DNA of 64,000 nucleotides from Gracilinema caldarium (GTDB lineage: Bacteria; Spirochaetota; Spirochaetia; Treponematales; Breznakiellaceae). The notes beneath the pieces are model-generated. The model saw only the letters and a list, made by a program, of their open reading frames with translations, was not told the DNA's origin and made no database searches. The position numbers and the translations under genes were made by a program. The stretch covers positions 48,992 to 112,991 of the forward strand of contig NZ_JAJUHW010000001.1 in NCBI RefSeq assembly GCF_029265695.1, read 5' to 3'. Shown in pieces: positions 1 to 64,000 of the stretch; positions within the stretch are counted from its first letter, which is position 1; each line of letters begins with the position of its first letter.

Positions 1-969
1 AAGTCGGTCCGGATTATTTGCGATCATGGCAGGGCTGCTACCTTTATTCTAGGGGATCCCAAAGGTGTGAGCCCCTCCAACGTGGGAGCAGGCTATGTGC
101 TCCGCAGGCTCATACGCCGTGCGGTTCGGCATGGCCGTAAGCTCGGTATCGAAACACTGTTCCTTACCGAAATTGCCGAAGCGGTGGTCGAAAAATTTTC
201 AGCCCCCTATCCGGAGCTGGCGGAAAACCGCAGCCGGATCATGGAAGAGCTCCAGCAGGAAGAACAGAAGTTCCTGGAGACCTTGCAGAAAGGGGAACAT
301 GAGTTCGAAAAACTGCTTCCCAACCTGCTTAAGGATCCACGGAAAATTATATCTGGCCGCCTGGCCTTTAAGCTTTACGACACCTACGGTTTTCCCATCG
401 AACTTACGGAAGAACTGGCAGCTGAGCATGGCATGACCATTAACCGGGAAGAATTTGATGAGGCCTTTAAAAAGCACCAGGAACTCTCCCGGGCTGGCAG
501 CGAACAGGTCTTTAAGGGAGGCCTGGCGGACCACGGAGAACAGGCTGTTAAATACCATACGGCTACGCATCTGCTCCATAAGGCCCTCAGGATGGTTTTG
601 GGTGAGCATGTTGCCCAAAAGGGTTCCAACATTACTGCAGAACGGATGCGGTTTGACTTTTCCCATCCTTCCCCAATGACTGCCGAAGAGATTGCAAAGG
701 TTGAAGCAATCGTGAACGAGCAGATTAAGCGGGATTTGCCGGTCACTATGGAAATTATGTCATTAGAGGATGCCAAGGCTGCAGGGGCAATCGCCCTGTT
801 TGGCGAAAAGTACGAATCCCAGGTCAAGGTGTACACCATTGGAGACTTTTCTAAAGAAGTCTGTGGCGGACCCCATGTAGACCGGACTGGCAAGCTTGGC
901 ACCTTTAAGATACAGAAGGAACAATCTTCCTCCGCCGGTGTACGCCGGATCAGGGCTGTACTGGAGTAG
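1..969 (+). CDS. alaS: Alanine--tRNA ligase, 5'-truncated by window start; short form ending at the editing domain
   Basis: Frame open from base 1 (KSVRIICDHGRAATFILGD...PSNVGAGYVLRRLIRRA). AFKLYDTYGFP motif and editing motifs HTATHLL...CGGPH are present. Stop TAG 967-969. Confidence 0.97.
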   Translation, partial: KSVRIICDHGRAATFILGDPKGVSPSNVGAGYVLRRLIRRAVRHGRKLGIETLFLTEIAEAVVEKFSAPYPELAENRSRIMEELQQEEQKFLETLQKGEHEFEKLLPNLLKDPRKIISGRLAFKLYDTYGFPIELTEELAAEHGMTINREEFDEAFKKHQELSRAGSEQVFKGGLADHGEQAVKYHTATHLLHKALRMVLGEHVAQKGSNITAERMRFDFSHPSPMTAEEIAKVEAIVNEQIKRDLPVTMEIMSLEDAKAAGAIALFGEKYESQVKVYTIGDFSKEVCGGPHVDRTGKLGTFKIQKEQSSSAGVRRIRAVLE

Positions 970-1025
970 GGAATATTCCGTAACCTTTGAGCATCTGATA
1001 TATTCTATTTTTAAGAAGGATACAT

Positions 1026-2072
1026 ATGAAACGCAATGTACTTGTGATGCTTTTTACCCTTGCTGTGGCAGCCCTCGTTAGTGCCCAGGCCGATTTACAG
1101 TCCGTAGCTCTGGTAAAGTTAACCAAAACAGAGCCAATTACGGTTAAACAGCTTAAGGCAGAGGTTCAAAAAATCGAAGCCCAGACCGGAAAAGCCCTTA
1201 CCATTGATGAACGGAAACAGGTTCTTGATGTGATGATTAATGAGCGGCTTGCCCTGCAGGCTGCAGAACGGGACAAAGTAACGGTAAGCGATGCTGAAAT
1301 AAACCAGCAGCTGCAGCAAGCCAGAACTGCAATGGCCCAGAGCCTGGGCCGGCAGCCTACAGATGCTGAGTTCGAAGCGGCTATTAAGCAGCAAACCGGC
1401 ATGGACCTGGCCTCATATAAGGAACAGATGAAACGGCTCGTGACGGTTCAGAAATACCTCATGACAAAAAAGCAAGACCTTATAAATTCTATTAAAAAGC
1501 CGACCGAGAACGAAATTAAAAACTTTTACGAGCTCAATAAGGCAAAACTGGTGCGGCCCGATACGGTGCGGTTTTCCATGATTTTCGTCCCCTATGGCAG
1601 CGATGCAGCTTCCAAGGCCAAGGCCAAAGAACTGGCAGATAAGCTTGTGAAAGACATTGGGACAAGCCCATCCAAATTTGATGAAGCGGTCCTCCGGGGT
1701 CAGTCCCCATCTGCGGGCTATCAGGCCGGCGACGGCGGCTATCTGCCGAAAACCGCAGAAGCCCAGAGTATTGTTGGCCCTGATTTCATGAACGTAGCCT
1801 TTTCTCTCAAACAGGGAGAAGTCTCCCGGCTCATCGAAAATACAAAAGGGTACCAGATAATCAAAATTACCGAAGCCTACAGTCAAAAAAACCTGGACCT
1901 GGATGATATTTATCAGTTGGGCAACAAGATTACCGTGCGGGAGTATATTGGCAATCTCCTTTATCAGCAGAATCAGCAGGCCATTTTTGATAAGGCAAGT
2001 AAAGAGCTTGTTGATGAACTCCGCGCTGGCGGCAAATCTTTCCAGATTTTTGAAAAGAACATAGCATATTAA
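1026..2072 (+). CDS. Exported SurA/PrsA-like peptidyl-prolyl isomerase/chaperone
   Basis: Signal peptide, SurA-N-like helical region, rotamase-like segment (GDGGYL...FSLKQGEVSRLIENTKGYQIIK). Confidence 0.8.
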   Translation: MKRNVLVMLFTLAVAALVSAQADLQSVALVKLTKTEPITVKQLKAEVQKIEAQTGKALTIDERKQVLDVMINERLALQAAERDKVTVSDAEINQQLQQARTAMAQSLGRQPTDAEFEAAIKQQTGMDLASYKEQMKRLVTVQKYLMTKKQDLINSIKKPTENEIKNFYELNKAKLVRPDTVRFSMIFVPYGSDAASKAKAKELADKLVKDIGTSPSKFDEAVLRGQSPSAGYQAGDGGYLPKTAEAQSIVGPDFMNVAFSLKQGEVSRLIENTKGYQIIKITEAYSQKNLDLDDIYQLGNKITVREYIGNLLYQQNQQAIFDKASKELVDELRAGGKSFQIFEKNIAY

Positions 2073-2074
2073 TT

Positions 2075-2506
2075 ATGGCATCGAGACGAAAAGCGCGTAT
2101 ATTGGCTTTCCAGGCCCTCTTTTCCTGGGAAGCCTCGGGGGCAAGTGTTCAGGAACTGGTCAGTTTTTCCTGGTTAGACCAGGAAAAACGAGATGCCCTT
2201 GATGAAGGAACCGCTGTATTCGCACGGTTGTTGATTGCGGGAACTATAGAAAACATTGAAACCATCGACAGCCTTATTAAGGCTCATTTAAAGAACTGGA
2301 ACTTTGATCGTCTTAATAGGGTCGATTTGGCAATTATGCGTATGAGTGTCTATTCACTCAAATACCAAGAGGATATTCCAGCCTCCATAGTAATAGACGA
2401 AGCCATAGATATTGCAAAAGAATATGGTACCGACGATTCGTTCCGTTTTATTAACGGTGTATTGGATGCAATTAAAAAGGATATTCAGGGTGGTTTAGGA
2501 GTATGA
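2075..2506 (+). CDS. nusB: Transcription antitermination factor NusB
   Basis: RRKARILAFQALF; RLNRVDLAIMR; IDEAIDIAKEYG...FINGVLD. Confidence 0.97.
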   Translation: MASRRKARILAFQALFSWEASGASVQELVSFSWLDQEKRDALDEGTAVFARLLIAGTIENIETIDSLIKAHLKNWNFDRLNRVDLAIMRMSVYSLKYQEDIPASIVIDEAIDIAKEYGTDDSFRFINGVLDAIKKDIQGGLGV

Positions 2507-4143
2507 CGAGCAAGAACCGGTTCCCTATTCGGTTCGCTGTCAATCCTCGGCTTCTTATTATCGGCCTCGGCTGCGCTGCGGTCCTGGCCGCTCTTCTTAC
2601 TTTTATCATAAAACGCCCCCAAAGCCTCACTAATAAACTCGATTTTACCTATCTGGATAGCCAAATAGATGCCTGGGATGGCGTGTCCAGCCCTGATAAG
2701 ATTTTAAAAACCCTTCAGAGCTATGAAAAAGAACAGATTGGATCAGCTACCGCATTGTCCCTTCTCAAACGGTACCGACTTTTAGCTCTTAAAGGTCTCC
2801 GATACGATGTCTATACTGCGAAAGCCCGGGATTTTTCCGAGAAATATCCCAAACAAGATGCAATCTTGTCTTTATTTCTGGATAGCTGCCTTCTTGTGCC
2901 CCATGAATTGTCGCAAGCTGAGATAGAGTTTTTACTCCATCTGGATCCCCGGGATCTTTCGCCTGAAAATGCTTCGCTCCTCCTGCTCGTGCTGCATAAA
3001 GCCCATTTTATAGATACTCCTCAGCGGTTTTTGCAGATTCCCTATGGAATAGAATTGCTGAACCAGCTGCTGGTTAATGCAGACCCTCCTCGTTCATCGA
3101 TTTTTACAAACAATGTAGTTGTGGCGCTCATACTTTCCGGAAATATTCAGGCTGCTCTCGCCGCAGGAAAAGGTGCGGTAGGAAAAACGATGAGTTTTGA
3201 TGCCCTCTATTCCAATCTCTTGTATGATTTTGGTTCCCCGGAAGAAGCTGCCCTTTTATTCCGTCAACTCTATGAGCAGGACGGAAACTACAAGTACCTG
3301 CTTCATGAAGCGGATGCTTTTATAAAAAGTGGAGATATTCAAAAAGCCCGCGGTGTCTGGAAAGAACTTGAACCGAACCTTTCCGGTCCAGCATTGCTTA
3401 CGGTGCTGTATAACCAAGGATCCACGAGCGCTGATCCTGCTGAACGGAAATACTATTTTTTGCGTTTATTAAACATTGATAAATTCCATGAATATGGTGT
3501 TTTGCAGTACGCTAGGCTCTTGCCTGAAACAGAAGCCCTGAGCTTTTTGCGCTCCTTACCGATCTACAAAACCCATGCTCTCTTGCAGCTCGAAGCACTC
3601 AGGTATGAATATTCTGGAGCACACCGGCCCTTTGTACCCGGATCTTTGTGGATCTTACTGAACAGATTTTCTCAGGATGAACGGCTCTATCACTGGGGAG
3701 CATGGTATCTTTACACTATAGGAAATATAGAGGAGCTTGAGAAACTGCTTGCCATGGCTAAAGAAAAGGGAATACAGCATCCATCCCTTGTCTTATATCC
3801 CGCTTTGCGTGCTCTGGAACAGGGCAAGCTTGAAACAGGCCAGCAGCTGCTTTCTTCATTTCCAGGTACGGAGTGGTATATTCCCGCTAACCTGGGGAAG
3901 CTGTACCAAAAAACCTACAGAATCTTAAACGCCATTGAGATGTATCAATTAGCCGCTTCATTAGCTCAAGATACAAAAATTGAATCCCGCCTGTATCATC
4001 AGATTGGAGATTGTTTCCTTTCATTGGATAAATTGTCTGAAGCCCGCAGAAGTTATGAATATGCGATCCAGCTGAATCCTGGTAATATGGAAGCCGTATT
4101 TGCACTCCAGCAGCTGAATGCTCGCATGATAAATCCGCGCTGA
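2503..4143 (+). CDS. Membrane-anchored TPR-repeat protein
   Basis: N-terminal TM segment; C-terminal TPR-like repeats (YHQIGDCFLSLDKLSEARRSYEYAIQLNP); ATGA overlap with nusB. Confidence 0.75.
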   Translation: MTSKNRFPIRFAVNPRLLIIGLGCAAVLAALLTFIIKRPQSLTNKLDFTYLDSQIDAWDGVSSPDKILKTLQSYEKEQIGSATALSLLKRYRLLALKGLRYDVYTAKARDFSEKYPKQDAILSLFLDSCLLVPHELSQAEIEFLLHLDPRDLSPENASLLLLVLHKAHFIDTPQRFLQIPYGIELLNQLLVNADPPRSSIFTNNVVVALILSGNIQAALAAGKGAVGKTMSFDALYSNLLYDFGSPEEAALLFRQLYEQDGNYKYLLHEADAFIKSGDIQKARGVWKELEPNLSGPALLTVLYNQGSTSADPAERKYYFLRLLNIDKFHEYGVLQYARLLPETEALSFLRSLPIYKTHALLQLEALRYEYSGAHRPFVPGSLWILLNRFSQDERLYHWGAWYLYTIGNIEELEKLLAMAKEKGIQHPSLVLYPALRALEQGKLETGQQLLSSFPGTEWYIPANLGKLYQKTYRILNAIEMYQLAASLAQDTKIESRLYHQIGDCFLSLDKLSEARRSYEYAIQLNPGNMEAVFALQQLNARMINPR

Positions 4144-4158
4144 TGCTGATTTATTGAT

Positions 4159-4195
4159 AAAAAAAGGGGATGTCCTTAACTTTATGGACATCCCT
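4159..4195 (-). terminator. Intrinsic terminator for groES (GGGGATGTCC family)
   Basis: Stem GGGATGTCC 4167-4175 / GGACATCCC 4186-4194, 10-nt loop, A7 tract 4159-4165 (U tract on minus strand). Confidence 0.85.
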
Positions 4196-4227
4196 CCGTA
4201 GTACCACTTTTAAAAGTCAGTTGCTTA

Positions 4228-4494
4228 CTATTCGATAATGGCAATGATATCGGACATTTTCAGAATAAGGTATTCAACACCATCAACCTTAATCTGGGTG
4301 CCGGCATATTTGTCATACATGACCTTCTGCCCCACAGCTACTTTGATAATATCCTTGTTATCACCAATAGCGGTAACGACACCGGTCTGGGTCTTTTCTT
4401 GGGCAGTATCGGGAATAATGATACCCCCAGCAGTTTTGGATTCGGTTTTTTCAAGCTTTACCATGACACGGTCGTCTAAGGGTTTTACAGTCAT
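4228..4494 (-). CDS. groES: Co-chaperonin GroES (no adjacent groEL)
   Basis: KPLDDRVMV...KTAGGIIIPDTAQEK...ILKMSDIIAII; GGAGG SD. Confidence 0.97.
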   Translation of the reverse strand: MTVKPLDDRVMVKLEKTESKTAGGIIIPDTAQEKTQTGVVTAIGDNKDIIKVAVGQKVMYDKYAGTQIKVDGVEYLILKMSDIIAIIE

Positions 4495-4546
4495 ATAATT
4501 CCTCCTGAGGTACAGATATTGTTGTAGTAATGGATATTACGATTTA

Positions 4547-4576
4547 AATATACGGAAAAAGACCAGCAAAGGTCAA
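4547..4576 (-). promoter_or_regulatory. Sigma70-type promoter for groES
   Basis: Minus strand TTGACC-N18-TATATT. Confidence 0.55.
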
Positions 4577-4599
4577 CAAAAATCGGCGGTAACTTGAAT

Positions 4600-4628
4600 T
4601 TGCTTATTAAGAAAATTATTGGTATCTT
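4600..4628 (+). promoter_or_regulatory. Sigma70-type promoter, probably giving a leaderless transcript
   Basis: TTGCTT-N17-TATCTT with extended TG; GTG start 6 nt downstream. Confidence 0.55.
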
Positions 4629-4634
4629 ATCCTT

Positions 4635-5342
4635 GTGGTGAGTATGAAAGACTGGTTTGGACCCTTTGAACGGGGCCGAAAAGCCCTGGCAAAACATAAA
4701 ACAGCCTATGCAATTAAGGAATTCAAGAAAGCTGCAGAACTCTGTCCGGTCCGGGCATCTAAAGAGTTGGCTCGAATCCTTTATTACCTTGGACTCGCAT
4801 TGGACCGTTCTGGTCAGCCAGGCCTGGCGACGAAAAGCTGGGTAAATGCCAGAAAGCTCGTTCGTTCTGGTCCCTTTGTGTCTTTGTATTCACGGTGGAT
4901 TAACGGCTATGGCATGCGGAAAAGCGAAAAACCAATCTTGGATGATTACCGGGCGTTTCAGTCTGTACAGGTCTTCAGATATTTAAGTAAACGGGGATCA
5001 GGACGATTTTGCTCCGAAGCTGAACGGGATGTAGTCTATGCAGTAATAGACGATGCCTGGAAACTTATATCGAAAAGTAAGGTGCTTTATTCCCTTTCGT
5101 GTACTGAAAAATTAGCAATTTTTAGGAAAGCTAAGTTAGATTTTCCCTACCTGTACATAGAAGATGTTTTCCAAACCGATTGTGATCCTGTAATAGGTAA
5201 TTTTAGGCAAAAACATTCAGTCTCTTCTGTTCGCTTAACCGATGACGATCCCTGTTCCTGCGGTTCAGGGCTGCCCCGCAGAATGTGCTGCGGAAGGCTC
5301 TATTCGTGTACAGAACAGGAGTATGCCAACCCAAGGCACTAG
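4635..5342 (+). CDS. TPR-like N-terminus plus C-terminal SEC-C metal-binding motif protein
   Basis: ARILYYLGLALDRSGQPGLA (TPR-like); DDDPCSCGSGLPRRMCCGR (SEC-C motif). Confidence 0.7.
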   Translation: MVSMKDWFGPFERGRKALAKHKTAYAIKEFKKAAELCPVRASKELARILYYLGLALDRSGQPGLATKSWVNARKLVRSGPFVSLYSRWINGYGMRKSEKPILDDYRAFQSVQVFRYLSKRGSGRFCSEAERDVVYAVIDDAWKLISKSKVLYSLSCTEKLAIFRKAKLDFPYLYIEDVFQTDCDPVIGNFRQKHSVSSVRLTDDDPCSCGSGLPRRMCCGRLYSCTEQEYANPRH

Positions 5343-5537
5343 ATGTCTAAAAATGTGTCATTAGGAACCAATAATTTACGAAATTTCAGGCCCTGTATCA
5401 TTTAGACCCACATTTTTGCATGCCGTTGCAAATAATGCTATCCATTTCTGTTGTGCACCGAAATCTGCATTCATTTAAGTATTTATCATATAAATAGATA
5501 TTTAAAATATTTTTGATGCTTTTTGTTTCTTATTGCT

Positions 5538-5553
5538 TGGCATGATAATTGCT
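5538..5553 (+). promoter_or_regulatory. Sigma54 (RpoN) -24/-12 promoter
   Basis: TGGCATG-ATAA-TTGCT fits TGGCACG-N4-TTGCW with exact GG-N10-GC spacing; 30 nt upstream of the sigma factor ATG. Confidence 0.7.
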
Positions 5554-5583
5554 AAATATATGTACCTATTCAGGAGGTACAAT

Positions 5584-6468
5584 ATGACCGCTACAAAAAA
5601 AACAGCTCTTTCAAAACAGTCAAAAAAGGAAACCATGAACGATGAAAATGTTCTTTCCATATACCTCAAAGAAATAAACAAGATTCCCCTCTTGACCAGA
5701 GAAGAGGAAGATGCAATAGCCCGTGCTGCAGCTAAGGGCGACAAGGCTGCCAGGGACAAGCTTGCCGCTGCCAATCTGCGCTTTGTGGTTAATGTGGCTA
5801 AAAAGTATCAGAATCAGGGCCTATCTCTTTCGGATTTAATCAGCGAAGGCAATATTGGGCTTTTGAATGCCATTGAACGGTACGATGTGGATAAGGGGTA
5901 TCACTTTATATCCTATGCGGTATGGTGGATAAGGCAGGCAATCCTTAAAGCGATTTGCGAAAAATCCCGTATGATCCGGCTGCCCCTAAATCGGGCCAAT
6001 GAACTTGTACAGATTGAAAAGACCCGCAAGGTACTCCAGGGCGGGGCATCAAGCGATGCGGAAATTAACGAGGTTGCCCGGCTGCTTGATATGGATCCTT
6101 CACATGTGGCGGATCTCATCAATATAAGCCGTGACCTGGTGTCCTTAGAAAGTCCAGTGTATACCGAAAAAGATTCTTCTATTTTGGGCGATTTCCTGGA
6201 AGATACGACCTACAAAGCTCCGGAAGATGCGGCGATCGAGTCTGCATTACGGGAAGACATTGAAATGGTGCTTCAGACCCTTTCAGAAAAGGAAGCGGAA
6301 ATCATTCGGTACCGCTTTGGTCTTAACGGAACGGCTCCCATGTCCCTCAAAGAAATCGGGGAAAGGTTTCATCTTACTAAAGAAAGGATTCGGCAGATTG
6401 AAAAAAAAGCCCTTAAAAGGCTCCAGCATCCTGCACGGAAACAGTATCTGGAAAGTTACGTAGCATAA
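5584..6468 (+). CDS. Short sigma70-family (RpoD/RpoS-like) sigma factor lacking region 1.1
   Basis: SIYLKEINKIPLL (1.2), ANLRFVVNVAKKY, DLISEGNIGL, SYAVWWIRQAI (2.x), TKERIRQIEKKAL (4.2); GGAGG SD 5573-5577. Confidence 0.9.
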   Translation: MTATKKTALSKQSKKETMNDENVLSIYLKEINKIPLLTREEEDAIARAAAKGDKAARDKLAAANLRFVVNVAKKYQNQGLSLSDLISEGNIGLLNAIERYDVDKGYHFISYAVWWIRQAILKAICEKSRMIRLPLNRANELVQIEKTRKVLQGGASSDAEINEVARLLDMDPSHVADLINISRDLVSLESPVYTEKDSSILGDFLEDTTYKAPEDAAIESALREDIEMVLQTLSEKEAEIIRYRFGLNGTAPMSLKEIGERFHLTKERIRQIEKKALKRLQHPARKQYLESYVA

Positions 6469-6492
6469 GCTCCGGTGAGTTTGAATTAAGCA

Positions 6493-6531
6493 GGGGGATG
6501 ACCAAGAACCATACACGGACATCCCCCTTTT
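6493..6531 (+). terminator. Intrinsic terminator (GGGGATGTCC family variant) between the convergent sigma factor and asnA genes
   Basis: GGGGGATGACC / GGACATCCCCC followed by TTTT. Confidence 0.8.
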
Positions 6532-6534
6532 ATT

Positions 6535-7569
6535 TTACATGAGGTGTACACCCTGTTTTTTGCAGAGATCTAAAGTTTCCTGGGGCCAGACCGAAGCCTG
6601 TACTTCTCCGATATGGGCCTTGCGCAAAAAGAACATACAGAGCCGGGATTGGCCGATTCCGCCACCGATCGTCTGGGGGAATTCGCCCGCTAAGAGCCGG
6701 CTGTGCCAGTACAGTTTAGTACGGTCTTCTGTGTTTGTCAGTGCAAGCTGGCGTTTCATGCTTTCCGCATCTACCCGGATACCCATGGATGAAAGTTCAA
6801 GCGAATCCTGACGCACCGGATCCCAGACTATAATATCACCGTTTAAGCCCGCAGTCCCATCTTCGGCGATGGTAGTCCAGTCATCATAGTCGGGAGCCCG
6901 GCCTCCATGTATGGTCCCATCGGATAGCTTGCCGCCGATACCGATGATAAAAATGGCGCCGTATTCCCGTGCCAGTTCCCGTTCCCGCTCCTGGGGACTC
7001 AGTTTGGGGTACCGGCGGAGGGCTTCTTCTGAGTGAATAAAGGTAATATGTTCAGGAAGGACCGGCGTTATTTCTTCGTAGTGCTCACTGACTACAAATT
7101 CGGTACGTTTTAGCACTTCGTAGATTTTTTCTACTATCTTTTTTAGAAACGCCCGGTTCCGCTGGCCTTGTTTCATCACCAGTTCCCAGTCCCACTGATC
7201 AACGTATATGGAATGGATTGCATCAATGTCATCATCGGGACGCAGGGCATTCATGTCTGTATATAGGCCGGTTCCTTCCTTGTAGCCGTAATCAGCCAGC
7301 GCCATGCGTTTCCATTTTGCGAGAGACTGGACAACTTCCATCTCCTTGTCTCCAAGGTTTTTAACAGGGAATCGCACCGGTCGTTCTATACCATTGAGGT
7401 CATCATTGATACCCGAACCACGGGGTACAAAGAGGGGAGAGGTTACCCGGGATAGCTGCAGTTCCGCGGAAAGGTTGCGTTCAAAAAAATCTTTTACAAG
7501 CTTAATTGCCTGTTCGGTCTGTTTAAGACTTAATAAGGGTTTATAGTTTTTGGGCAGAATCTCTGGCAT
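6535..7569 (-). CDS. asnA: Aspartate--ammonia ligase
   Basis: EVVQSLAKWKR, GLYTDMNALRPD, HSIYVDQWDWE, TIGGGIGQSRL. Confidence 0.97.
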   Translation of the reverse strand: MPEILPKNYKPLLSLKQTEQAIKLVKDFFERNLSAELQLSRVTSPLFVPRGSGINDDLNGIERPVRFPVKNLGDKEMEVVQSLAKWKRMALADYGYKEGTGLYTDMNALRPDDDIDAIHSIYVDQWDWELVMKQGQRNRAFLKKIVEKIYEVLKRTEFVVSEHYEEITPVLPEHITFIHSEEALRRYPKLSPQERERELAREYGAIFIIGIGGKLSDGTIHGGRAPDYDDWTTIAEDGTAGLNGDIIVWDPVRQDSLELSSMGIRVDAESMKRQLALTNTEDRTKLYWHSRLLAGEFPQTIGGGIGQSRLCMFFLRKAHIGEVQASVWPQETLDLCKKQGVHLM

Positions 7570-7659
7570 GTAAGTACTCCTTGGGCTCTACTGTACCAGT
7601 TGGGGCTAAGGGCCGCAATAGAGCAATATAAAAACCTAATGCCCACTGAAAGGCCAAGT

Positions 7660-9063
7660 TTACTTTTCTCCTGCAATACCTTTCATAATCAAAGAAAGCC
7701 GGTAGATTGATTCATCGATAGAGCGCGGTTCAATACAGACATAGCTCAGGCGGATGTGGGACTCATCATGAAAAGCCTCTCCGCTTGTGATCCGGATCCC
7801 CTGTTCCAGGGCTTTGTAATATAATGCGGTGCTTTTAAATTCTGGAGGGAGTCTTACCCAGAGGTGCAGTCCTCCGTCGCAGAAATGGGCGGTACAGCCT
7901 AAGGGTTCCAGGTGTGTTTGCACCGCCTGGTACATAATATTATGCAAGTCTCGGAAATGTACACGCAATTCTTCCATGCGGCTTTTGTGGTAATTCCGCT
8001 GCAAATAGAGATCCACCGTCCGCTGCATAAAGCCATCGGTGGCAATGTCGGAACTGCGTTTTGCCTGTTCATACAGGGACTGCAAGGCTGGGGGAATAAT
8101 CAGAAGCCCAAGCCTGAGCCCGGGGAATAAAACCTTGGAAAAACCTCGGACATAGAGTACCCGGTTATTTTTATCTATCGATTTGAGGGTAATCGGCTGA
8201 GGAGGCTGATGAAAATAGAGATCCGATAGGAGGTCATCTTCTAAAATATAAAAATCGTATTGATCTGCCAATTCAAGTAGCCGATGCAGTCTTTCTGCAC
8301 TCCAGCTATAGGTCGTGGGGGTCTGGAAACGGCTCTGTATATACAAAAGCCGCGGCCTTGTATGTATCAGTCGTTGTTCCAGGACTTCCATATCCATGCC
8401 CTCTTCGTGGATTTCTAAGGAAATAGTATCCGCAGCGCGGGACCAGAATGCCCCGAGGGCACCCCGATAGGTGGGCTGTTCTACAATGACCCGATCTCCA
8501 GGATGCAAAAGTGCCTTGGCGGTGAGATCTATACCCTGTTGGGCACCGGATACGACCCAGATAGTGGAAGGATCAGCCTGAATCTGCAGCGTTTCTGCCG
8601 CATAACGGGAGAGGGTCTTGCGGAATGGTTCCCACCCCGCAATGTTTTGGTATTCAAAGGCCCACCCCGCATCACGCTCAATGACTTCCAGGACGATTTC
8701 CTTAAATTGTTCCACCGGAAACATGTCAGGCGAGGGGGTTCCCGCAGCCAGGTCTATTAATGGCCCTTCTTTTGCATGAAATAATGGTTCTGTATATTCA
8801 GCCTCGATTGGAGACCGTTTTCGCTGAGCGTACACGCCGCTTCCCGGCCGAGACCGGACCCAGCCTTCCTGTTCAAGAATGCGGTATGCAGCCACGGCGG
8901 TCGCAGGATTTACCTGCAGAGCCCGGGATAGCCGGCGGATAGAGGGAAGCCGTTCCCCATCTATGACGTCTCCCCGGTGTATCGCTTGTCTGAGCCGGTC
9001 TGCGAGCTGCAGATACAAGGGTGTTTCGCTGTTGGCATCGAATACCAGGGCGCCGTAATTCAT
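7660..9063 (-). CDS. pdxR: MocR/GabR-family PLP-dependent regulator, PdxR-like
   Basis: GntR wHTH (PLYLQL...LPSIRRLS...[13 protein letters not shown]) fused to an aminotransferase-like domain ([13 protein letters not shown]). Divergent from pdxST. Start moved to ATG 9063 behind GGGAGGA. Confidence 0.85.
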
Positions 9064-9072
9064 ATTCCTCCC

Positions 9073-9116
9073 AACTGTATCGGTACTGTATTGACAGTTA
9101 CTGTTTATTGGATACA
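9073..9116. promoter_or_regulatory. Putative PdxR operator repeats overlapping the pdxS promoter
   Basis: ACTGTAT direct repeats 9074-9080 and 9085-9091, inverted ACAGT 9094-9098, ACTGT 9100-9104; TTGACA at 9091-9096. Confidence 0.6.
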
Positions 9117-9140
9117 TATTCTATCCAGGGAGTGAACAAA

Positions 9141-10019
9141 ATGGAAGACAGATTTGCGATTAATCGAGACTTGGCCCGTATGCTTAAGGGCGGAGTTATT
9201 ATGGATGTGGTCAATGTGGAACAGGCTAAAATTGCCGAAGCTGCAGGGGCCGTGGCAGTAATGGCCCTGGAGCGGGTTCCCTCAGATATTCGAAAACAGG
9301 GCGGTGTGGCCCGGATGAGCGATCCAGCCATGATTACGGAGATTAAAAATGCGGTCAGTATTCCGGTTATGGCAAAATGCCGGATCGGACACTTTATAGA
9401 AGCGAGAATTCTTGAGGCCCTGGGTATCGATTATATTGATGAAAGTGAAGTGCTTACCCCGGCCGATGAGTCATATCATATCGATAAAAAGGCTTTCCGT
9501 ATTCCCTTTGTGTGCGGTGCCCGGGATCTGGGCGAGGCCCTCAGGCGTATTGGCGAAGGGGCTGCCATGATCCGGACCAAGGGCGAAGCCGGCACGGGCA
9601 ACGTGGTTGAGGCTGTGCGTCATTTACGAACCGTGAACGACGGCATCCGCCGGCTTCAGGGCCTGCCACGGGAAGAGCTTATGACTGCCGCCAAAGAACT
9701 GGGGGCCCCCTATGACCTGGTCTGCTACGTGGCCGAGAACGGAAAGCTTCCGGTAGTTAACTTTGCTGCTGGCGGCGTTGCAACGCCGGCGGATGCCGCC
9801 CTGATGATGGCCCTTGGGGCTGACGGGGTTTTTGTAGGCTCTGGTATCTTTAAGTCTGCGGATCCCGAAAAGCGGGCAAAGGCTATTGTTAAGGCCGTAA
9901 CCTACTGGCAGGATGCTCAGGTGCTCGCGGAGGTTTCCGCAGGGCTGGGAGAACCCATGTCCGGCATTGATCTCCGGGACCTGGCTCCCCAGGAACGACT
10001 TGCGGAGCGGGGCTGGTAA
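9141..10019 (+). CDS. pdxS: Pyridoxal 5'-phosphate synthase lyase subunit
   Basis: [46 protein letters not shown]. Confidence 0.98.
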
Positions 10020-10606
10020 TGGTGCGGATTGGGGTTTTAGCCCTGCAGGGCGGGGTGGCCGAACATGCGGATATGCTCGCCCGCATTCCCGGTGTGGAGC
10101 CGGTTTGGGTTCGAACCGCCGCGGATTTAGAGTCCACCGATGCCCTCATTATTCCCGGCGGTGAAAGTACCGCGGTGGGGACTATCCTGGCCCATGATCC
10201 GCGGGGACAGGCATTGCGGGAACTCCTAGTTACCCGAATACAAAAGGGCTTCCCAGTGTGGGGTACCTGTATGGGGGCCATACTCCTTGCCCGCAATATC
10301 AGAAACGATCACCGGCGGCACCTGGCGGTAATGGATATCGAGGTTCATCGAAATGCCTATGGGAGTCAGCTGGACAGTTTTACCGTTTCTGAACCAATCG
10401 AAGGACTCGAGGGCGGCCCCTTCCCCATGGTTTTTATCCGGGCTCCGGTTATATCTGATGTTGGCGCGAGGGTTCAGGTGCTTGCCCGTCATGGAGGACA
10501 GATTGTGGCTTGCAGGCAGCAGAACCTATTGGCATCGACCTTTCATCCTGAGCTTACCGAGGATGATCGGTTTCACCGCTATTTTGTCTCCTTTGTAAAA
10601 AATTAA
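10019..10606 (+). CDS. pdxT: PLP synthase glutaminase subunit
   Basis: GVLALQG, IIPGGEST, WGTCMG, FIRAP, TFHPEL; TAATG coupling with pdxS. Confidence 0.97.
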   Translation: MVRIGVLALQGGVAEHADMLARIPGVEPVWVRTAADLESTDALIIPGGESTAVGTILAHDPRGQALRELLVTRIQKGFPVWGTCMGAILLARNIRNDHRRHLAVMDIEVHRNAYGSQLDSFTVSEPIEGLEGGPFPMVFIRAPVISDVGARVQVLARHGGQIVACRQQNLLASTFHPELTEDDRFHRYFVSFVKN

Positions 10607-10613
10607 TTGTAAT

Positions 10614-10661
10614 ACTAGTTCCGCACGAGCATCGGGTCTGTGCGGAATTCGCGGAACTAGT
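10614..10661. repeat. Nested inverted repeat (three arms) downstream of pdxT
   Basis: ACTAGTTCCGC 10614-10624 / GCGGAACTAGT 10651-10661; alternative pairing TTCCGCAC 10619-10626 / GTGCGGAA 10640-10647. Confidence 0.7.
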
Positions 10662-10723
10662 GGAACTTTTAAAAAGCAGCTTGAAATTTGCCTTTTTCAT
10701 TGTTATCTGTAATAGTTAAACCA

Positions 10724-12481
10724 ATGAAAACTATAAAAAATCGAAAAGTAGGTACCTTTACTATTATCCTCCTTATGCTATTCTTTTCGATTTTTATACC
10801 CCTTTCGCTTACTTTGGTGTTGTGGCGTGTCATGTACTGGGGGTCAACAACGAGAGCCCTTGGCCTCTCGCAAATCGAAAGCACCTTGAACGGGGCTACC
10901 CAGCTTTTAAACATGTACAGCCCCCTTACCGGAGGCATCCCCGATACCGAAGGCTTTGCCCAGCTTAAACGACTTCTCAACGGTCCTATTGTCAGTTTCC
11001 GTTTTGGCCCATTTACGCCAGAAGATTTACAGATTTTTTTGCAGGATTTTTTAGAGACAAAATCTCTATGTGTATCTGATACACACATTCTTGATGATTC
11101 TGGCCGGGAAATAGGGAAGCAAAATCCCAGCGGAGAGTGGGTACTGACCGCAGCTCATTGGGTGAGCAAGGGGGCATATAAATGGGACTCTCTTTTGGAG
11201 GAGCAGCGCCGGCGCTATGCAAATGCAAAAAATTATGTACAAGTTTCCCGGGATATTTCTAAGGCCGTGGTAAGGCTCGGCAACAGCGGTTACCTTTGGG
11301 CCATCAGTGCGGCAACGAACCCGGATATGCATTGTTTTGAACTAATTCATCCCCAATTGGAAGGAATTGATATAACTTACAGCACGAATAGCAAAAAGAT
11401 AAGGGTAGGTTTTGAAATCGCATCCCTCAGGGGCTTGTTATTAAGCCCAGAGGCAGACAAAATTGCCTCCATGAGCGATATTGTTCGCTTTGATTACAGT
11501 TGGAAAAATCCGGAAGATCTGAAGGAACGGAGCAAAATAGTCCTCATGAGGTATATAAAAAGTCATAATTTTGTTCTCGCAGCGGGCTTGTACGAAAATG
11601 AGTACTTTATGCCAGCCCAGGCTGCTGAACAGCTTTTTATATTCCTTATCTTTTCTATGGCAGTTCTTGTGTTTGCCTTCATGTTCTTGTTCTTTCGGAA
11701 AATTGCCCGGAGCCTTGTAGTTCTGTCTAATTATGCTGAAATGACTGCCCGATCCGATGGCACGATTCATCGGCTTTCACCTACTGGCTTCCGTGAAATG
11801 GACAAGCTTTCTGAAAGCTTTGCTAGAATGGAAGAGGAGATCCTTAAAAGGGAGACCAATCTGGTTCACGAACTCCAGGAAAAGGATGCGCTTATCCAGG
11901 AAGTACATCATCGGGTTAAAAACAATCTTTCGGTCCTCATAAGCATGATTTCTCTGCAAATACAGCAGGTACAATCGGAAGATGCCCTTGATGCCCTTAA
12001 TCAATTACAGGGCCGGGTCAATTCTATGGCGTTGGTGTACCAACAGCTATTTGGAGCTAATCAATATACACACCTTCCTTTTGATGAATACGTTCGGGGC
12101 ATACTTGCCTATTACCAGAGCGGATATAACGGAGGAAGGATCGAGCGGAAAGAATCTCTGAATCATTGCGAAATTGAACTAGAACGGGCAGTCCCGTTGG
12201 GACTCATTGTAAACGAACTTGTATCCAACGCATTTACCCACGGTATTCCGCATAATCGTTTACCCAAGATAGAAATAGGTCTTACAACTCATGACAAGGG
12301 GATAGAGTTTTTTGTGGAAGACAATGGCAATGGGTACCAGAATCATGACAAAGAAAAAACAGGAATGCTTTTAGTTCGGGCCCTCTGTACACAATTAAAG
12401 GCTGAGCTTCTTATTGAAAGTCCATTAGATGCAGAGGGTGGCTGTCGGGTAACGGTTAAGGTTCCCTACAAGGCAACCTGA
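10724..12481 (+). CDS. Membrane sensor histidine kinase, HisKA_2 family
   Basis: Two TM segments, Cache-like periplasmic part, H-box EVHHRVKNNL, N-box NELVSNAFTHG, G1 EDNGNG; start placed at ATG 10724. Confidence 0.88.
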   Translation: MKTIKNRKVGTFTIILLMLFFSIFIPLSLTLVLWRVMYWGSTTRALGLSQIESTLNGATQLLNMYSPLTGGIPDTEGFAQLKRLLNGPIVSFRFGPFTPEDLQIFLQDFLETKSLCVSDTHILDDSGREIGKQNPSGEWVLTAAHWVSKGAYKWDSLLEEQRRRYANAKNYVQVSRDISKAVVRLGNSGYLWAISAATNPDMHCFELIHPQLEGIDITYSTNSKKIRVGFEIASLRGLLLSPEADKIASMSDIVRFDYSWKNPEDLKERSKIVLMRYIKSHNFVLAAGLYENEYFMPAQAAEQLFIFLIFSMAVLVFAFMFLFFRKIARSLVVLSNYAEMTARSDGTIHRLSPTGFREMDKLSESFARMEEEILKRETNLVHELQEKDALIQEVHHRVKNNLSVLISMISLQIQQVQSEDALDALNQLQGRVNSMALVYQQLFGANQYTHLPFDEYVRGILAYYQSGYNGGRIERKESLNHCEIELERAVPLGLIVNELVSNAFTHGIPHNRLPKIEIGLTTHDKGIEFFVEDNGNGYQNHDKEKTGMLLVRALCTQLKAELLIESPLDAEGGCRVTVKVPYKAT

Positions 12482-14568
12482 GCAAATGGCGGGGCCCGTT
12501 CCAAAACCTGTCGAATAACCAGATGTTCTGGAGCAAGGAGCCCCGGATCCCGTTCTAGGATACCAAAAGCCTCTTCCCGGACTACTTCGAGCAGCGATGA
12601 ATCCTCTACGGGATCTGCAAGACCGAGATTAATATAGCCCGATTGTACTGTTCCTGCGATGTGTCCGGGACCCCGCAGTTTAAGATCCTCTTCTGCAATA
12701 GTAAAACCGTCGCTATATTCTAACATTATCTTAAGACGCTGCTTCCCGTCCCCAGTAAGCCGATCGCTATAAACTAAAAAACAATAGGATTGATCCTGTC
12801 CCCGGCCGACACGGCCCCGAAGCTGGTGAAGCGCAGAAAGGCCAAAACGTTCAGCATGTTCTATTACCATACAGGTCGCATTTGGGACATCAACACCGAC
12901 TTCGACAACGCTGGTAGCAACAAGAATATGTATGTCTCCTGTGCGGAAGGCTGTCATGGTTTTGCGTTTTTCATCTTCGTCGATCCGGGAATGTACCAGG
13001 GCTACGCGGTACTCTGGAAAAATTGATGATGCGAGTCTCTTTGCCATGGCCTGGGCGTTTTTTATGTTTCCACTGTCCTGTGAGTCTTCATCTCCTTCGA
13101 TAAGGGGATAGACAAAATAGGCCTGATGGCCTGCGGCGAGTTCTTGTCGAACAAAGTCATAGACTTTTTTTTCGTTAGGCTGCTTAGCCAAATGGGTTTT
13201 TACGGTTTTACGGCCCGGTGGTACATCTTTTATGACCGAAACATCCAGGTCCCCAAACACGGTCAATGCCAAGGTTCGAGGAATGGGCGTAGCGCTCATC
13301 ATAAGGAGGTCCGGATGGTCTCCTTTAGCCATAATGGCACTCCGCTGGAGGACCCCGAAACGGTGCTGTTCATCGATAATGACAAGTCTGAGCTTGTGGT
13401 AGCGGACATCTGCGGAAAAGAGGGTATGGGTGCCGATTACGATATGTATGTGGCCTGCTGCTAAAGCTTTAAGGAGGGCGCTGCGGCCCGCTGCCTTGAT
13501 ATTTCCCGTTAAAAAGGCCACTGAAATACCGAGGGGCTCCAAGAGCCGCGCGGCATTTTCCGCATGCTGGCGGGCTAGTAGTTCCGTCGGTACTAGTATA
13601 GCTGTCTGGCCGCCATATTCTAGGGCCCGAAGGGCCGCCATAAACGAAACAAGTGTTTTGCCGGATCCCACGTCTCCCTGTAATAGCCGCGCCATTGGAT
13701 GAGGGCCTGACATATCCTGATTGATTTCATGTATGGCATTCAATTGGCCGCCGGTCAGTTTAAATGGGAGCCGCTCTGCCAGGCGCTGCTGCAATGGGCT
13801 TAGTCCTAGGCTTTGTCTATTGTCGAGATTTGGCAATGCTGGCTCCTGCCGCCTGCATTCTTGGCGCCGTTCCAAAGCTCTGCGACCAATAAGTACTTCA
13901 AGATAAAAGAGTTCTTCGAATTTGATGCGCCGTACTGCTGCTTCCAGTTCATCTCGGCTTTTAGGGAAGTGAATAGCATGCAGGGCTGCACTTTTAGACA
14001 ATAGTCCATATTTTTTAAGAACCGGCTCCGGCAGTTCTTCTTCCAGATTTTTTCCGTATATGTGGAGTGCCTGATACATGAGCCGACGTAGTATTTTTTG
14101 AGATAACCCAGCACTGAGCGGATAGATTGGCAGAAATGGAAACTCTATGGAAGTGCGTGCCTGTTCAGCATTTTCTATTTCAAAATTGGTCGATTGAAGA
14201 CACCCATACCTATAGGAGAATTGTCCTAAAATAATATATTGTTTTCCGACAACCAGTTGTTTTTCGAGGAATGGGCGATTAAAACAGATAAGCTCTGCTC
14301 GACCTGTTTCATCTTCAATATGGACTTTGAGGGTCTTTTTAGGATAACCGAACCATTCATGGGCGAGCACCCGGGCGATAGTATAGACCTGTCGTTCCTG
14401 GTTCCACTGGGAAAGGCTTACAAAATGGCTGCGGTCTTCCCAGTCCCGGGGAAAATAACTCAAGAGAGCGGCAATATCGGAAATACCGAGCCGTGCTAAA
14501 ATTTGGCTGGTCTGAGATCCTGCCCCTTTGAGTGTGTTGATGGAAGCCCTTAGCTCGTTAAGAAACAA
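12466..14568 (-). CDS. recG: ATP-dependent DNA helicase RecG
   Basis: LLQGDVGSGKT, IIDEQHRFG, MSATPIPRT, LHQLRGRVGRG, DLKLRGPG. Confidence 0.97.
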   Translation of the reverse strand: MFLNELRASINTLKGAGSQTSQILARLGISDIAALLSYFPRDWEDRSHFVSLSQWNQERQVYTIARVLAHEWFGYPKKTLKVHIEDETGRAELICFNRPFLEKQLVVGKQYIILGQFSYRYGCLQSTNFEIENAEQARTSIEFPFLPIYPLSAGLSQKILRRLMYQALHIYGKNLEEELPEPVLKKYGLLSKSAALHAIHFPKSRDELEAAVRRIKFEELFYLEVLIGRRALERRQECRRQEPALPNLDNRQSLGLSPLQQRLAERLPFKLTGGQLNAIHEINQDMSGPHPMARLLQGDVGSGKTLVSFMAALRALEYGGQTAILVPTELLARQHAENAARLLEPLGISVAFLTGNIKAAGRSALLKALAAGHIHIVIGTHTLFSADVRYHKLRLVIIDEQHRFGVLQRSAIMAKGDHPDLLMMSATPIPRTLALTVFGDLDVSVIKDVPPGRKTVKTHLAKQPNEKKVYDFVRQELAAGHQAYFVYPLIEGDEDSQDSGNIKNAQAMAKRLASSIFPEYRVALVHSRIDEDEKRKTMTAFRTGDIHILVATSVVEVGVDVPNATCMVIEHAERFGLSALHQLRGRVGRGQDQSYCFLVYSDRLTGDGKQRLKIMLEYSDGFTIAEEDLKLRGPGHIAGTVQSGYINLGLADPVEDSSLLEVVREEAFGILERDPGLLAPEHLVIRQVLERAPPFAQVAL

Positions 14569-14589
14569 CGTGATTCCTTACAACAAAAT

Positions 14590-15180
14590 TTAAAAGGGGA
14601 GCCGCACCAACAGGTTGGAAATAAGACTTACCAGTATGCCTCCTGCAATACGGATGGCAAGGAGTACGATGACGGTGGTTAAAATGCCTGTTTTGTAAGT
14701 GACAAGCCGATCACGGAATATAAGGCGGTTTACCCGATATAGAAGCGGTTTTGAGAGAGCGTCCACAGAACGCCAGATTGGGTGGACATTATTGCTTCCA
14801 AGTATATAGGCAATTAACCTCACGACAAGTATTACTATAAAGAAACTGATTACAAAGGCAACGGCGGACCAGATGCTGGAAAGGAGCATGGACAGGATGA
14901 TCCCTACGGTAATACGGCCGTAGACTGCAATGGTTAAAAAAATATTGTTCGCTAAAGCAAGCACCGCGAGGGCCGCTAGGGGAGAAAAATCGAGCTGTTC
15001 TGTACGCAGCTGGGGAAAACGGCGAAACCAGTTTAAATATGGATCGGTGACCCTGCTTATTAGGTCCGCTGAGCGTCCCAGCGAAAGGGGGCTGTCAAAC
15101 CAGCTGAGCATGATTCTTAAAAAGAGGAGAATCATATAGACAGTGGTGATTGAAGCCAGTATCCGCATCAGTATTCCCAT
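14590..15180 (-). CDS. YggT family membrane protein
   Basis: Two YggT-like repeats (SRVTDPYLNWFRRF...DFSPLAAL; DALSKPLLY); GGAGG SD. Confidence 0.85.
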   Translation of the reverse strand: MGILMRILASITTVYMILLFLRIMLSWFDSPLSLGRSADLISRVTDPYLNWFRRFPQLRTEQLDFSPLAALAVLALANNIFLTIAVYGRITVGIILSMLLSSIWSAVAFVISFFIVILVVRLIAYILGSNNVHPIWRSVDALSKPLLYRVNRLIFRDRLVTYKTGILTTVIVLLAIRIAGGILVSLISNLLVRLPF

Positions 15181-15298
15181 AGATCCCTCCTAAGCCAATT
15201 CTGTACTCATTAGCATACTAAAAGGCTTCCCATTAGTCGAGGCCCTTCTTTTCAGTAGACAAAAAATACTTTATATTTGAGCCAAAGAGGGTAGGCAC

Positions 15299-16546
15299 AT
15301 GTTGCAGATATTACATATTGATAGAAGTGAGTTATTCAGAAAAGTAATGCAGGAAATTATCCTCCGATGTGGTCACACCGTTCATAGTGTGGCTTCGAAA
15401 AAAGAAGCCCTTACATATCTCTCATCGAATATGGTTGATCTTGTCATTACAGCTTTGGAATTTGACGATGGAGACGCGGAATCTTTTATAATTGATATGC
15501 CCCAATCGGCTAAAAAAGAAATTCCCGTTGTGGTGGTAACCTCCAGTGATTCCTTGGAATTGCGGGAGCGCCTTTTTAGTCTAGGCGTGGTTGATTATAT
15601 TCTTAAATCAGACGTTAACGAAGAGCATTTTAAGCATTTCTTTGCTACCCTTTCTGCGGAGGACGAACTATCCCGCTTTATGCGGGACATGAAGGTAGCC
15701 ATATTGGATGATTCTCCAATCATACTCAAGGTTGTTCATCGCATTCTTGATATGAACGGTTTCCAGTTTATGGATTTTTTTGGTACACCCCAGGAATTGC
15801 TTAAAAGCGGTAAAAACTATGATTTGTATCTTATCGATATGGTGCTTCCCGAATTGACCGGCGACAAGGTTATAAAGGAACTCCGTTCTATGCAGCCAAA
15901 TGCTATCATTATTAGTATGTCCCAGTTTACCGGAGAAAAATCGATTTCAACGGTGCTCATGGCTGGGGCCGATGACTATATCCATAAGCCCTTTGATGCT
16001 GCGTCTCTTTTGTCCCGGATAAAGATCAATGTACGGTCCTATCAATATAAAAAACGGCTGGAACTCATGGCGGTTACTGACGGGCTTACGGGACTGTACA
16101 ACCACCGGTTTATTTTTGAAAGATTGGAAGAGGAAACAGCTAAAGTGAGCCGTTATGGCCGGCCCTTATCTGTCATTATGCTGGACATCGATAATTTTAA
16201 ACGGGTGAACGATACTTTTGGTCACCGTACAGGAGACGAGGTTATCCAATCGGTTGCCAATTCGATTATAGCGAATATCCGCAAAACTGATGTGGCGGGC
16301 CGCTATGGTGGAGAAGAATTCCTGGTGCTGCTTCCCGAAACTGACCTTAAAGCTGCCCAGGTAGTGGCAGAAAAGATAAGAAGTACCGTGAACCAGCTCA
16401 GTTTTGCTACCTCTGCCTTGTCCGTGACTATATCTGCTGGCGTAGCCGAAGCTGAGAAGGGCGAAACCTTCGAAGCTCTTATTACTCGGGTAGATACAAA
16501 ACTCTATCAAGCAAAGCGGAACGGAAAAAACAGGGTAGAAGGTTAA
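15299..16546 (+). CDS. PleD-like diguanylate cyclase (pseudo-REC, REC, GGDEF)
   Basis: Two receiver domains; TDGLTGLYNH; MLDIDNFK; I-site RKTD; GGEEF. Confidence 0.93.
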   Translation: MLQILHIDRSELFRKVMQEIILRCGHTVHSVASKKEALTYLSSNMVDLVITALEFDDGDAESFIIDMPQSAKKEIPVVVVTSSDSLELRERLFSLGVVDYILKSDVNEEHFKHFFATLSAEDELSRFMRDMKVAILDDSPIILKVVHRILDMNGFQFMDFFGTPQELLKSGKNYDLYLIDMVLPELTGDKVIKELRSMQPNAIIISMSQFTGEKSISTVLMAGADDYIHKPFDAASLLSRIKINVRSYQYKKRLELMAVTDGLTGLYNHRFIFERLEEETAKVSRYGRPLSVIMLDIDNFKRVNDTFGHRTGDEVIQSVANSIIANIRKTDVAGRYGGEEFLVLLPETDLKAAQVVAEKIRSTVNQLSFATSALSVTISAGVAEAEKGETFEALITRVDTKLYQAKRNGKNRVEG

Positions 16547-16551
16547 AGGCT

Positions 16552-16581
16552 CGCTGATAAAGGTTTATACCTTTGTCAGCG
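16552..16581. terminator. Hairpin between convergent DGC and dnaE genes
   Basis: CGCTGATAAAGGT-TTAT-ACCTTTGTCAGCG. Confidence 0.7.
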
Positions 16582-16600
16582 TCTTGCATCTCATAGGCTT

Positions 16601-19600
16601 TTATTCCCGCCAGACCTCCGCAACACCGGGCAGCATACCTATCGATTCCAGCGCCCATGAATCGGCGCCGCTTGTAATCTGTGTTGCGGTCCGCACGACC
16701 GATTCACCACCGGGAACCGGAATGTGAATAAAAACCGAACAGGGGCCAGAGTGTTCAAAGAGGTGGTCCCGCAGGGGATATAGATTCTCTTCCCGTGTAC
16801 AGACTTCAGTTTTAAGCCGTATGTGAATTTCCCGGTATGATTTTTCGGTGAGGTTTTGGATATCCAGCATTTCATTGACAATAAAGCTTATTTTTTCGCC
16901 CCGGGAACGGTCTACCTTGCCTTTCAGGGCTACGATTTCATCAATATGAAGCTTGTCCTTGTATTTTTCCCATGCGTCGGAAAAGAGGGTCAGGTCTATT
17001 TGTCCCTTAAAGTCCGCAAGGGAAGAAAAGCCCATCCATTTCCCATTTTTGGACTGGTAGGGACGCAAGGACTTGATTTGCCCGAGGATAACATATTCCT
17101 TGTCGGGGCTGGAACGTTCCGGATGGGATAGATCTAGGCTTACCGACCGTTCCCAGGTCTGCCGGTAGTCATCCATGGGATGGCCTGAAAAATAAAAACC
17201 GATGAGTTCCTTTTCTATGGCAAGCTGTTCCTGTTTGTCCCAGTCAGGCGCAGGCTCAAACTCAAAATCGGGATATTCTTTTTCGCCGGAGTCTTCGAAA
17301 AGGCTCGACTGGCCGAATTTCTTGTCTTCCTTTTTGTTTTGGGCATATTCGACTGCCCGTTCCAGGTTAGCAAGGAGGGTGGGCCGGCTTTGGCCGAGCC
17401 TGTCAAAGGCTCCGGTCTTTATAAGCAGCTCTATGACCTTTTTACCAACCGTTTTAATATCTACCCGGTCTAAAAAGTCCATAAAGGTGCTATAGGGGCC
17501 GTCTTTTGCGCGTTGGCCTATGATTTCATCCGCCGCCGCGTCTCCCAAGCCCTTAATGCCTAAAAGACCGTAAATTATTTTGCCGTCCACAACAGTAAAA
17601 TATTTTTCTGAACGGTTGATGTCCGGCGGTTCTATGGTAAGCCCCATGCGGCGGCTTTCATCAATATATTCGGGAAGCTTGTCCGTGCTGGTGATTTCGT
17701 TGGTAAGGTTGGCCGCCATGAATTCGGCAGGGAAGTTGGCTTTTAGATAGGCTGTCCGGTAGGCGACTAACGAGTAGGCCGCAGCGTGGCTCTTGTTAAA
17801 GCCGTAGCCTGCAAAGGGAACCAAGATCTCGAAGATCCGGTCTGCATCGGCTTCGGAAAAGCCCCTCTTTTTTGCCCCTTCAATGAACCGGGCTTTTTCC
17901 TTGACCATGACATCGGCCTTCTTTTTTCCCATGGCCCGTCTCAGCAGGTCCGCTTGGCCAAGGCTGTAACCGCCAATGATCTGGGCTACCTGCATAACCT
18001 GTTCCTGGTAAACGATGACGCCGTAGGTTTCCTTAAGGATCCCTTCCAGACAGGGATCGGGATATTCGATCGGCCTGCGGCCCCATTTTGAATCGACAAA
18101 CTGGGGGATGTAGGCCATGGGACCTGGCCGGTACAGGGCGTTCAAGGCAATGAGGTCCTCTATTTTGTTCGGTTTTGCCTGTTTCAGGATGCTCTGCATG
18201 CCTGAGGATTCGAACTGGAATACGCAGGTGCTTTGGCCCTCTCCAAGGAGCTTATAGGTAGCTGGATCGGTTTCGCTGACTTTATCCGCATCAAAATCGG
18301 CATATATTCCGCCACGCTTACGGATCAGGTCCTGGGTGTTTTTTATGAGAGTCAGTGTTTTAAGTCCCAGAAAGTCCATTTTTACCAGTCCGCATTCCTC
18401 AATCTGGTCCATGGTAAACTGGGTTGCGACGGTGCCGGTTTTAGCATCCCGGTAGAGGGGCACATAGTCGGTAAGCTCGGTCTTTCCGATGACGATACCT
18501 GCCGCATGGAGACTTGAGTGCCTGTTTTTGTTTTCCAGCCGTTTAGCTATGGCAAAAAGTTCCTGGTATTTGGGATCCTCCGCAAGTTTTGCCAGCTCAG
18601 GCTCCTGTTCCATAGCTTTAGCCAGGGTCATTTTGGGATCCTCAGGGATAAGCTTGGCGATACGGTTGGCCTCTTCCAGGGGAATATCCAGCGCTCGGGC
18701 TACATCTTTTATGACCGCCTTAGCTTTGAGGGTTCCAAAGGTGATAATCTGCCCGACCCGTTCCCGGCCATATTTCCGTGTTACATAGTCGATAACCTCT
18801 CCCCGCCGTTCGAAGCAAAAGTCTACGTCAAAGTCTGGCATGGATACCCGTTCGGGGTTTAGGAAACGCTCAAAGAGGAGGTTGTACTTAAGGGGATCTA
18901 TGTCGGTAATCCGCATGGCATAGGCGACAATAGAGCCTGCACCTGAACCGCGTCCGGGACCGACGGGAATGTCATGTTCCTTTGCCCAGTTAATAAAGTC
19001 CGCCACTATGAGAAAGTAGCCGACGAAGTCCATTTTTATGATGATATCCAGTTCGTAGTCGGCCCGCTGCCGAATTTCTTCGGTAATTTCCGCATAGCGT
19101 TTTTTAAGTCCCTCGTAGGTCAGGTGCCTGATATAATCCGCTCCATTGGTAAAGGGCGGGGGAAGTTCAAAATCGGGAAGCAGCGGTCCGGGGAGGGGGA
19201 TGCTGGTATGGCACCGTTCGGCGATACGGACCGTGTTCAGTATAGCTTCGGGATATTCCGGAAAGAGGGCTGCCATTTCATCGCCGCTTTTAAGGTAAAA
19301 CTCACTTGTTTCAAAGCGCATACGGCTCAGTTCGTTCCGTTTTTTATTAGTCGAGATACATAAGAGTATGTCCTGGGCTACCGAATCTTCTTTATCGAGG
19401 TAATGGATATCGTTGGTTACCACGAGGGGAATACCGGTCCGTTTTGATAGGTTTACAAGGAGTGGATTTACCTTTTTCTGTTCCGGCAGGCCATGGTCCT
19501 GGAGTTCCAAATAAAAGTTGTCATCCCCCAGGATTTCCCGGAGTCTCCTGGCCCGCTGCAGGGCTTCCTGGGCTTTTCCTTCCAGAAGGAGGCTGGGAAT

Positions 19601-20029
19601 TTCGCCCCCTAGACAGGCAGAAAGGCCAATGAGTCCCTCATGGTATTTAACCAGTAGTTCCTCGTCTATCCGAGGTTTATAATAAAATCCTTCGGTATAG
19701 GAAAAGGATGACAGCTTCATCAGGTTCCGGTAGCCCGTTTCACTCGTTGCCAAGAGCACTAGGTGGTAGTATTTATTGCCTGTTTCGGATCCTTTTTTAT
19801 CGAAGCGGGAACCGGTGGTCATATAAAATTCACTGCCGATAATGGGGTGTATCTCTGCGGCCTTGCATTCTTTAAAAAACTTGAGGGCGCCGAACATATT
19901 GCCGTGGTCTGTTAAGGCCAGGTGTTTCATACCCAGGGCCTTTGCCTTAGTGATAAGACTTTTTACCGAGGCCGCTCCATCTAAAAGAGAATAGTCCGAA
20001 TGGACATGGAGGTGAACAAAATCAGTCAT
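16601..20029 (-). CDS. dnaE: DNA polymerase III alpha subunit
   Basis: PHP motif HLHVHSDYSLLDG, GPGRGSGAGS, MPDFDVDF, GYGFNKSHAAAY. Start moved to ATG 20029, downstream of TTGAGA-N17-TACAAT. Confidence 0.98.
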   Translation of the reverse strand: MTDFVHLHVHSDYSLLDGAASVKSLITKAKALGMKHLALTDHGNMFGALKFFKECKAAEIHPIIGSEFYMTTGSRFDKKGSETGNKYYHLVLLATSETGYRNLMKLSSFSYTEGFYYKPRIDEELLVKYHEGLIGLSACLGGEIPSLLLEGKAQEALQRARRLREILGDDNFYLELQDHGLPEQKKVNPLLVNLSKRTGIPLVVTNDIHYLDKEDSVAQDILLCISTNKKRNELSRMRFETSEFYLKSGDEMAALFPEYPEAILNTVRIAERCHTSIPLPGPLLPDFELPPPFTNGADYIRHLTYEGLKKRYAEITEEIRQRADYELDIIIKMDFVGYFLIVADFINWAKEHDIPVGPGRGSGAGSIVAYAMRITDIDPLKYNLLFERFLNPERVSMPDFDVDFCFERRGEVIDYVTRKYGRERVGQIITFGTLKAKAVIKDVARALDIPLEEANRIAKLIPEDPKMTLAKAMEQEPELAKLAEDPKYQELFAIAKRLENKNRHSSLHAAGIVIGKTELTDYVPLYRDAKTGTVATQFTMDQIEECGLVKMDFLGLKTLTLIKNTQDLIRKRGGIYADFDADKVSETDPATYKLLGEGQSTCVFQFESSGMQSILKQAKPNKIEDLIALNALYRPGPMAYIPQFVDSKWGRRPIEYPDPCLEGILKETYGVIVYQEQVMQVAQIIGGYSLGQADLLRRAMGKKKADVMVKEKARFIEGAKKRGFSEADADRIFEILVPFAGYGFNKSHAAAYSLVAYRTAYLKANFPAEFMAANLTNEITSTDKLPEYIDESRRMGLTIEPPDINRSEKYFTVVDGKIIYGLLGIKGLGDAAADEIIGQRAKDGPYSTFMDFLDRVDIKTVGKKVIELLIKTGAFDRLGQSRPTLLANLERAVEYAQNKKEDKKFGQSSLFEDSGEKEYPDFEFEPAPDWDKQEQLAIEKELIGFYFSGHPMDDYRQTWERSVSLDLSHPERSSPDKEYVILGQIKSLRPYQSKNGKWMGFSSLADFKGQIDLTLFSDAWEKYKDKLHIDEIVALKGKVDRSRGEKISFIVNEMLDIQNLTEKSYREIHIRLKTEVCTREENLYPLRDHLFEHSGPCSVFIHIPVPGGESVVRTATQITSGADSWALESIGMLPGVAEVWRE

Positions 20030-20079
20030 AGATACCCTATTGTAACGGCGAAAAGACCACATCTCAAGGGGTAAAATGA

Positions 20080-20108
20080 TTGCAATCGATTACGTTCGGT
20101 TGTATGAT
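20080..20108 (+). promoter_or_regulatory. Promoter of the LacI gene with an overlapping LacI-type operator
   Basis: TTGCAA-N17-TATGAT; palindrome GCAATCGATTAC 20082-20093 overlaps the -35 box. Confidence 0.6.
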
Positions 20109-20117
20109 AGGATGACC

Positions 20118-21146
20118 ATGGTTACCATCTACGATATTGCCAAAATTACCGGGTACTCTGCTCCGACCGTGTCGAAAGCGCTGAACAACCAGAGCGATAT
20201 TGGGCAAAAAACGAAGGAAAAGATATTAAAGGTTGCCAAAGAATTGGGTTATGTTCCCAATTCAAGCGCTAAGGGGCTTGTAACAAAAAAATCCTGGCTT
20301 ATCGGTCTTATCTACGAAGAAGATGACATGGGCATTGGTATAGAACATCCGCTTTTCTCCACCATTATAAATGCCTTTAAGCAGGAAATGGAATCAGAAG
20401 GTTATGAGCTCATTTTTATAGCCAGAAACTTAGGAGGCAAAAGGATGAGCCTCCTGGAACATTGCCGATACCGGCAGGTTGACGGGGTCTTGGTGGTGAA
20501 CGTGGATGCCAAAGATGAAGAAGTGAGGGATGTCACGAACAGCAACATTCCCTGTATATCATCCAACATTGTTTTCCCTGAAATCGCGACTGTAACTTCA
20601 GAAAATATTAAGCCCGCGGTGGAGGCGGTTCAGTATTTGTACAAATTAGGGCATAGGCTGATTGCCCATATTGCTGGTCCTCAGGATTCAATCGCTGCAG
20701 CAGGCTATGAGCGGCTTGAAGGCTATAAGGCTGGCCTCTTATCGCGACATCTCCCGATTCGGGATGAATTTATCATTATTTCCGAATACTGGAACGGCGA
20801 ATCGGGTTACAAGGCCATGATGGATTTATGGCGCCGAAATGAAAAACCGACGGCCATTTTCTGCGCCAGTGATATTATGGCCATGGGGGTCATGAATGCC
20901 TGTCATGATCTGGGATTAAGAATACCAGAGGATATTTCTATTATCAGTTTTGATGACAATCTGTGGGCGAGCTTCTCCCATCCTCCCCTCACTACCTTCC
21001 GGCAAGACAGGCAGGCCATCGGAAGGAAAGCTGCAGAACTTATGAAACTGTTGCTGAACGGTGAAAAAGTACCCTCCCGGGTGCTCATTCCGGTACAGCT
21101 AATAGAACGTGATAGCTGTGCCCCGCCACATGGTGTGCGCACTTGA
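20118..21146 (+). CDS. LacI-family transcriptional regulator (no adjacent sugar genes)
   Basis: VTIYDIAKITGYSAPTVSKALN, ELGYVPNSSAKGL, LTTFRQD; start ATG 20118 (alternative 20112). Confidence 0.92.
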   Translation: MVTIYDIAKITGYSAPTVSKALNNQSDIGQKTKEKILKVAKELGYVPNSSAKGLVTKKSWLIGLIYEEDDMGIGIEHPLFSTIINAFKQEMESEGYELIFIARNLGGKRMSLLEHCRYRQVDGVLVVNVDAKDEEVRDVTNSNIPCISSNIVFPEIATVTSENIKPAVEAVQYLYKLGHRLIAHIAGPQDSIAAAGYERLEGYKAGLLSRHLPIRDEFIIISEYWNGESGYKAMMDLWRRNEKPTAIFCASDIMAMGVMNACHDLGLRIPEDISIISFDDNLWASFSHPPLTTFRQDRQAIGRKAAELMKLLLNGEKVPSRVLIPVQLIERDSCAPPHGVRT

Positions 21147-21171
21147 CAGAAAGTGAAATTTCATGCAAAAT
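21143..21171 (+). promoter_or_regulatory. Promoter of the attenuated aminotransferase transcript
   Basis: TTGACA 21143-21148, N17, CAAAAT 21166-21171; predicted +1 near 21178, the A of an in-frame ATG. Confidence 0.7.
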
Positions 21172-21177
21172 AATAGT

Positions 21178-21252
21178 ATGTTTATACAGTTTTGTATGAC
21201 CAATTCTATTAGTCTCGCAGCAGCAGCCGCTATCCCGGAGGATCGCGGTTAG
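21178..21252 (+). CDS. Alanine-rich attenuator leader peptide MFIQFCMTNSISLAAAAAIPEDRG (or MTNSISLAAAAAIPEDRG from ATG 21196)
   Basis: GCA GCA GCA GCC GCT at 21217-21231, stop TAG 21250-21252, embedded in the attenuator hairpins; too short for the ORF track. Confidence 0.8.
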   Translation: MFIQFCMTNSISLAAAAAIPEDRG

Positions 21253-21310
21253 CTGATACCACAACATATCAGAGCCGTGGTCCTCCAGGGTGGGGATTGC
21301 GGCTTTTTTT
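21221..21310 (+). promoter_or_regulatory. Transcription attenuator (pause 1:2, antiterminator 2:3, terminator 3:4)
   Basis: 1:2 = 21221-21235/21240-21255; 2:3 = 21237-21250/21273-21286 (14 contiguous pairs including G-U); 3:4 = 21274-21285/21292-21303 plus T7 21304-21310. Confidence 0.85.
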
Positions 21311-21376
21311 ATGTCCATAGAGGACATCGAGAAGACCATCCCCATACATGGAAAACTTCGGCCCAAAGGAGTTTGT

Positions 21377-22723
21377 ATGAGAAGGGATATTGTGCATCCG
21401 GGGGCTGGTCAGTTGCGCTACGAAATCCGCGAAATAGTGTCCTTTGCCCGTGAGTTAGGTCGGTGGAATGTACCCATTACCTGGGAAAACATCGGAGATC
21501 CGGTTAAAAAGGGCGAACCCGTGGCTGAGTGGATTAAAGACATTGTTCGCCGCAGGGTAATGGAGGACCTTTCCTATGCTTATTCGGATACCGAAGGTGT
21601 CCGTGAAACCAGGGAATTTCTTGCTGGCTTAGCCAATCAGCGATCTCTCTTAAATCCCCTGGGAGCTATGGAATGTTCTGCAGCACCGCTAGTGGCAGAG
21701 GACATTATCTTTTTTAACGGCCTTGGAGATGCGGTTGCCAAGGTATTCGGATTCTTGCGCCGGGAAGCCCGTGTGTTAGGGCCCTCGCCGGCCTATTCCA
21801 CCCTGTCCTCCGCAGAAGCAGCCCACTCTGGCTACGATCACCTCACCTACCGGCTCGATCCAGAAAACAACTGGATGCCTGACCTGGAGGATGTGGAACT
21901 TAAGGTAAAATACAATGATGCCATTGCGGGGCTTTTGCTTATCAACCCTGACAATCCGACCGGTGCGGTGTATCCGGTAGAGGTGCTTACAAAACTTGTC
22001 GCCATTGCAAAAAAATATGGCCTTTTTATCATCGCCGATGAAACCTATGCAAATATTGTGTTTCCCGGCAATAAGACAGCTGCCCTTTCACAGGTCATTG
22101 GGGATGTTCCGGGGCTAGCCCTCAGGTCTATTTCCAAGGAAGTGCCTTGGCCTGGAGCCCGTTCAGGCTGGATTGAGGTGTATAACAAAAATGTGGATCC
22201 CCAGTTTTCCCGTTATGTTCAGAGTCTTGTGGATTCCAAACGGCTCGAAGTCTGCTCCACCACCTTGCCCCAGTTATGTATTCCGGACATTATGGGGGAC
22301 AGTCGGTATTCTTCTCATCTTGAACGCCGGGCTCAGATGTTTGCCGAACGGGCCGACGAGGCAGAGGATGCTTTTGCTTCGGTTAGGGGCTTACGGCTCA
22401 TAAAACCCCGGGGTGCCCTTTATGCAACGGCCCTCTTCGATACAAAACAGTTCTTTGATGGGAAAGAAGCTATGAGGCGCCTTCCGGTAGCAGACAAGGG
22501 GCTCGAAGATTTTATAACCGAGCGAACTAAAAACGTAGCGCCGGACAAACGATTTGTGTATTGGCTGCTTGCTGCGACGGGTATTTGCGTGGTTCCTCTT
22601 TCCGGCTTTGTGAGCGAGCTTCCGGGCTTTCGTTTTACCCTTCTTGAACAGGATAAGAAGAAGCGTACATGGATCTATAAAACTCTGGCGGAAAAGGCGG
22701 AAGAATACCTAGGAAGTATTTAG
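21377..22723 (+). CDS. Class I/II PLP-dependent aminotransferase, AlaA-like (putative alanine transaminase)
   Basis: LRYEIR...ENIGDP N-terminus resembling AlaA (YDIRG...LNIGNP), INPDNPTG, IIADETY, PLP-lysine motif SISKEVPWPGARSGW; AAGGAG SD 21366-21371. Confidence 0.85.
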   Translation: MRRDIVHPGAGQLRYEIREIVSFARELGRWNVPITWENIGDPVKKGEPVAEWIKDIVRRRVMEDLSYAYSDTEGVRETREFLAGLANQRSLLNPLGAMECSAAPLVAEDIIFFNGLGDAVAKVFGFLRREARVLGPSPAYSTLSSAEAAHSGYDHLTYRLDPENNWMPDLEDVELKVKYNDAIAGLLLINPDNPTGAVYPVEVLTKLVAIAKKYGLFIIADETYANIVFPGNKTAALSQVIGDVPGLALRSISKEVPWPGARSGWIEVYNKNVDPQFSRYVQSLVDSKRLEVCSTTLPQLCIPDIMGDSRYSSHLERRAQMFAERADEAEDAFASVRGLRLIKPRGALYATALFDTKQFFDGKEAMRRLPVADKGLEDFITERTKNVAPDKRFVYWLLAATGICVVPLSGFVSELPGFRFTLLEQDKKKRTWIYKTLAEKAEEYLGSI

Positions 22724-22768
22724 GCTCTCAGGCTTACTAATTCGGCTCTTTACTGGATATTACGAATA

Positions 22769-23764
22769 TTATTTGGAGTCGACTTGGCTTATAAGGCGGA
22801 TCCCGAGGCAGGTCGCCACGGCCCGCTCTCGGTTCAAAGTCCCATCGTGGACCGGATGGTTAAGGATTTCCGCAGGGCTATTCGGTTTTCGAATAACTAA
22901 GCTTGTGGATCCGCCGCCATCGAGGAGTAGGCCATCCCAGGCTCCAAGACCCAGTAGTATCTGGGCAGTTTCGTATTCCGTGGCTCCCACACTGTCCAGG
23001 AGCCGGCCGTCCACGGCAAGGAGTATGAGTGTTGTGCCATCCCGGCTCACGCCTACAGCGCTGCGTGGGGCTCGGCTTGTTCTGCCTTTAAGCGGAATAC
23101 CATCCTTAAGGACTTGATAAAAGCCGCCCACCCCATAGCGTACAGACTCAGCGTCTAAAACGTTTAAAACGGCAGCCGGGCTATCCACTTTTCCGGCTAT
23201 AGGGATATCTGTTTGCTCCGCTATACGGGCAATCCCATCCATTCCAATAAGCAGTGCGCCAAAGGCGGGCACTGGATCAGAGAATATGCGGCCCTCCTGT
23301 ACCGCCAAGCCTACAACACGCCGCTCTTCTCCCTCCCGGTCAGAAACGGGGTCAAAGGGGTTGGTATTAATGGCAACTGTACAGCCATATTGTTCTGCAA
23401 AACGGGATACCCTGACAGAAGGTACGAATCCGTAGGCGAGCGGTTCGGGCCCTACTACAATTTGGACTAAGGGGCTTGCAAGGTTTATCCTCACAGCCCA
23501 GAACGCGAGGGGCGGAAAGGAGATTCTACCTAAGGTATATACGAGAGGCGCAGAGTTTAGATTGTCTATATTTTCAGATCCCTGTGATTTTTCTTGTTCT
23601 AAGACTTTCCAGACTAATGGGGGTACCGCTAATTCCTGGTCCCTATCCTTGCCTCTGAGTATATCAATACCGATGTGTACAGTGGCGCAGGAGGACATAA
23701 TAAAAAGAATAAGCAGCGAGCCTAAGCGGGCTGCCAGCAATTTAGTAAAAGCTGGTTTTTTCGT
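22769..23764 (-). CDS. Phosphodiester glycosidase (NAGPA-like) family lipoprotein; start codon uncertain
   Basis: PRSAVGVSRDG, AVDGR, LLLDGGGSTSL, ERAVAT; lipobox MSSC; best SD-spaced start is an ACG at 23764. Confidence 0.75.
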   Translation of the reverse strand, partial: TKKPAFTKLLAARLGSLLILFIMSSCATVHIGIDILRGKDRDQELAVPPLVWKVLEQEKSQGSENIDNLNSAPLVYTLGRISFPPLAFWAVRINLASPLVQIVVGPEPLAYGFVPSVRVSRFAEQYGCTVAINTNPFDPVSDREGEERRVVGLAVQEGRIFSDPVPAFGALLIGMDGIARIAEQTDIPIAGKVDSPAAVLNVLDAESVRYGVGGFYQVLKDGIPLKGRTSRAPRSAVGVSRDGTTLILLAVDGRLLDSVGATEYETAQILLGLGAWDGLLLDGGGSTSLVIRKPNSPAEILNHPVHDGTLNRERAVATCLGIRLISQVDSK

Positions 23765-23795
23765 CGATCTATCCTTTTCTTTGTATATTATAACA

Positions 23796-24917
23796 ATGGG
23801 GCTAGCAAAAACAATTACATGGGGGCTATGTGGCATGGTTCTTCTTTCCTGTCAAAGTATGAAAGCAAATATTGATGTGAGGGGTCTAAAAGACTATGCC
23901 CGTTCAATTGAACTTATGTTGGGCCGGGAACAATCTTTGGTACCCATTTTGGATAATACAGAAGAGCCGGAGAATCAGGCCTATGAACCAAATAGTAGGA
24001 CCATCCAAAATGATATGAAACCGGCTGAACGGCAACCCTTGAAACGTTGGAAGCTGTCTTTGAGTGGCAAACAAGTTTTGGGTGAGCGCTTGAAATTTCC
24101 TGCTCCCCAAGGGTACCCGCTGGGTGACAGTTATTTTTATTATTTTCATACCAGAAGAGAAGGACCAATGAAAGTAATTCTCTGGGCGCCAGGTTTTGGT
24201 GTATCGGATCTCGCATTTTTATTTATAAAAGAATTTTTCCGGATAGAACTTTCCTCTGGCTGGGACGTTTTGGTTTGGATCCCTCCCTATCATTTGGATC
24301 GGCAAATGCCAGGCAAAAAGGCCGGAGAAGGCCTTATTACTCCAGATCTCATGAGTTTTAGAAACAATATGAACAATGCGGTCCACGAACTAGCTCTAGG
24401 TCTCTCATGGCTTAAAAAGGAAGGATATGAACGGATAGGAGCTTGGGGTGGCAGCTTTGGTGCGGCAAGTCTCCTTCTTCTTTCCCAACAGGAGGACTTT
24501 GACCATATAGTATTGATGATTCCCCTCATTGATTGGAATACTATCTGGGACTCTCTTCCTTTTTCAGGGATCAGGCAACAGTTTGAGTCCAAAGGGGTGG
24601 ATCCACAAACGGTGGCATCGGTCTTTGCTTCAGTAAGTCCCCGATATGCAAAGTATCCTCAAATTCCATCTGATAGAATCTTATTTCTCCTTGCCGATTA
24701 TGATCAGCTTACACCTTTAGATGTGAGCGAATCTTATATTGCATCCTTAGGCTTTGGAGACAACCAGGAACCAGTAGTGCGCCGTTTTAAGGAAAGCCAC
24801 AGTACCATATTGCTTAACCGAGGGGTATATAAAGAATACCAGAAGTTTTTAGAACAGATAGATAAGCCAATTTCAGAAATCCCAAAAGCTGTGTCAATTT
24901 CTCAAGGCGATCACTAG
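23796..24917 (+). CDS. Alpha/beta-hydrolase fold lipoprotein
   Basis: Lipobox VLLSC, nucleophile elbow GAWGGSFGA, ADYDQL, ESHSTIL; start at ATG 23796, 6 nt after TATATT. Confidence 0.75.
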   Translation: MGLAKTITWGLCGMVLLSCQSMKANIDVRGLKDYARSIELMLGREQSLVPILDNTEEPENQAYEPNSRTIQNDMKPAERQPLKRWKLSLSGKQVLGERLKFPAPQGYPLGDSYFYYFHTRREGPMKVILWAPGFGVSDLAFLFIKEFFRIELSSGWDVLVWIPPYHLDRQMPGKKAGEGLITPDLMSFRNNMNNAVHELALGLSWLKKEGYERIGAWGGSFGAASLLLLSQQEDFDHIVLMIPLIDWNTIWDSLPFSGIRQQFESKGVDPQTVASVFASVSPRYAKYPQIPSDRILFLLADYDQLTPLDVSESYIASLGFGDNQEPVVRRFKESHSTILLNRGVYKEYQKFLEQIDKPISEIPKAVSISQGDH

Positions 24918-24953
24918 TCTGCGAGTTTTGAAAGCGTCTTAATAGGAGTAAAT

Positions 24954-24984
24954 AAAAAAGGCTGTCCAATGGAGGACAGCCTTT
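24954..24984 (-). terminator. Intrinsic terminator after rpsU
   Basis: AAAGGCTGTCC-AATGGA-GGACAGCCTTT with A6 tract 24954-24959. Confidence 0.85.
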
Positions 24985-24988
24985 GCTC

Positions 24989-25192
24989 TTAATATTCGGA
25001 TTTACCCTTGCGGTTTTTCTTCATCAGCTTGCGCTGAATAGCCTTCTTTTTCCGGTTGAGGATGGTGGAAGGTTTCTCATAATATTCCCGCTTTTTGTAT
25101 TCCCGGATGATGCCTTCTTTTTCGACCATCCGCTTAAACCGCTTGATCGCCTTTTCCAGCATCTCGTTGTCGTCTACAACAATATGGGCCAC
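24989..25192 (-). CDS. rpsU: 30S ribosomal protein S21
   Basis: [30 protein letters not shown]; GTG start with GGAGG SD. Confidence 0.96.
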
Positions 25193-25198
25193 TGTATT

Positions 25199-26302
25199 TC
25201 ACCTCCCTTCCGCTGACCGGTCAGTATTATTTTCTAAGAACGGCACAATTTTACTTAAAATGCGATCCTTGTCAAGCGGTGCGGTTTGGACCATCAGATC
25301 CGGATCGGCAAATTCACCCTGAATGCGGAATTCCCAATGCAGATGAGGTCCCGTAGAAAGACCCGTGGAACCGGATTTTCCAATTTCTGTTCCCGTATCA
25401 ATGAGGTCCCCTTCTTTTACCGAAAGGGAATCCATGTGGTAATAAATAGAATAGACCGCGGGGGCATGCTGCAGTATGACCGTGTTGCCCGTAACAATGC
25501 GGAACCGTGCCATCTGAACCAGGGCCGGCGCGGTAGCGCGCACAACGGTTCCCTTAGGCACACCAAAATCTATGCCGCCATGGATGGTCCGTTCTAAAGT
25601 ACCGTTAGAATATTGGTATATCCGCCGGTCTCCGAAAAAGCTTGTCCTGCGATTTGAATCCACCGGCATGGCAAAGGTTCCCGTCGTATACAGACCCGGC
25701 TTTGTAGCGACGAGCAGTTTCCATAATTCTGCCGCTTCCTTATCCTTCTGCGGGTCCGGTTTTGTCTTGATGTCCGTATTTGCAGGCCCCAGGGCTATGG
25801 TCTCGGCATTAAAAGCCTTTTTCGTAATTGATAATTGAATCCGCGGCGGAAGTTTCAAATCTGAGATCCCGGGGTTGTTATTGGCTCCTCCGGTGTCTGT
25901 TCGAATATCGAGATAGGCCCTGCTTCCCTCATAGGTATTAGGAATAACCAAAAGGGCAAGGTAAACCGTATAGTCAGTGCCATCTTTTTGAATGCGGTCG
26001 TAATAAAAGAAAGGGGCCGACAGCATCCTTTTATTATGCTCGTTCAATAACTGTACCCGTAAGGGAATGAGGTCCCCCGGCAGAAGTGAACTTTCTTTGG
26101 TCGATTCACTGGGAGCCGCACTTGCTCCTTGAGGTACTGGGATGGCAAGCACAACTGTTACTGGAGATCCCGGACTCAGTTCATCCTGGAGAGCCAGCGT
26201 TTTTGCTTCCCGGCTTTGAAATATACCGGACCCAAGCAACACTGTGAGGAGGGGGAAAATCAATACAAAGAAAGATTTGTAAAAGAGCTTTTTCTTCATC
26301 AT
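25199..26302 (-). CDS. M23 family metallopeptidase
   Basis: HGGID, YYHM, STGPHLHWE; N-terminal signal/TM segment. Confidence 0.9.
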   Translation of the reverse strand: MMKKKLFYKSFFVLIFPLLTVLLGSGIFQSREAKTLALQDELSPGSPVTVVLAIPVPQGASAAPSESTKESSLLPGDLIPLRVQLLNEHNKRMLSAPFFYYDRIQKDGTDYTVYLALLVIPNTYEGSRAYLDIRTDTGGANNNPGISDLKLPPRIQLSITKKAFNAETIALGPANTDIKTKPDPQKDKEAAELWKLLVATKPGLYTTGTFAMPVDSNRRTSFFGDRRIYQYSNGTLERTIHGGIDFGVPKGTVVRATAPALVQMARFRIVTGNTVILQHAPAVYSIYYHMDSLSVKEGDLIDTGTEIGKSGSTGLSTGPHLHWEFRIQGEFADPDLMVQTAPLDKDRILSKIVPFLENNTDRSAEGR

Positions 26303-28449
26303 TGTGGGCTATTTTGCTCCCAGGTCCCCGATCTTTTTATATCTGTAATGATGAGTTGGGGAGTCTCGTTTCCGTTAAAATAGTTTCTGTTTATTCGGAA
26401 TACCATATCTACCGTATCGTTAAGGTCGAAGTCTCGTTTTACCTTTTCTGCAGCCTGCCAATACACCGCAGGCCATTTGTAGGTCCCCGCATCGATGGTC
26501 AGTTTGACATGTTTCGCTTCGTTTTTACCCATGAGTGAAATATCGATAATCTTTAAGTTTTTGGCCAGGAAAATAAGGGGATTATTTTCTTCGCCATAGG
26601 GTTCAAAGAGGTCAACGATATTTAAGAGGTCGCCTGTCATATATTTAAGCGGCAGTTCTGCATCAATCTGAACGAGTTCTTCGTCTTCAGAATCCTCAAG
26701 CTCCATTGTGGCAGCCACAAGCTTGAGGCGTTCCAAAAAGGCTTCCCAGTTCTGTTTGAGCATACTGAAGCCAGCGGCAAAATCGTGGCCACCCCAGTCC
26801 AGGAAGAGATCGGCGCACTGGTCCAAGAGGGAACGCAGGTCATAGCCCCGGCTTGACCTGAGAGACCCAGTCACGGTGTGCTCGCCGTTAAAGGCCACAA
26901 CGAGGGATGGAACCTTAAAGCGGTTCACCATTTTGCTTGCCATGATACCCGTGACGCCCCGGTGTATTTCGGGCCCAAAGGCGATAGCCAGTTTATTGGA
27001 ATAGACCTCCATGCTTGCCTGGGCCATGGGTTCTACGATATTCCAGATTTCGCTGCCCAGTTTTTTACGGTTTTCATTCATTTCCAATATTTCGTTGGCC
27101 AGCCGTTCCCGTTCACTGGGATTATCTTCTAAAAGCAGCTGCACCGCCCGGTCTGGTTTTCCCATGCGTCCCGCGGCGTTAATAACCGGACAGAGCTGCC
27201 AGGCCAGGTCAGACGCATTAAGATGCCTACCGGCGAGGCCCTGCTTAAAGAGTAAGTCCGACACCCCCGGCCGGGCCTTGGCTTCCATTGCTGCAAGGCC
27301 AGCGCGTACAATGATACGGTTTTCGTCCTTAAGGGGCATCAGGTCCGCAATAGTCCCCAGGGCCGCGAGCTGCAGGTCCTGCTGATCCTCTTCGCCGTAC
27401 CAGGCCTCCCGTTTTTGGATAAAGGAGACAAATAGATTGATGAATACATCAAGCTCACTGGGGCTTTTGTCCGAATATTTTGCGATGCGGGATAGCTCTT
27501 TGATACGGAGGAGACTTTTCCCGGCTACGGCGGGCAGCACCTTTGCAATTTCGGGGGCCACATCGAGCATATAGACTTCCACGGCGGGACCAAACATTTT
27601 TGCAAAGGCTTTCTTTTGGAGCGGCGCATCCCAGGTAAGAATTTGCTGATCCTTGAGGAAGGGAAGCAGCCGCGTCTGTTCCAGTTGTACCATCCCCGGG
27701 ATAATCGTTTCGGTGAGCCGGCTCTGTTCCACCAGGTTGCGGAGATGGACCGCCTCGACCACAAAGGCATCGTTGGTGGGCCGGGTGGTGAGAAGGCAGA
27801 TGTTTTGTCCGTAGAGTTCGCTTTTTTGCGCAAAGCGGAGGGCCGAGACCAGCTTGTAGGTTACACCGCAGCCGCAGAGGTCTCTGAACGGGTAGGGGGA
27901 CTCTTTTAGCTTAGGGTTGATGATGGCAAAGGCCTCAGGCAGTACATCCTGGGGATTATGGTGATCCACCACAATAACATCGATGCCGAATTCTCGGGCC
28001 CTGCTGATTTCTTCGATGTTCGAAATACCGCAGTCCACAGTGATAATGAGGGTCCCGTAATCGGCAGCAAACTGTTCAACCGCTTCTTTCGAGAGCCCGT
28101 ACGCATCGTCTCCTAAGGGAACCTGCCAGCGGACATCGATACCCATTTTTTCTAGATGCCGAACCAAAAGGCTTGTGCTGGTAATACCATCCACATCCCG
28201 ATCTCCGAATACGAGCACCTTTTCCCCTTCATCTTTGGCCGCCAGGATGCGCTCTACCGCATCCTCCATGCCGGAAAGCTGGAAGGGGTTTCTCAGGTGA
28301 CGCACATCGGATTCTAAAAAGTACCGAATATCTTCGCCTTTGGTAATGCCGCGGCGGACCAGGATGGATGCGACAAGGAGATCGCATCCATAACGGCCCG
28401 CGATGTCTTTAACCTGATCGGGGGAGATTTCCTTTTTATACCAGTTCAT
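26299..28449 (-). CDS. recJ: ssDNA exonuclease RecJ with a roughly 140-aa internal insertion
   Basis: GDRDVDG, TVDCG, VDHH, LGTIAD, INAAGRM, GSLRS, WGGHDFAAG. Confidence 0.95.
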   Translation of the reverse strand: MNWYKKEISPDQVKDIAGRYGCDLLVASILVRRGITKGEDIRYFLESDVRHLRNPFQLSGMEDAVERILAAKDEGEKVLVFGDRDVDGITSTSLLVRHLEKMGIDVRWQVPLGDDAYGLSKEAVEQFAADYGTLIITVDCGISNIEEISRAREFGIDVIVVDHHNPQDVLPEAFAIINPKLKESPYPFRDLCGCGVTYKLVSALRFAQKSELYGQNICLLTTRPTNDAFVVEAVHLRNLVEQSRLTETIIPGMVQLEQTRLLPFLKDQQILTWDAPLQKKAFAKMFGPAVEVYMLDVAPEIAKVLPAVAGKSLLRIKELSRIAKYSDKSPSELDVFINLFVSFIQKREAWYGEEDQQDLQLAALGTIADLMPLKDENRIIVRAGLAAMEAKARPGVSDLLFKQGLAGRHLNASDLAWQLCPVINAAGRMGKPDRAVQLLLEDNPSERERLANEILEMNENRKKLGSEIWNIVEPMAQASMEVYSNKLAIAFGPEIHRGVTGIMASKMVNRFKVPSLVVAFNGEHTVTGSLRSSRGYDLRSLLDQCADLFLDWGGHDFAAGFSMLKQNWEAFLERLKLVAATMELEDSEDEELVQIDAELPLKYMTGDLLNIVDLFEPYGEENNPLIFLAKNLKIIDISLMGKNEAKHVKLTIDAGTYKWPAVYWQAAEKVKRDFDLNDTVDMVFRINRNYFNGNETPQLIITDIKRSGTWEQNSPQ

Positions 28450-29756
28450 GAGGAGGCAATTTCCTTAAGTATCAGTGTTCGGGGTGCGGGCTGGTTCTGT
28501 TGAATGTGCAGGGCTCCCAATATGAGCGGTTTTGCATCCTCAAGGCTCTGGGCTGATTTTCCCCAAACGGTCATAACCGGTTCCCCAGCTTTGACATAGT
28601 CTCCATAGCGTTTATGAAATTGGATTCCCGCGGTGGGGCTCACCGTATCTTCGGTGCGGTTTCGTCCAACCCCGAGGTGCACCCCTGCAAGTCCTATCTG
28701 GAATGCATCGATGTGGTGTATATAGCCAGAATCGGGAGCGGTAATCTGCATTACATATTCAGAACGGTATTTTCCACGTAATTCCAAAAGCTGCTTGGGG
28801 TTTCCTCCCTGGCTGCGAACATTGTCCAAAAAGAGCTCTCGGGGTTTGCCGCTTGCCAGGGCCTCTTCACAGCGTTTGCGTCCCTCTGCAGCGGTTTTTG
28901 CTTTCCCTCCCAATACAACCATGCGGGCTGCGAGCTCCAGGGTTACTTCCATAAGGTCCGCAGGCCCCTTGCCTTCGAGGCAATCGAGGGATTCCTCCAC
29001 CTCAAGGAAATTGCCCATCATATTTCCCAGGGGTTCGTTCATGTCGGTAAGAAGGGCTATAATTTTCTTACCCATGGCAGCGCCTGTGCTGACCAGGGAT
29101 CGGGCGAGTTTTTCCCCCTCCGCCGGGTCCTTCATGAATGCGCCGGAGCCGAATTTAACATCGAATACGAGACCTTCTGCTCCTTCGGCCACTTTCTTGG
29201 ATAGAATGCTGGCGGTAATGAGAGGGATCGATTCTACGGTGGCCGTAACGTCCCGGAGTGCGTAAAGGAGCCGATCCGCAGGGACTATTTCTTTTGTCTG
29301 GCCCGTCATGGCAAAGCCATCTTTGTTAATAATCGAACGGAATTCTTCTACGCTGAGATTGGTGCGGTATCCGGGAATGGATTCAAGTTTATCCAGGGTG
29401 CCTCCGGTATGTCCCAGGGCTCGGCCGGACATCATGGGGTCCCTTATACCGAGGCTTGCGACAAGGGGTGCCAGTATGAGGCTGGTTTTGTCACCCACTC
29501 CGCCGGTTGAATGTTTGTCTACAAAGGGGCCGGGAATGCCTGAAAGATCGATTACTTTGCCCGATTTGAGCATGACTTCGGTAAGCACACCAGTTTCGGC
29601 TGGTGTCATCCCCTGGAAAAAGACTGCCATGGCCCAGGCTGATACTTGGTAATCCGGAATGGTGCCTGCCACATAGCCACCAATAAGAAATTCAATTTCA
29701 TCCCGTGTAAGTTCCTGTCCAGAACGTTTTTTCATAATAATGTCTACAGCTCTCAT
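28446..29756 (-). CDS. pdp: Pyrimidine-nucleoside/thymidine phosphorylase
   Basis: DKHSTGGVGDK, MMSGRALGHTGGTLDKLESIPG, DVKFGSGAFMK. Confidence 0.94.
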   Translation of the reverse strand: MRAVDIIMKKRSGQELTRDEIEFLIGGYVAGTIPDYQVSAWAMAVFFQGMTPAETGVLTEVMLKSGKVIDLSGIPGPFVDKHSTGGVGDKTSLILAPLVASLGIRDPMMSGRALGHTGGTLDKLESIPGYRTNLSVEEFRSIINKDGFAMTGQTKEIVPADRLLYALRDVTATVESIPLITASILSKKVAEGAEGLVFDVKFGSGAFMKDPAEGEKLARSLVSTGAAMGKKIIALLTDMNEPLGNMMGNFLEVEESLDCLEGKGPADLMEVTLELAARMVVLGGKAKTAAEGRKRCEEALASGKPRELFLDNVRSQGGNPKQLLELRGKYRSEYVMQITAPDSGYIHHIDAFQIGLAGVHLGVGRNRTEDTVSPTAGIQFHKRYGDYVKAGEPVMTVWGKSAQSLEDAKPLILGALHIQQNQPAPRTLILKEIASS

Positions 29757-30532
29757 AGGTTACTCCTTCTGCTGTCAAGTGTGTCCCCAAAACTGATACG
29801 GCGGGTAAGGGCCTGTTGCAGCAACTCGGTTCCTAGTCGCTGTACCTGAGCCAGCGTATGTTCATCAACACGGTAGCGCTCCACCTGGCTCGCGGGTAAT
29901 TCCAGTATTCTCGAAACCCATCGCCGGCCTCCACCATTGATCGGAAAAAGCCGTTCCCGTTCAGTCCTTTGTATGGGTTCTCCACAGGAACTGCAATATG
30001 CCTGCTGTTCGAGGGAAGAGTACCATACTACTTCATCGGGGCGGACGTTGCAAGCGCAAATTTGGCAACGTTCCAGTTCTGGCAATAGACCGAGTACTTT
30101 AAGCCAGTTCCAGATAAAATAAGTTACAATAACAGGTATGCCAGCCTCTTGTATGGTACTGAGTGTCTCGAGGGTTTCTGAAAGCAGCGAGAACGCTTCC
30201 TGCCATGGACCTCCACTGCCCTGGCTTGCCAAGACTATTTCGAGCAGCGATGAACCTGCCATGAGATGTGAATAGGATTCCCGCAGTGCAGGCCGCCAAT
30301 GGCGAACATCAAAATCGGTAATTTTTTTGGTGTTTCGTACAGGGTCTTCGTAATACCATAGGATGCCTTCATGAAAGGGTGAAACATAGGCTCTGAGCTT
30401 ACTTTTGGGTCCTCCAAAAAGGGTGGCTTTAAGAATCCCTTCTTCCCGGGATAAGAATACCGCTTCCCGGTTCTCTTCTCCGCTTTGTCGCACCTGAAGT
30501 ACCAGGGCAGTACAGGTTTTGCTTCTGCTCAT
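29753..30532 (-). CDS. recO: DNA repair protein RecO
   Basis: N-terminal OB-like ALVLQVRQSGEENR; Zn finger CQIC...CSSC; operon context. Confidence 0.85.
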   Translation of the reverse strand: MSRSKTCTALVLQVRQSGEENREAVFLSREEGILKATLFGGPKSKLRAYVSPFHEGILWYYEDPVRNTKKITDFDVRHWRPALRESYSHLMAGSSLLEIVLASQGSGGPWQEAFSLLSETLETLSTIQEAGIPVIVTYFIWNWLKVLGLLPELERCQICACNVRPDEVVWYSSLEQQAYCSSCGEPIQRTERERLFPINGGGRRWVSRILELPASQVERYRVDEHTLAQVQRLGTELLQQALTRRISFGDTLDSRRSNL

Positions 30533-30544
30533 GATGGGTGCATC

Positions 30545-31867
30545 CTACAGGTCGAGGGCAAAAACCTTGCTTTTCCGTTCCTGGTTATAGACCTTTCGTT
30601 TTTTTTCGGGAAGCTGTTCCACTGGAATTTCTCGGAAGCCAAGATATTCAAACCAGTCATGGGTTCTGGTGGTAAGGACAAAGACCCGGCGGAAATTGCG
30701 TTTTCTGGCCCGGTCTATCAAGTAACCTACTATCCTGCGGCCCAAGCCTAAATCGGTGTATTGTGGATCCGTGGCAAGGGCTGCTATCTCTCCCTGGTCT
30801 TCTCCCCAGTCATGAAGGGCTCCGCAGGCATGGACTGAACCATCCACCTCATACACCACATAATCGTCTTTCTTTTCAAGGATCTGTTCTGCGTTTCGTT
30901 GTATCAGTATGCCCTTTTCCATAAGGGGTCCCATAAGCCTTAAGACTTCTGTAATGTCCGCTGGCTTAAGGGGCCTTATCGATTCATATTCATCGGCATA
31001 AACCATGGTCCCGACCCCCAGGTTCGAGAAGAGTTCCCGTAGCACCGCGCCTTCTTCTCTGCTGTCTACAATATGGACTCGTTCTACGCCGAGACGGCAT
31101 GCCCGGATGGCCAGGGCCAATTCTTTAAGTGCCGGTTCATTGGTTTGTTTCGGGTTGAGCTTGAGTATTTCCTCCGCTTCCTGGGGGGTGAGACGGGCAA
31201 GTCTGCCAGAAGTCCCTGAATAGACCGATTCTGGAATCCTGCACTGTTCGCTTGTGATGCCGGATCGGTTAGAAACAATAAAAAATTTCACTGCCCTTAA
31301 GGCTTCACAGGCAGCAAGGGCAATTTCGTCGCTCGGAAGGTTGTAAGGCTTACCTGCAGGGCTCCAGCCAATACAGGGTAAAATCGGCACCATGCCAAGA
31401 TCCATCAGTTTTTTTAAGCTTTCCGCCTGTATCTTATCGACCATGCCTGAATGGGCGAAATCTATACCGTTTACAACGCCAATTCCCCGGGCTCGGACAA
31501 AGTTCCCGATGACTGCGTCTACTCGGCTTGCTGATAGTTCGGTCATATAGCGGGTGGCTACTTCAAAAGCAGCCATTTTTACAAAGGGAATAGCTGCTTC
31601 GGTGGTTATTCTGACCGACCCCTCATAGGATGATTCAATGTCATATTCTTTTAAAACCGCGTCAATCCATTCCTTAGCTCCCGGGACAATGACAATGCGG
31701 ATCCCTGTTTGAGCAAGCAGGGCGAGATCTTTCATGAGGTACTTGAACTGCCGGTCTTCGGTAACCGGAAAATCGATTTTGAACACCATGGTGGTGCCAT
31801 CAAAACGGCTCTGGTAATAAAAGGCTTCCCGTATCAGGTCCACCTGGCTCCGGTTTTGTTCATCCAT
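30545..31867 (-). CDS. argA: Amino-acid N-acetyltransferase (N-acetylglutamate synthase, AAK plus GNAT)
   Basis: REAFYYQSRF, GVERVHIVD, RELFSNLGVGTMV, GEIAALA, VFVLTTRTHDWF. Confidence 0.93.
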   Translation of the reverse strand: MDEQNRSQVDLIREAFYYQSRFDGTTMVFKIDFPVTEDRQFKYLMKDLALLAQTGIRIVIVPGAKEWIDAVLKEYDIESSYEGSVRITTEAAIPFVKMAAFEVATRYMTELSASRVDAVIGNFVRARGIGVVNGIDFAHSGMVDKIQAESLKKLMDLGMVPILPCIGWSPAGKPYNLPSDEIALAACEALRAVKFFIVSNRSGITSEQCRIPESVYSGTSGRLARLTPQEAEEILKLNPKQTNEPALKELALAIRACRLGVERVHIVDSREEGAVLRELFSNLGVGTMVYADEYESIRPLKPADITEVLRLMGPLMEKGILIQRNAEQILEKKDDYVVYEVDGSVHACGALHDWGEDQGEIAALATDPQYTDLGLGRRIVGYLIDRARKRNFRRVFVLTTRTHDWFEYLGFREIPVEQLPEKKRKVYNQERKSKVFALDL

Positions 31868-31938
31868 AGTGTCTATTGTAAAGGGAAATTATGAAAAAAG
31901 AAAAGCCGTAGACTGAAACTTTATGGTATATTATAAGA

Positions 31939-33786
31939 GTGTATCATACTATATTTCTTTCGTTAATTAATGTATTAACGTCCCTTTTTAGCCGGGGGGC
32001 TTTGAGGCGCACCCTTCTTATCACTTTAACAGTTCTTTTGGTTTTTATCTTCGGATTTTCCTGGTTTTTTACTGCCCGCAGTTTGCAAAATGTTTCAGAA
32101 AAGACCCTGAATGATTTAGCAAAGCGTACATCTCGAATTGTTTTTGAGGAATTTTCAAGTCATATTGCAAACCATGAAAGCTTGATTAAAACAAATACAA
32201 TTATTTTCGAAGAGGCTTCTCCTTTTCATTATGATGATCTCTTACCTCTTCTTGAAAAGGAGCTACTTGCTTTTCCCTCTGTACATATCGTATGCGCTGG
32301 TTTTTCAGATGGGTCCTATATAGAAGCCCAGCGTTTGGAAGAGGGAACCATTCGGTATGGTAAAGCAGGAAAAGAAACAGCTGGAGATCTCGTGTGGTAT
32401 ACAGCTTATGAGGATGGCACTCTCAAAGAAGTAGACCGCAGAAAATCCTATGATCCCCGAACAAGACCCTGGTATGTGAATGCTCTTGCTGCAGGTACTT
32501 TAAGTTTTTCTGATCCCTTTACTATTGTGTCGACAGGGAATCAGGTAATAGCAGCTTCAATTCCCTTTTATGCTAAAAACGGTACTATCCACGGGGTGAT
32601 CAGCGTTGATTTCTTATTAAATGATCTGGCAAAGACCATTGCTGATCTCGCTCAAGAATATCAAGGGTATGTGGCAATAAGAGATGTAAAAGGGAATCTT
32701 ATTTTCAGTTCCGATGGGAAACAGCAAGAAGGGTATTGGCCTTTACCTCCTTTACATGAAACGGCTAAAACCTTGGTTTTCAAGGGAGTCCCCTATCGGG
32801 TACTTACGCATCAGTATAGACAGCAATCTGCGGCTTCTTGGTTCGTCACTATCGCCTTGCCCGAAAATGCCTTTCGAGCCGAACTTTATCGGAACATGGT
32901 CAACATGACCATATTGTACGTTATAACTTTCCTTGTATTTGCCGTTCTCATATACGGGATAGTGGTAGCAGTTGAGACCCCTATCCACAATTTCACAAGG
33001 CTGGTGAGCCGCCTGAGTCTTGAAGCCTGGTTTACCCTCGATTTTTCCCCCGAAGAAGATGCAATGCTAAAATCCATAGCACTGCGAAAGAACGAGCTGG
33101 GTTCCCTTGCCCGGTCTTTTGAAAATCTGCTCGAAAAATTGCGTGATACCATGGGTTCATTAAAACAATCTCTTGCAGATAAGGACGTGCTTTTAAAAGA
33201 AGTACATCACCGGGTAAAAAACAACCTTCAGGTAATTGCGAGTCTTATTCATTTGGAAGCAGACAAATTGGATGATGAACCCTTCCAAGCTGTCTTATTT
33301 GAGCTGGAAGAAAAAGTCTATGCCATGTCAATGGTGCATGAAACGGTATATACTTCCAATTCATTCAGTCTGGTGCCCATGTCTGTCTATCTTGAACGGC
33401 TTGCTCACAGTCTGGAATCCTACCATTCGTTACTTATACCTATTTTCATTGAGACAGATGCGGATAATGTATCCCTTCCCCTTGATCGGGCTATTACCTG
33501 CGCCCTCATTATTGTGGAACTAGCAACCAATTCCTTTAAGTATGCCTTTGGCAGAAAAACCGAAGGCCGTATTACTATTTTATTAAAAGAACAGGGTGAT
33601 GAATATCTTTTAGCGGTAGAGGATAATGGCTGCGGTTTTGATGCGGCCGATAAGGAACGAATTATCGAAGGGACTGGCGTAGGGAGTCTCATAACGCAGG
33701 CTCTTACGGCTCAAATTAAAGGAACTATGAAGCTCCACACGGGACCGGCAGGAACTCGAGTAGAAATCCGTTTCCCAAAACAATAG
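31939..33786 (+). CDS. dCache-domain sensor histidine kinase, HisKA_2 family
   Basis: YDPRTRPWY (dCache), EVHHRVKNNL, ELATNSFKY, EDNGCG. Confidence 0.9.
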   Translation: MYHTIFLSLINVLTSLFSRGALRRTLLITLTVLLVFIFGFSWFFTARSLQNVSEKTLNDLAKRTSRIVFEEFSSHIANHESLIKTNTIIFEEASPFHYDDLLPLLEKELLAFPSVHIVCAGFSDGSYIEAQRLEEGTIRYGKAGKETAGDLVWYTAYEDGTLKEVDRRKSYDPRTRPWYVNALAAGTLSFSDPFTIVSTGNQVIAASIPFYAKNGTIHGVISVDFLLNDLAKTIADLAQEYQGYVAIRDVKGNLIFSSDGKQQEGYWPLPPLHETAKTLVFKGVPYRVLTHQYRQQSAASWFVTIALPENAFRAELYRNMVNMTILYVITFLVFAVLIYGIVVAVETPIHNFTRLVSRLSLEAWFTLDFSPEEDAMLKSIALRKNELGSLARSFENLLEKLRDTMGSLKQSLADKDVLLKEVHHRVKNNLQVIASLIHLEADKLDDEPFQAVLFELEEKVYAMSMVHETVYTSNSFSLVPMSVYLERLAHSLESYHSLLIPIFIETDADNVSLPLDRAITCALIIVELATNSFKYAFGRKTEGRITILLKEQGDEYLLAVEDNGCGFDAADKERIIEGTGVGSLITQALTAQIKGTMKLHTGPAGTRVEIRFPKQ

Positions 33787-34006
33787 GGAAGTGCCCGCCG
33801 CTGAGTTCCCCGATATGGTGTTGTTCTGTGGGTAACAAGTTCCTGAATTTATGAGCCTTATTTTTGTTGTTTTACCCGAAAATTCGTTCTCTTTAGCCGC
33901 TTTTCTTGCCTTTTTGCCAGAAAATAAGCATATTTTAGGCTAAAGGCTGCGAATTTATCGGCAGCTTATCGATGTAATTTATTTACATTCATATAAGAGG
34001 TTTTAT

Positions 34007-36559
34007 ATGTCAGAACAGGGTATTATTCCTATTGATCAGATACTTCCGAATAAGTTGTACCTGGTAGCTCTCATGGGGAGACCTATTTTCCCTGGTATTT
34101 TTACCCCCATTATGATCGGCAACCCCGCTGACGTTAAGGTGGTGGATGAAGCGCTGGCAGGGGACGGCCTTATCGGCCTTGTGATGCTGCAAAATGAGAG
34201 CGAAAACCCCACTATCGATGACCTGTACAAGGTTGGAACGGTCGCAAAGATTGTAAAAAAGATAAACATTCCTGATGGAGGGGTGAATATTTTTATCTCC
34301 ACCCTTAAGCGGTTCCGTATAAAGAAAACACTCAATGCGTCGAACCCGATTGTGGCGGCGGTAGAATATCTTGAGGACGAAGAGGATGATACCAGCGAGG
34401 TTAAGGCCTTGACCCGGGCCCTGATCAGCGAAATGAAACAGGTATCAGAAAATAATCCCCTCTTTTCCGAAGAAATGCGGCTAAATATGATCAATATTGA
34501 TCATCCTGGGAAAATCGCCGACTTTATCGCCAGCATTCTTAATATCGACAAGACGGAACAACAGCGGATTCTGGAAATACTTAATGTCCGTAAACGCATG
34601 GAACAGGTGCTGGTATTCATCAAAAAAGAACAGGAACTCCTTAAGATCCAGAAGAAGATCCAAAAGGAAATAAACGAAAAAATCGAAAAGAGCCAGCGGG
34701 AATATTTCCTCAGAGAAGAACTTAAGGCTATTAAAAACGAGCTCGGCATGACGACCGACGCAAAAAGCAGCGAGTACCAGAAATTCCGGGACAAGCTGAA
34801 TGAAATTCACCTCGATGATGAGGTCCGGGAAGCGGTAGAGCAGGAGCTTGAAAAATTTAGCCTTATGGATCCCAACTCCAGCGAGTTTATCGTGACCCGG
34901 AACTATCTGGATACCATTGTAAACCTGCCGTGGAATAAGGAAAGCAATACGGAACTCGATATGGACTATGCCCGCAAGGTTCTGGAAGAAGACCACTACG
35001 GACTCAAGGATGTCAAGGACCGTATCATGGAATTCCTTGCGGTCCGCAAGCTCCGCAATGATACCAAAGGTTCTATCCTCTGCCTTGTGGGCCCCCCCGG
35101 AGTGGGTAAAACCAGTGTTGGCCGGTCCATAGCCCGGGCTTTGGGCAAGCAATTTTTCCGCTTCTCCGTTGGCGGTATGCGGGATGAGGCCGAAATTAAG
35201 GGCCACCGGCGGACCTATGTGGGGGCCATGCCGGGTAAAATTATCCAAGGGCTCAAGCTCGTGAAGACTAAGGATCCGGTTTTCATGATTGATGAGATAG
35301 ATAAAATGGGCTCAAGCTACCAGGGAGACCCTTCGAGCGCTCTCCTTGAAGTATTGGACCCTGAGCAAAACTACGCCTTCCGGGATCACTATCTGGACCT
35401 GCCCTTTGACGTATCCCATGTATTCTTTATTGTCACTGCAAATACGCTGGATACTATCCCGGGCCCCCTCCTTGACCGTATGGAGGTAATCCAAATTCCC
35501 GGTTATATCGATATCGAAAAACTTGAAATCGCCAAACAGTACTTAATTCCCAAGAGCCTCGAAAAGAATGGCCTACAGCCAAACCAAGTCCGCTACACCC
35601 GGGATGCGCTGCTCTTTATTGCCAACGGGTACGCTCGTGAGGCGGGGGTCCGCAACTTTGAAAAAAACCTGGATAAGATTCACCGGAAACTGGCTAAGCA
35701 TATTTTGGAAACCCTACCTGAATATGCTGAACGGCTCGCCCAGCATTACGGTGCACAAAAACGAGAAGAAGTAATGAATTACATTAAAAAGGCAGCACAG
35801 ATTATCGATGAATCAAATTTATCAGAAGGTCCCGGAGAGATTTTTGATAAAATCGGAGCTGCCATGAAAAATCCCCCTGCGGAACCGCCGAAAAAAAAGA
35901 GGCCTATTATAAAACTACAGGAAAACGAAAAATTTGTCATCGATAAGGCAGCGGTAGAAAAATACCTCGGGAAGCCCATCTTTGCAGAAGAAGAGGTAAA
36001 ACGGGCCGACAGGCCTGGTATGGCTGTGGGCCTTGCCTGGACCAGCATGGGCGGTGACACCCTCATTATCGAAGCGGTTGCAACTCCCGGAAAGGAAGGC
36101 CTCACCCTGACGGGTAAAATGGGGGATGTGATGAAAGAAAGCGCGACCATCGCCTATACCTATACGCGAAAGCTTGTTGCGGAAAAATATGGCATCGGTC
36201 AGGAATGGTTCGAGAAAAATCACATCCACCTGCATATTCCCGAAGGCGCTACTCCTAAGGATGGCCCCTCGGCAGGTATTACCATGGCCACAGCCCTTAT
36301 TTCTCTGGTGACCAACCGGACTATTGTGGACCGTATCGTTATGACCGGGGAGCTGAGTCTCACCGGCCAGGTTTTGCCAATTGGGGGGCTTAAAGAAAAG
36401 ACTATCGCAGCCCAGCGAAACAAGGCTAAACACATTATCATCCCCAAAAAGAACCTCCGGGATTTAGATGAAATTCCAGATCATGTGAAAAAGGGAATTG
36501 AATTCCATCCGGTAGAACGATACGAAGAAGTCCTAGCCCTGGTGCTGCCAGATAAATAA
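34007..36559 (+). CDS. lon: ATP-dependent protease La with an insertion before the protease domain
   Basis: Walker A GPPGVGKTS, IDEIDK, HIPEGATPKDGPSAG (catalytic Ser), PIGGLKEK (Lys). Confidence 0.98.
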   Translation: MSEQGIIPIDQILPNKLYLVALMGRPIFPGIFTPIMIGNPADVKVVDEALAGDGLIGLVMLQNESENPTIDDLYKVGTVAKIVKKINIPDGGVNIFISTLKRFRIKKTLNASNPIVAAVEYLEDEEDDTSEVKALTRALISEMKQVSENNPLFSEEMRLNMINIDHPGKIADFIASILNIDKTEQQRILEILNVRKRMEQVLVFIKKEQELLKIQKKIQKEINEKIEKSQREYFLREELKAIKNELGMTTDAKSSEYQKFRDKLNEIHLDDEVREAVEQELEKFSLMDPNSSEFIVTRNYLDTIVNLPWNKESNTELDMDYARKVLEEDHYGLKDVKDRIMEFLAVRKLRNDTKGSILCLVGPPGVGKTSVGRSIARALGKQFFRFSVGGMRDEAEIKGHRRTYVGAMPGKIIQGLKLVKTKDPVFMIDEIDKMGSSYQGDPSSALLEVLDPEQNYAFRDHYLDLPFDVSHVFFIVTANTLDTIPGPLLDRMEVIQIPGYIDIEKLEIAKQYLIPKSLEKNGLQPNQVRYTRDALLFIANGYAREAGVRNFEKNLDKIHRKLAKHILETLPEYAERLAQHYGAQKREEVMNYIKKAAQIIDESNLSEGPGEIFDKIGAAMKNPPAEPPKKKRPIIKLQENEKFVIDKAAVEKYLGKPIFAEEEVKRADRPGMAVGLAWTSMGGDTLIIEAVATPGKEGLTLTGKMGDVMKESATIAYTYTRKLVAEKYGIGQEWFEKNHIHLHIPEGATPKDGPSAGITMATALISLVTNRTIVDRIVMTGELSLTGQVLPIGGLKEKTIAAQRNKAKHIIIPKKNLRDLDEIPDHVKKGIEFHPVERYEEVLALVLPDK

Positions 36560-36570
36560 GGTGTCTGCCG

Positions 36571-36972
36571 GTGTATCAGCATGCAAAGCTCAGGGCCTTT
36601 GAGAACCAACTCAAGGCCCTGTTTAATGAAGTGGATCACCAACTGGAGGACCGCTGGGGAAACCTCTATGCGGTACACCCAAACCGGCCTCGCCGGGGAG
36701 AGACGGCGGACCCCGAAATGGACGGCCTTTTTGAGGTTGCTGCCGATTTTACCCCCGGCATCGGCTCCGAAATGGGGCGCGGTTATATCATCAGTCTCCG
36801 GGTTGCTACGCTTGATCGGCTTGACCCGGCTCAGTTCGAAGCCCTTATGGAAGAAGCGGCGGGGATTGTAAAACAGCTCCTTCCCCGTTATTTCCCAGAA
36901 CGATCCCTCCAGGTTGTTCGTGACGGAAAACGGTTTAAAATAGTCGGAGATTTTTCATTGGGCTTTGTGTAA
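36571..36972 (+). CDS. Hypothetical protein downstream of lon
   Basis: 133-aa ORF 11 nt after the lon stop, same strand; HPNRPRRGETADPEMDGLF motif. Confidence 0.7.
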   Translation: MYQHAKLRAFENQLKALFNEVDHQLEDRWGNLYAVHPNRPRRGETADPEMDGLFEVAADFTPGIGSEMGRGYIISLRVATLDRLDPAQFEALMEEAAGIVKQLLPRYFPERSLQVVRDGKRFKIVGDFSLGFV

Positions 36973-37033
36973 GTATGCAAGAGGTTGTATAGCTCCACTT
37001 GTAATTTAGAAATAATTATTACATATTTGTATT

Positions 37034-38653
37034 ATGGAATCTGTTTCTATGAAAGGTACTATTTCATCCCAAGAACAAGCAAGAAAGGCTGTCCTCTTAC
37101 GCCGTGTGCTTTTAGTCATTTTAATTGTACTTCCCGTCGCATTTATCTCGGATTTTCTTACCGCCGATGTGGTGAATGCCGCTTTTGAAGCAGCGGTGTT
37201 TTTTGCCATGGTTGTTGCTTTTTTTATACTCCTCAGGGGAAATTATATGCTTGCCAGCAGGGTAACTATCCTTGCAGGAGGAATATTGCTGCTTCTTATG
37301 TCTTTTGTGGTAGGCAAGACACCGAATACGACGTTAATATATCGCAATATCTCATATTATTCATTAATTCTTGCCTTAGTCATTCTATTTAGCTTTACCC
37401 GTCTCACTGCATATATCGTTGTAGGAACAGGCCTTGCTGCCCTTTTTGCGTTTTCTTTTGGACGCCTTCTGCCTGCAGGAATTTCTTTCAGGGCCATTCT
37501 GATTGAGTTGGTAACGAGCCTTGTGCTGTATGGCCTGGTAAGTTTCTTTTTAATTACCGCAGCTACTATTTCTGCCCAGTTTTATGCAGAACTTGAACGG
37601 GAACGGAACAGGCTTGCCACCAAGATGGACCAGCTTAGGCGAGTAATTGAAGGGGCATTTAAAAATATGGATGCCCTGGGAAACCTGTCATCCCGGATGG
37701 ACGAAATACGTCAGCTCGTTTCCGATGCCGGTTTGGCTATCCTAAAGATAGAAAACCAGGTCCACAAGCTTGAACAGAACAGCTCCGATTCTTCTGCTGC
37801 AACAGAACTGATTGCGGCTCGAATCAACGATTTGAATCAGAGCATAGAGAGCGAGTCCGCAGCCCAGATTGAGTCTTCCGCTTCTATAAACGAAATGGTT
37901 GCATCAATCCGAAATGTAGCAGAATCGGCAGCCCGGCGCAGGTCTGCCCTTGAAAAACTTACCGGGACCACCGACAGCGGTATGCAGCGCCTTGATGCTC
38001 TATTAGGCTATATCTCAAAAATCGAAGGAAGCATCGGGTCTATTCAGCAGATGGTGGCGGTTATCAATGCTATTGCTGGATCCACCAACCTGCTTTCCAT
38101 GAATGCAGCTATCGAAGCCGCCCATGCAGGGGATGCAGGCAGGGGTTTTGCTGTCGTGGCCGATGAAATACGAAATCTGGCTGATACGACTGGCAAAAAT
38201 GCAAAAGAAATAGGCCGGCAGCTCAAAGAAGTGATTCAGATTATAAAAACCGCGGCTGACGAAAGTGATACCACCCGGGCTGCCTTCCAGGAAATACGCA
38301 GAGAAATTGACAGTGTGATTGACGCTTTTAACGAAATTTCTACCGCTACCGAAGAACTTGCTGAGGGCGGCCGTCAGATCCTCGAAGCCCTGCAGACACT
38401 CAGCGATATGTCTTCCCAATTAACATCAGGGGGGAAGGAAATTGCTTCAGCACAGAAAAATCTGGAAGCACTGCAAAGTCAAACACGGACTTCCTTGTCT
38501 GAATTGCTTGATGATGCGGAAGTTATCAAAGAAAAGGACCAAGCTATCCTTGAATCAGTGAATCAGGTTGCTCGTCTGAGTGTAGACAGCAAAAAACAAG
38601 CTGAGGAACTGCACGAAGCGAGCAGGGCCCTGAACGAAGATTTGAATACTTAG
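37034..38653 (+). CDS. Methyl-accepting chemotaxis protein with a polytopic membrane sensor
   Basis: About 6 N-terminal TM segments; TNLLSMNAAIEAAHAGDAGRGFAVVADEIRNLA. Confidence 0.93.
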   Translation: MESVSMKGTISSQEQARKAVLLRRVLLVILIVLPVAFISDFLTADVVNAAFEAAVFFAMVVAFFILLRGNYMLASRVTILAGGILLLLMSFVVGKTPNTTLIYRNISYYSLILALVILFSFTRLTAYIVVGTGLAALFAFSFGRLLPAGISFRAILIELVTSLVLYGLVSFFLITAATISAQFYAELERERNRLATKMDQLRRVIEGAFKNMDALGNLSSRMDEIRQLVSDAGLAILKIENQVHKLEQNSSDSSAATELIAARINDLNQSIESESAAQIESSASINEMVASIRNVAESAARRRSALEKLTGTTDSGMQRLDALLGYISKIEGSIGSIQQMVAVINAIAGSTNLLSMNAAIEAAHAGDAGRGFAVVADEIRNLADTTGKNAKEIGRQLKEVIQIIKTAADESDTTRAAFQEIRREIDSVIDAFNEISTATEELAEGGRQILEALQTLSDMSSQLTSGGKEIASAQKNLEALQSQTRTSLSELLDDAEVIKEKDQAILESVNQVARLSVDSKKQAEELHEASRALNEDLNT

Positions 38654-38665
38654 CCAATTTAAAAT

Positions 38666-38716
38666 TTGACAGATCTTCTGTGCCGTGATACTATTTTGTT
38701 ATGAGCAACCGGTTGC
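38666..38716 (+). promoter_or_regulatory. Extended -10 promoter plus an in-CDS LacI-type operator for the galactan locus
   Basis: TTGACA 38666-38671, N17, TG-A-TACTAT 38686-38694; ATG 38701 at the predicted +1; perfect palindrome GCAACCGGTTGC 38705-38716. Confidence 0.75.
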
Positions 38717-39801
38717 GCAAAGATGCGCCGAAAGAACAGATACAAAAAATATCGAGTATCGATGAAATTGCAAAAGCCCTCGGAGTATCAAAATCTACAG
38801 TTTCTCGGGCAATTTCGGGCAAAGGGCGGATCGGGCAGGAGACAAGAGAAAAGGTATTATCCTTTATAGATCTCCATGGATTTAAGCCAAACCTCATCGC
38901 TAAAAGCCTTGCTGTTTCAAGGACTTTTAATATCGCTGTAGTTATTCCTTCGGATGCAGAGGTTCAGGAAATTCCATTTTTCCAAGGTTGTCTGCATGCT
39001 ATTTCACAAACTATTACCCAATGGGACTATGATGTCATTCTGTCTATCACTACTGAACACAATATTTCTTCGGTAAAAAGACTGGTAAGAAACAGAAAAG
39101 TAGATGGTATTATTCTGACCCGGCCACTTATTGATGACAAAGCGATCTCGTTTCTAAAAGAGACTGAAGTGCCATTTCTCGTTATTGGTAATCCGGGAGT
39201 TGATACGGTTGTTCAAATTGATAGCGATCATATCACTGGTTGCAGAGATGCGACGGAGCATATTTTACGTCAGCGTTTTGTAAATCATGTATTATTGGCT
39301 GGTAATCCCCATCATCGGGTTAATCAAAATAGGTTTTTTGGCTATCAATCAGCTCTTCAGAAACAGGGAATAAAGATAGGTATAGAGATCTCATACCACG
39401 ATCTTACAAAAATAAAAAAAGACAGATTCGATTATCCAATTGTTGTTTGGGATATATCCAGCCAGACAGCCATTGATGAAACTTTACATACCATAATGTT
39501 AAAAAAACCTGCATGTCTTATTTGTATGGATGATGTTATCGCGAGCAAAACAATTAATTATCTTACACGGCACCATATTCGAATACCTCAAGACATCAGA
39601 TTAGTCTCTTTTCATGACAGTGCTGCTATGGAACATAATATTCCGCCTGTTTCTGCGGTTCATGTACACATCGCTGAATTGGGGCGAATGGCGGGGAGTA
39701 CCATCATTAATATGATAGAGGGTCGTCCATTTGAATTTGTAAACAGGCTTCCTGCGGAATTTGTTGTAAGAGAGTCATCATTAAATTTCCACGGCGATTG
39801 A
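38701..39801 (+). CDS. LacI-family regulator of the galactan locus
   Basis: SIDEIAKALGVSKSTVSRAISG, GFKPNLIAKSLA, IPQDIRLVSF. Confidence 0.92.
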   Translation: MSNRLRKDAPKEQIQKISSIDEIAKALGVSKSTVSRAISGKGRIGQETREKVLSFIDLHGFKPNLIAKSLAVSRTFNIAVVIPSDAEVQEIPFFQGCLHAISQTITQWDYDVILSITTEHNISSVKRLVRNRKVDGIILTRPLIDDKAISFLKETEVPFLVIGNPGVDTVVQIDSDHITGCRDATEHILRQRFVNHVLLAGNPHHRVNQNRFFGYQSALQKQGIKIGIEISYHDLTKIKKDRFDYPIVVWDISSQTAIDETLHTIMLKKPACLICMDDVIASKTINYLTRHHIRIPQDIRLVSFHDSAAMEHNIPPVSAVHVHIAELGRMAGSTIINMIEGRPFEFVNRLPAEFVVRESSLNFHGD

Positions 39802-39865
39802 ATCGCTGGAAATGATAAATGGATCTGTAGCTAACTAACAGATCTACAAACTAAGGAGGTTGAAT

Positions 39866-41077
39866 ATGAAGAAACAATGGCTCTATGTAGTCTTGTTGCT
39901 GGTTCCCGCATTTGTTTTTGGTGCGGGAGAGACCGAAAAGCAGGGTGTAAAAGGCTCATCACAGGATGTTACACTCACGGTATGGGAATCTACTAATGGT
40001 CCCGATGAGTTTATTAAACAGGCAGGAGTTGCTTTTACTCAGAGGTATCCAAAAATAAAAATTAAATATGTGAATGTAGAGCTCGGAGATGCAGCTGGCC
40101 AGATTGCCCTGGACGGTCCTGCTGGTGTGGGACCGGATGTATTTGCTGCACCCCATGACAAGCTGGGAGAACTTGTTTCAGGAGGTCATATTTTACCTAC
40201 CAAAAATCCGGAGCCGATTAAAAAACAGGTTTTAAGTTCATGTGCTACAGCACTTACATATAATGGAAAAATGTATGGCTATCCTGTTTCTGCAGAAACT
40301 TATGCGCTATTTTACAACCGTGCTTTAATAAAGGATAACGAAGTTCCAAAAACATGGGAAGAACTTGTATCCTTTGCAAAGAAATTTAATAGCGCTAATC
40401 CTGGCAAATATGCGTTCATTATGGATGTTGGAAACGCATATTACACAATAATTTTTACAACTAGTGATGGTAACCGCCTGTTTGGTCCTAGCGGAACAGA
40501 TATAACCAAAACCAATATTAATTCAGATAAATCTATTAAGGGAATGAAGTTTTTCCAGAGTTTGAGAACAATTCTAAATGTGCCCGCTGCAGATCTGACA
40601 ACTTCAGTGGCCGATACTGCATTCTCCTCGGGTAAAGCAGCTATGTACATTACTGGTCTCTGGAATGTGGTTCCTTTTAAAAACGCAAATATCGATTTTG
40701 GTGTAGCTCCACTTCCCTCATTGCCAGGAGATAAAACCCCGGCTGCATCATTCTCGGGAACCAGAGCAATGTTTGTTTCTGCTTATTCTGATCATCCTGA
40801 GGAAGCAAATCTGTTTGCGGAATTTCTAGTCTCCCCTGAAATGCAGCAATTACGATTCAAAATTACTGGAGCGCTTCCAGCGATCAATACAAAAGAAGAT
40901 AGTCCCTATATGGCCGGATTCCTAAAACAATTGGATTATGCTTTCCCAATGCCTTCTATTCCACAAATGAGCGCTTATTGGGAAGCCATGGGAAATGCAA
41001 GTAAAAATATTTGGGATGGTGCAGATGTAAAAAAAGAATTAGATGCCTGTAACGCGGCAATCCTTGGAAAAAAATAA
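39866..41077 (+). CDS. Sugar ABC transporter substrate-binding protein (MalE/GanS-like)
   Basis: Signal peptide, GPDVFAAPHD, ETYALFYN, MPSIPQMSAYW; GGAGG SD. Confidence 0.9.
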   Translation: MKKQWLYVVLLLVPAFVFGAGETEKQGVKGSSQDVTLTVWESTNGPDEFIKQAGVAFTQRYPKIKIKYVNVELGDAAGQIALDGPAGVGPDVFAAPHDKLGELVSGGHILPTKNPEPIKKQVLSSCATALTYNGKMYGYPVSAETYALFYNRALIKDNEVPKTWEELVSFAKKFNSANPGKYAFIMDVGNAYYTIIFTTSDGNRLFGPSGTDITKTNINSDKSIKGMKFFQSLRTILNVPAADLTTSVADTAFSSGKAAMYITGLWNVVPFKNANIDFGVAPLPSLPGDKTPAASFSGTRAMFVSAYSDHPEEANLFAEFLVSPEMQQLRFKITGALPAINTKEDSPYMAGFLKQLDYAFPMPSIPQMSAYWEAMGNASKNIWDGADVKKELDACNAAILGKK

Positions 41078-41087
41078 AATAGTATGT

Positions 41088-41137
41088 ACAAGCCAATTTT
41101 GATCGAAAGAAACGTTTGAAATTGGCTTGTGTTTTTT
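41088..41137 (+). terminator. Intercistronic stem-loop after the SBP gene
   Basis: ACAAGCCAATTT 41088-41099 / AAATTGGCTTGT 41119-41130 followed by GTTTTTT. Confidence 0.75.
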
Positions 41138-41192
41138 GATTCTTCATCATTACAGAGCTCCACAGGGAATTGAATAAGCGCTGGGAGGATCA

Positions 41193-42515
41193 ATGACAGC
41201 CAAATTAGCAGTGGATGGAAAAGAACAAAATAAAATATTACGAACCGCTTTGGTATGGATGGGATTAGCCCACATCATATATTTAAAAGATTATGTAAAG
41301 GGATTAATTTTTTCTACTATCGAAGCTGTGTTCCTGCTTTTTTTGCCTTCTATCATCACAAAAATAATAAACCTTGTTACGCTTGGATCTCCTGAACTGG
41401 ATTTACCTATCAAGCTGCGAGGCAATTCTATTTTTATGCTGATTGATGGAATTTTAACTTTAAGTATTATTGTTCTTTTTATCATACTTTATGTAATTTC
41501 TATTAAAAGCGCTTTAGCTGGATATTCCGAATATTGTCGCCGGAAACGTTACCAGACCTTTGCTGAATCATTGAGAATGACGCAAAGCAAAGCTTTCCCC
41601 ATTATAGGGCTTACTCCCAGTTTTTTACTTATTCTAGTCCTTGTTGTGGTACCGCTGGTTTTCTCTGCCAGTGTTGCATTCACCAATTATTCTGCACCAG
41701 ATCATATACCGCCAAATAATACAGTAGACTGGGTTGGTTTAGACAATTTTAAAACTTTGCTGGGAGGCGAAGCTTCATGGTCAGCGGGTTTTGCCCGTGT
41801 AGCTCTATGGACTGTTTTGTGGGCCTTTGCTGCTACACTTACCTGTTATTTTGGGGGACTCTTCGTCGCTATTTTATTACGAGAAAGTAAAGTTAAGCTG
41901 GCTCCTCTATTTCGTCTCATTTTTATTTTACCCTATGCGGTTCCATCAGTTGTGAGTATGCTGGTCTGGAGAAATCTCCTCAATGGAACCTTTGGTACAA
42001 TAAACAGAACCCTGATGGCTATCAATGTAATTACTGAACCAATTCCCTGGCTTGGGCACCCGGAACTTGCAAAGCTTGTAGTCATTTTAATAAACCTGTG
42101 GGCTGGTTTTGGTTATTTTATGTTACTTGCGAGTGGAGCTATGACGGCGGTTTCTCAAGATATTTTTGAAGCGGCTCGAATCGACGGTGCAAGCCGGTTC
42201 CAAGTAGTTAGACATATTACCCTGCCCCTTGTTCTTTATCAAACCATGCCTCTTATCATAATGTCTTTTACTTATAACATTAACAATTTTGGAGCAATTT
42301 TCTTTCTTACTGGAGGCAGCCCCACGGTAGCAGATAGTACTATTACAAGCGCGGGTGGTACAGATATCTTGGTCACCTGGATATACAAACTTACGATTAC
42401 CTTACTGAAATATAACTATGCGTCTGTTATAGCTGTCATGATATTTATTGTATTAGCGCCCTTCGCCATTTTTAACTTTCGTCAAACTAAGGCGTATAAG
42501 GAGGGGGATCTATGA
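41193..42515 (+). CDS. Sugar ABC transporter permease (MalF/GanP-like)
   Basis: WVGLDNF, EAA motif FEAARIDGASRFQVVRHITLP, TDILVTWIY. Confidence 0.93.
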   Translation: MTAKLAVDGKEQNKILRTALVWMGLAHIIYLKDYVKGLIFSTIEAVFLLFLPSIITKIINLVTLGSPELDLPIKLRGNSIFMLIDGILTLSIIVLFIILYVISIKSALAGYSEYCRRKRYQTFAESLRMTQSKAFPIIGLTPSFLLILVLVVVPLVFSASVAFTNYSAPDHIPPNNTVDWVGLDNFKTLLGGEASWSAGFARVALWTVLWAFAATLTCYFGGLFVAILLRESKVKLAPLFRLIFILPYAVPSVVSMLVWRNLLNGTFGTINRTLMAINVITEPIPWLGHPELAKLVVILINLWAGFGYFMLLASGAMTAVSQDIFEAARIDGASRFQVVRHITLPLVLYQTMPLIIMSFTYNINNFGAIFFLTGGSPTVADSTITSAGGTDILVTWIYKLTITLLKYNYASVIAVMIFIVLAPFAIFNFRQTKAYKEGDL

Positions 42516-43357
42516 AAAAAAATTATGCTATGGTCGAATATCTTAACAAAATAATTTCCATGCTTGTTTTTTTAGTCATCGCCTTTTTTGTACTATATCC
42601 CCTTGTATATGTTGTAAGCGCTGCATTTTCCCCGGGAACCGGAATTGCATCGGTTAATATAATACCTTTTAGAGACGGTTTTACAGTAAAGCATTTCCAG
42701 AGGCTTTTTTCAGAGACTTTATATGGAACATGGTTTCTTAATACTTTATATATTGCTGCAAGCACGTCGCTTATAACAGTTTTTATCACAACCCTTGCTG
42801 CCTATGTATATTCAAGATTCAATTTTAGCTTAAAAAAACCGCTACTCATGTCATATTTGATTCTACAGATCTTTCCATCTTTTGTCGGTATGGTTGCCAT
42901 ATATGTCATACTACTCCGCATTAACGGACTCGATACGCTTTGGGGGCTAGTACTTGTATATGTTGCAGGGAACCTTCCGTATAATACATGGCTTGTAAAG
43001 AATTACATGGATACGGTGTCTCGAAATCTTGATGAGGCTGCACGGATAGATGGGGCAGGACATTTTACGATTTTTACAACTATTATGCTTCCAATTGCAA
43101 AACCCATCATTTCATTTCTTGCTATTACAAGTTTTACTGCTCCCTGGATGGACTATATATTTCCGAGAATGGTTTTAAGGTCCGCAGAAAAACAAACTCT
43201 TGCACTGGGTTTATTTGGATTTGTTACGGACAAGAAAAATGAATTTACAACATTTGCGGCGGGATCTCTTATTGTTGCAATTCCATTCATCTTATTTTTC
43301 CTTGTTTCGCAAAAGCTAATGGTAACTAGCTTTAGCGGTGCAGCTGTAAAGGAGTAA
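42512..43357 (+). CDS. Sugar ABC transporter permease (MalG/GanQ-like)
   Basis: EAA motif LDEAARIDGAG, APWMDYI, FAAGSLIVAIP. Confidence 0.93.
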   Translation: MKKNYAMVEYLNKIISMLVFLVIAFFVLYPLVYVVSAAFSPGTGIASVNIIPFRDGFTVKHFQRLFSETLYGTWFLNTLYIAASTSLITVFITTLAAYVYSRFNFSLKKPLLMSYLILQIFPSFVGMVAIYVILLRINGLDTLWGLVLVYVAGNLPYNTWLVKNYMDTVSRNLDEAARIDGAGHFTIFTTIMLPIAKPIISFLAITSFTAPWMDYIFPRMVLRSAEKQTLALGLFGFVTDKKNEFTTFAAGSLIVAIPFILFFLVSQKLMVTSFSGAAVKE

Positions 43358-43363
43358 AGAAAT

Positions 43364-45427
43364 ATGAAAACACATTATTTTCCCCTGTATATGATTGCCA
43401 TTGCATCAACCATACTGCTGCTTTTTTCATGCGCGAATTTACCTAATAATGAGGCTGTGGGGAGAAGTATGTCTCAACAGATTATTCCTGTTGATACTAC
43501 TAAAGATTATCAAATCTTTGTTAAGCCTGTGCAAAATCTTCCAGATGATTTCATTATGGGAATGGATATTTCAAGCATCATCGCATTGGAAAAAAGTGGT
43601 GTTCTTTTTAGAAATGAACAAGGGGAAGTACAGGATATTTTTAAGACCCTTTCGGAGGCTGGTATTAATTCTATTCGCGTACGGATATGGAATGATCCAT
43701 TTACTGCTGACGGGAAAGGGTATGGCGGAGGCAATAATGATATAAAGACCGCCATAGAAATTGGTAAGCGGGCCACCCAATGGGGTATGTCCGTCTTATT
43801 TGATTATCATTATTCGGATTTTTGGGCTGATCCATCCAAACAACAAGCTCCGAAAGCTTGGAAAACTTTGAGTATAGAGAAAAAAGAAAAAGCCCTTTAT
43901 GAATATACTAAAAAAACTTTAAAGATGGCTCTGGATGCAGGTGTAAATGTTAAAATTGTGCAAATCGGGAATGAAACCACAGGAGTGTTTTGCGGAGAAA
44001 ATAATTGGATACGTATTGGTACGCTCATGCAAGCTGGCAGCAGGGCTGTCCGTGAAATCAGCAAAGAAAGAAAAAGGGCTATACAAATCGCTATTCATTT
44101 TACCAACCCTGAAAAAGCAGGGGAATATGAGCGATATGTGAAAATTTTGGAAAAACAAAATGTCGATTATGATATATTCGCTTCTTCCTATTATCCATAC
44201 TGGCATGGAAGTGTACAGCAATTTGCTGAAGTCCTTAAAAATACCGCTAAAATTTCTGGTAAAAAGGTTATGTGCGTGGAAACATCCTATGCATATACCT
44301 ATGAGGATGGAGATGGATTTCCTAATACTATCTCACGAGATTCGGTTGTAGAAAAACCATATCCAATTACGGTGCAGGGGCAGGCAAATGCGATTCGGGA
44401 TACAATTGCTGCAGTAGCATCGGTCGGAAATGCAGGAATCGGTGTTTATTACTGGGAAGGGGCATGGATCCCTGTTCCAGGTAAAAATAAAGAAGAGCGT
44501 CAGATGCTCTGGGAAAAGTATGGTTCAGGATGGGCTGCAAGCTATTCTGTAGAATATGATGCTAAAGATGCGGGGGTCTATTATGGAGGATCCTCCTGGG
44601 ATAATCAAGCACAGTTTGATTTTACCGGCAAGCCATTAGCATCTCTTTCGGTGTGGAAACTTATACGGTATGGTTCAAAGACAGCGGTTCGTCCAGACAG
44701 TGCTGAAGAATTAGAACTTCGTGTCCGTTTGGGGGATGCGGTTACACTACCCGAAACTATTAAAGTTATAATGAATGATGGCAGCATACAGAACATGGAA
44801 GTTCTATGGGATAGTACTGCAATACAGATAAATACTGGACCAAATTATGGTAAAATACGTGAGCTTAATGGCATTTCTCATGGGCCAGTATCAGATTATT
44901 TAGTATATGGAAATGTTATTGATGAATTTTCTAACATTTCACCGGTACGAGCCTTGCTTAGACTTTCGATCGTAGAAAAGAACTATGTGGAAAACCCCAG
45001 CTTCGAAGATAAAAATCTTTCCATGTGGCGTATCGAAAATATCGATGGAATAACGACTGAACTATTTGTACAGGAAAAGGTTTCAGACGCAAAAACGGGG
45101 GCAAAGGCACTACATTTTTGGTCTAAAAACAAAGTTGCTTTCAGGGTTGAGCAAACAGTACGCGGTCTTGCTCCTGGACTCTATAAATTAAGCATGACAA
45201 TCCATGGCGGGGATGCAAAGAACCCAAATATGTATTTGTATGCTATATCAAATGGTTCAGAACTAAGAACAGAAACAACAGTAGATGGTTGGAGAAATTT
45301 TAAGACCCCTGTCATCCCAAAAATAAATGTAACTGATGGTACTGTGATTATTGGGGCCTATATATCATGCGATGCAAATGGCTGGGGGTCGCTGGATGAT
45401 TTTATTCTCAGTCCTCTTCAGGAATAG
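43364..45427 (+). CDS. GH53 arabinogalactan endo-1,4-beta-galactanase lipoprotein with Ig-like and C-terminal carbohydrate-binding-like domains
   Basis: Lipobox LLFSC, MGMDISS, RVRIWNDP, YHYSDFWADP, QIGNET (acid/base), VETSY (nucleophile). Confidence 0.93.
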   Translation: MKTHYFPLYMIAIASTILLLFSCANLPNNEAVGRSMSQQIIPVDTTKDYQIFVKPVQNLPDDFIMGMDISSIIALEKSGVLFRNEQGEVQDIFKTLSEAGINSIRVRIWNDPFTADGKGYGGGNNDIKTAIEIGKRATQWGMSVLFDYHYSDFWADPSKQQAPKAWKTLSIEKKEKALYEYTKKTLKMALDAGVNVKIVQIGNETTGVFCGENNWIRIGTLMQAGSRAVREISKERKRAIQIAIHFTNPEKAGEYERYVKILEKQNVDYDIFASSYYPYWHGSVQQFAEVLKNTAKISGKKVMCVETSYAYTYEDGDGFPNTISRDSVVEKPYPITVQGQANAIRDTIAAVASVGNAGIGVYYWEGAWIPVPGKNKEERQMLWEKYGSGWAASYSVEYDAKDAGVYYGGSSWDNQAQFDFTGKPLASLSVWKLIRYGSKTAVRPDSAEELELRVRLGDAVTLPETIKVIMNDGSIQNMEVLWDSTAIQINTGPNYGKIRELNGISHGPVSDYLVYGNVIDEFSNISPVRALLRLSIVEKNYVENPSFEDKNLSMWRIENIDGITTELFVQEKVSDAKTGAKALHFWSKNKVAFRVEQTVRGLAPGLYKLSMTIHGGDAKNPNMYLYAISNGSELRTETTVDGWRNFKTPVIPKINVTDGTVIIGAYISCDANGWGSLDDFILSPLQE

Positions 45428-45441
45428 GCGGCGGAAAAAGT

Positions 45442-47487
45442 ATGGATAACTTTGGTTTTGTTCCCGAATATTTGGTAAAAAATGATAGCCCCTGGTTTCC
45501 TATGATGGGTGAATTTCATTATTCTCGATACCCAGAATCTTTCTGGAAAGAAGCACTCCTAAAAATAAAGGCTGGCGGTATAGATATTGTTTCTTCTTAT
45601 GTCATTTGGATTCATCATGAAGAGATCGAGGGTGTGTACGATTTTTCTGGCTCAAGAAATCTGAGAAAATTTATACAAACGGTTCAGGAATGCGGCCTCT
45701 ATTTCTTTTTACGGATTGGTCCTTGGTGTCATGGCGAAGTCCGCAATGGCGGGTTCCCGGATTGGCTACTTGCAAAACCGTTCTCGCTGCGGACCAATAA
45801 CGAAGGATATTGTTCGGAGGTAGAAAAATACTACCGAGCTATTTACAAACAAGTTGAAGGTTTGTTTTTTCGAGATGGTGGGCCGATTTTAGGAATTCAA
45901 ATAGAAAATGAATATGGGCATTGCGGAGGACTTAATGGTTCCGAAGGAGAAGCCCATATGAATCGGCTTACTGATCTTGCGAGGCAAATAGGTTTCGATG
46001 CGCCCTATTGGACAGCTACCGGATGGGGAGGAGCTGTTACCGGCGGTCTGCTTCCTGTTATGGGCGGATATTGTGAAGCCCCATGGGATCAAAGGCTTAC
46101 CGAGATTGAACCAAGCGGAAATTATATTTTTACCCATGAACGAAATGATCACAATATTGGAAGTGATGTACGGCCCGGTACGGGGCTTACTTTTGACACA
46201 GCTCGATTTCCATATCTTACCGCTGAATTGGGGGGAGGGCTTCAAGTTACGCGACATCGGAGGCCTGTTGCCACAGCCCAAGATATCGGTGCTATGACGC
46301 TATCAAAATTGGGGAGCGGTGTAAACCTATTGGGTTATTATATGTATCACGGGGGAACTAATCCAAAAGGTAAGTTAAGCAGCCTCCATGAATCTCGGGC
46401 TACGGGATCAATAAATGATGTCCCAGAGCTCTCCTATGATTTTCGTGCTCCAATTCGTGAATATGGTCAAATATCTGACACATATCGAGAAATAAAACTG
46501 TTTTCATATTTTGTTCATGATTTTGGTGAAGATCTCTGCAAAATGCCTGCAATAATTCCAGAAGAGAACCCGCTCTATCCTGAAGATTCTAACGCGATTC
46601 GTTATTCATGGAGGATTCAGAACGGTTCGGGCTATCTCTTTGTAAATAATTATCAACGGCGTCAAATACAGTCAGAGCATACACAGGTTGTTTTTACAGC
46701 ACCTGTTCATACAGATGATGATAAAGATATTCGCTTCCCTCCTCTTGATATTAAAAACGGCGATTATTTTTTCCTCCCCTTTGGCATACAGGTAGGGGAT
46801 GCGTTTTTAGAAACAGCCCTCGTAACACCGCTCTGCATCATTTCAGGCAACAGCGTAGATGATAAAACGAGACACAAACCAACTTGGATATTTTATACTA
46901 GCTTTACTTATGCGGAAGAGCTCTTGCTAAGGGGTATGCTCGATGATTTATTTCAATTTAAAAATGGATTCTGGCCTACTACGGTAACTGTAGTGACATT
47001 GACAAGAAAAGAAGCCCTGAACTTATGGAAATTTAAGGATACCTTTATTATTGATGAATCTTTATTGCTAGAAGATGGAGAAACCATATTCCGATATACT
47101 AGAAAACCCAGCCCTCATATTGAATATCATCCCATTGATGAATCAAAATTTACCAAGAACAATCAATCCTTTCGGTATTGGAAAATAGAAATTCCACAAT
47201 GGTCTGGGGAAGACTTGTTTCTTACAATTTCATGGGAAGGAGATGTAGCTCGGCTTTATAAGGATGAAGAACTTCTTGCCGATGATTTCTACACCGGAAA
47301 AGGTCATCATTGGGAAATAGGACTCAAGCGATTCGGTCAAGGAAAATGCCATGAATTGATTTTGGAAATTGAACCGCTTTATAAGAATACTCCTGTTTTT
47401 CTTGAAACTTGGCCTCATTTTCAGGAAGGGATAGTTTGTGCCTGCAGTTCGATACATTCAGAAATAGAAGAGAAACAGCAAATATAG
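45442..47487 (+). CDS. GH35 beta-galactosidase
   Basis: GEFHYSRYP, YVIWIHHEE, RIGPWCHGEVRNGG, QIENEYG, TAELGGG, YYMYHGGTNP. Confidence 0.92.
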   Translation: MDNFGFVPEYLVKNDSPWFPMMGEFHYSRYPESFWKEALLKIKAGGIDIVSSYVIWIHHEEIEGVYDFSGSRNLRKFIQTVQECGLYFFLRIGPWCHGEVRNGGFPDWLLAKPFSLRTNNEGYCSEVEKYYRAIYKQVEGLFFRDGGPILGIQIENEYGHCGGLNGSEGEAHMNRLTDLARQIGFDAPYWTATGWGGAVTGGLLPVMGGYCEAPWDQRLTEIEPSGNYIFTHERNDHNIGSDVRPGTGLTFDTARFPYLTAELGGGLQVTRHRRPVATAQDIGAMTLSKLGSGVNLLGYYMYHGGTNPKGKLSSLHESRATGSINDVPELSYDFRAPIREYGQISDTYREIKLFSYFVHDFGEDLCKMPAIIPEENPLYPEDSNAIRYSWRIQNGSGYLFVNNYQRRQIQSEHTQVVFTAPVHTDDDKDIRFPPLDIKNGDYFFLPFGIQVGDAFLETALVTPLCIISGNSVDDKTRHKPTWIFYTSFTYAEELLLRGMLDDLFQFKNGFWPTTVTVVTLTRKEALNLWKFKDTFIIDESLLLEDGETIFRYTRKPSPHIEYHPIDESKFTKNNQSFRYWKIEIPQWSGEDLFLTISWEGDVARLYKDEELLADDFYTGKGHHWEIGLKRFGQGKCHELILEIEPLYKNTPVFLETWPHFQEGIVCACSSIHSEIEEKQQI

Positions 47488-47495
47488 TAAAGGAT

Positions 47496-47529
47496 GCCGG
47501 ATGAAAGATGAAATCCTGTATCATCCGGC
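47496..47529. terminator. Hairpin between the convergent GH35 and metY genes
   Basis: GCCGGATGA 47496-47504 / TCATCCGGC 47521-47529; no strong U tract. Confidence 0.55.
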
Positions 47530-47563
47530 GAATAACCTGTCCCTAATCTTTTCTGCTTTTTAA

Positions 47564-48862
47564 TTAATCCGCAAGCGCCTGATCCAGGTCTGCTAGTATA
47601 TCCTTAATGTTTTCTAAACCAATAGAAAGCCGTACTAGGTCTGGAGTAACTCCCGCTGCCTGTTGCTGCTCTTCGGAAAGCTGGGAGTGGGAGGTGCTTG
47701 CGGGATGCAAAGCCAGGGACTTGGCGTCCCCTACGTTTGCAAGGTGTGAAAAAAGCTGAAGCTTATTGATGAAGCGCTCGCCGGCTGTTTTCCCGCCCTT
47801 TACGCCAAAGACTACCATGCCTCCGTATCCCTTAGTTAGGTACTTCTTAGCGATTTCGTGGCTTGGATCATCTTTCAGACCAGGATATCGAACCCAGGAA
47901 ACCGACTTGTGGCGCTGCAGAAATTCCGCCACTTCCAACGCGTTAGAGCAGTGGCGGGCCATTCTCAGTGGCAGGGTCTCCAGGCCCTGAATAAAGAGCC
48001 AGGCGTTGTCCGGTGAAAGGCATGCCCCCAGATTCCGCAATGGCACGGTCCTAAAGCGCAGGGCAAAGGCAATTTTTTTAAGCTCCGCAGGCAGGTCCAG
48101 TGCCCATCTGAGCCCATGGTAGTTCTTGTCAGGCTGGGTAAAGAGTGTAAATTTTGGATCCGACCAGTCAAAGGTCCCTGCATCGGTTACGATACCGCCA
48201 ATCGCAGTTCCATGACCTCCCATCCATTTGGTAAGGGAGTTGATGACAATATCTGCACCATGTTCAATGGTTCGTAACAGGTAAGGGCTTGTAAATGTCC
48301 CGTCTACCACCAGGGGAAGCCCGTGAGAGTGGGCGATTCCTGCGATCTCTTTGAGGTCCGCCACATCAAGGGAGGGGTTCCCGATAGTTTCTACATACAG
48401 GAGCTTAGTTTTTTCAGTGATTGCCTTTTTAAAACTTGATAGATCATGAATATCTGCCCAGCGGGTCTGTATGCCGAGATCAGGTAAGATGGCGTCGAAC
48501 ATGGTATAGGTGCCGCCATACAGGTTGCTGGCGGACACAATTTCATCACCTGCGCGGGCTATGGTGATTATCGTATTAAAAATTGCTGCGGTTCCAGAGG
48601 CCACAGAGACAGAGGCTGCGCCGCCTTCCAGCTCGCTTACCATAGCTTCCAGCATATCGTTGGTTGGATTCCCCAGCCGGGAGTAGATGTTGCCAAATTC
48701 CTTAAGGGCAAAGAGATTTGCTGCATGTTCGGTATTTTTAAACACAAAAGAACTGGTCCGATACACCGCCGGTGCCCTAGAAAGGGTGGTGGGATCCGGT
48801 TGCTGTCCGCCATGGACCGCCAAAGTATCAAAGTAGTATTTCTGTGCTTCTGCTGGAGCCAT
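47564..48862 (-). CDS. metY: O-acetylhomoserine aminocarboxypropyltransferase/sulfhydrylase
   Basis: YSRLGNPT, LYGGTY, ETIGNP, SLTKWMGGHG, ANVGDAKSL..HPASTSH. Confidence 0.95.
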   Translation of the reverse strand: MAPAEAQKYYFDTLAVHGGQQPDPTTLSRAPAVYRTSSFVFKNTEHAANLFALKEFGNIYSRLGNPTNDMLEAMVSELEGGAASVSVASGTAAIFNTIITIARAGDEIVSASNLYGGTYTMFDAILPDLGIQTRWADIHDLSSFKKAITEKTKLLYVETIGNPSLDVADLKEIAGIAHSHGLPLVVDGTFTSPYLLRTIEHGADIVINSLTKWMGGHGTAIGGIVTDAGTFDWSDPKFTLFTQPDKNYHGLRWALDLPAELKKIAFALRFRTVPLRNLGACLSPDNAWLFIQGLETLPLRMARHCSNALEVAEFLQRHKSVSWVRYPGLKDDPSHEIAKKYLTKGYGGMVVFGVKGGKTAGERFINKLQLFSHLANVGDAKSLALHPASTSHSQLSEEQQQAAGVTPDLVRLSIGLENIKDILADLDQALAD

Positions 48863-48977
48863 TGGTACCCTCCTGGTTATAGTTTACTATAATAGTAAGA
48901 CATATTGCATTGCCATGAAAAGGGGGATCATAAAAAAATGCAACAAAAATGTGATAAATTTGTCTATAATTAACGAT

Positions 48978-50303
48978 ATGGCCCACTCAACCCATGATGA
49001 CACTTTTTATTCCCTGGATAACAGCGCTATATTCATGGCCGCCATTGCGGGGGCTTCAGGACCCTTTGTTTTCCGCTTCTATTGTGAGTTGGATAATCCC
49101 GTTTTTGTTCCCGCCCTTCAGGATGCGGTAAATGCTCTTTTCCCCCGCTTCCCCTATCTTTTTGTACGGCTTAGAAGCGGTGTTTTCTGGCATTATCTCG
49201 ATCCTGTTTCTAAGCCGCCCCGTGTCGAAAAAGAAACAGCCTATCCCTGCGGCCCCCTTCCTCAGGGAGGAGACCGGCCTGCTCTGCGTGTTTTTGCCTA
49301 TGGCCGTCGTATTGCGGTCGAATTCCACCATGTGGTAACCGACGGAACCGGTGCCATTGCATTCATGAGGGCTCTGATTACTGAATACCTTCGAAATATA
49401 GGTATCGGTTTAGAGCTTTCCGATGCAGATCTTGTATCCTTTGGCATCAAACATCCTCGAGAGCCGGTGGATGCCGGCGAATCAGAAGATGGATATAATA
49501 AATATTTTAGACCCAGTGCGACCGTCCCGGATAAAACAGGGCAAGCTTTTCTTATTCCCGGCCGCCGTATGTTTATATCCTATCGGGAAACATTAGGTTC
49601 TATGGATGTACGGCAGGTGCTGGATGTAGCAAAAAAATATAAAGTGACCCTTACAGAATTTCTTTCCGCAATCCATCTTGATGTTCTGCAGGATATGTAT
49701 GAATCCTTGGATCGGAAGGCTCAAAAAGGAGCAAAAAAAGTTATATCTATTCAAGTACCGGTTAACCTCAGAAAGATTTATCCTTCTCAATCTTTACGGA
49801 ATTTTTTCCTTTTTGTCGCTCCCTATATTGATGTACGGCTTGGACATTGGAGTTTTGATGAAATTCTGCGGCGGGTTCATCATCAGATGCAGCTTGGTCT
49901 TGAAGATAAGGAACTGGTTCGGCAGCTTAAACGAAATGTGGGGGGCGAAAGGAATCCTTTTGGTAAAATTGTTTTTTTACCGATTAAGACCCTGGTGCTC
50001 CGCATTATCAATGCGGTGATTGGCGTCGGCGCCTATTCCGGTTCTCTTTCCAATGTTGGTATAGTAGAAATGCCAGAGGCCCTTGCGGCTCATATCGTCC
50101 GCTTTAGCTTTATACCATCCCGAGCTCGGACCACCGGAGCCAATGTGGGTGTCCTTACCTGGCAAAACAGGCTGTACATCAATATTGGGAGTATGGTCCA
50201 TGAAAGGGATTTTGAACGCAGGTTTTTTACAAAACTTTCATCCTTTGGAATTGATGTATTTGTCATGAGCAGTGATCCAATTTCAAAAGTCGATTACTTT
50301 TGA
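48978..50303 (+). CDS. CoA-dependent acyltransferase (alcohol acetyltransferase/condensation-like fold)
   Basis: HHxxxDG motif EFHHVVTDGTG, VPVNLR, LSNVG; start placed at ATG 48978, 7 nt after TATAAT. Confidence 0.78.
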   Translation: MAHSTHDDTFYSLDNSAIFMAAIAGASGPFVFRFYCELDNPVFVPALQDAVNALFPRFPYLFVRLRSGVFWHYLDPVSKPPRVEKETAYPCGPLPQGGDRPALRVFAYGRRIAVEFHHVVTDGTGAIAFMRALITEYLRNIGIGLELSDADLVSFGIKHPREPVDAGESEDGYNKYFRPSATVPDKTGQAFLIPGRRMFISYRETLGSMDVRQVLDVAKKYKVTLTEFLSAIHLDVLQDMYESLDRKAQKGAKKVISIQVPVNLRKIYPSQSLRNFFLFVAPYIDVRLGHWSFDEILRRVHHQMQLGLEDKELVRQLKRNVGGERNPFGKIVFLPIKTLVLRIINAVIGVGAYSGSLSNVGIVEMPEALAAHIVRFSFIPSRARTTGANVGVLTWQNRLYINIGSMVHERDFERRFFTKLSSFGIDVFVMSSDPISKVDYF

Positions 50304-50423
50304 AATTGGCTTTGCGATTGCTTGCGGATGCGTGCGGTTTCTTTAAAATCCCACGCATCCGCTGCGCCAAATCGCGGTTTTATTAGGTAGCTCTTTCAAA
50401 ACTCCCTGAGTTTTGAAAGAGCT
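50277..50423. repeat. Composite palindromic element (three hairpins), REP/BIME- or MITE-like
   Basis: 14-bp stem 50277-50290/50296-50309; 11-bp stem 50324-50334/50352-50362; 16-bp stem 50389-50404/50408-50423; the outer stems share TTTCAAAA/TTTTGAAA. Confidence 0.75.
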
Positions 50424-50452
50424 TTCAGTGAGAATGAAGGAGATACAAAGCT

Positions 50453-51202
50453 ATGAGACATTGTGCTTTTTGTGCTGTAAATGTTCGGGAAACCGATGAG
50501 CGCTGTCCTCTGTGCGGAAAACCCACGATAGAAGGAGAATTGCAACGCAGCGAATCCTTGCATGCGCCGGGCGCAACGGATTATCCATCATCAAAAAATA
50601 AATTAGAAAAACAAACCGAACAGGAAACTGAGTCTCGGGATGTGAGGGTGAGTAAAAAGCTGGCAGTGGAGCTTATTTCGGTCTTTTTTGGCATCGCATT
50701 GGTAGTCACCATTTTGGCTAACCTTTTTGCTGAACACCGGCTTTCCTGGTCCCTCTATGCTGGGGTGGGAATTCTCATGTTATGGCTTATCATCAGTATT
50801 CCTCTTATTCTTAAAAAATATCCCTGGATTATATTTGCAATTCTCGGGCCGAGTATTCCTCTTCTTATCTTTGTTCTTGATGTATTGGATGGCCGCATTA
50901 CCTGGTTCCTTGGCTATGGGCTGCCCATTACGCTGCTCGTTGAAATTTCCGTTACATTGGGAGCCCTGTTTATAGGTATTTCGCGAAGAAAGGGCTTGAA
51001 TGTCTTTGCAATCCTTTTGTTGGCCGCAAGTTTTCTCTGTCTCGGCCTGGAATTTGTCATCGATCTTAATGTACAGCACCGGCTCTCCCTTGACTGGTCA
51101 GTTATAGTTGCCTTTGTATGCGTTCCAATGGCAGGACTTCTCTTTTACCTCCATTACAGGATTATGAAAAAGGCATCCCTGCGAAAGCTATTCCGTATCT
51201 GA
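50453..51202 (+). CDS. Zinc-ribbon plus multi-TM membrane protein (DUF6320-like)
   Basis: CAFC...CPLC ribbon followed by about 6 TM helices; AAGGAG SD. Confidence 0.7.
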   Translation: MRHCAFCAVNVRETDERCPLCGKPTIEGELQRSESLHAPGATDYPSSKNKLEKQTEQETESRDVRVSKKLAVELISVFFGIALVVTILANLFAEHRLSWSLYAGVGILMLWLIISIPLILKKYPWIIFAILGPSIPLLIFVLDVLDGRITWFLGYGLPITLLVEISVTLGALFIGISRRKGLNVFAILLLAASFLCLGLEFVIDLNVQHRLSLDWSVIVAFVCVPMAGLLFYLHYRIMKKASLRKLFRI

Positions 51203-51291
51203 AGCTGGCTATTGAACCGATGTGCGTGCATATTCTTGCTTCCCTTGCATTATAGGCCTGTCATCGGGTAAAATCCTGCGAGGAGTACTGA

Positions 51292-53319
51292 ATGCTGGAA
51301 CGGATGCGCAACATCGGCATAATGGCCCATATCGATGCCGGAAAAACAACAACTACCGAACGGATCCTCTATTATACCGGAAAAAGTCATCGTATTGGCG
51401 AGGTTGATGATGGGGAAGCCATTATGGACTGGATGGAACAGGAACAGGAACGGGGAATTACCATCCAGAGCGCTGCAACTACCACTTATTGGAAAGACCA
51501 TCAAATTAACATTATAGATACCCCTGGACACGTGGATTTTACCGCTGAAGTTGAACGATCACTCAGGGTCCTCGATGGGGCTATCTGTATTTTTTGCGCC
51601 GTAAGCGGTGTGGAGCCCCAAACCGAAACGGTATGGCATCAGGCAGACCGATATCGGGTTCCCCGTATCGGCTATATCAATAAAATGGACCGGATGGGGG
51701 CTGATTTTTATCAGGTTTTAGATGATATAAAGGCCAAGTTGGGTGCTCAAGCGGTACCCATACAGCTCCCAATTGGTAGAGAAAGTGCGTTCGAAGGTGT
51801 TATCGATCTTCTTGAGATGCGAGAAATCCGTTGGGATGCATCCACCGATGGTGAAAAGATGCTTTACAGTCCTATTGCTAATGAATCGCTTGGGGAAGCC
51901 CAAGAATGGCGAGAAAAACTGATCGATGCCCTTTCTGCCTATTCTGAGGTTATTACCGATCTTTATCTTAACGGCCAAGATATTCCTCTGGACCTTATCA
52001 AAAAGGAATTGCGAAAAGCAGTTATTCAGCACAAAGTAGTTCCCCTGCTTTGTGGCGCTTCTCGAAGAAATATGGGGGTCCAGCCCCTGATAGACGCGGT
52101 TGTGGATTTCTTGCCGGCTCCTGATGAAGTAGGACCTGCAGTAGGCCACCACCTTAAAAAAGAGGAAGAGGTACAAGTCCCCTGTGATCCCAAAGGGACG
52201 CCCCTGGGATTGGTATTTAAAATTCAATATGACCGCGAAGCAGGCAGCCTCTGTTATGTTCGAATGTATTCCGGTAGCTTTAAGCCCGGTACAGTGGTCT
52301 TTAACGTAGGAAAGAAAAAACGGGAACGGGCAAACCGTATCCTAAGGATGCATTCTAATAAAAGCGAACCCATGGATGTCCTTTCTGCTGGTGATATCGG
52401 CGTGATTATTGGTATGAAGGAAGCTCAAACCGGTGACACAATCGGCAGCGAAGGGTGGCCAGTGGTGCTTGAAAAGATGCAGTTCCCTGAGCCGGTCATA
52501 TCCGTCGCCATTGAACCAAAAAGCATCTCCGAACAGGATAAGCTGCGGGAAGTTCTGGGTATACTTGCCAAAGAGGATCCCACCTTTACGACTAAGGAAA
52601 ATGAAGAAACAGGACAGCTCATTATATCCGGAATGGGTGAATTGCACCTGGATGTACTGGTAACTCGTATCCTTAAAGAATACAATGTTGGTGCTAAAGT
52701 TGGAAATCCCCAGGTTACTTACCGTGAATCGATTGCAAGAACAGTAGAGCATACCCAGCAATTCTCCCGAGTTCTAGCGGGAAAAGAGCATGAGGCTACA
52801 TTGACTCTACGGGTAGAAGGGCTCCCCCGAGGTACCGGAAACCGCTATACCTGTGCGGCTAAAAAGAATAAAGCGCCGGAAGAGATATTTGATGCGATTG
52901 AACGGGGTATTAATTCAGCATTCCCTTCGGGGATTGTAATGGGATACCCCTGTATCGATATTGGGGTAACCCTTCTTGATCTGGAATACTCTGAACTAAC
53001 CGGCTCGGAATTTGCCTTCGAGGCTTGTGCAAGCATGGGCTTTGACGAAGCATGCAGGATCGCAGATCCCTTCTTGCTGGAACCAATTATGGCTGTTACT
53101 TTGATTTCTCCCAAGGAATTTGTAGGAGATGTTATTAGTCTTATTATTCAACGCGGTGGAATTGTTCACAGTATGGATTCTAAGGCCACGGTGGACCATG
53201 TCAAAGCCCAGGCTCCCATGGCAAAAATGTTCGGTTTTATGACCGCTCTCCGATCTGTTAGTCAGGGGCGGGCAACCTTTTCTATGGAATTTTCCCATTT
53301 CGAAAAAAAACAGGGATAA
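51292..53319 (+). CDS. fusA: Elongation factor G paralog (EF-G2-like)
   Basis: [36 protein letters not shown]; divergent domain IV. Confidence 0.92.
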
Positions 53320-53327
53320 TTACTGCT

Positions 53328-53350
53328 GCCCCGGACTCTATGTTCGGGGC
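53328..53350. terminator. Hairpin between convergent fusA and ParB-N genes
   Basis: GCCCCGGAC-TCTAT-GTTCGGGGC. Confidence 0.6.
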
Positions 53351-53357
53351 GGTATGT

Positions 53358-53747
53358 TTAATCAAGGCGAAATAGTTTCCTGAAAAACGATGAAATTGCC
53401 ATCCATATTCGGCGAAAAAAGCCTGGATTGCGCAGTTTTCTGATTCTTTTGAGAGCTGTTTGAATTTCTTCGTCGTTCAAATCTTGGCGCTGAAGGTTTT
53501 CTTCTAGTTCTAATTCCAGCTTTGCAAGCTCATCTGTCGCATCAATAATCTGGGCATTAATGGTCCGCCAGCCCAGTATTTTTGCTGCTTCCAGTCTGCG
53601 GCGGCCAGATATAAGAACATTTTTTTTATTTATAAGTATGGGCTGAATCTGCCCATACCGTTTAAGACTTTCGGCGAGTTCATTTACATTCCCCAAATCT
53701 TTTCGAACCCGCTTTTTAATTTTAATATCCTCAAGGGGTATCTGCAT
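53358..53747 (-). CDS. Small ParB/Srx N-terminal domain protein
   Basis: ELAESLKRYGQIQPILI...LISGRRRLEAAK...EENLQR; no HTH domain. Confidence 0.85.
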   Translation of the reverse strand: MQIPLEDIKIKKRVRKDLGNVNELAESLKRYGQIQPILINKKNVLISGRRRLEAAKILGWRTINAQIIDATDELAKLELELEENLQRQDLNDEEIQTALKRIRKLRNPGFFRRIWMAISSFFRKLFRLD

Positions 53748-53757
53748 ATTGTGCCTC

Positions 53758-56331
53758 TTAATCCAGTAAAGGATTGTAGTCTTGATTCATCGGATTATTC
53801 GGTACATTGCCCTGGTTATTGTTTTGGGGGACAGAACTATCTACAGGTTTTTGTGATGGCAGTGAATCAAGATTCAAGGTGGGCATTTTAAGCCTATTTT
53901 GCAGCTCCGTATCATCAATATGTAATGTATCCTGTATCATTATATCCAGAGCACGCTGCGTGTATTGGCTTCCTGCGTCATGAATGTCACAATATTTCTG
54001 CGGCTGTGTACCTTCCAGAAAGGTGAGGGTAATAGTACCGTCGTTACAGTAGGACGTGGGTAACAGCCCTGATGTAGCACAGACCGTAACGTCTATAAGT
54101 CCAGTAGTGGGACGGACAAAATCCTTCATGGGAAGGTCTCGGTGAACATCCCTCATGTAATTTGCCCATACTGGCCCTGCAATAGTGGCTCCAGTCTGTG
54201 TAACACCCAGAGAGTTGCCCGGTTTGTCAAAACCAAACCAAACGGCAGTTGTATAGTACGGCGTATATCCAACGGTCCATGCATCAGCCCAGTTTTGAGT
54301 AGTACCGGTCTTTCCCGCAGCGGGGATCGTATATTTTTTACCCTTGCTGTCTGTATAGGTGAATTTTGTACCGTAACCTGAGGCATAGGCCAAAGTACCG
54401 CTTTGTATAGTTTTTTGCAGCAGGCTTGTCATGACATAGGCTGTCTGCGGGCTAATGAGCTGGATTGCTGAACCTTTTCGTTTTTGTTGCAGCCGTAGTT
54501 CCTTTTCAGGATCCAGGAATATTTTTCCGTTTCTGTCCTCCACCTGTAATATGGCTATGGGTGTAACTTCCTTGCCTTGGTTGGCAAATACCGCAAAGGC
54601 CCGGGCCATTTGAATGGGGGCTACACTGATGACCCCGAGTCCTAGGGGATACAGGCGGGGAAAGGTTTTTCGCTTTTCTTCAGGATCCGTGATGCCCAGG
54701 AGCAATGCAGCCCGGTCAATGGCTGCATCAAAACCTATACCGTCAAGTATTTTCAGGGATGGGACGTTCATCGACTGTGCGAGGGCGTACCATAGAAGCA
54801 CCGGGCCCTTCCATTCTCCCTTATAGTTTAAAGGAATGTAGGGTGTTCCATTTTCATTATAAAAGACAACCGGAGAATCATAGATAAGAGAAGCTGGGGT
54901 ATACTTTCGGGAATCGATGGCTGCTGAATAATATAGAGGTTTAAAGGAGCTACCGGGCATGATTTTCCCTTGCACCGCTCGGATCAGCTGGTTGCTTTGA
55001 TCGTATTTAGAGCCGCCGATCATTGCTTTTATATAACCCGTTTCGTTTTCTATGGAAACGAGTGCCCCTTCTACGGTATTTTTTTCCGCAATGGTTTTTA
55101 AATTCCCGTAGGCTGTATTGGTAATAATTTTTACATCCTGCATATTGAATAGAAGCGCTGCCACGTCCAGTACCGGATTTAAGCGTTTTACATACCGATC
55201 AAGGGCTTTTTGAGCATTTTTAGAGTCCGATGTGGCATGAATTTCATCTATCCCAAAAGCAAGTGACAATAGATCGATGATGGGGACATAGAGTGCTTCA
55301 GCCTTGTCGAGTCTTGTAGAAATAGTTTTTTTGTACTCTTCATTTGCCTGAGCAAGTCCTACCGCCATTTGGCGATCCGCAGCGGCTTGAAAATCCAGGT
55401 CCAGGGTAGTTTTAACCGTAAATCCGTCCTTATAGATATCCAATGAACCGTAGAGCATGTTTTCAAGCTGGCGCCGCACATATTCGCTGAACCAGGGAGC
55501 CTTGTCATCACGGGAAAAGTAAGCGGATGTAGAGACCCGGGTATAGTCATAATTCGCCCAATACTCTTCAAAGGATGTATCCGCTTCTTTGCGTGTTGTG
55601 TAGCCCAGATCTACCATTTTGTCGAGAACTGCTTTTTGCCGGTCCCGCGCAATGTTTGGATTATCCAGCGGATTGTACCGTGCGGGGCTAGAAAGCTGGA
55701 TAACCAAAATGGCTGCTTCTGCCAAAGAGATTTCCCGCGCGCTATGACCAAAATAGTACTTGCTTGCCGCTTCTACCCCGTAGGTGCCGGCGCCCATATA
55801 CATTTTATTCAAGTACAGTTCTAGGATTTCATTTTTACTGTATCGACGCTCAAGCTGCAGGGCCCACCAGAGTTCTCTCAGTTTTCTGGTAATCGACCGT
55901 TCCGACCGGTCTAGATAGAGGGTTCCCGCAAGCTGTTGGGTAATGGTAGAACCTCCGCCAAGATTTTTTCCAATAATTTGTCCGACCACAGCACGTATTA
56001 TGGCTTTAAGACTGAACCCATGGTGTTTATAAAAATCGGGGTCTTCCCGGGCCAGTACCGCATGAATAAGATGGGTTGGAAGTTCTTTGAGGGTTATTAT
56101 TTCCCGTTTTTCCTCTGCTGAAAATTCGGTAATAACTCTGCCATTAATATCCAAGAGCTTGGATGGTAAGGCTGGTGAAAAATCGGTAAAATTTTCCTGA
56201 TTTTTTATATTTATCGTTTCTGCCACAAAGAGACCGACACCGATGCCCAGAAAGATCGCTGATAATATAATAAGGATCGTCACAAGGCGCAGTATTGTTT
56301 TTTTGTGCGGTTTTTTTAAGGTTAATGCCAT
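53758..56331 (-). CDS. Class A penicillin-binding protein (PBP1A family)
   Basis: Transglycosylase ARED..FYKHHG, GGSTITQQLA; transpeptidase SSFK, SMN, KTG. Start moved to ATG 56331, 7 nt after TTGACA-N17-TAGGCT. Confidence 0.95.
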   Translation of the reverse strand: MALTLKKPHKKTILRLVTILIILSAIFLGIGVGLFVAETINIKNQENFTDFSPALPSKLLDINGRVITEFSAEEKREIITLKELPTHLIHAVLAREDPDFYKHHGFSLKAIIRAVVGQIIGKNLGGGSTITQQLAGTLYLDRSERSITRKLRELWWALQLERRYSKNEILELYLNKMYMGAGTYGVEAASKYYFGHSAREISLAEAAILVIQLSSPARYNPLDNPNIARDRQKAVLDKMVDLGYTTRKEADTSFEEYWANYDYTRVSTSAYFSRDDKAPWFSEYVRRQLENMLYGSLDIYKDGFTVKTTLDLDFQAAADRQMAVGLAQANEEYKKTISTRLDKAEALYVPIIDLLSLAFGIDEIHATSDSKNAQKALDRYVKRLNPVLDVAALLFNMQDVKIITNTAYGNLKTIAEKNTVEGALVSIENETGYIKAMIGGSKYDQSNQLIRAVQGKIMPGSSFKPLYYSAAIDSRKYTPASLIYDSPVVFYNENGTPYIPLNYKGEWKGPVLLWYALAQSMNVPSLKILDGIGFDAAIDRAALLLGITDPEEKRKTFPRLYPLGLGVISVAPIQMARAFAVFANQGKEVTPIAILQVEDRNGKIFLDPEKELRLQQKRKGSAIQLISPQTAYVMTSLLQKTIQSGTLAYASGYGTKFTYTDSKGKKYTIPAAGKTGTTQNWADAWTVGYTPYYTTAVWFGFDKPGNSLGVTQTGATIAGPVWANYMRDVHRDLPMKDFVRPTTGLIDVTVCATSGLLPTSYCNDGTITLTFLEGTQPQKYCDIHDAGSQYTQRALDIMIQDTLHIDDTELQNRLKMPTLNLDSLPSQKPVDSSVPQNNNQGNVPNNPMNQDYNPLLD

Positions 56332-56373
56332 GTCACTGAGCCTACGGAAGGCTTGCCTTTTTGTCAAGCGAGC

Positions 56374-56410
56374 AAAAAAAGGGGATGTCCTCAAGTTATA
56401 GGACATCCCC
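56374..56410 (-). terminator. Intrinsic terminator (GGGGATGTCC family)
   Basis: GGGGATGTCC 56381-56390 / GGACATCCCC 56401-56410; A7 tract 56374-56380. Confidence 0.88.
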
Positions 56411-56495
56411 TGCCGTAGTGGCTGTCGGAAGTATAGCGGTTTGGGAGGGGAACTATAGGTCCGACATTGATATCATCGGAATTAACCGAAACTTC
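56374..56495 (-). ncRNA. Candidate structured small RNA or processed 3' UTR with a CCCCUCCC loop
   Basis: Three hairpins followed by the terminator; main stem 56423-56436/56453-56466 with anti-SD-like loop; TAAAAT at 56507-56502. Confidence 0.4.
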
Positions 56496-56504
56496 TTAAC
56501 CATT

Positions 56505-57485
56505 TTATTCGTCTTTAATATCCACATCGATGATGAGGGCGATCCGGTATGTTTTTCCCTTTTCTATTAAAAGCTGCTTAATCACCGAATAATCACCGAC
56601 CTGGAACCGCACCGTATGCAGCCCTGGTTCAACCAACTGGGACTGGCGCGGATTTGTCACCAGTGTGTCATCAAAAAAAATCTTTGTGTTTTCTGGGGCT
56701 TCAAATACAATGAGCGGTGTAGTATCTCGTAAATCAATAGTTAGATCCGTAGTTTTTGCCCGTTCAATGAAAAAAGTACGGCTTTCGGTACGGAAATCTT
56801 CCGAGACGATGCTCAGATGATGCTCTCCGGTCTTTAAAATTCGCTCTTTAGAATAATCTGGAATGACAGCCCCATCAATCAAAACGGTAAAGGGCCGGTC
56901 TTTCATAGTCTCTGGAGTTTTAATATTCAACCTGAGAGCTCCCTCATCGGCCACAATAGGCCGGACAGTCAATACAAACTCCATGGTTTCCACTTCTTCT
57001 GATAATCCTTTAATAAGGGGCATGAGTCTCAGCACCAGGGGGAATGACTGGGGCGGAATGATCCCTGTCGGCACCGTTACATAGGGGCTGGTTTTTAGCC
57101 CATGGCCTTGACGAAGCGGAATCTGATAAACCGCCTGGAGTTTCGCGGGAATAATTTCAAAGGCAAGACGCTCAAGATTAAAATCGATGACTCCGGGTTT
57201 TAGTATTTCTTTATTTCCTTTGTAGATAGAGAGTCCCACGCTGCTGCGGTATTTTAGGTAAATTTGAGGAACCTTAAGCTCAAGCTCTATACCTCTGAGA
57301 AAAGCTGCATCCTGTGTTAGGCTTACTACAACCGAATCGATGTAGGTAAGAGTGAGACTTTTACCCTCCGGTTTATGAGGAGAAACTTCGATTGAACCCT
57401 TAAGGGTAGTCCTGAAGGTTTCTGCCTCTAAGGGGGTGAGAATAGATAATAAACAAGCAAGGGCATAAAGCCTGACTTTCATCAA
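56505..57485 (-). CDS. Exported hypothetical protein with PEGA-like beta repeats
   Basis: Signal peptide; TVLIDG...GEHHLSI and KIFFDD...PGLHTVRF repeats. Confidence 0.65.
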   Translation of the reverse strand: MMKVRLYALACLLSILTPLEAETFRTTLKGSIEVSPHKPEGKSLTLTYIDSVVVSLTQDAAFLRGIELELKVPQIYLKYRSSVGLSIYKGNKEILKPGVIDFNLERLAFEIIPAKLQAVYQIPLRQGHGLKTSPYVTVPTGIIPPQSFPLVLRLMPLIKGLSEEVETMEFVLTVRPIVADEGALRLNIKTPETMKDRPFTVLIDGAVIPDYSKERILKTGEHHLSIVSEDFRTESRTFFIERAKTTDLTIDLRDTTPLIVFEAPENTKIFFDDTLVTNPRQSQLVEPGLHTVRFQVGDYSVIKQLLIEKGKTYRIALIIDVDIKDE

Positions 57486-58450
57486 TTCTTTCCTTTTCCT
57501 GGCAGGAGCGGAGATGGATCACGAGCCTTTCCTTCCTGCCGTAATTCAAAATGTAAATGGGGACCGGTTGTTTGTCCAGTCATTCCAACCGTACCAATAA
57601 CTGTACTTGAACGCACATAACTCTGCAAGCTGGTTTGTATGCTTCCCAGGTGTCCATATACACTGGTCCACCCTCCTTCATGGGTGATAATGATATAGTT
57701 TCCATAAACTTCATCATAACCCACCTTGGAAACAACCCCATCTCTGCAGGGGTAAACAGGGGTCCCGACAGGGGCTGCGAGATCCAGGCCTTCATGGACT
57801 TTAACGGTTCCTGTAACTGGATTTTTCCTGAGTCCAAAGCTGCTTGTGATACGTACTTCTGGTAAGGGATAACGAAATGCTGCATTAAGAAAAAAGGCCC
57901 TTTCGGTTCCGCTAAAGCCCTGGTCGGGGAGACAATAGAGATCAAGTGGTTTTTCCTCTGGATATATCCTAAGCAAGAATGCATTCTTATCTTTATATGC
58001 ATTGAAAATAAGTTTTTCTAGATCCGTTTCTGTTTTGAGCGGAACGAACAATGCGGGCAGTGACGGAAGTAAAAGTTCTTTGCCTGGCTGCAGTAACGAA
58101 GGATGTTCAAAGCGGTTTAAGGTGGCAATGGTCTCATAGGGTATAGTGCATCGGGATGCAATAGTGAATAGATCTTCTCCGTTTTTTATTATGTATCGAT
58201 AAACAGTTAGCCCTTGGGCCAGCTTTTTTAACCCATCCGGTTCTGAGCCTAGCAAGCCCTGACGGTACCGGGCTAGCAGCATGCGGTTTTCTTCCACATC
58301 CTGTTGATATTGGATAAATACTGGGTCAGAATTGTTGAGCGTTGTTATGAGCGGATGACGAAATGAGGGGGCAGTATAGGCATTGGAGTAGGTTAAAAAG
58401 ACTAAATTGAGGATACTCGCAATAATGGTAATCTTAAGTTTATGCATCAT
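57482..58450 (-). CDS. LysM plus M23 peptidase domain protein
   Basis: LysM-like (GEDLFTIA...IATLN...LQPGKELLLP), HEGLDL, YGHL, TTGPHLHFE; start moved to ATG 58450. Confidence 0.9.
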   Translation of the reverse strand: MMHKLKITIIASILNLVFLTYSNAYTAPSFRHPLITTLNNSDPVFIQYQQDVEENRMLLARYRQGLLGSEPDGLKKLAQGLTVYRYIIKNGEDLFTIASRCTIPYETIATLNRFEHPSLLQPGKELLLPSLPALFVPLKTETDLEKLIFNAYKDKNAFLLRIYPEEKPLDLYCLPDQGFSGTERAFFLNAAFRYPLPEVRITSSFGLRKNPVTGTVKVHEGLDLAAPVGTPVYPCRDGVVSKVGYDEVYGNYIIITHEGGWTSVYGHLGSIQTSLQSYVRSSTVIGTVGMTGQTTGPHLHFELRQEGKARDPSPLLPGKGKN

Positions 58451-58454
58451 TGGC

Positions 58455-58517
58455 AAAAAAAAACCGTCCAAGCAAGGACTAGGCCAGCAAAAGCGGCAGA
58501 TCCTTGACATGAACGGC
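58455..58517 (-). terminator. Long irregular hairpin plus U9 after the ferredoxin gene
   Basis: Minus strand CCGTTCA..CAAGGA..GCC-GC-TTTT-GC-T-GGC..TCCTTG..TGGACGG-TTTTTTTTT. Confidence 0.7.
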
Positions 58518-58538
58518 TTAGATAGGAAAAGAACTTCC

Positions 58539-58709
58539 TTAGCCAGCGATAATGGCTTCGGTGGGGCAAACCCCTGCACAGGCGCCGCAGTCCTGGCATT
58601 TATCAGGATCAATCCAGCGCATTCCGTCCTTTTCAGAAATAGCTTCAACAGGGCACTCGCCTTCGCAGGCGCCGCAGTTTACGCATGCATCAGTTACCTT
58701 GTATGCCAT
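58539..58709 (-). CDS. Clostridial-type 2[4Fe-4S] ferredoxin, 56 aa (absent from the ORF track)
   Basis: MAYKVTDACVNCGACEGECPVEAISEKDGMRWIDPDKCQDCGACAGVCPTEAIIAG: two CxxCxxCxxxCP motifs; GAGG SD. Confidence 0.96.
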   Translation of the reverse strand: MAYKVTDACVNCGACEGECPVEAISEKDGMRWIDPDKCQDCGACAGVCPTEAIIAG

Positions 58710-58872
58710 GAATTACCTCGCAAATTAAGGTGGGATACCACAAATTAGCACATTAATTATTTATTTTGCAAGTACCCGGGGCCAATGATAGATAAATAGA
58801 TCTGTTAAATCGCGGGCAATTGGAATTTAAACTTCCGTTAAGCTAGATTTGTATCTGGGGGGAGAACATCGT

Positions 58873-59817
58873 ATGGTTTTATTGCGTACTTTTAGAAAAA
58901 CGTCTGTTTCAGTTTTATTGGGATTCGTAGTATTACTGTCTAGCTGCAGCAAAGATTCTTCGTTATTTCAGGCTAGCCTAAAGGGCAGCCCGAAGAGTAG
59001 CCCTATTATGACTGAAGCCGCTCCCGCTCTGTCAAATCGCAGCGCGGTTCAAAGCGAAAAAATGCTTGCCTCCGATGCAGCTTCACCGCAGGCAGCTCCT
59101 GCAGTCAGTGGGATGAATCCTTCCATTGTTATTCCTGAGGGACGAAAACTTATCTATACGGCCAATATTACTATAGCTGTTTCCAATGTTCAAAATGGGG
59201 CTAAAAAGTTAGAAGACCAGCTTGTAAATTTTAAAGCCTATGTAGCTTCCCAAGATTGGTATGAAAATTCAGTAACCTACGAGATCAAGGTTCCCGTGGA
59301 CCAGTTTGATCCGCTTATGGAAACCTTAGGAGCTTCCGGCAAGGTACGACGAAAAAATGTACAGGCCCGGGATGTCACCGAATATTATTATGATCTCGAA
59401 AATCGGGTAAAGAATAAGCGGATTTTGGTAGAACGATACCAAACCTATCTAAAAAATGCTAAAACGGTAGAGGATCTCCTGAATGTAGAGCGGTTCTTAA
59501 ACGATGCAACTACGGAACTGGAAAGTCTAGAAGGAAATTTCCGGGGCCTTGTAAAACAGGTGGATTACGCCACAATCAATTTGACCATAGAGCCGGAAGT
59601 CTCAGCCGGTACCGGTGAACCGGGCTTTTTTGACCAGCTTAAAAATCTGTTTGCAGCCTTTGGGGCATTTTTACAAACTGTTTTAGTTATAATGATTGGC
59701 ACTGTGCTGTATGGCGTGCCCTTGGTGCTCCTTGCGGCCCTGCTCTGGTGGCTGCTTTTGGGCCGGATTGGGCTACTGCGCAAGCTCTTTGCATTGGTTG
59801 CTGTAAGGAAAAAATAA
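58873..59817 (+). CDS. DUF4349-family lipoprotein
   Basis: Lipobox LLSSC, RKLIYTANITI, DVTEYYYDLE, VDYATINL, C-terminal TM segment. Confidence 0.82.
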   Translation: MVLLRTFRKTSVSVLLGFVVLLSSCSKDSSLFQASLKGSPKSSPIMTEAAPALSNRSAVQSEKMLASDAASPQAAPAVSGMNPSIVIPEGRKLIYTANITIAVSNVQNGAKKLEDQLVNFKAYVASQDWYENSVTYEIKVPVDQFDPLMETLGASGKVRRKNVQARDVTEYYYDLENRVKNKRILVERYQTYLKNAKTVEDLLNVERFLNDATTELESLEGNFRGLVKQVDYATINLTIEPEVSAGTGEPGFFDQLKNLFAAFGAFLQTVLVIMIGTVLYGVPLVLLAALLWWLLLGRIGLLRKLFALVAVRKK

Positions 59818-59877
59818 AAATTCAGGCTGCTTGGTCGCGACTGGTTCGATCTTCGGTTCATATAGAACCTGGGTAAT

Positions 59878-59916
59878 AAAAAAGGGGATGTCCTTAACGT
59901 ATTGGACATCCCCTTT
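59878..59916 (-). terminator. Bidirectional terminator (GGGGATGTCC family) after tRNA-Pro
   Basis: AAAGGGGATGTCC-TTAACGTATT-GGACATCCCCTTT with an A6 tract. Confidence 0.88.
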
Positions 59917-59922
59917 GTAATT

Positions 59923-59996
59923 TCGGGCAAGGCGGACTCGAACCGCCGACCCCAAGTCCCCCAGACTTGTACGCTAACCACCTGCGCTATTGCCCG
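59923..59996 (-). tRNA. tRNA-Pro(GGG), CCA not encoded
   Basis: CGGGCAA acceptor stem, anticodon arm CAAGT-CTGGGGG-ACTTG, T arm GGCGG-TTCGAGT-CCGCC; 74 nt. Confidence 0.97.
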
Positions 59997-60007
59997 GAAC
60001 GTGATGC

Positions 60008-60037
60008 AACATAGCATAAGCCGCCCGTTTGTGTCAA
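60008..60037 (-). promoter_or_regulatory. tRNA promoter
   Basis: TTGACA-N18-TATGTT with extended TG on the minus strand. Confidence 0.7.
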
Positions 60038-60092
60038 CAGTGGCCGTAAATGTGTTGCTCTTTTCCACCCGTTTTGTGCTATCCTGTAGTAT

Positions 60093-61172
60093 ATGCCCTC
60101 TCAAGTAGCGCACATATTATTCGGACAGGAACTTATCCGCATCTGCGAAGGCTTATTGGCGGAAAAATACGGCCAGAAGTTCGATGAACCAATACAAAAA
60201 TTAAAAAATCAATATTTTTCAGTCTTCGCTCTTGGCTGCCAGGGCCCTGATATTTTTTACCATAGCCAAAGGCGCCGGCCGGTAGCGATAGAATACGGAA
60301 GTCTTTTACATCGCAGGAATTTTGGCAGTTTTATGACTCTTTTGCTAAAGCGTACCCTCAGCTCTGCCTTGACAAGTCTGGGGGCCTATGCATTAGGGTT
60401 TCTTACCCATGCTTATCTGGATCGGGCTGCCCACCCCTATATTGTTTACAAATCTGGCTGGGTATCGCCAGAACGGCCTGAGACAGCAAAATATGCCCGT
60501 TTGCATGCCTTTTTTGAGCGCATACTCGATGTGCAGCTTTTAGAACTTCTTGAGGGGATACATATTTCTGCCTGGAATCAGGATAGAATTTTAACCCGGG
60601 CTTGCGAAGAGCCTCCGGTATATCTTGTAGAAACCCTTGCCGATGCGCTGAGGTCAACCTATCCTGAACGGGCAGGGAAGGATCCCCTTTTGAACCTGCG
60701 CTTAGAAAATGCTCTTCTGGATGCAGCCTCATTTTATCGGACTACCAATCCGCAGCGAACTTCGATGAATTATAGAAAAATCGATGAGGGACTCTATCTT
60801 AAATATGACCAAAGTCCCGCATCGGTAGCCCTCATTTATCCCGAGGGTTTTCCCCTGTCAGTCGATTATTTAAATCTTGCAGAGCGACCATGGCGGCATC
60901 CCTGTCAGCAGGGCTCTGTAGACCACCGATCGTTCATCAACCTGTTTTTGGATGCCTGTCAAAAGGGGGCTCATTTTTTGTTCCAATTTATTTCTAGTTT
61001 TATCGAAACTGGACATGTACCTTCCAATTCTGTAGAACTCATCGGAAACGGAGGGCTTTCGATCTGCGACGAATCAGGGCTGCCCTGCAAGCCTGTTTGG
61101 TCTGATCCCCTCCCGCTTGACCACGTTTTGGAACAGCAATTTCTGCTCCGAACCGCCTGGTTTGGCCGTTAA
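60093..61172 (+). CDS. Zinc-dependent phospholipase C/nuclease-like family protein
   Basis: [40 protein letters not shown] metal-ligand pattern. Confidence 0.75.
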
Positions 61173-61243
61173 AGGGAGCGGGAACTTTTGTTTCATCTCT
61201 TGAATACAAAAAAATAATAACTATAGTTTTAGGAGGAGGCTCT

Positions 61244-63289
61244 ATGAAACTGAAAGGAAAAATGATTCTGTATCTAGCGCTGCCTTCTGCCCTCGGACTT
61301 ATTGGATTAAGTCTCATTGTTGGGTTTTCAGTGGCATCTATGAGCCGGAAATCTGTGCTCAGCCTTACGGAACTAAACACGCAAAGCAGGGCTGCAGAGA
61401 TCGGGCGCTGGCTCGAGGGACACATCAACAATGTTAAAAGAACTGCCGGCAACAGTGAAATGAAAAGCGGCGATATAAACCGCATACAAAACTATATTAT
61501 GTCCCGGCAGGCCAACTTGCCCCAGGATGTGGCATATGAATATTTCAGCAACCTTGAAGGCAATTACTTTACTTCCGCTGGCGGTAAAGGCAATCTTTCG
61601 TCCCGGGAGTATTTTAAACAGATTGCAGCCGGCGCAGAGTATGTGGTGAGCGAAGGGCTCATATCCCTTTCCACCGGGAAAGCTATGACCTTTGTGGTGC
61701 TGCCCCAAATGAATAGCAGCGGAAAGCGGATTGGACTCACTGCCGCAGCGGTTGACCTGGAAACCATTTCTGGCATCGTATCGGGTATTAAATACGGCCA
61801 AGCCTATGCAGCAATTATTGACAGTAAATTAAACGTTATTGCCCATCCTAATAAAGAATTGGTGCTCAAAGCTAATTTTTCTGAACCTTCTAAGCTCGGG
61901 TATCGGGAAATGGAAGGGGCTATAGAAGCGATGCGGCAGGGGAAAACCGGGAGTCAGCACTACTGGGATGACAAGGGAGTAGGAAAATACCTTGTATATG
62001 CGCCTATCCCGCTAAGCCAGGGGTGGTATTTTACCATGGTTATTCCCGATAGTCAGATCAACGAAGCCCCGTCTAAAATTGTTTCTATGGTTGCGGCTAT
62101 TTCGTCGGTTATTATCTTGCTTCTGGTGCTTATTATTCTGCTTGCGATCAATAATCTTACTAATCCGATTCGCCTTGTTTCTTCAGTAATCCAAAATCTT
62201 GGGAAAGGTCAGGTTTGGGTTGATGAAACGACGGACCAACAGATGCAGAAGGCCCATGCGTCACGGGACGAGGTTGGAGAAGCGGTACAGGCAACGACGA
62301 TGCTGATGAGAACCCTCACGGATATTGTGCATTCGATTCAAACTGCAGCTTTGGAGGTGGAAAAGGGAGCCGCTGCTATCAGTCAGACTAGCCAAAACCT
62401 ATCTCAGGGATCGACAGAACAGGCTGCCAGCGCAGAACAGGTCTCTTCTATGATTGAAGAAATCAGTTCCACCATCAAGCAAAGCGCGGACAATGCGGCC
62501 AGCACGGAGCAGCTTGCCCGGCGTGCTTTGGAAGATGCCCGCCAGGGAGCCGAGGCGGTGCTGCAGTCGGTGGAAGCAATGAAATCTATCGCAGCAAAGA
62601 TCAGTATTATTGATGAGATTGCCAGGCAAACGAACCTGTTGGCCCTGAATGCGGCCATTGAGGCTGCCCGTGCTGGAGAAGCCGGCAAGGGCTTTGCCGT
62701 GGTTGCCAGCGAGGTCCGGAAACTTGCGGAACGGAGCCAAACGGCGGCGAACGAAATACTAGGAATTTCCAAACAGAGTGTACTGACCGTTGAAGAAGCG
62801 GGCAACCGAATTACCAATGTGCTTCCTGACGTACAAAAAACTGCTGAATTAGTGCAGGAAATCAGTGCCGCGAGCCGGGAGCAGAGCATTGGTATTGAGC
62901 AGATTGTTTCAGCAATTATGCAGCTTGATTCGGTTATTCAGCAGAACGCCAGCTCAAGTGAAGAACTGGCTTCCATGGCGGAGGAGCTTTCTTCCCAGTC
63001 CATGTCGCTGAGGCAGACTATTCAATATTTCTCTCTGAAAGAGGCGGATGTTCATGTGGTTCCCTCTAGTTCTTCCCGTGCTGCGACAATTAAGGGGCCC
63101 ATACCGCAGGATGTGCCTAAGGAGAACAAGATACAGCGGGTGCTGCCAAAACGTCCGATGCAGCTACCCCAAAAGGAAGAAAAAAAGATTCCCATGCCGG
63201 AACACAAGCCAGAGGTGATTAAACCGAGCTCTGACCGAAGCATCATTCCCCCGCCCACGGCGAGCGATGATGATTTTGAAGAATTTTAG
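61244..63289 (+). CDS. dCache-HAMP methyl-accepting chemotaxis protein with C-terminal CheR/CheB-docking pentapeptide
   Basis: SREYF (dCache), [34 protein letters not shown], Pro/Lys-rich linker ending DDDFEEF. Confidence 0.95.
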
Positions 63290-63294
63290 AGAAT

Positions 63295-63325
63295 AAAAAA
63301 GGGCAATCCAGATTTTGGATTGCCC
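63295..63325 (-). terminator. Intrinsic terminator after gpmI
   Basis: GGGCAATCCA-GATTT-TGGATTGCCC with A6 tract 63295-63300. Confidence 0.85.
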
Positions 63326-63349
63326 CTGATTTCTACTATTGCAGCGCTT

Positions 63350-64000
63350 TTAGAACGAAAGTACTGAAGGATCGTAGTCTTCTGGCGGTATAAAGCCAAG
63401 AAGCTGGATGCAGGTTGCAGCCAGCGAACTAATGCCGAGGCCGGATTTCAGGTTCCCTTCTCCGGCTTTGTAGGCGTATTCGCCCTTGTGTTCCGGATCG
63501 TAAATGATACACGGCACAGGGTTAAGACTGTGGCTTGTTTTGGCCTTGGGTTGACCATCTTCTTTGTAGATAACTGCACCGGTCTTTTTGTCATGTTCAA
63601 ACATGTCATCCGAGTTCCCATGGTCAGCGGAGATGACCATAATGCCACCAGCCTTCTCTACTGCCTTGGCAAGACGCCCAAGCTGCAGGTCCATGGCTTC
63701 CATTGAACAAACGACCGCTTCGTAGTTCCCCGTGTGGCCCACCATATCGCCATTGGGATAGTTGAGCCGGATAAAATTGTATTTTCCCGATTCAATCGCT
63801 TCCAGAACTGCGTCGGTAATTTCAGCGCATTTCATCCAGGGCCGCTGCTCAAAGGGCAGAACATCGCTGGTAATTTCTACGTAGTCTTCCAGTTCTTCGC
63901 TAAACTTGCCGGTCCGGTTCCCGTTAAAGAAGTAGGTTACGTGTCCGTATTTCTGGGTTTCTGAAATCGCTAGGGTCCGCACCCCTGAAGCTGCAAGGTA
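63350..64000 (-). CDS. gpmI: 2,3-bisphosphoglycerate-independent phosphoglycerate mutase, 5'-truncated by window end
   Basis: SETQKYGHVTYFFNG, NYPNGDMVGHTG, ISADHGN, KTSHSLNPVP. Confidence 0.96.
   Translation of the reverse strand, partial: YLAASGVRTLAISETQKYGHVTYFFNGNRTGKFSEELEDYVEITSDVLPFEQRPWMKCAEITDAVLEAIESGKYNFIRLNYPNGDMVGHTGNYEAVVCSMEAMDLQLGRLAKAVEKAGGIMVISADHGNSDDMFEHDKKTGAVIYKEDGQPKAKTSHSLNPVPCIIYDPEHKGEYAYKAGEGNLKSGLGISSLAATCIQLLGFIPPEDYDPSVLSF

Follow-up and report, generated by a model that had tools for sequence, protein, structure and literature searches.

A conserved sigma-54-type promoter in front of a short alternative sigma gene in Gracilinema caldarium and other spirochaetes

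Does a spirochaete outside Borrelia place an alternative sigma factor under the control of sigma-54? The Lyme-disease spirochaete has its central virulence switch in the RpoN-RpoS cascade, which is usually treated as a Borrelia feature, and in the literature searched we found no description of a cascade of this type in Treponema or free-living spirochaetes. The question is raised by a 64,000-nucleotide stretch of the Gracilinema caldarium genome (the window), in which an earlier note, made from the sequence alone, had placed a sigma-54 promoter in front of a short sigma-70-family gene. We find that positions 5354-6535 very probably form a self-contained unit that comprises candidate activator sites (UASs), a putative bend site, a sigma-54 promoter, a leader with a Shine-Dalgarno site, a group-2-type sigma gene, and a terminator, arranged together with the flanking genes as follows.

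4635-5342, plus strand: upstream gene, encoding 235 aa that include a TPR repeat and, at the C-terminus, a Cys motif of the SEC-C type (CSCGSG...CCG), from the list of open reading frames (ORFs)
5354-5370, no strand assigned: candidate activator site UAS1, TGTGTCA-TTA-GGAACCA, a 17-bp quasi-palindrome of the form TGKGTCA-N3-TGAYMCA
5394-5410, no strand assigned: candidate activator site UAS2, TGTATCA-TTT-AGACCCA, beginning exactly 40 bp after UAS1
5475-5501, no strand assigned: AT-rich 25-bp palindrome, a conserved motif and putative bend site for an IHF/HU-type protein
5538-5553, plus strand: sigma-54 (-24/-12) promoter element TGGCATGATAATTGCT, an exact consensus match that is kept at orthologous loci
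5562-5566, plus strand: predicted transcription start, about 12 nt past the C of GC, from sigma-54 promoter geometry
5572-5577, plus strand: Shine-Dalgarno site AGGAGG; nearly all loci have a GGAGG-type site between promoter and start codon
5584-6468, plus strand: gene for a group-2-like sigma-70-family factor of 294 aa, with Pfam regions 1.2, 2, 3, and 4
6487-6535, plus strand: intrinsic terminator, from folding, with the hairpin GGGGGAUG...CAUCCCCC followed by UUUUAUUU
6535-7569, minus strand: asnA (AsnA Pfam match), convergent to the sigma gene

The encoded sigma factor lacks region 1.1, as the earlier note had read it: Pfam finds Sigma70_r1_2, r2, r3, and r4 only, and a long non-conserved insert is absent as well. 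The protein aligns with the C-terminal ~270 residues of primary sigmas and falls, by region content, into group 2 (primary-like, non-essential) of the sigma-70 family. Identity with the primary sigma RpoD/SigA was rejected on the absence of region 1.1 and on scores below the cut-offs of the NCBIfam RpoD equivalogs (287.7 bits vs. 555, and 279 vs. 572), and identity with proteobacterial RpoS on scores below both of its equivalog cut-offs (TIGR02394 / NF004207; 259.2 vs. 378.7 and 253.3 vs. 394) and on the lower scores of RpoS chains in the PDB (188-191 bits vs. 203-240 bits for primary SigA/RpoD). The sequence scores under every NCBIfam equivalog cut-off, and its nearest PDB entries are, in order, primary SigA of Firmicutes, RpoD, and RpoS. 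Database entries that label orthologues "RpoD/SigA" or "primary sigma factor" use generic names. Region 4.2, which reads the -35 element, is housekeeping-like, and region 2.4/3.0 is altered. A highly conserved sigma factor is brought to light, with orthologues that are 70-98% identical across families; its best 120 homologue matches are all close relatives. A search of 50%-identity cluster representatives gives 150 proteins, and look-ups of two clusters, AT-rich candidates included, yield one Rectinema sp. MAG and no entry labelled Borrelia, T. pallidum, or T. denticola.

The promoter element reported in the earlier note, TGGCATG-ATAA-TTGCT, is present at 5538-5553, with GG at 5539-5540, GC at 5551-5552, and a spacer of exactly N10; it fits YTGGCACG-N4-TTGCW (GG and GC exactly 10 nt apart), and the ATG of the sigma gene (5584) lies 32 nt downstream of the C of GC. 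TGGCAY-N5-TTGCW has a single exact match in the window, where the chance level is 0.20 matches and 19 of 100 shuffles contain at least one; with one mismatch tolerated, there are 7 matches vs. 4.8 expected. Because 0.2 matches are expected, the lone motif is weak evidence and not beyond chance, and its significance derives from position and conservation. The same figures, together with the lack of an RpoN-box ORF (rpoN) in a six-frame motif scan of the window, speak for an explanation in which TGGCAT-N5-TTGCT arose by chance or has a function other than as a promoter, such as binding another protein, and the gene uses an unrecognised sigma-70-type promoter. The 80 loci assembled for comparison contain no rpoN either.

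Conservation upstream of orthologous sigma genes, which the earlier note had named as a check on its proposal, is complete: GG-N10-GC occurs in all 79 orthologous loci having upstream DNA, from Treponema, Breznakiella, Marispirochaeta, Alkalispirochaeta, and other Spirochaetia, and it matches the strict consensus in 64 of the 79 and sits 18-62 nt (median 28) ahead of the start codon. The remaining 1.56 Mb of these loci, on both strands, hold only 2 strict matches, so that the density per 210 nt is 0.81 upstream of the sigma genes vs. 0.00027 in the background, a roughly 3000-fold enrichment. The family logo, T-T-GG-C-A-Y-R-N4-T-T-GC-W, reproduces the sigma-54 consensus, with flanks and spacer at about 0 bits, and positions outside the search pattern are also kept (T 76/80, C 78/80, Y 80/80, R 80/80, T 71/80, W 80/80). 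A Rectinema orthologue with 64% protein identity retains both the -24/-12 element and the upstream architecture, and the DNA upstream of two unrelated short sigmas (47-50% identity) has neither the element nor the architecture of the sigma gene studied here. Judged from sequence comparison, this conservation, combined with drift of the surrounding bases, most likely marks a canonical enhancer-dependent sigma-54 promoter. The explanation by chance has to set its window-level figures against an element that is conserved in position in 79/79 loci and carries the exact sigma-54 information profile, against the roughly 3000-fold enrichment just given, and against the presence of the canonical upstream architecture, and we consider it exceedingly improbable. 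The proposal that a spirochaete other than Borrelia drives an alternative sigma gene from a sigma-54 promoter has strong comparative support, from the 79 loci and from Rectinema. Since the layout recurs in about 80 other species, a cascade in which sigma-54 switches on a second sigma is probably widespread in spirochaetes.

Upstream of this promoter, we find two tandem 17-bp palindromes, the first of which begins about 10 nt past the stop codon of the upstream gene. The earlier note did not identify these palindromes, which are located just beyond that gene. In the window, the GG follows the centre of UAS2 by 137 nt and that of UAS1 by 177 nt; in most loci of the family, these distances are about 100 and 140 nt, with UAS2 at 98-102 nt in about half of the loci. 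Among 71 loci with good scores, the two sites start 40 bp apart in 64 and 41 bp apart in another 4. With a position weight matrix built from 80 loci (16 bits), the tandem pair is the top score on both strands of the 64-kb window (29.4 and 33.2 bits; best of 50 shuffles, 19.4), and it still ranks top once the matrix is rebuilt without the window and its two closest relatives (L001 and L002; 98% and 94% protein identity). Neither the window nor either of two 21-kb related loci contains a second such pair. The window copies are among the weaker ones of the family, the right half of UAS1 being degenerate; in L001 and L002, UAS1 is conserved and UAS2 fully conserved. Activator sites of sigma-54 promoters are usually found 80-200 bp upstream, often as pairs, and those of the NtrC type have a 17-bp geometry of the form TG...CA. 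From their sequence and placement, the two palindromes are likely activator sites of the sigma gene promoter.

A six-frame motif scan of the 64-kb window finds no GAFTGA-type activator gene. Genes for a PAS-domain histidine kinase (HK) and a REC-Sigma54_activat-HTH_8 protein lie 4.5-8 kb upstream of the sigma gene, on the same strand, in 7 of the 80 loci and in two further ones (L081 and L082). The activator family is 75-93% identical, as conserved as the sigma factor, and its best 120 homologue matches are again all close relatives. This PAS-kinase/NtrC-type operon is a candidate activator, linked to the palindromes only by neighbourhood and co-conservation. Autoregulation of the operon was rejected, as neither a tandem UAS nor a -24/-12 element is found upstream of it in L081 or L082. 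The lack of such a motif copy is also a point for an alternative in which the sigma-54 promoter is real and the palindromes serve another enhancer-binding protein (EBP), as is the lack of an activator gene near the sigma gene in the window and in most Treponema-type loci. That alternative must contend with the NtrC-type 17-bp TG...CA geometry of the palindromes, with their placement 100-140 bp upstream at a fixed 40-bp spacing, and with an HK-EBP operon that is the only activator seen nearby and is conserved like the sigma factor.

Midway between the activator sites and the promoter lies the AT-rich palindrome, with the family consensus TAAnTnnnTT-N7-AAnnnAnTTA. The motif (19.8 bits) is detected in 78 of 80 sequences. 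In 50 of these, 35-41 nt separate its centre from the GG downstream; in the window, the distance is 51 nt, and the copy there agrees at 11 of 12 conserved positions. Its location fits a bend site; the 64-kb window contains no HU/IHF gene. The alternative just described may also take the form that this palindrome is an operator for a co-activator or repressor, like that of BosR at Borrelia rpoS. BosR, which activation of Borrelia rpoS also requires, binds AT-rich repeats beside the -24/-12 element (PMC3037356), and the palindrome here is symmetric, differing from the asymmetric E. coli IHF consensus WATCAA-N4-TTR; against this stands the conservation of the outer arms and not the centre, which fits two inverted AA-N4-TTR half-sites, read as AA-N4-TTA in the family consensus. 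In either form, we regard the alternative as rather doubtful, and we retain the palindromes as putative sites of the candidate HK-EBP pair and the AT-rich element as a putative bend site. The earlier note had instead assigned activator or co-regulator roles to three dyads in this region. All three are present as described (TTTGCA-N6-TGCAAA at 5415-5432, TGCA-N8-TGCA at 5454-5469, and TATTTAT-N3-ATAAATA at 5480-5496), and the assignment proves mostly wrong: the first two are rejected as regulator sites for lack of conservation even in L001 and L002, and the third survives as part of the conserved 25-bp palindrome.

The predicted 5' untranslated region of the sigma mRNA is about 20 nt long, is unstructured, and has no credible Rfam match to a known RNA element. 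The terminator hairpin downstream of the gene (-23.7 kcal/mol, z = -3.9) is equalled by none of 200 shuffles, and the sigma gene is a single-gene unit ended by this terminator. The upstream 235-aa protein has a weak Pfam TPR_2 match and an orthologue in L082 annotated as SEC-C, and in many loci the same CxCGSG...CCG ending is seen shortly before the regulatory region. As the stretch from the end of the upstream gene (5342) to the promoter shows no terminator-like structure, some read-through transcription is possible. Taken further, this could mean that the sigma gene has two promoters and owes most of its transcription to read-through or to a sigma-70 promoter further upstream, with the sigma-54 promoter used only under special conditions; the upstream gene is co-directional with the sigma gene and syntenic in many loci, and a long rpoS transcript has been reported in Borrelia. 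In many loci, however, groES occupies the upstream position on the opposite strand, which makes read-through into the sigma gene impossible there, and the sigma-54 architecture is unchanged; moreover, a simple scan of the plus strand between the upstream gene and the sigma gene finds no sigma-70-type hexamer pair. We therefore hold this two-promoter reading to be improbable and take the sigma-54 element as the probable promoter of the gene. Sequencing runs matching the window are metagenome DNA runs only, sharing at most 22% of words, and among the runs queried there is no RNA run for the window, the T. primitia ZAS-10 locus, or the Breznakiella loci.

Together, these features suggest a mechanism in which sigma-54 RNA polymerase would form a closed complex on TGGCAT-N5-TTGCT while dimers of an NtrC-family response regulator (REC-AAA+-HTH) would occupy the two palindromes, 40 bp apart, and oligomerise upon phosphorylation by the PAS-domain histidine kinase. 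An IHF/HU-type protein may bend the AT-rich palindrome and so bring the activator to the polymerase, and ATP hydrolysis would then open the promoter near 5564, where promoter geometry predicts that transcription starts. The new sigma factor would in turn redirect RNA polymerase to its own regulon. We infer the action of sigma-54 and the HK-EBP activator at this promoter, and the bending role of the palindrome, from the arrangement of the sites.

The arrangement resembles that of NtrC-type enhancer promoters such as glnAp2 and the IHF-assisted nifH and Pu, whose established features include tandem 17-bp sites ~100-140 bp upstream, an AT-rich bend site, and GG-N10-GC. It differs from them in its half-site (TGKGTCA/TGAYMCA here vs. 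TGCACCA/TGGTGCA there), in its putative bend element (a symmetric 25-bp palindrome vs. asymmetric WATCAA-N4-TTR), and in its product, which is a sigma factor rather than a metabolic enzyme.

Within the spirochaetes, the closest parallel is the Rrp2-RpoN-RpoS system of Borrelia burgdorferi, in which a near-consensus -24/-12 element lies directly upstream of rpoS and the gene for Rrp2, an NtrC/AtoC-class REC-AAA+-HTH protein, lies just after that of a PAS-domain histidine kinase (PMC1976401; PMC7649798; PMC3162934). As in Borrelia, the promoter described here immediately precedes a short alternative sigma-70-family gene, and related loci carry a REC-AAA+-HTH gene paired with a PAS-domain kinase gene. 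Borrelia Rrp2 activates rpoS independently of an enhancer, with no binding site found within 238 bp upstream and with upstream DNA dispensable (PMC1976401), whereas the sigma family here has two conserved palindromes at a fixed 40-bp spacing and a bend-type element. Unlike Borrelia rpoS, the Gracilinema-type sigma promoter thus appears, on the evidence of these sites, to keep an enhancer. The same domain architecture as in the HK-EBP pair near the sigma gene of related loci is found in Hpk2-Rrp2 of T. denticola (TDE1970/TDE1969), a PAS-domain kinase with a predicted sigma-54 enhancer-binding response regulator, of which Rrp2 "remains unstudied" (PMC12070737).

These parallels are consistent with an Hk2/Rrp2 to sigma-54 to alternative-sigma cascade that is an ancestral Spirochaetia module, kept in near-identical form in Treponema, Breznakiella, Rectinema, Marispirochaeta, Alkalispirochaeta, and other Spirochaetaceae; we give about an even chance to this reading, in which the ancestral form was enhancer-dependent and the Borrelia version is a reduced derivative. 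If it is true, the ancestral form would have combined a pair of palindromes set exactly 40 bp apart with a symmetric bend site suiting a homodimeric HU/IHF-type protein, the enhancer-independent, BosR-assisted cascade of Borrelia would be derived, and the target of Treponema Rrp2-type regulators would be the sigma gene. The conserved candidate enhancer provides an evolutionary reference for why Borrelia Rrp2 works without one, and the occurrence of this wiring in about 80 species of spirochaete provides a concrete predicted target and binding site for the Rrp2-type family, predictions that can be tested by standard methods in cultivable strains.

Outside the spirochaetes, enterobacterial rpoH has a predicted sigma-54 promoter, experimental evidence for the connection being stated as unreported (PMC3162934). 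There, too, the proposal is that a sigma-70-family factor is under sigma-54 control; unlike the sigma described here, RpoH is of the group 3 heat-shock class, and the sigma-54 promoter of its gene is one of several. In T. pallidum, TP1012 appears in a proteome listing as a 35-kDa sigma factor. From its position beside groES, we take TP1012 to be a possible orthologue of the 294-aa sigma.

Comparative evidence gives good support to a predicted cascade from sigma-54 to a sigma-70-family factor, which an earlier note read as possibly running from RpoN to an alternative sigma. The sigma-54 motif which that note had placed before the short sigma-70-family gene is present, and exactly 10 nt (N10) separate its GG (5539-5540) from its GC (5551-5552). 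The features of the unit are listed below.

4635-5342, + strand: upstream gene, 235 aa, with a TPR repeat and a C-terminal SEC-C-type metal-binding motif, PCSCGSGLPRRMCCG
5343-5583: non-coding stretch between the TPR/SEC-C-motif gene and the sigma ORF
5354-5370: candidate activator site, distal copy, TGTGTCA-TTA-GGAACCA (weight matrix)
5394-5410: candidate activator site, proximal copy, TGTATCA-TTT-AGACCCA (weight matrix)
5475-5501: 25-bp palindrome, TAAnTnnnTT-N7-AAnnnAnTTA, third conserved block (19.8 bits)
5538-5553: sigma-54 -24/-12 element, TGGCATGATAATTGCT
5584: ATG, best start of the sigma ORF, preceded by AGGAGG at 5572-5577
6487-6535: terminator, strong hairpin and U-tract (z = -3.9)

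Taken alone, the -24/-12 motif in the window proves nothing. Exact TGGCAY-N5-TTGCW has a single match in the 64 kb, with 0.2 expected by chance and at least one in 19 of 100 shuffles, and the 7 matches found with one mismatch allowed, against 4.8 expected, are an ordinary count. Conservation of the motif upstream of orthologous sigma genes, one of the checks proposed in the earlier note, was examined in 80 loci (one genome per species; orthologues 70-98% identical) from Treponema, Breznakiella homolactica, Marispirochaeta, Alkalispirochaeta, and many Spirochaetaceae and Spirochaetales MAGs. TGGYA-N7-TGCN has one match within ~130 nt of the sigma gene in 74 loci; five of the other six carry a slightly degenerate element (TTGGAAC..TTGCA, CCGGCAC..TTGCA, TAGGCAC..TTGC), and the sixth has no upstream DNA, leaving 79 countable loci, all with GG-N10-GC. 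The strict consensus is found at 64 of these 79 sigma-upstream sites and at 2 sites in the remaining 1.56 Mb of the same loci, both strands included.

When the loci are aligned on GG, positions that the search pattern left free are also constrained (T 76/80, C 78/80, Y 80/80, R 80/80, T 71/80, W 80/80), and there is ~0 bits of information at the four spacer bases and in either flank; judged by sequence, this information profile is that of a sigma-54 promoter. Between the end of the element and the start codon there are 18-62 nt (median 28), which include a GGAGG site. The same promoter precedes a Rectinema orthologue of 64% identity, and the DNA upstream of two unrelated short sigmas (47-50% identity) lacks a sigma-54 promoter, one of them having a TTGACA-type promoter instead. 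Elsewhere in the window, a sigma-54-like motif with one mismatch, TGGCTTTGCGATTGCT (50307-50322), sits in the intergenic gap between ORFs 48915-50303 (+) and 50453-51202 (+), and is probably not functional, because the mismatch falls on an A shared by all elements of the sigma-upstream set.

Right-anchoring the upstream regions revealed conserved blocks, the first two of which are copies of one 17-bp quasi-palindrome (iterated weight matrix TGKGTCA-WWW-TGAYMCA, 16 bits). It occurs twice per locus: among 71 well-scoring loci, the distance from start to start is exactly 40 bp in 64 and 41 bp in another 4. About half of the loci have the proximal copy centered 98-102 nt upstream of GG, and in the others it lies farther away. 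The pair is the top match of the whole window on both strands (29.4 and 33.2 bits vs. 19.4 for the best of 50 shuffles), and a matrix rebuilt with the window and its two closest relatives left out ranks it first again. Some loci (L081 at ~17139, L006, and L011) have an apparent third copy 40 bp farther upstream, or seem to have two copies 80 bp apart, which points to arrayed sites repeating every 40 bp.

The center of the 25-bp palindrome is 35-41 nt upstream of GG in 50 of 78 loci; in the window the distance is 51 nt. The conserved positions of the palindrome are in the outer arms, which read as two inverted AA-N4-TTA half-sites akin to the IHF consensus core. Classical sigma-54 promoters have bend sites midway between activator sites and promoter. 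The palindrome likewise lies midway between the candidate activator sites and the promoter, and we infer a candidate site of an HU/IHF-type homodimer. Three dyads that the earlier note took for activator or co-regulator sites are present exactly as it listed them, and that role proved mostly wrong: TATTTAT-N3-ATAAATA (5480-5496) falls inside the 25-bp palindrome, whereas TTTGCA-N6-TGCAAA (5415-5432) and TGCA-N8-TGCA (5454-5469) are rejected as not conserved when the window is aligned with its two closest relatives. The conserved palindromes are the better candidate sites.

No GAFTGA-type AAA+ protein or RpoN box is encoded in the 64-kb window. Seven of the 80 loci have, 4.5-5.4 kb upstream of the sigma gene and on its strand, a REC-Sigma54_activat-HTH_8 response regulator gene that is overlapped and preceded by a PAS-domain histidine kinase gene; this pair (HK-EBP) is nearest to AtoS/AtoC in NCBIfam, under the cut-off, and a comparative study puts Borrelia Rrp2 in the AtoS/AtoC class (PMC3162934). 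The order murG-cvpA-holB-HK-EBP is conserved in the two 21-kb loci, L081 and L082 (~6000-20000), and also in L010 and L029, and is followed by a dnaJ-like gene, lysC, asd, a DinG-like helicase, groES, an optional SEC-C gene, the sigma gene, and ppdK; the overlapping of genes from murG to EBP suggests an operon. Members of the activator family are 75-93% identical (best 120 matches), the same unusual conservation as that of the sigma. Tandem palindromes and a -24/-12 element occur only before the sigma gene in the two 21-kb loci, where a scan for both gave no sign of HK-EBP autoregulation, which leaves only neighborhood and co-conservation to connect the candidate activator with the palindromes. 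Synteny between the TPR/SEC-C gene and the sigma gene extends to many loci; of the whole neighborhood, the window has kept just groES, the SEC-C gene, and the sigma gene side by side.

The 294-aa product matches regions 1.2, 2, 3, and 4 in Pfam and has no region 1.1, as the earlier note had it, and no NCBIfam equivalog is matched above its curated cut-off. A true primary sigma is rejected (RpoD 288 vs. a cut-off of 555), the database label "RpoD/SigA" notwithstanding, as is proteobacterial RpoS (259 vs. 379). The nearest solved structure is the C-terminal ~270 residues of a Firmicute primary SigA (240 bits), followed by E. coli RpoD (203 bits) and RpoS (188-191 bits); these scores and this ranking mark the product as a predicted primary-like (group 2-type) alternative sigma. 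In alignment, region 4.2 (ERIRQIE) has the housekeeping sequence, Asn occupies the region 3.0 His/Glu positions, and region 2.4 (WWIRQAILK) by our reading places Leu opposite Thr440 of E. coli sigma-70; a reasonable inference is that the -35 preference would be housekeeping-like and the -10 or extended -10 preference altered. The terminator closes the sigma unit, with a convergent asnA gene beyond.

A perfect 7-bp DNA dyad, TGTACCT-ATTCAGG-AGGTACA (5561-5581), spans the predicted start site and Shine-Dalgarno sequence, its arms identical in the two closest relatives and one loop base differing in L001, one of the two. With a start at ~5564, the RNA would lack most of the 5' arm and have a weakly folding leader; the dyad could act as DNA or within a longer read-through RNA.

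T. pallidum TP1012 is a 35-kDa sigma, and Leptospira lacks RpoS according to a review (PMC12655853). In B. burgdorferi, rpoS is transcribed directly by sigma-54, the Rrp2 gene lies just after the Hk2 kinase gene, and Rrp2 works without an enhancer, with no binding site within 238 bp and dispensable upstream DNA (PMC1976401); Hk2 has a putative PAS domain (PMC7649798), and a second regulator, BosR, binds beside the promoter (PMC3037356). The unit in the window would work alike, from sigma-54 to a sigma-70-family factor, but it has an apparent full classical enhancer. In the literature searched, whose coverage is incomplete so that an earlier description is possible, we found no sigma-54-to-sigma cascade described outside Borrelia. 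This kind of cascade is already known, and what appears notable here is its breadth across spirochaetes and a rigid enhancer geometry unlike that of Borrelia.

Farther afield, a 306-kb JGI metagenome contig (L085, 1-6843) carries a 280-aa sigma-70-family gene, 50% identical to the window sigma, among archaeal-type neighbors (Rpb7, Spt4, ribosomal proteins S24e and S27e, and a diphthamide-synthase-like gene); an archaeon may have acquired the sigma gene horizontally, or the assembly may be chimeric.

Follow-up and report, generated by a model that had tools for sequence, protein, structure and literature searches.

The aminotransferase gene in the window (the whole 64-kb stretch of DNA that was analysed) is likely controlled by a ribosome-mediated leader-peptide transcription attenuator which, as far as sequence can tell, senses the supply of charged tRNA-Ala. 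These features of a classical attenuator can be read in the DNA: a leader ORF, a codon run for one amino acid, an intrinsic terminator, an exclusive antiterminator, and a geometry of stall and stop sites that fits them. A first-pass annotation of the same DNA had proposed this reading, and its promoter, Ala codons, stop, helices and gene start are all found where it had put them. Comparison with relatives now supports the proposal, since the Ala run, both helices and the position of the stop codon are conserved.

Promoter, leader reading frame and RNA helices

All features described here lie on the forward strand. The candidate promoter is made up of a -35 hexamer, TTGACA (21143-21148), which overlaps the TGA stop codon (21144-21146) of an upstream LacI-family gene, and, after a 17-nt spacer, a -10 hexamer, CAAAAT (21166-21171), which is weak. 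With a 10/12 match it is the top promoter-like site within 19500-24000, an interval in which the count of such sites is no higher than chance. The leader peptide ORF that follows, MFIQFCMTNSISLAAAAAIPEDRG* (21178-21252), has 24 codons plus a TAG stop (21250-21252). In-frame ATGs lie at 21163, 21178 and 21197, and the one at 21178 is the sole one kept across all close relatives; the later ATG (21197) is replaced by ATA in L083, L085 and others. No Shine-Dalgarno sequence was found upstream of ATG 21178.

The same arrangement is seen in 17 of 18 spirochaete leaders: TTGAC[ACG] at equal distance, N16-17, a -10 hexamer, 6-7 nt and then the ATG equivalent to 21178, with no usable Shine-Dalgarno. 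This spacing and the missing Shine-Dalgarno make it probable that the mRNA is leaderless, with its 5' end at or next to ATG 21178, and that the leader peptide is translated from it, in agreement with the leaderless start suggested earlier.

The proposed sensing codons are five consecutive Ala codons, GCA GCA GCA GCC GCT (21217-21231). The 3' part of this run and the next codon form segment 1 (21221-21235), which can pair with segment 2 or, in a long hairpin, with segment 4. Segment 2, GGAGGAUCGCGGUU (21237-21250), is the 5' arm of the antiterminator and consists of the last four leader codons and the first base of the stop codon. Segment 3, AGCCGUGGUCCUCC (21273-21286), belongs to both the antiterminator and the terminator, its partner being segment 2 in the former and segment 4, UGGGGAUUGCGGCU (21291-21304), in the latter. 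Segment 4 is the 3' arm of the intrinsic terminator, and the U7 tract occupies 21304-21310. Directly 3' of the U tract is a small hairpin, AUGUCC-AUAGA-GGACAU (21311-21327), which is found in 10 of 11 close-clade leaders with differing stem sequences.

The 1:2 hairpin (21221-21255) has a predicted dG of -20.4 kcal/mol. The 2:3 antiterminator has 14 pairs (21237-21250 with 21273-21286), a dG of -30.9, and encloses a tip hairpin, CUGAUA/UAUCAG (21253-21258/21267-21272), at 21253-21272. The 3:4 terminator has a dG of about -21.5 and is followed by T7; the first-pass annotation was right about the helix and its U7, and its count of 12 pairs is corrected here to 13-15 (21271/21273-21286 with 21291-21306). 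The 141-nt leader as a whole folds with a dG of -58.3 (z -6.0), and 0 of 200 shuffles fold as well. Taken singly, the 1:2 hairpin does not clearly outperform shuffles of matched composition (z from -2.4 to +1.0). Without constraints, the minimum-energy structure is one long hairpin (21219-21304) that contains the 2:3 helix and, outside that helix, a pairing of the Ala-codon segment with segment 4. This 1:4 pairing is conserved nowhere beyond the closest clade, L015 and L017, so no argument was rested on it.

Proposed mechanism

From this layout we infer a transcription start, a stall and a read-through step. Transcription would begin about 6 nt past the -10 hexamer, at or next to ATG 21178, and the first ribosome would therefore load directly on the AUG at the leaderless 5' end. 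Under a shortage of Ala-tRNA it would stall with one of Ala codons 1-4 in its A site, covering segment 1 and leaving segment 2 free. Segments 2 and 3 would then pair as the antiterminator, segment 4 would be left without a partner, and RNA polymerase would read into the aminotransferase gene. If Ala-tRNA is ample, the ribosome would reach the TAG at 21250, at the 3' end of segment 2, and mask that segment; the 3:4 terminator would form and transcription would stop at U7 (21304-21310). If the leader is not translated at all, the RNA would adopt 1:2 plus 3:4 or else a single long hairpin up to the U tract. Both of these folds should terminate, which in the case of the long hairpin is an assumption.

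The stall positions were compared in masking folds, which use an assumed ribosome footprint size. When the A site was placed on Ala codons 1-4, 12-14 of the 14 antiterminator pairs were predicted to form and none of the 13 terminator pairs. When it was placed on Ala codon 5 or the stop codon, the terminator was predicted with all 13 of its pairs. The fifth Ala codon is very near segment 2, and a stall there is predicted by these folds to terminate.

Conservation of the alanine codon run

The spirochaete layout precedes orthologs of the aminotransferase, which belongs to the NCBIfam family NF005334, in about 22 spirochaete loci, and a second leader architecture is found in about 40 Desulfuromonadales-type loci. 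Poly-Ala leader ORFs with a T run precede orthologs in these two groups that share only 50-59% protein identity. All 18 spirochaete leaders keep the open frame, of 24-28 codons, with its ATG and stop. Ortholog leaders have runs of 4-7 Ala codons in which GC is invariant and the third position varies (A 42, C 23, G 22, T 9), so the alignment of upstream regions gave the poly-Ala run with synonymous third-position changes that had been expected of it. A run of at least four GCN codons lies upstream in 53 of 150 ortholog loci, compared to 1.1 expected from shuffles. We regard this cross-species excess as the decisive test, and it argues that the Ala-codon leader is not due to chance. The reverse-complement strand is useless as a control for GCN runs, since (GCN)n reads there as (NGC)n. 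Within the 64-kb window no other homopolymeric-codon leaders were found.

It is fairly likely that these elements form a family of leader-peptide attenuators, so far uncatalogued and specific for alanine, which come in at least three architectures and act directly in cis on an aminotransferase that forms alanine. The proposed architectures are a leaderless spirochaete type, a Shine-Dalgarno-led Desulfuromonadales type with the pattern MxxxAAAA..QAA..VHH, and an AAAxAAAxAAA type.

The leader might also be a general translation-stress sensor, in which any slowing of the ribosome, by antibiotics or global starvation, opens the antiterminator and the Ala run is incidental or a by-product of a GC-rich segment 1. 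Parallels offered for this are the ermC-type leaders and the broad response of the whiB7 uORF, which reacts to many stalls. GCN repeats easily supply a GC-rich partner for segment 2 or 4, and by the masking folds any stall within 21217-21228 would antiterminate. Such a sensor is nevertheless unlikely, as three unrelated leader architectures, with differing RNA segments, all use Ala for the run, and its GC positions are fixed while its third positions are free, which is a coding rather than a pairing pattern. The regulated gene, too, is always from one aminotransferase family, and the closest solved relatives of that family are alanine aminotransferases.

Conservation of the RNA helices

The attenuator reading predicts that both the 2:3 and the 3:4 stems covary in orthologs, and compensatory changes are found in both. 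For the terminator helix, 93.7% of cells are paired across 17 leaders, versus at most 54.5% when the partners are slid; compensatory changes occur at three pairs, and 0 of 500 shuffles attain the covariation score. A run of at least five Ts follows the stem in 21 of 21 spirochaete leaders extracted for alignment; in the L010 leader the T run is only weak.

The antiterminator is 79% paired with 5 compensatory pairs on a plain MAFFT alignment, where a compensatory insertion of one base pair between subclades is put out of register and the pairing is therefore understated. A structure-guided alignment of 20 leaders, made with a covariance model and fitted to, hence biased towards, the proposed structure, gives 93.9% pairing and compensatory changes at 4 of 14 pairs. 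Folding each sequence separately gives the antiterminator in 17 of 17 spirochaete leaders. In all 17 the terminator 5' arm is mostly or fully sequestered by the segment that ends at the leader stop (10-13 of 11-14 nt; 16 of 20 in L007), and in all 17 analysed the stop codon is at segment 2. The same topology of stop codon and sequestration is present in most of about 33 Desulfuromonadales-type leaders. The RNAalifold consensus independently gives the state with 1:2 plus 3:4, and four pairs of 1:2 are kept in 16-17 of the 17 sequences. In L081 and L082 the tip hairpin has another stem sequence and is still formed.

Strong, conserved alternative helices could serve any antitermination mechanism, including a non-translated RNA switch (a riboswitch or a protein-binding leader) in which the small ORF is fortuitous. 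The C-terminal part of the peptide does appear to be kept for RNA pairing and not for peptide function, as L170 shifts the stop codon. A switch of this kind is still quite improbable: a frame of 24-28 codons is open in all 18 leaders, with its ATG fixed 6-7 nt past the -10 hexamer and its stop fixed at segment 2, the Ala codons vary synonymously, no RNA conservation is seen 5' of the Ala run, a conserved unpaired pocket is absent, and there is no Rfam match for it at any threshold. Searched at E up to 10, the interval 21050-21450 gave none of the Rfam leader families (Trp, His, Leu, Thr, Phe, Leu-Phe), and at gathering score nothing relevant was found in the whole window or in 36 ortholog loci. 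Weak matches to SNOR75, MIR7526 and BcKCsr2 are far below their gathering scores and were set aside as chance. A T-box riboswitch with an Ala specifier was rejected as well, there being no match to RF00230 in the window and only about 130 nt of leader.

It is very unlikely that the poly-Ala peptide has a function of its own, as a small protein made from a transcript shared with the aminotransferase. A conserved small ORF does exist, and some attenuator peptides act in trans, as is reported for peTrpL of Sinorhizobium. Against this, the peptide sequence beyond the Ala run differs between clades, and its conserved C-terminus follows the RNA pairing; in L170 that C-terminus is not needed as peptide.

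Genomic context

The leader is kept where the LacI-family gene is missing or other genes are upstream (L084, L081, L082, L166-L168), which ties it to the aminotransferase and not to the upstream gene. A reading of the hairpin and U7 as merely the terminator of the LacI-family gene, whose stop is on the same strand about 125 nt before the stem and 165 nt before the U tract, with ORF and promoter as chance features, is scarcely credible and was rejected, being contradicted by the synteny comparison: leader and terminator are kept in L084, which has no LacI gene and a divergent dnaE, and beside unrelated or opposite-strand upstream neighbours (L081, L082, L166-L168, L170), and analogous elements precede orthologs in another phylum. 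The hairpin and U7 very likely also halt read-through from the LacI-family gene.

A covariance model search found no second copy of the leader in the 64-kb window, and a repeat or mobile element was rejected on this ground. The sequencing runs that contain the window are DNA metagenomes only (microbial mat, anaerobic digester and hot spring), with no RNA run listed.

The aminotransferase

The gene that the attenuator would control (21377-22723) encodes a PLP-dependent class I/II aminotransferase of 448 aa, a putative alanine-forming transaminase. It is preceded by a Shine-Dalgarno sequence, AAGGAG (21366-21371), and orthologs carry similar GGAG motifs before the aminotransferase. NF005334, a separate NCBIfam equivalog with a generic name and no substrate assigned to it, is the only model that the protein passes (610.6 bits against a cut-off of 443); its score for the alanine aminotransferase model NF006230 is 129.4 bits, below the cut-off of 534.

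The nearest solved relatives, both distant, are E. coli AlaA (YfbQ, 4cvq, E 4e-30) and the alanine aminotransferase of Pyrococcus furiosus (1xi9, E 4e-29). They share with the window protein the class I/II PLP aminotransferase fold family, and the N-terminal Y-x-I-R...NIGDP region and the S-x-S-K PLP-lysine motif align (SISK with LSK of AlaA). Unlike them, the window protein falls in its own equivalog and its similarity is distant, so of the earlier description "AlaA-like" the match to AlaA stands and the label is loose. In some sources, orthologs carry the automatically assigned name 'alanine transaminase'. In E. coli, alaA is under the control of Lrp and is not known to be regulated by attenuation.

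The alanine role of the enzyme is one that we infer from its regulation: by the logic of the proposed control through Ala-tRNA, it would be the cell's alanine-forming transaminase. If so, regulation assigns a role in alanine synthesis to the uncharacterised NF005334 family, and gives a testable functional annotation for these widespread, generically named aminotransferases. Gene callers often push the aminotransferase start into the terminator (the window ORF from GTG 21290; cluster members of 470-473 aa). As a practical point for annotation, such extended start calls hide the leader element.

Comparison with known systems

To our knowledge, alanine is the one abundant proteinogenic amino acid for which almost no classical cis-acting RNA control of synthesis has been described. 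A search of Rfam and the literature for a prior description, as the first-pass annotation had advised, turned up no Rfam family and no searchable paper that describes the element. The literature search found no poly-Ala leader before an aminotransferase, the only related systems being whiB7 and the poly-Cys leaderless ORFs.

Sensing of alanine is not unprecedented, and the earlier remark that no alanine-sensing attenuator had been characterised is superseded. The mycobacterial whiB7 uORF ('Ala leader', Poulton et al.) is an attenuator shown by experiment to be tuned to alanine: when alanine is depleted, ribosomes stall in the Ala-enriched uORF and read-through follows (PMC10274678). It controls the transcription factor WhiB7, which activates the alanine aminotransferase gene aspC and so raises its output, and the uORF responds to many stalls and to antibiotics (PMC10274678). 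It is the only characterised alanine-tuned attenuator that the search found, and it acts indirectly, via WhiB7, in mycobacteria. Both systems have a uORF, a rho-independent terminator and an antiterminator. The whiB7 uORF is longer and of mixed composition, whereas here a 24-codon ORF has a tight Ala run (4-7 in orthologs), and the spirochaete leader would act directly in cis before the aminotransferase, in a different phylum and with no sequence relationship. A whiB7-type uORF attenuator was ruled out on the downstream gene, an aminotransferase, and on this short ORF with its tight run.

The leaderless start has its parallel in the mycobacterial polycysteine short ORFs, where a stalled ribosome remodels downstream RNA structure (Canestrari et al., bioRxiv 10.1101/834739). 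Those too place a sensory short ORF with a single-amino-acid codon run at the 5' end of a leaderless mRNA. The spirochaete leader differs in having a canonical intrinsic terminator and in its predicted action on transcription. If the attenuator reading is true, spirochaetes employ leaderless sensory ORFs in transcription attenuation, and the element would be a clean natural case of such an ORF joined to an intrinsic terminator.

Altogether the leader element is probably an undescribed member of the classical leader-peptide attenuators. Like the trpL, hisL, leuL, thrL, pheL and ilv leaders of Proteobacteria (RF00513, RF00514, RF00512, RF00506, RF01859), it has a short ORF with a run of cognate codons, four segments that give 1:2, 2:3 and 3:4, an intrinsic terminator before the structural gene, and a stop codon set so that the terminating ribosome masks segment 2. 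Unlike them, it has alanine sensing codons and one aminotransferase gene to regulate, no resemblance, by sequence or covariance model, to any of the leader families in Rfam, a spirochaete version that appears leaderless and not Shine-Dalgarno-led, and hosts among the Spirochaetota and, in another architecture, the Desulfuromonadales. The leader-peptide paradigm would thereby reach a new amino acid, through a poly-Ala leader directly before an aminotransferase, and two groups of bacteria in which such attenuators are barely documented.

A candidate attenuator before an aminotransferase gene

On the forward strand, a -35 hexamer TTGACA (21143-21148) is followed after a 17-nt spacer by the -10 hexamer CAAAAT (21166-21171), which is weak and lies six bases before an ATG at 21178. 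This ATG opens a leader ORF of 24 codons, with the peptide MFIQFCMTNSISLAAAAAIPEDRG and the stop TAG at 21250-21252. A GC-rich hairpin and a T7 tract (21304-21310) follow, and then a 66-nt spacer containing AAGGAG (21366-21371) leads to the ATG (21377) of a gene for a 448-aa aminotransferase (21377-22723). A consensus scan of 19500-24000 ranked the promoter-like site at 21143-21171 first (10/12) and put the leader hairpin at the top of the terminator-like sites (15 pairs, 7 of them G-C). The count of promoter- and terminator-like sites in this interval was no higher than chance, so the scan by itself is no proof.

Immediately upstream, a gene in the same orientation (20076-21146) encodes a LacI-family regulator, and its stop codon TGA (21144-21146) falls within the leader's -35 hexamer. 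The attenuator terminator probably also ends the transcripts of this gene. A gene for a dnaE-like DNA polymerase III alpha subunit of 1153 aa (16601-20062, reverse strand) is divergent to it, and the sole Rfam match across the 64-kb window is a tRNA gene (59923-59996, reverse strand). The longest aminotransferase ORF (21290-22723) begins at a GTG at 21290, within the terminator, and several database homologues (proteins P0006 and P0007) are called 22-25 residues too long, at 470-473 aa. Such over-long start calls are mis-annotations that absorb part of the attenuator.

Folding of the 141-nt leader gives -58.3 kcal/mol, whereas shuffles give -35.2 +/- 3.9 (z -6.0). All three helices proposed by the first-pass annotation were recovered by folding: the 1:2 hairpin over the Ala codons (21221-21255, dG -20.4), which is not separable from a composition effect, the 2:3 antiterminator (21237-21250 with 21273-21286, plus a tip hairpin, dG -30.9), and the 3:4 terminator (21271/3-21286 with 21291-21306, dG about -21.5). 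When no constraint is set, the optimal fold joins the Ala-codon segment to segment 4 (21291-21304) around the 2:3 helix and forms one long hairpin. A ribosome was simulated as a 28-nt block while folding the leader. With its A site at codons 1-4 of the five-codon Ala run (21217-21231), the antiterminator is predicted with 12-14 of its 14 pairs and the terminator with none; with the A site at Ala codon 5 or at the stop codon, the full terminator is predicted (13/13 pairs). As modelled by this masking, the switch follows classical attenuation logic.

Directly 3' of the terminator U tract is a small hairpin, AUGUCC-AUAGA-GGACAU (21311-21327, dG -6.9). A hairpin at this place, with differing stem sequences, is found in 10 of 11 leaders of the Treponema/Breznakiella clade and in none of the distal spirochaete clade.

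Conservation among orthologs

The comparison covered 80 ortholog loci of species-representative genomes, 80 of metagenomes and ten more on contigs encoding closer homologues. The aminotransferase in the window has 98% protein identity to that of a Treponema sp. MAG, and 73% and 71% to the orthologs in Breznakiella homolactica and Treponema primitia ZAS-2 respectively; the T. primitia ortholog locus is L082 (CP001843.1, around 3,330,807-3,337,153). Runs of at least four GCN codons were found upstream of the orthologs at 53 of 150 loci, compared with 1.1 in shuffles and 10 in a control region downstream of the gene, and they sit within short ORFs ending 45-65 nt 5' of a T run. The first-pass annotation had proposed aligning these upstream regions as a check, and in them the poly-Ala run is conserved with synonymous third positions (A 42, C 23, G 22, T 9). 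Every codon of the run keeps its G and C, whereas its third position is free, which is the signature of a coding constraint, not a base-pairing one.

In 17 of 18 spirochaete leaders, TTGAC[ACG] is followed by 16-17 nt, a -10-like hexamer, 6-7 nt and an in-frame ATG, and none of these has a usable Shine-Dalgarno sequence. A later ATG in the window (21197) is replaced by ATA in loci L083, L085 and their relatives, and an earlier one (21163) falls within the promoter spacer. The ATG at 21178 is therefore the most likely start of the leader peptide, with the mRNA leaderless, as already suspected in the first pass.

The helices were compared across 17 spirochaete leaders aligned with MAFFT. Pairing in the terminator reaches 93.7% and falls to 54.5% or less when the partners are slid; three of its pairs have changed on both sides, and its covariation score was matched by 0 of 500 shuffles. 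For the antiterminator this alignment gives 79% pairing and five compensatory pairs, a shortfall produced by the alignment itself, since one additional A-U pair is present in the distal clade. A covariance model of the close clade recovers all distal leaders where they should lie (E 5e-7 to 0.025), and in the resulting structure-guided alignment, itself fitted to the structure, antiterminator pairing is 93.9%, compared with 36-55% when slid, with 4 of 14 pairs compensatory. Alignment-free folding of each sequence agrees with this result. The terminator 5' arm is mostly or wholly sequestered (10-13 of 11-14 nt, and 16 of 20 nt at ortholog locus L007) by the segment ending at the leader stop in 17/17 leaders. 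RNAalifold independently returns the state with 1:2 and 3:4. Within the close clade both helices are about 96% paired, largely through one-sided, G-U-tolerant changes, which are expected because segment 3 serves two partners. These comparisons show the anatomy of the element and its evolutionary maintenance, and this conservation of leader and helices supports the attenuator interpretation overall.

Leader types and lineage variants

Three leader architectures occur among the orthologs. The spirochaete type (about 22 loci) has 24-28 codons with 4-7 Ala and ends in ...RGI[AD]G* or ...IPEDRG*. The Desulfuromonadales type (about 40 loci) has the ORF MxxxAAAA(T/R)(R/Q)A(I/F)QAA...VHH..* and the terminator AGGCCATGGACAG...GTCCATGGCCTTTTTT; by contrast with the spirochaete leaders it is Shine-Dalgarno-led, with a 35-45-nt 5' UTR. 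Most leaders of this type share the topology in which the stop-ending segment sequesters the terminator 5' arm, and their promoter reads TTGACA...TGTGATAAT and segment 2 CUGUCCAU (L023-L129, e.g. L060, L075, L078, L079). The third type, a few leaders, is AAAxAAAxAAA or very Ala-rich. Variants at L058, L115, L128 and L127 carry Ala in triplets (..KAAAPAAAEAAAS..) or in 14 of 35 codons, and a clear T run was not detected for L058, L115 and L128.

Gene order shows that the leader travels with the aminotransferase rather than with the LacI gene. L084 lacks the LacI-family gene, and its intact leader is flanked directly by the divergent dnaE; at L081, L082, L166-L168 and L170 the leader is intact beside unrelated upstream genes. 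At L170 (L170:520-650) the stop codon has moved to one codon past the Ala run (MIVRMCYVQIQLAAAAAAP*), which leaves segment 2 just 3' of the stop, outside the ORF, with the helices kept; the conserved peptide tail therefore reflects a constraint on RNA, not on peptide. The Ala leader is absent from the ortholog locus L169 (71% identity; L169:300-700), where a promoter-like site is directly 5' of the aminotransferase gene and an upstream 125-aa ORF is composed of TTATTACYGGT-like tandem repeats. At L015 a post-terminator segment, CCCCGATGGGAACCACGGC, 40 nt 5' of the aminotransferase ATG, is exactly reverse-complementary to the 5' arm and loop of the terminator and overlaps the Shine-Dalgarno sequence of the gene, which hints at an extra layer of translational control in this lineage.

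The aminotransferase

The downstream protein is a class I/II PLP aminotransferase which passes the NCBIfam model NF005334 alone (610.6 bits, cut-off 443), an equivalog bearing a generic name. Among solved structures it is closest to E. coli AlaA (4cvq, E 4e-30) and a Pyrococcus furiosus enzyme (1xi9, E 4e-29), and aligns with them over the PLP-lysine motif and, at the N-terminus, over Y-x-I-R...NIGDP. The earlier description of the enzyme as AlaA-like holds as a distant family resemblance and nothing closer, because the solved relatives are distant and NF005334 alone was passed.

Proposed mechanism and known systems

A ribosome stalled with Ala codons 1-4 in its A site would leave the antiterminator to form without the terminator, and one that reaches the stop codon would let the 3:4 terminator form fully; for the long hairpin, termination is assumed. 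We infer the transcription start, the stalling, the read-through and the product of the enzyme. The element would be of value for its new specificity, alanine, for the functional hint it gives for NF005334 aminotransferases, and for its conserved leaderless design.

Rfam holds no family matching any of the leader types, and full-text searches of the literature turned up no account of poly-Ala leaders preceding an aminotransferase. The element is apparently an uncatalogued addition to the classical leader-peptide attenuators. Its proposed mechanism is textbook, and an alanine-tuned attenuator is already on record: the first-pass annotation knew of none, but the mycobacterial whiB7 uORF is one. 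This uORF is enriched in Ala; when alanine is depleted, whiB7 is induced by antitermination, and its product in turn activates the alanine aminotransferase aspC (PMC10274678). Unlike it, the present element would act directly in cis on the aminotransferase, with a tight Ala run and in other phyla. Leaderless sensory ORFs are also known, in the mycobacterial poly-Cys ORFs, which act on translation (bioRxiv 10.1101/834739), whereas the present element has a canonical terminator and belongs to other phyla. It joins the two ideas, alanine sensing and the leaderless sensory ORF, in their simplest form.
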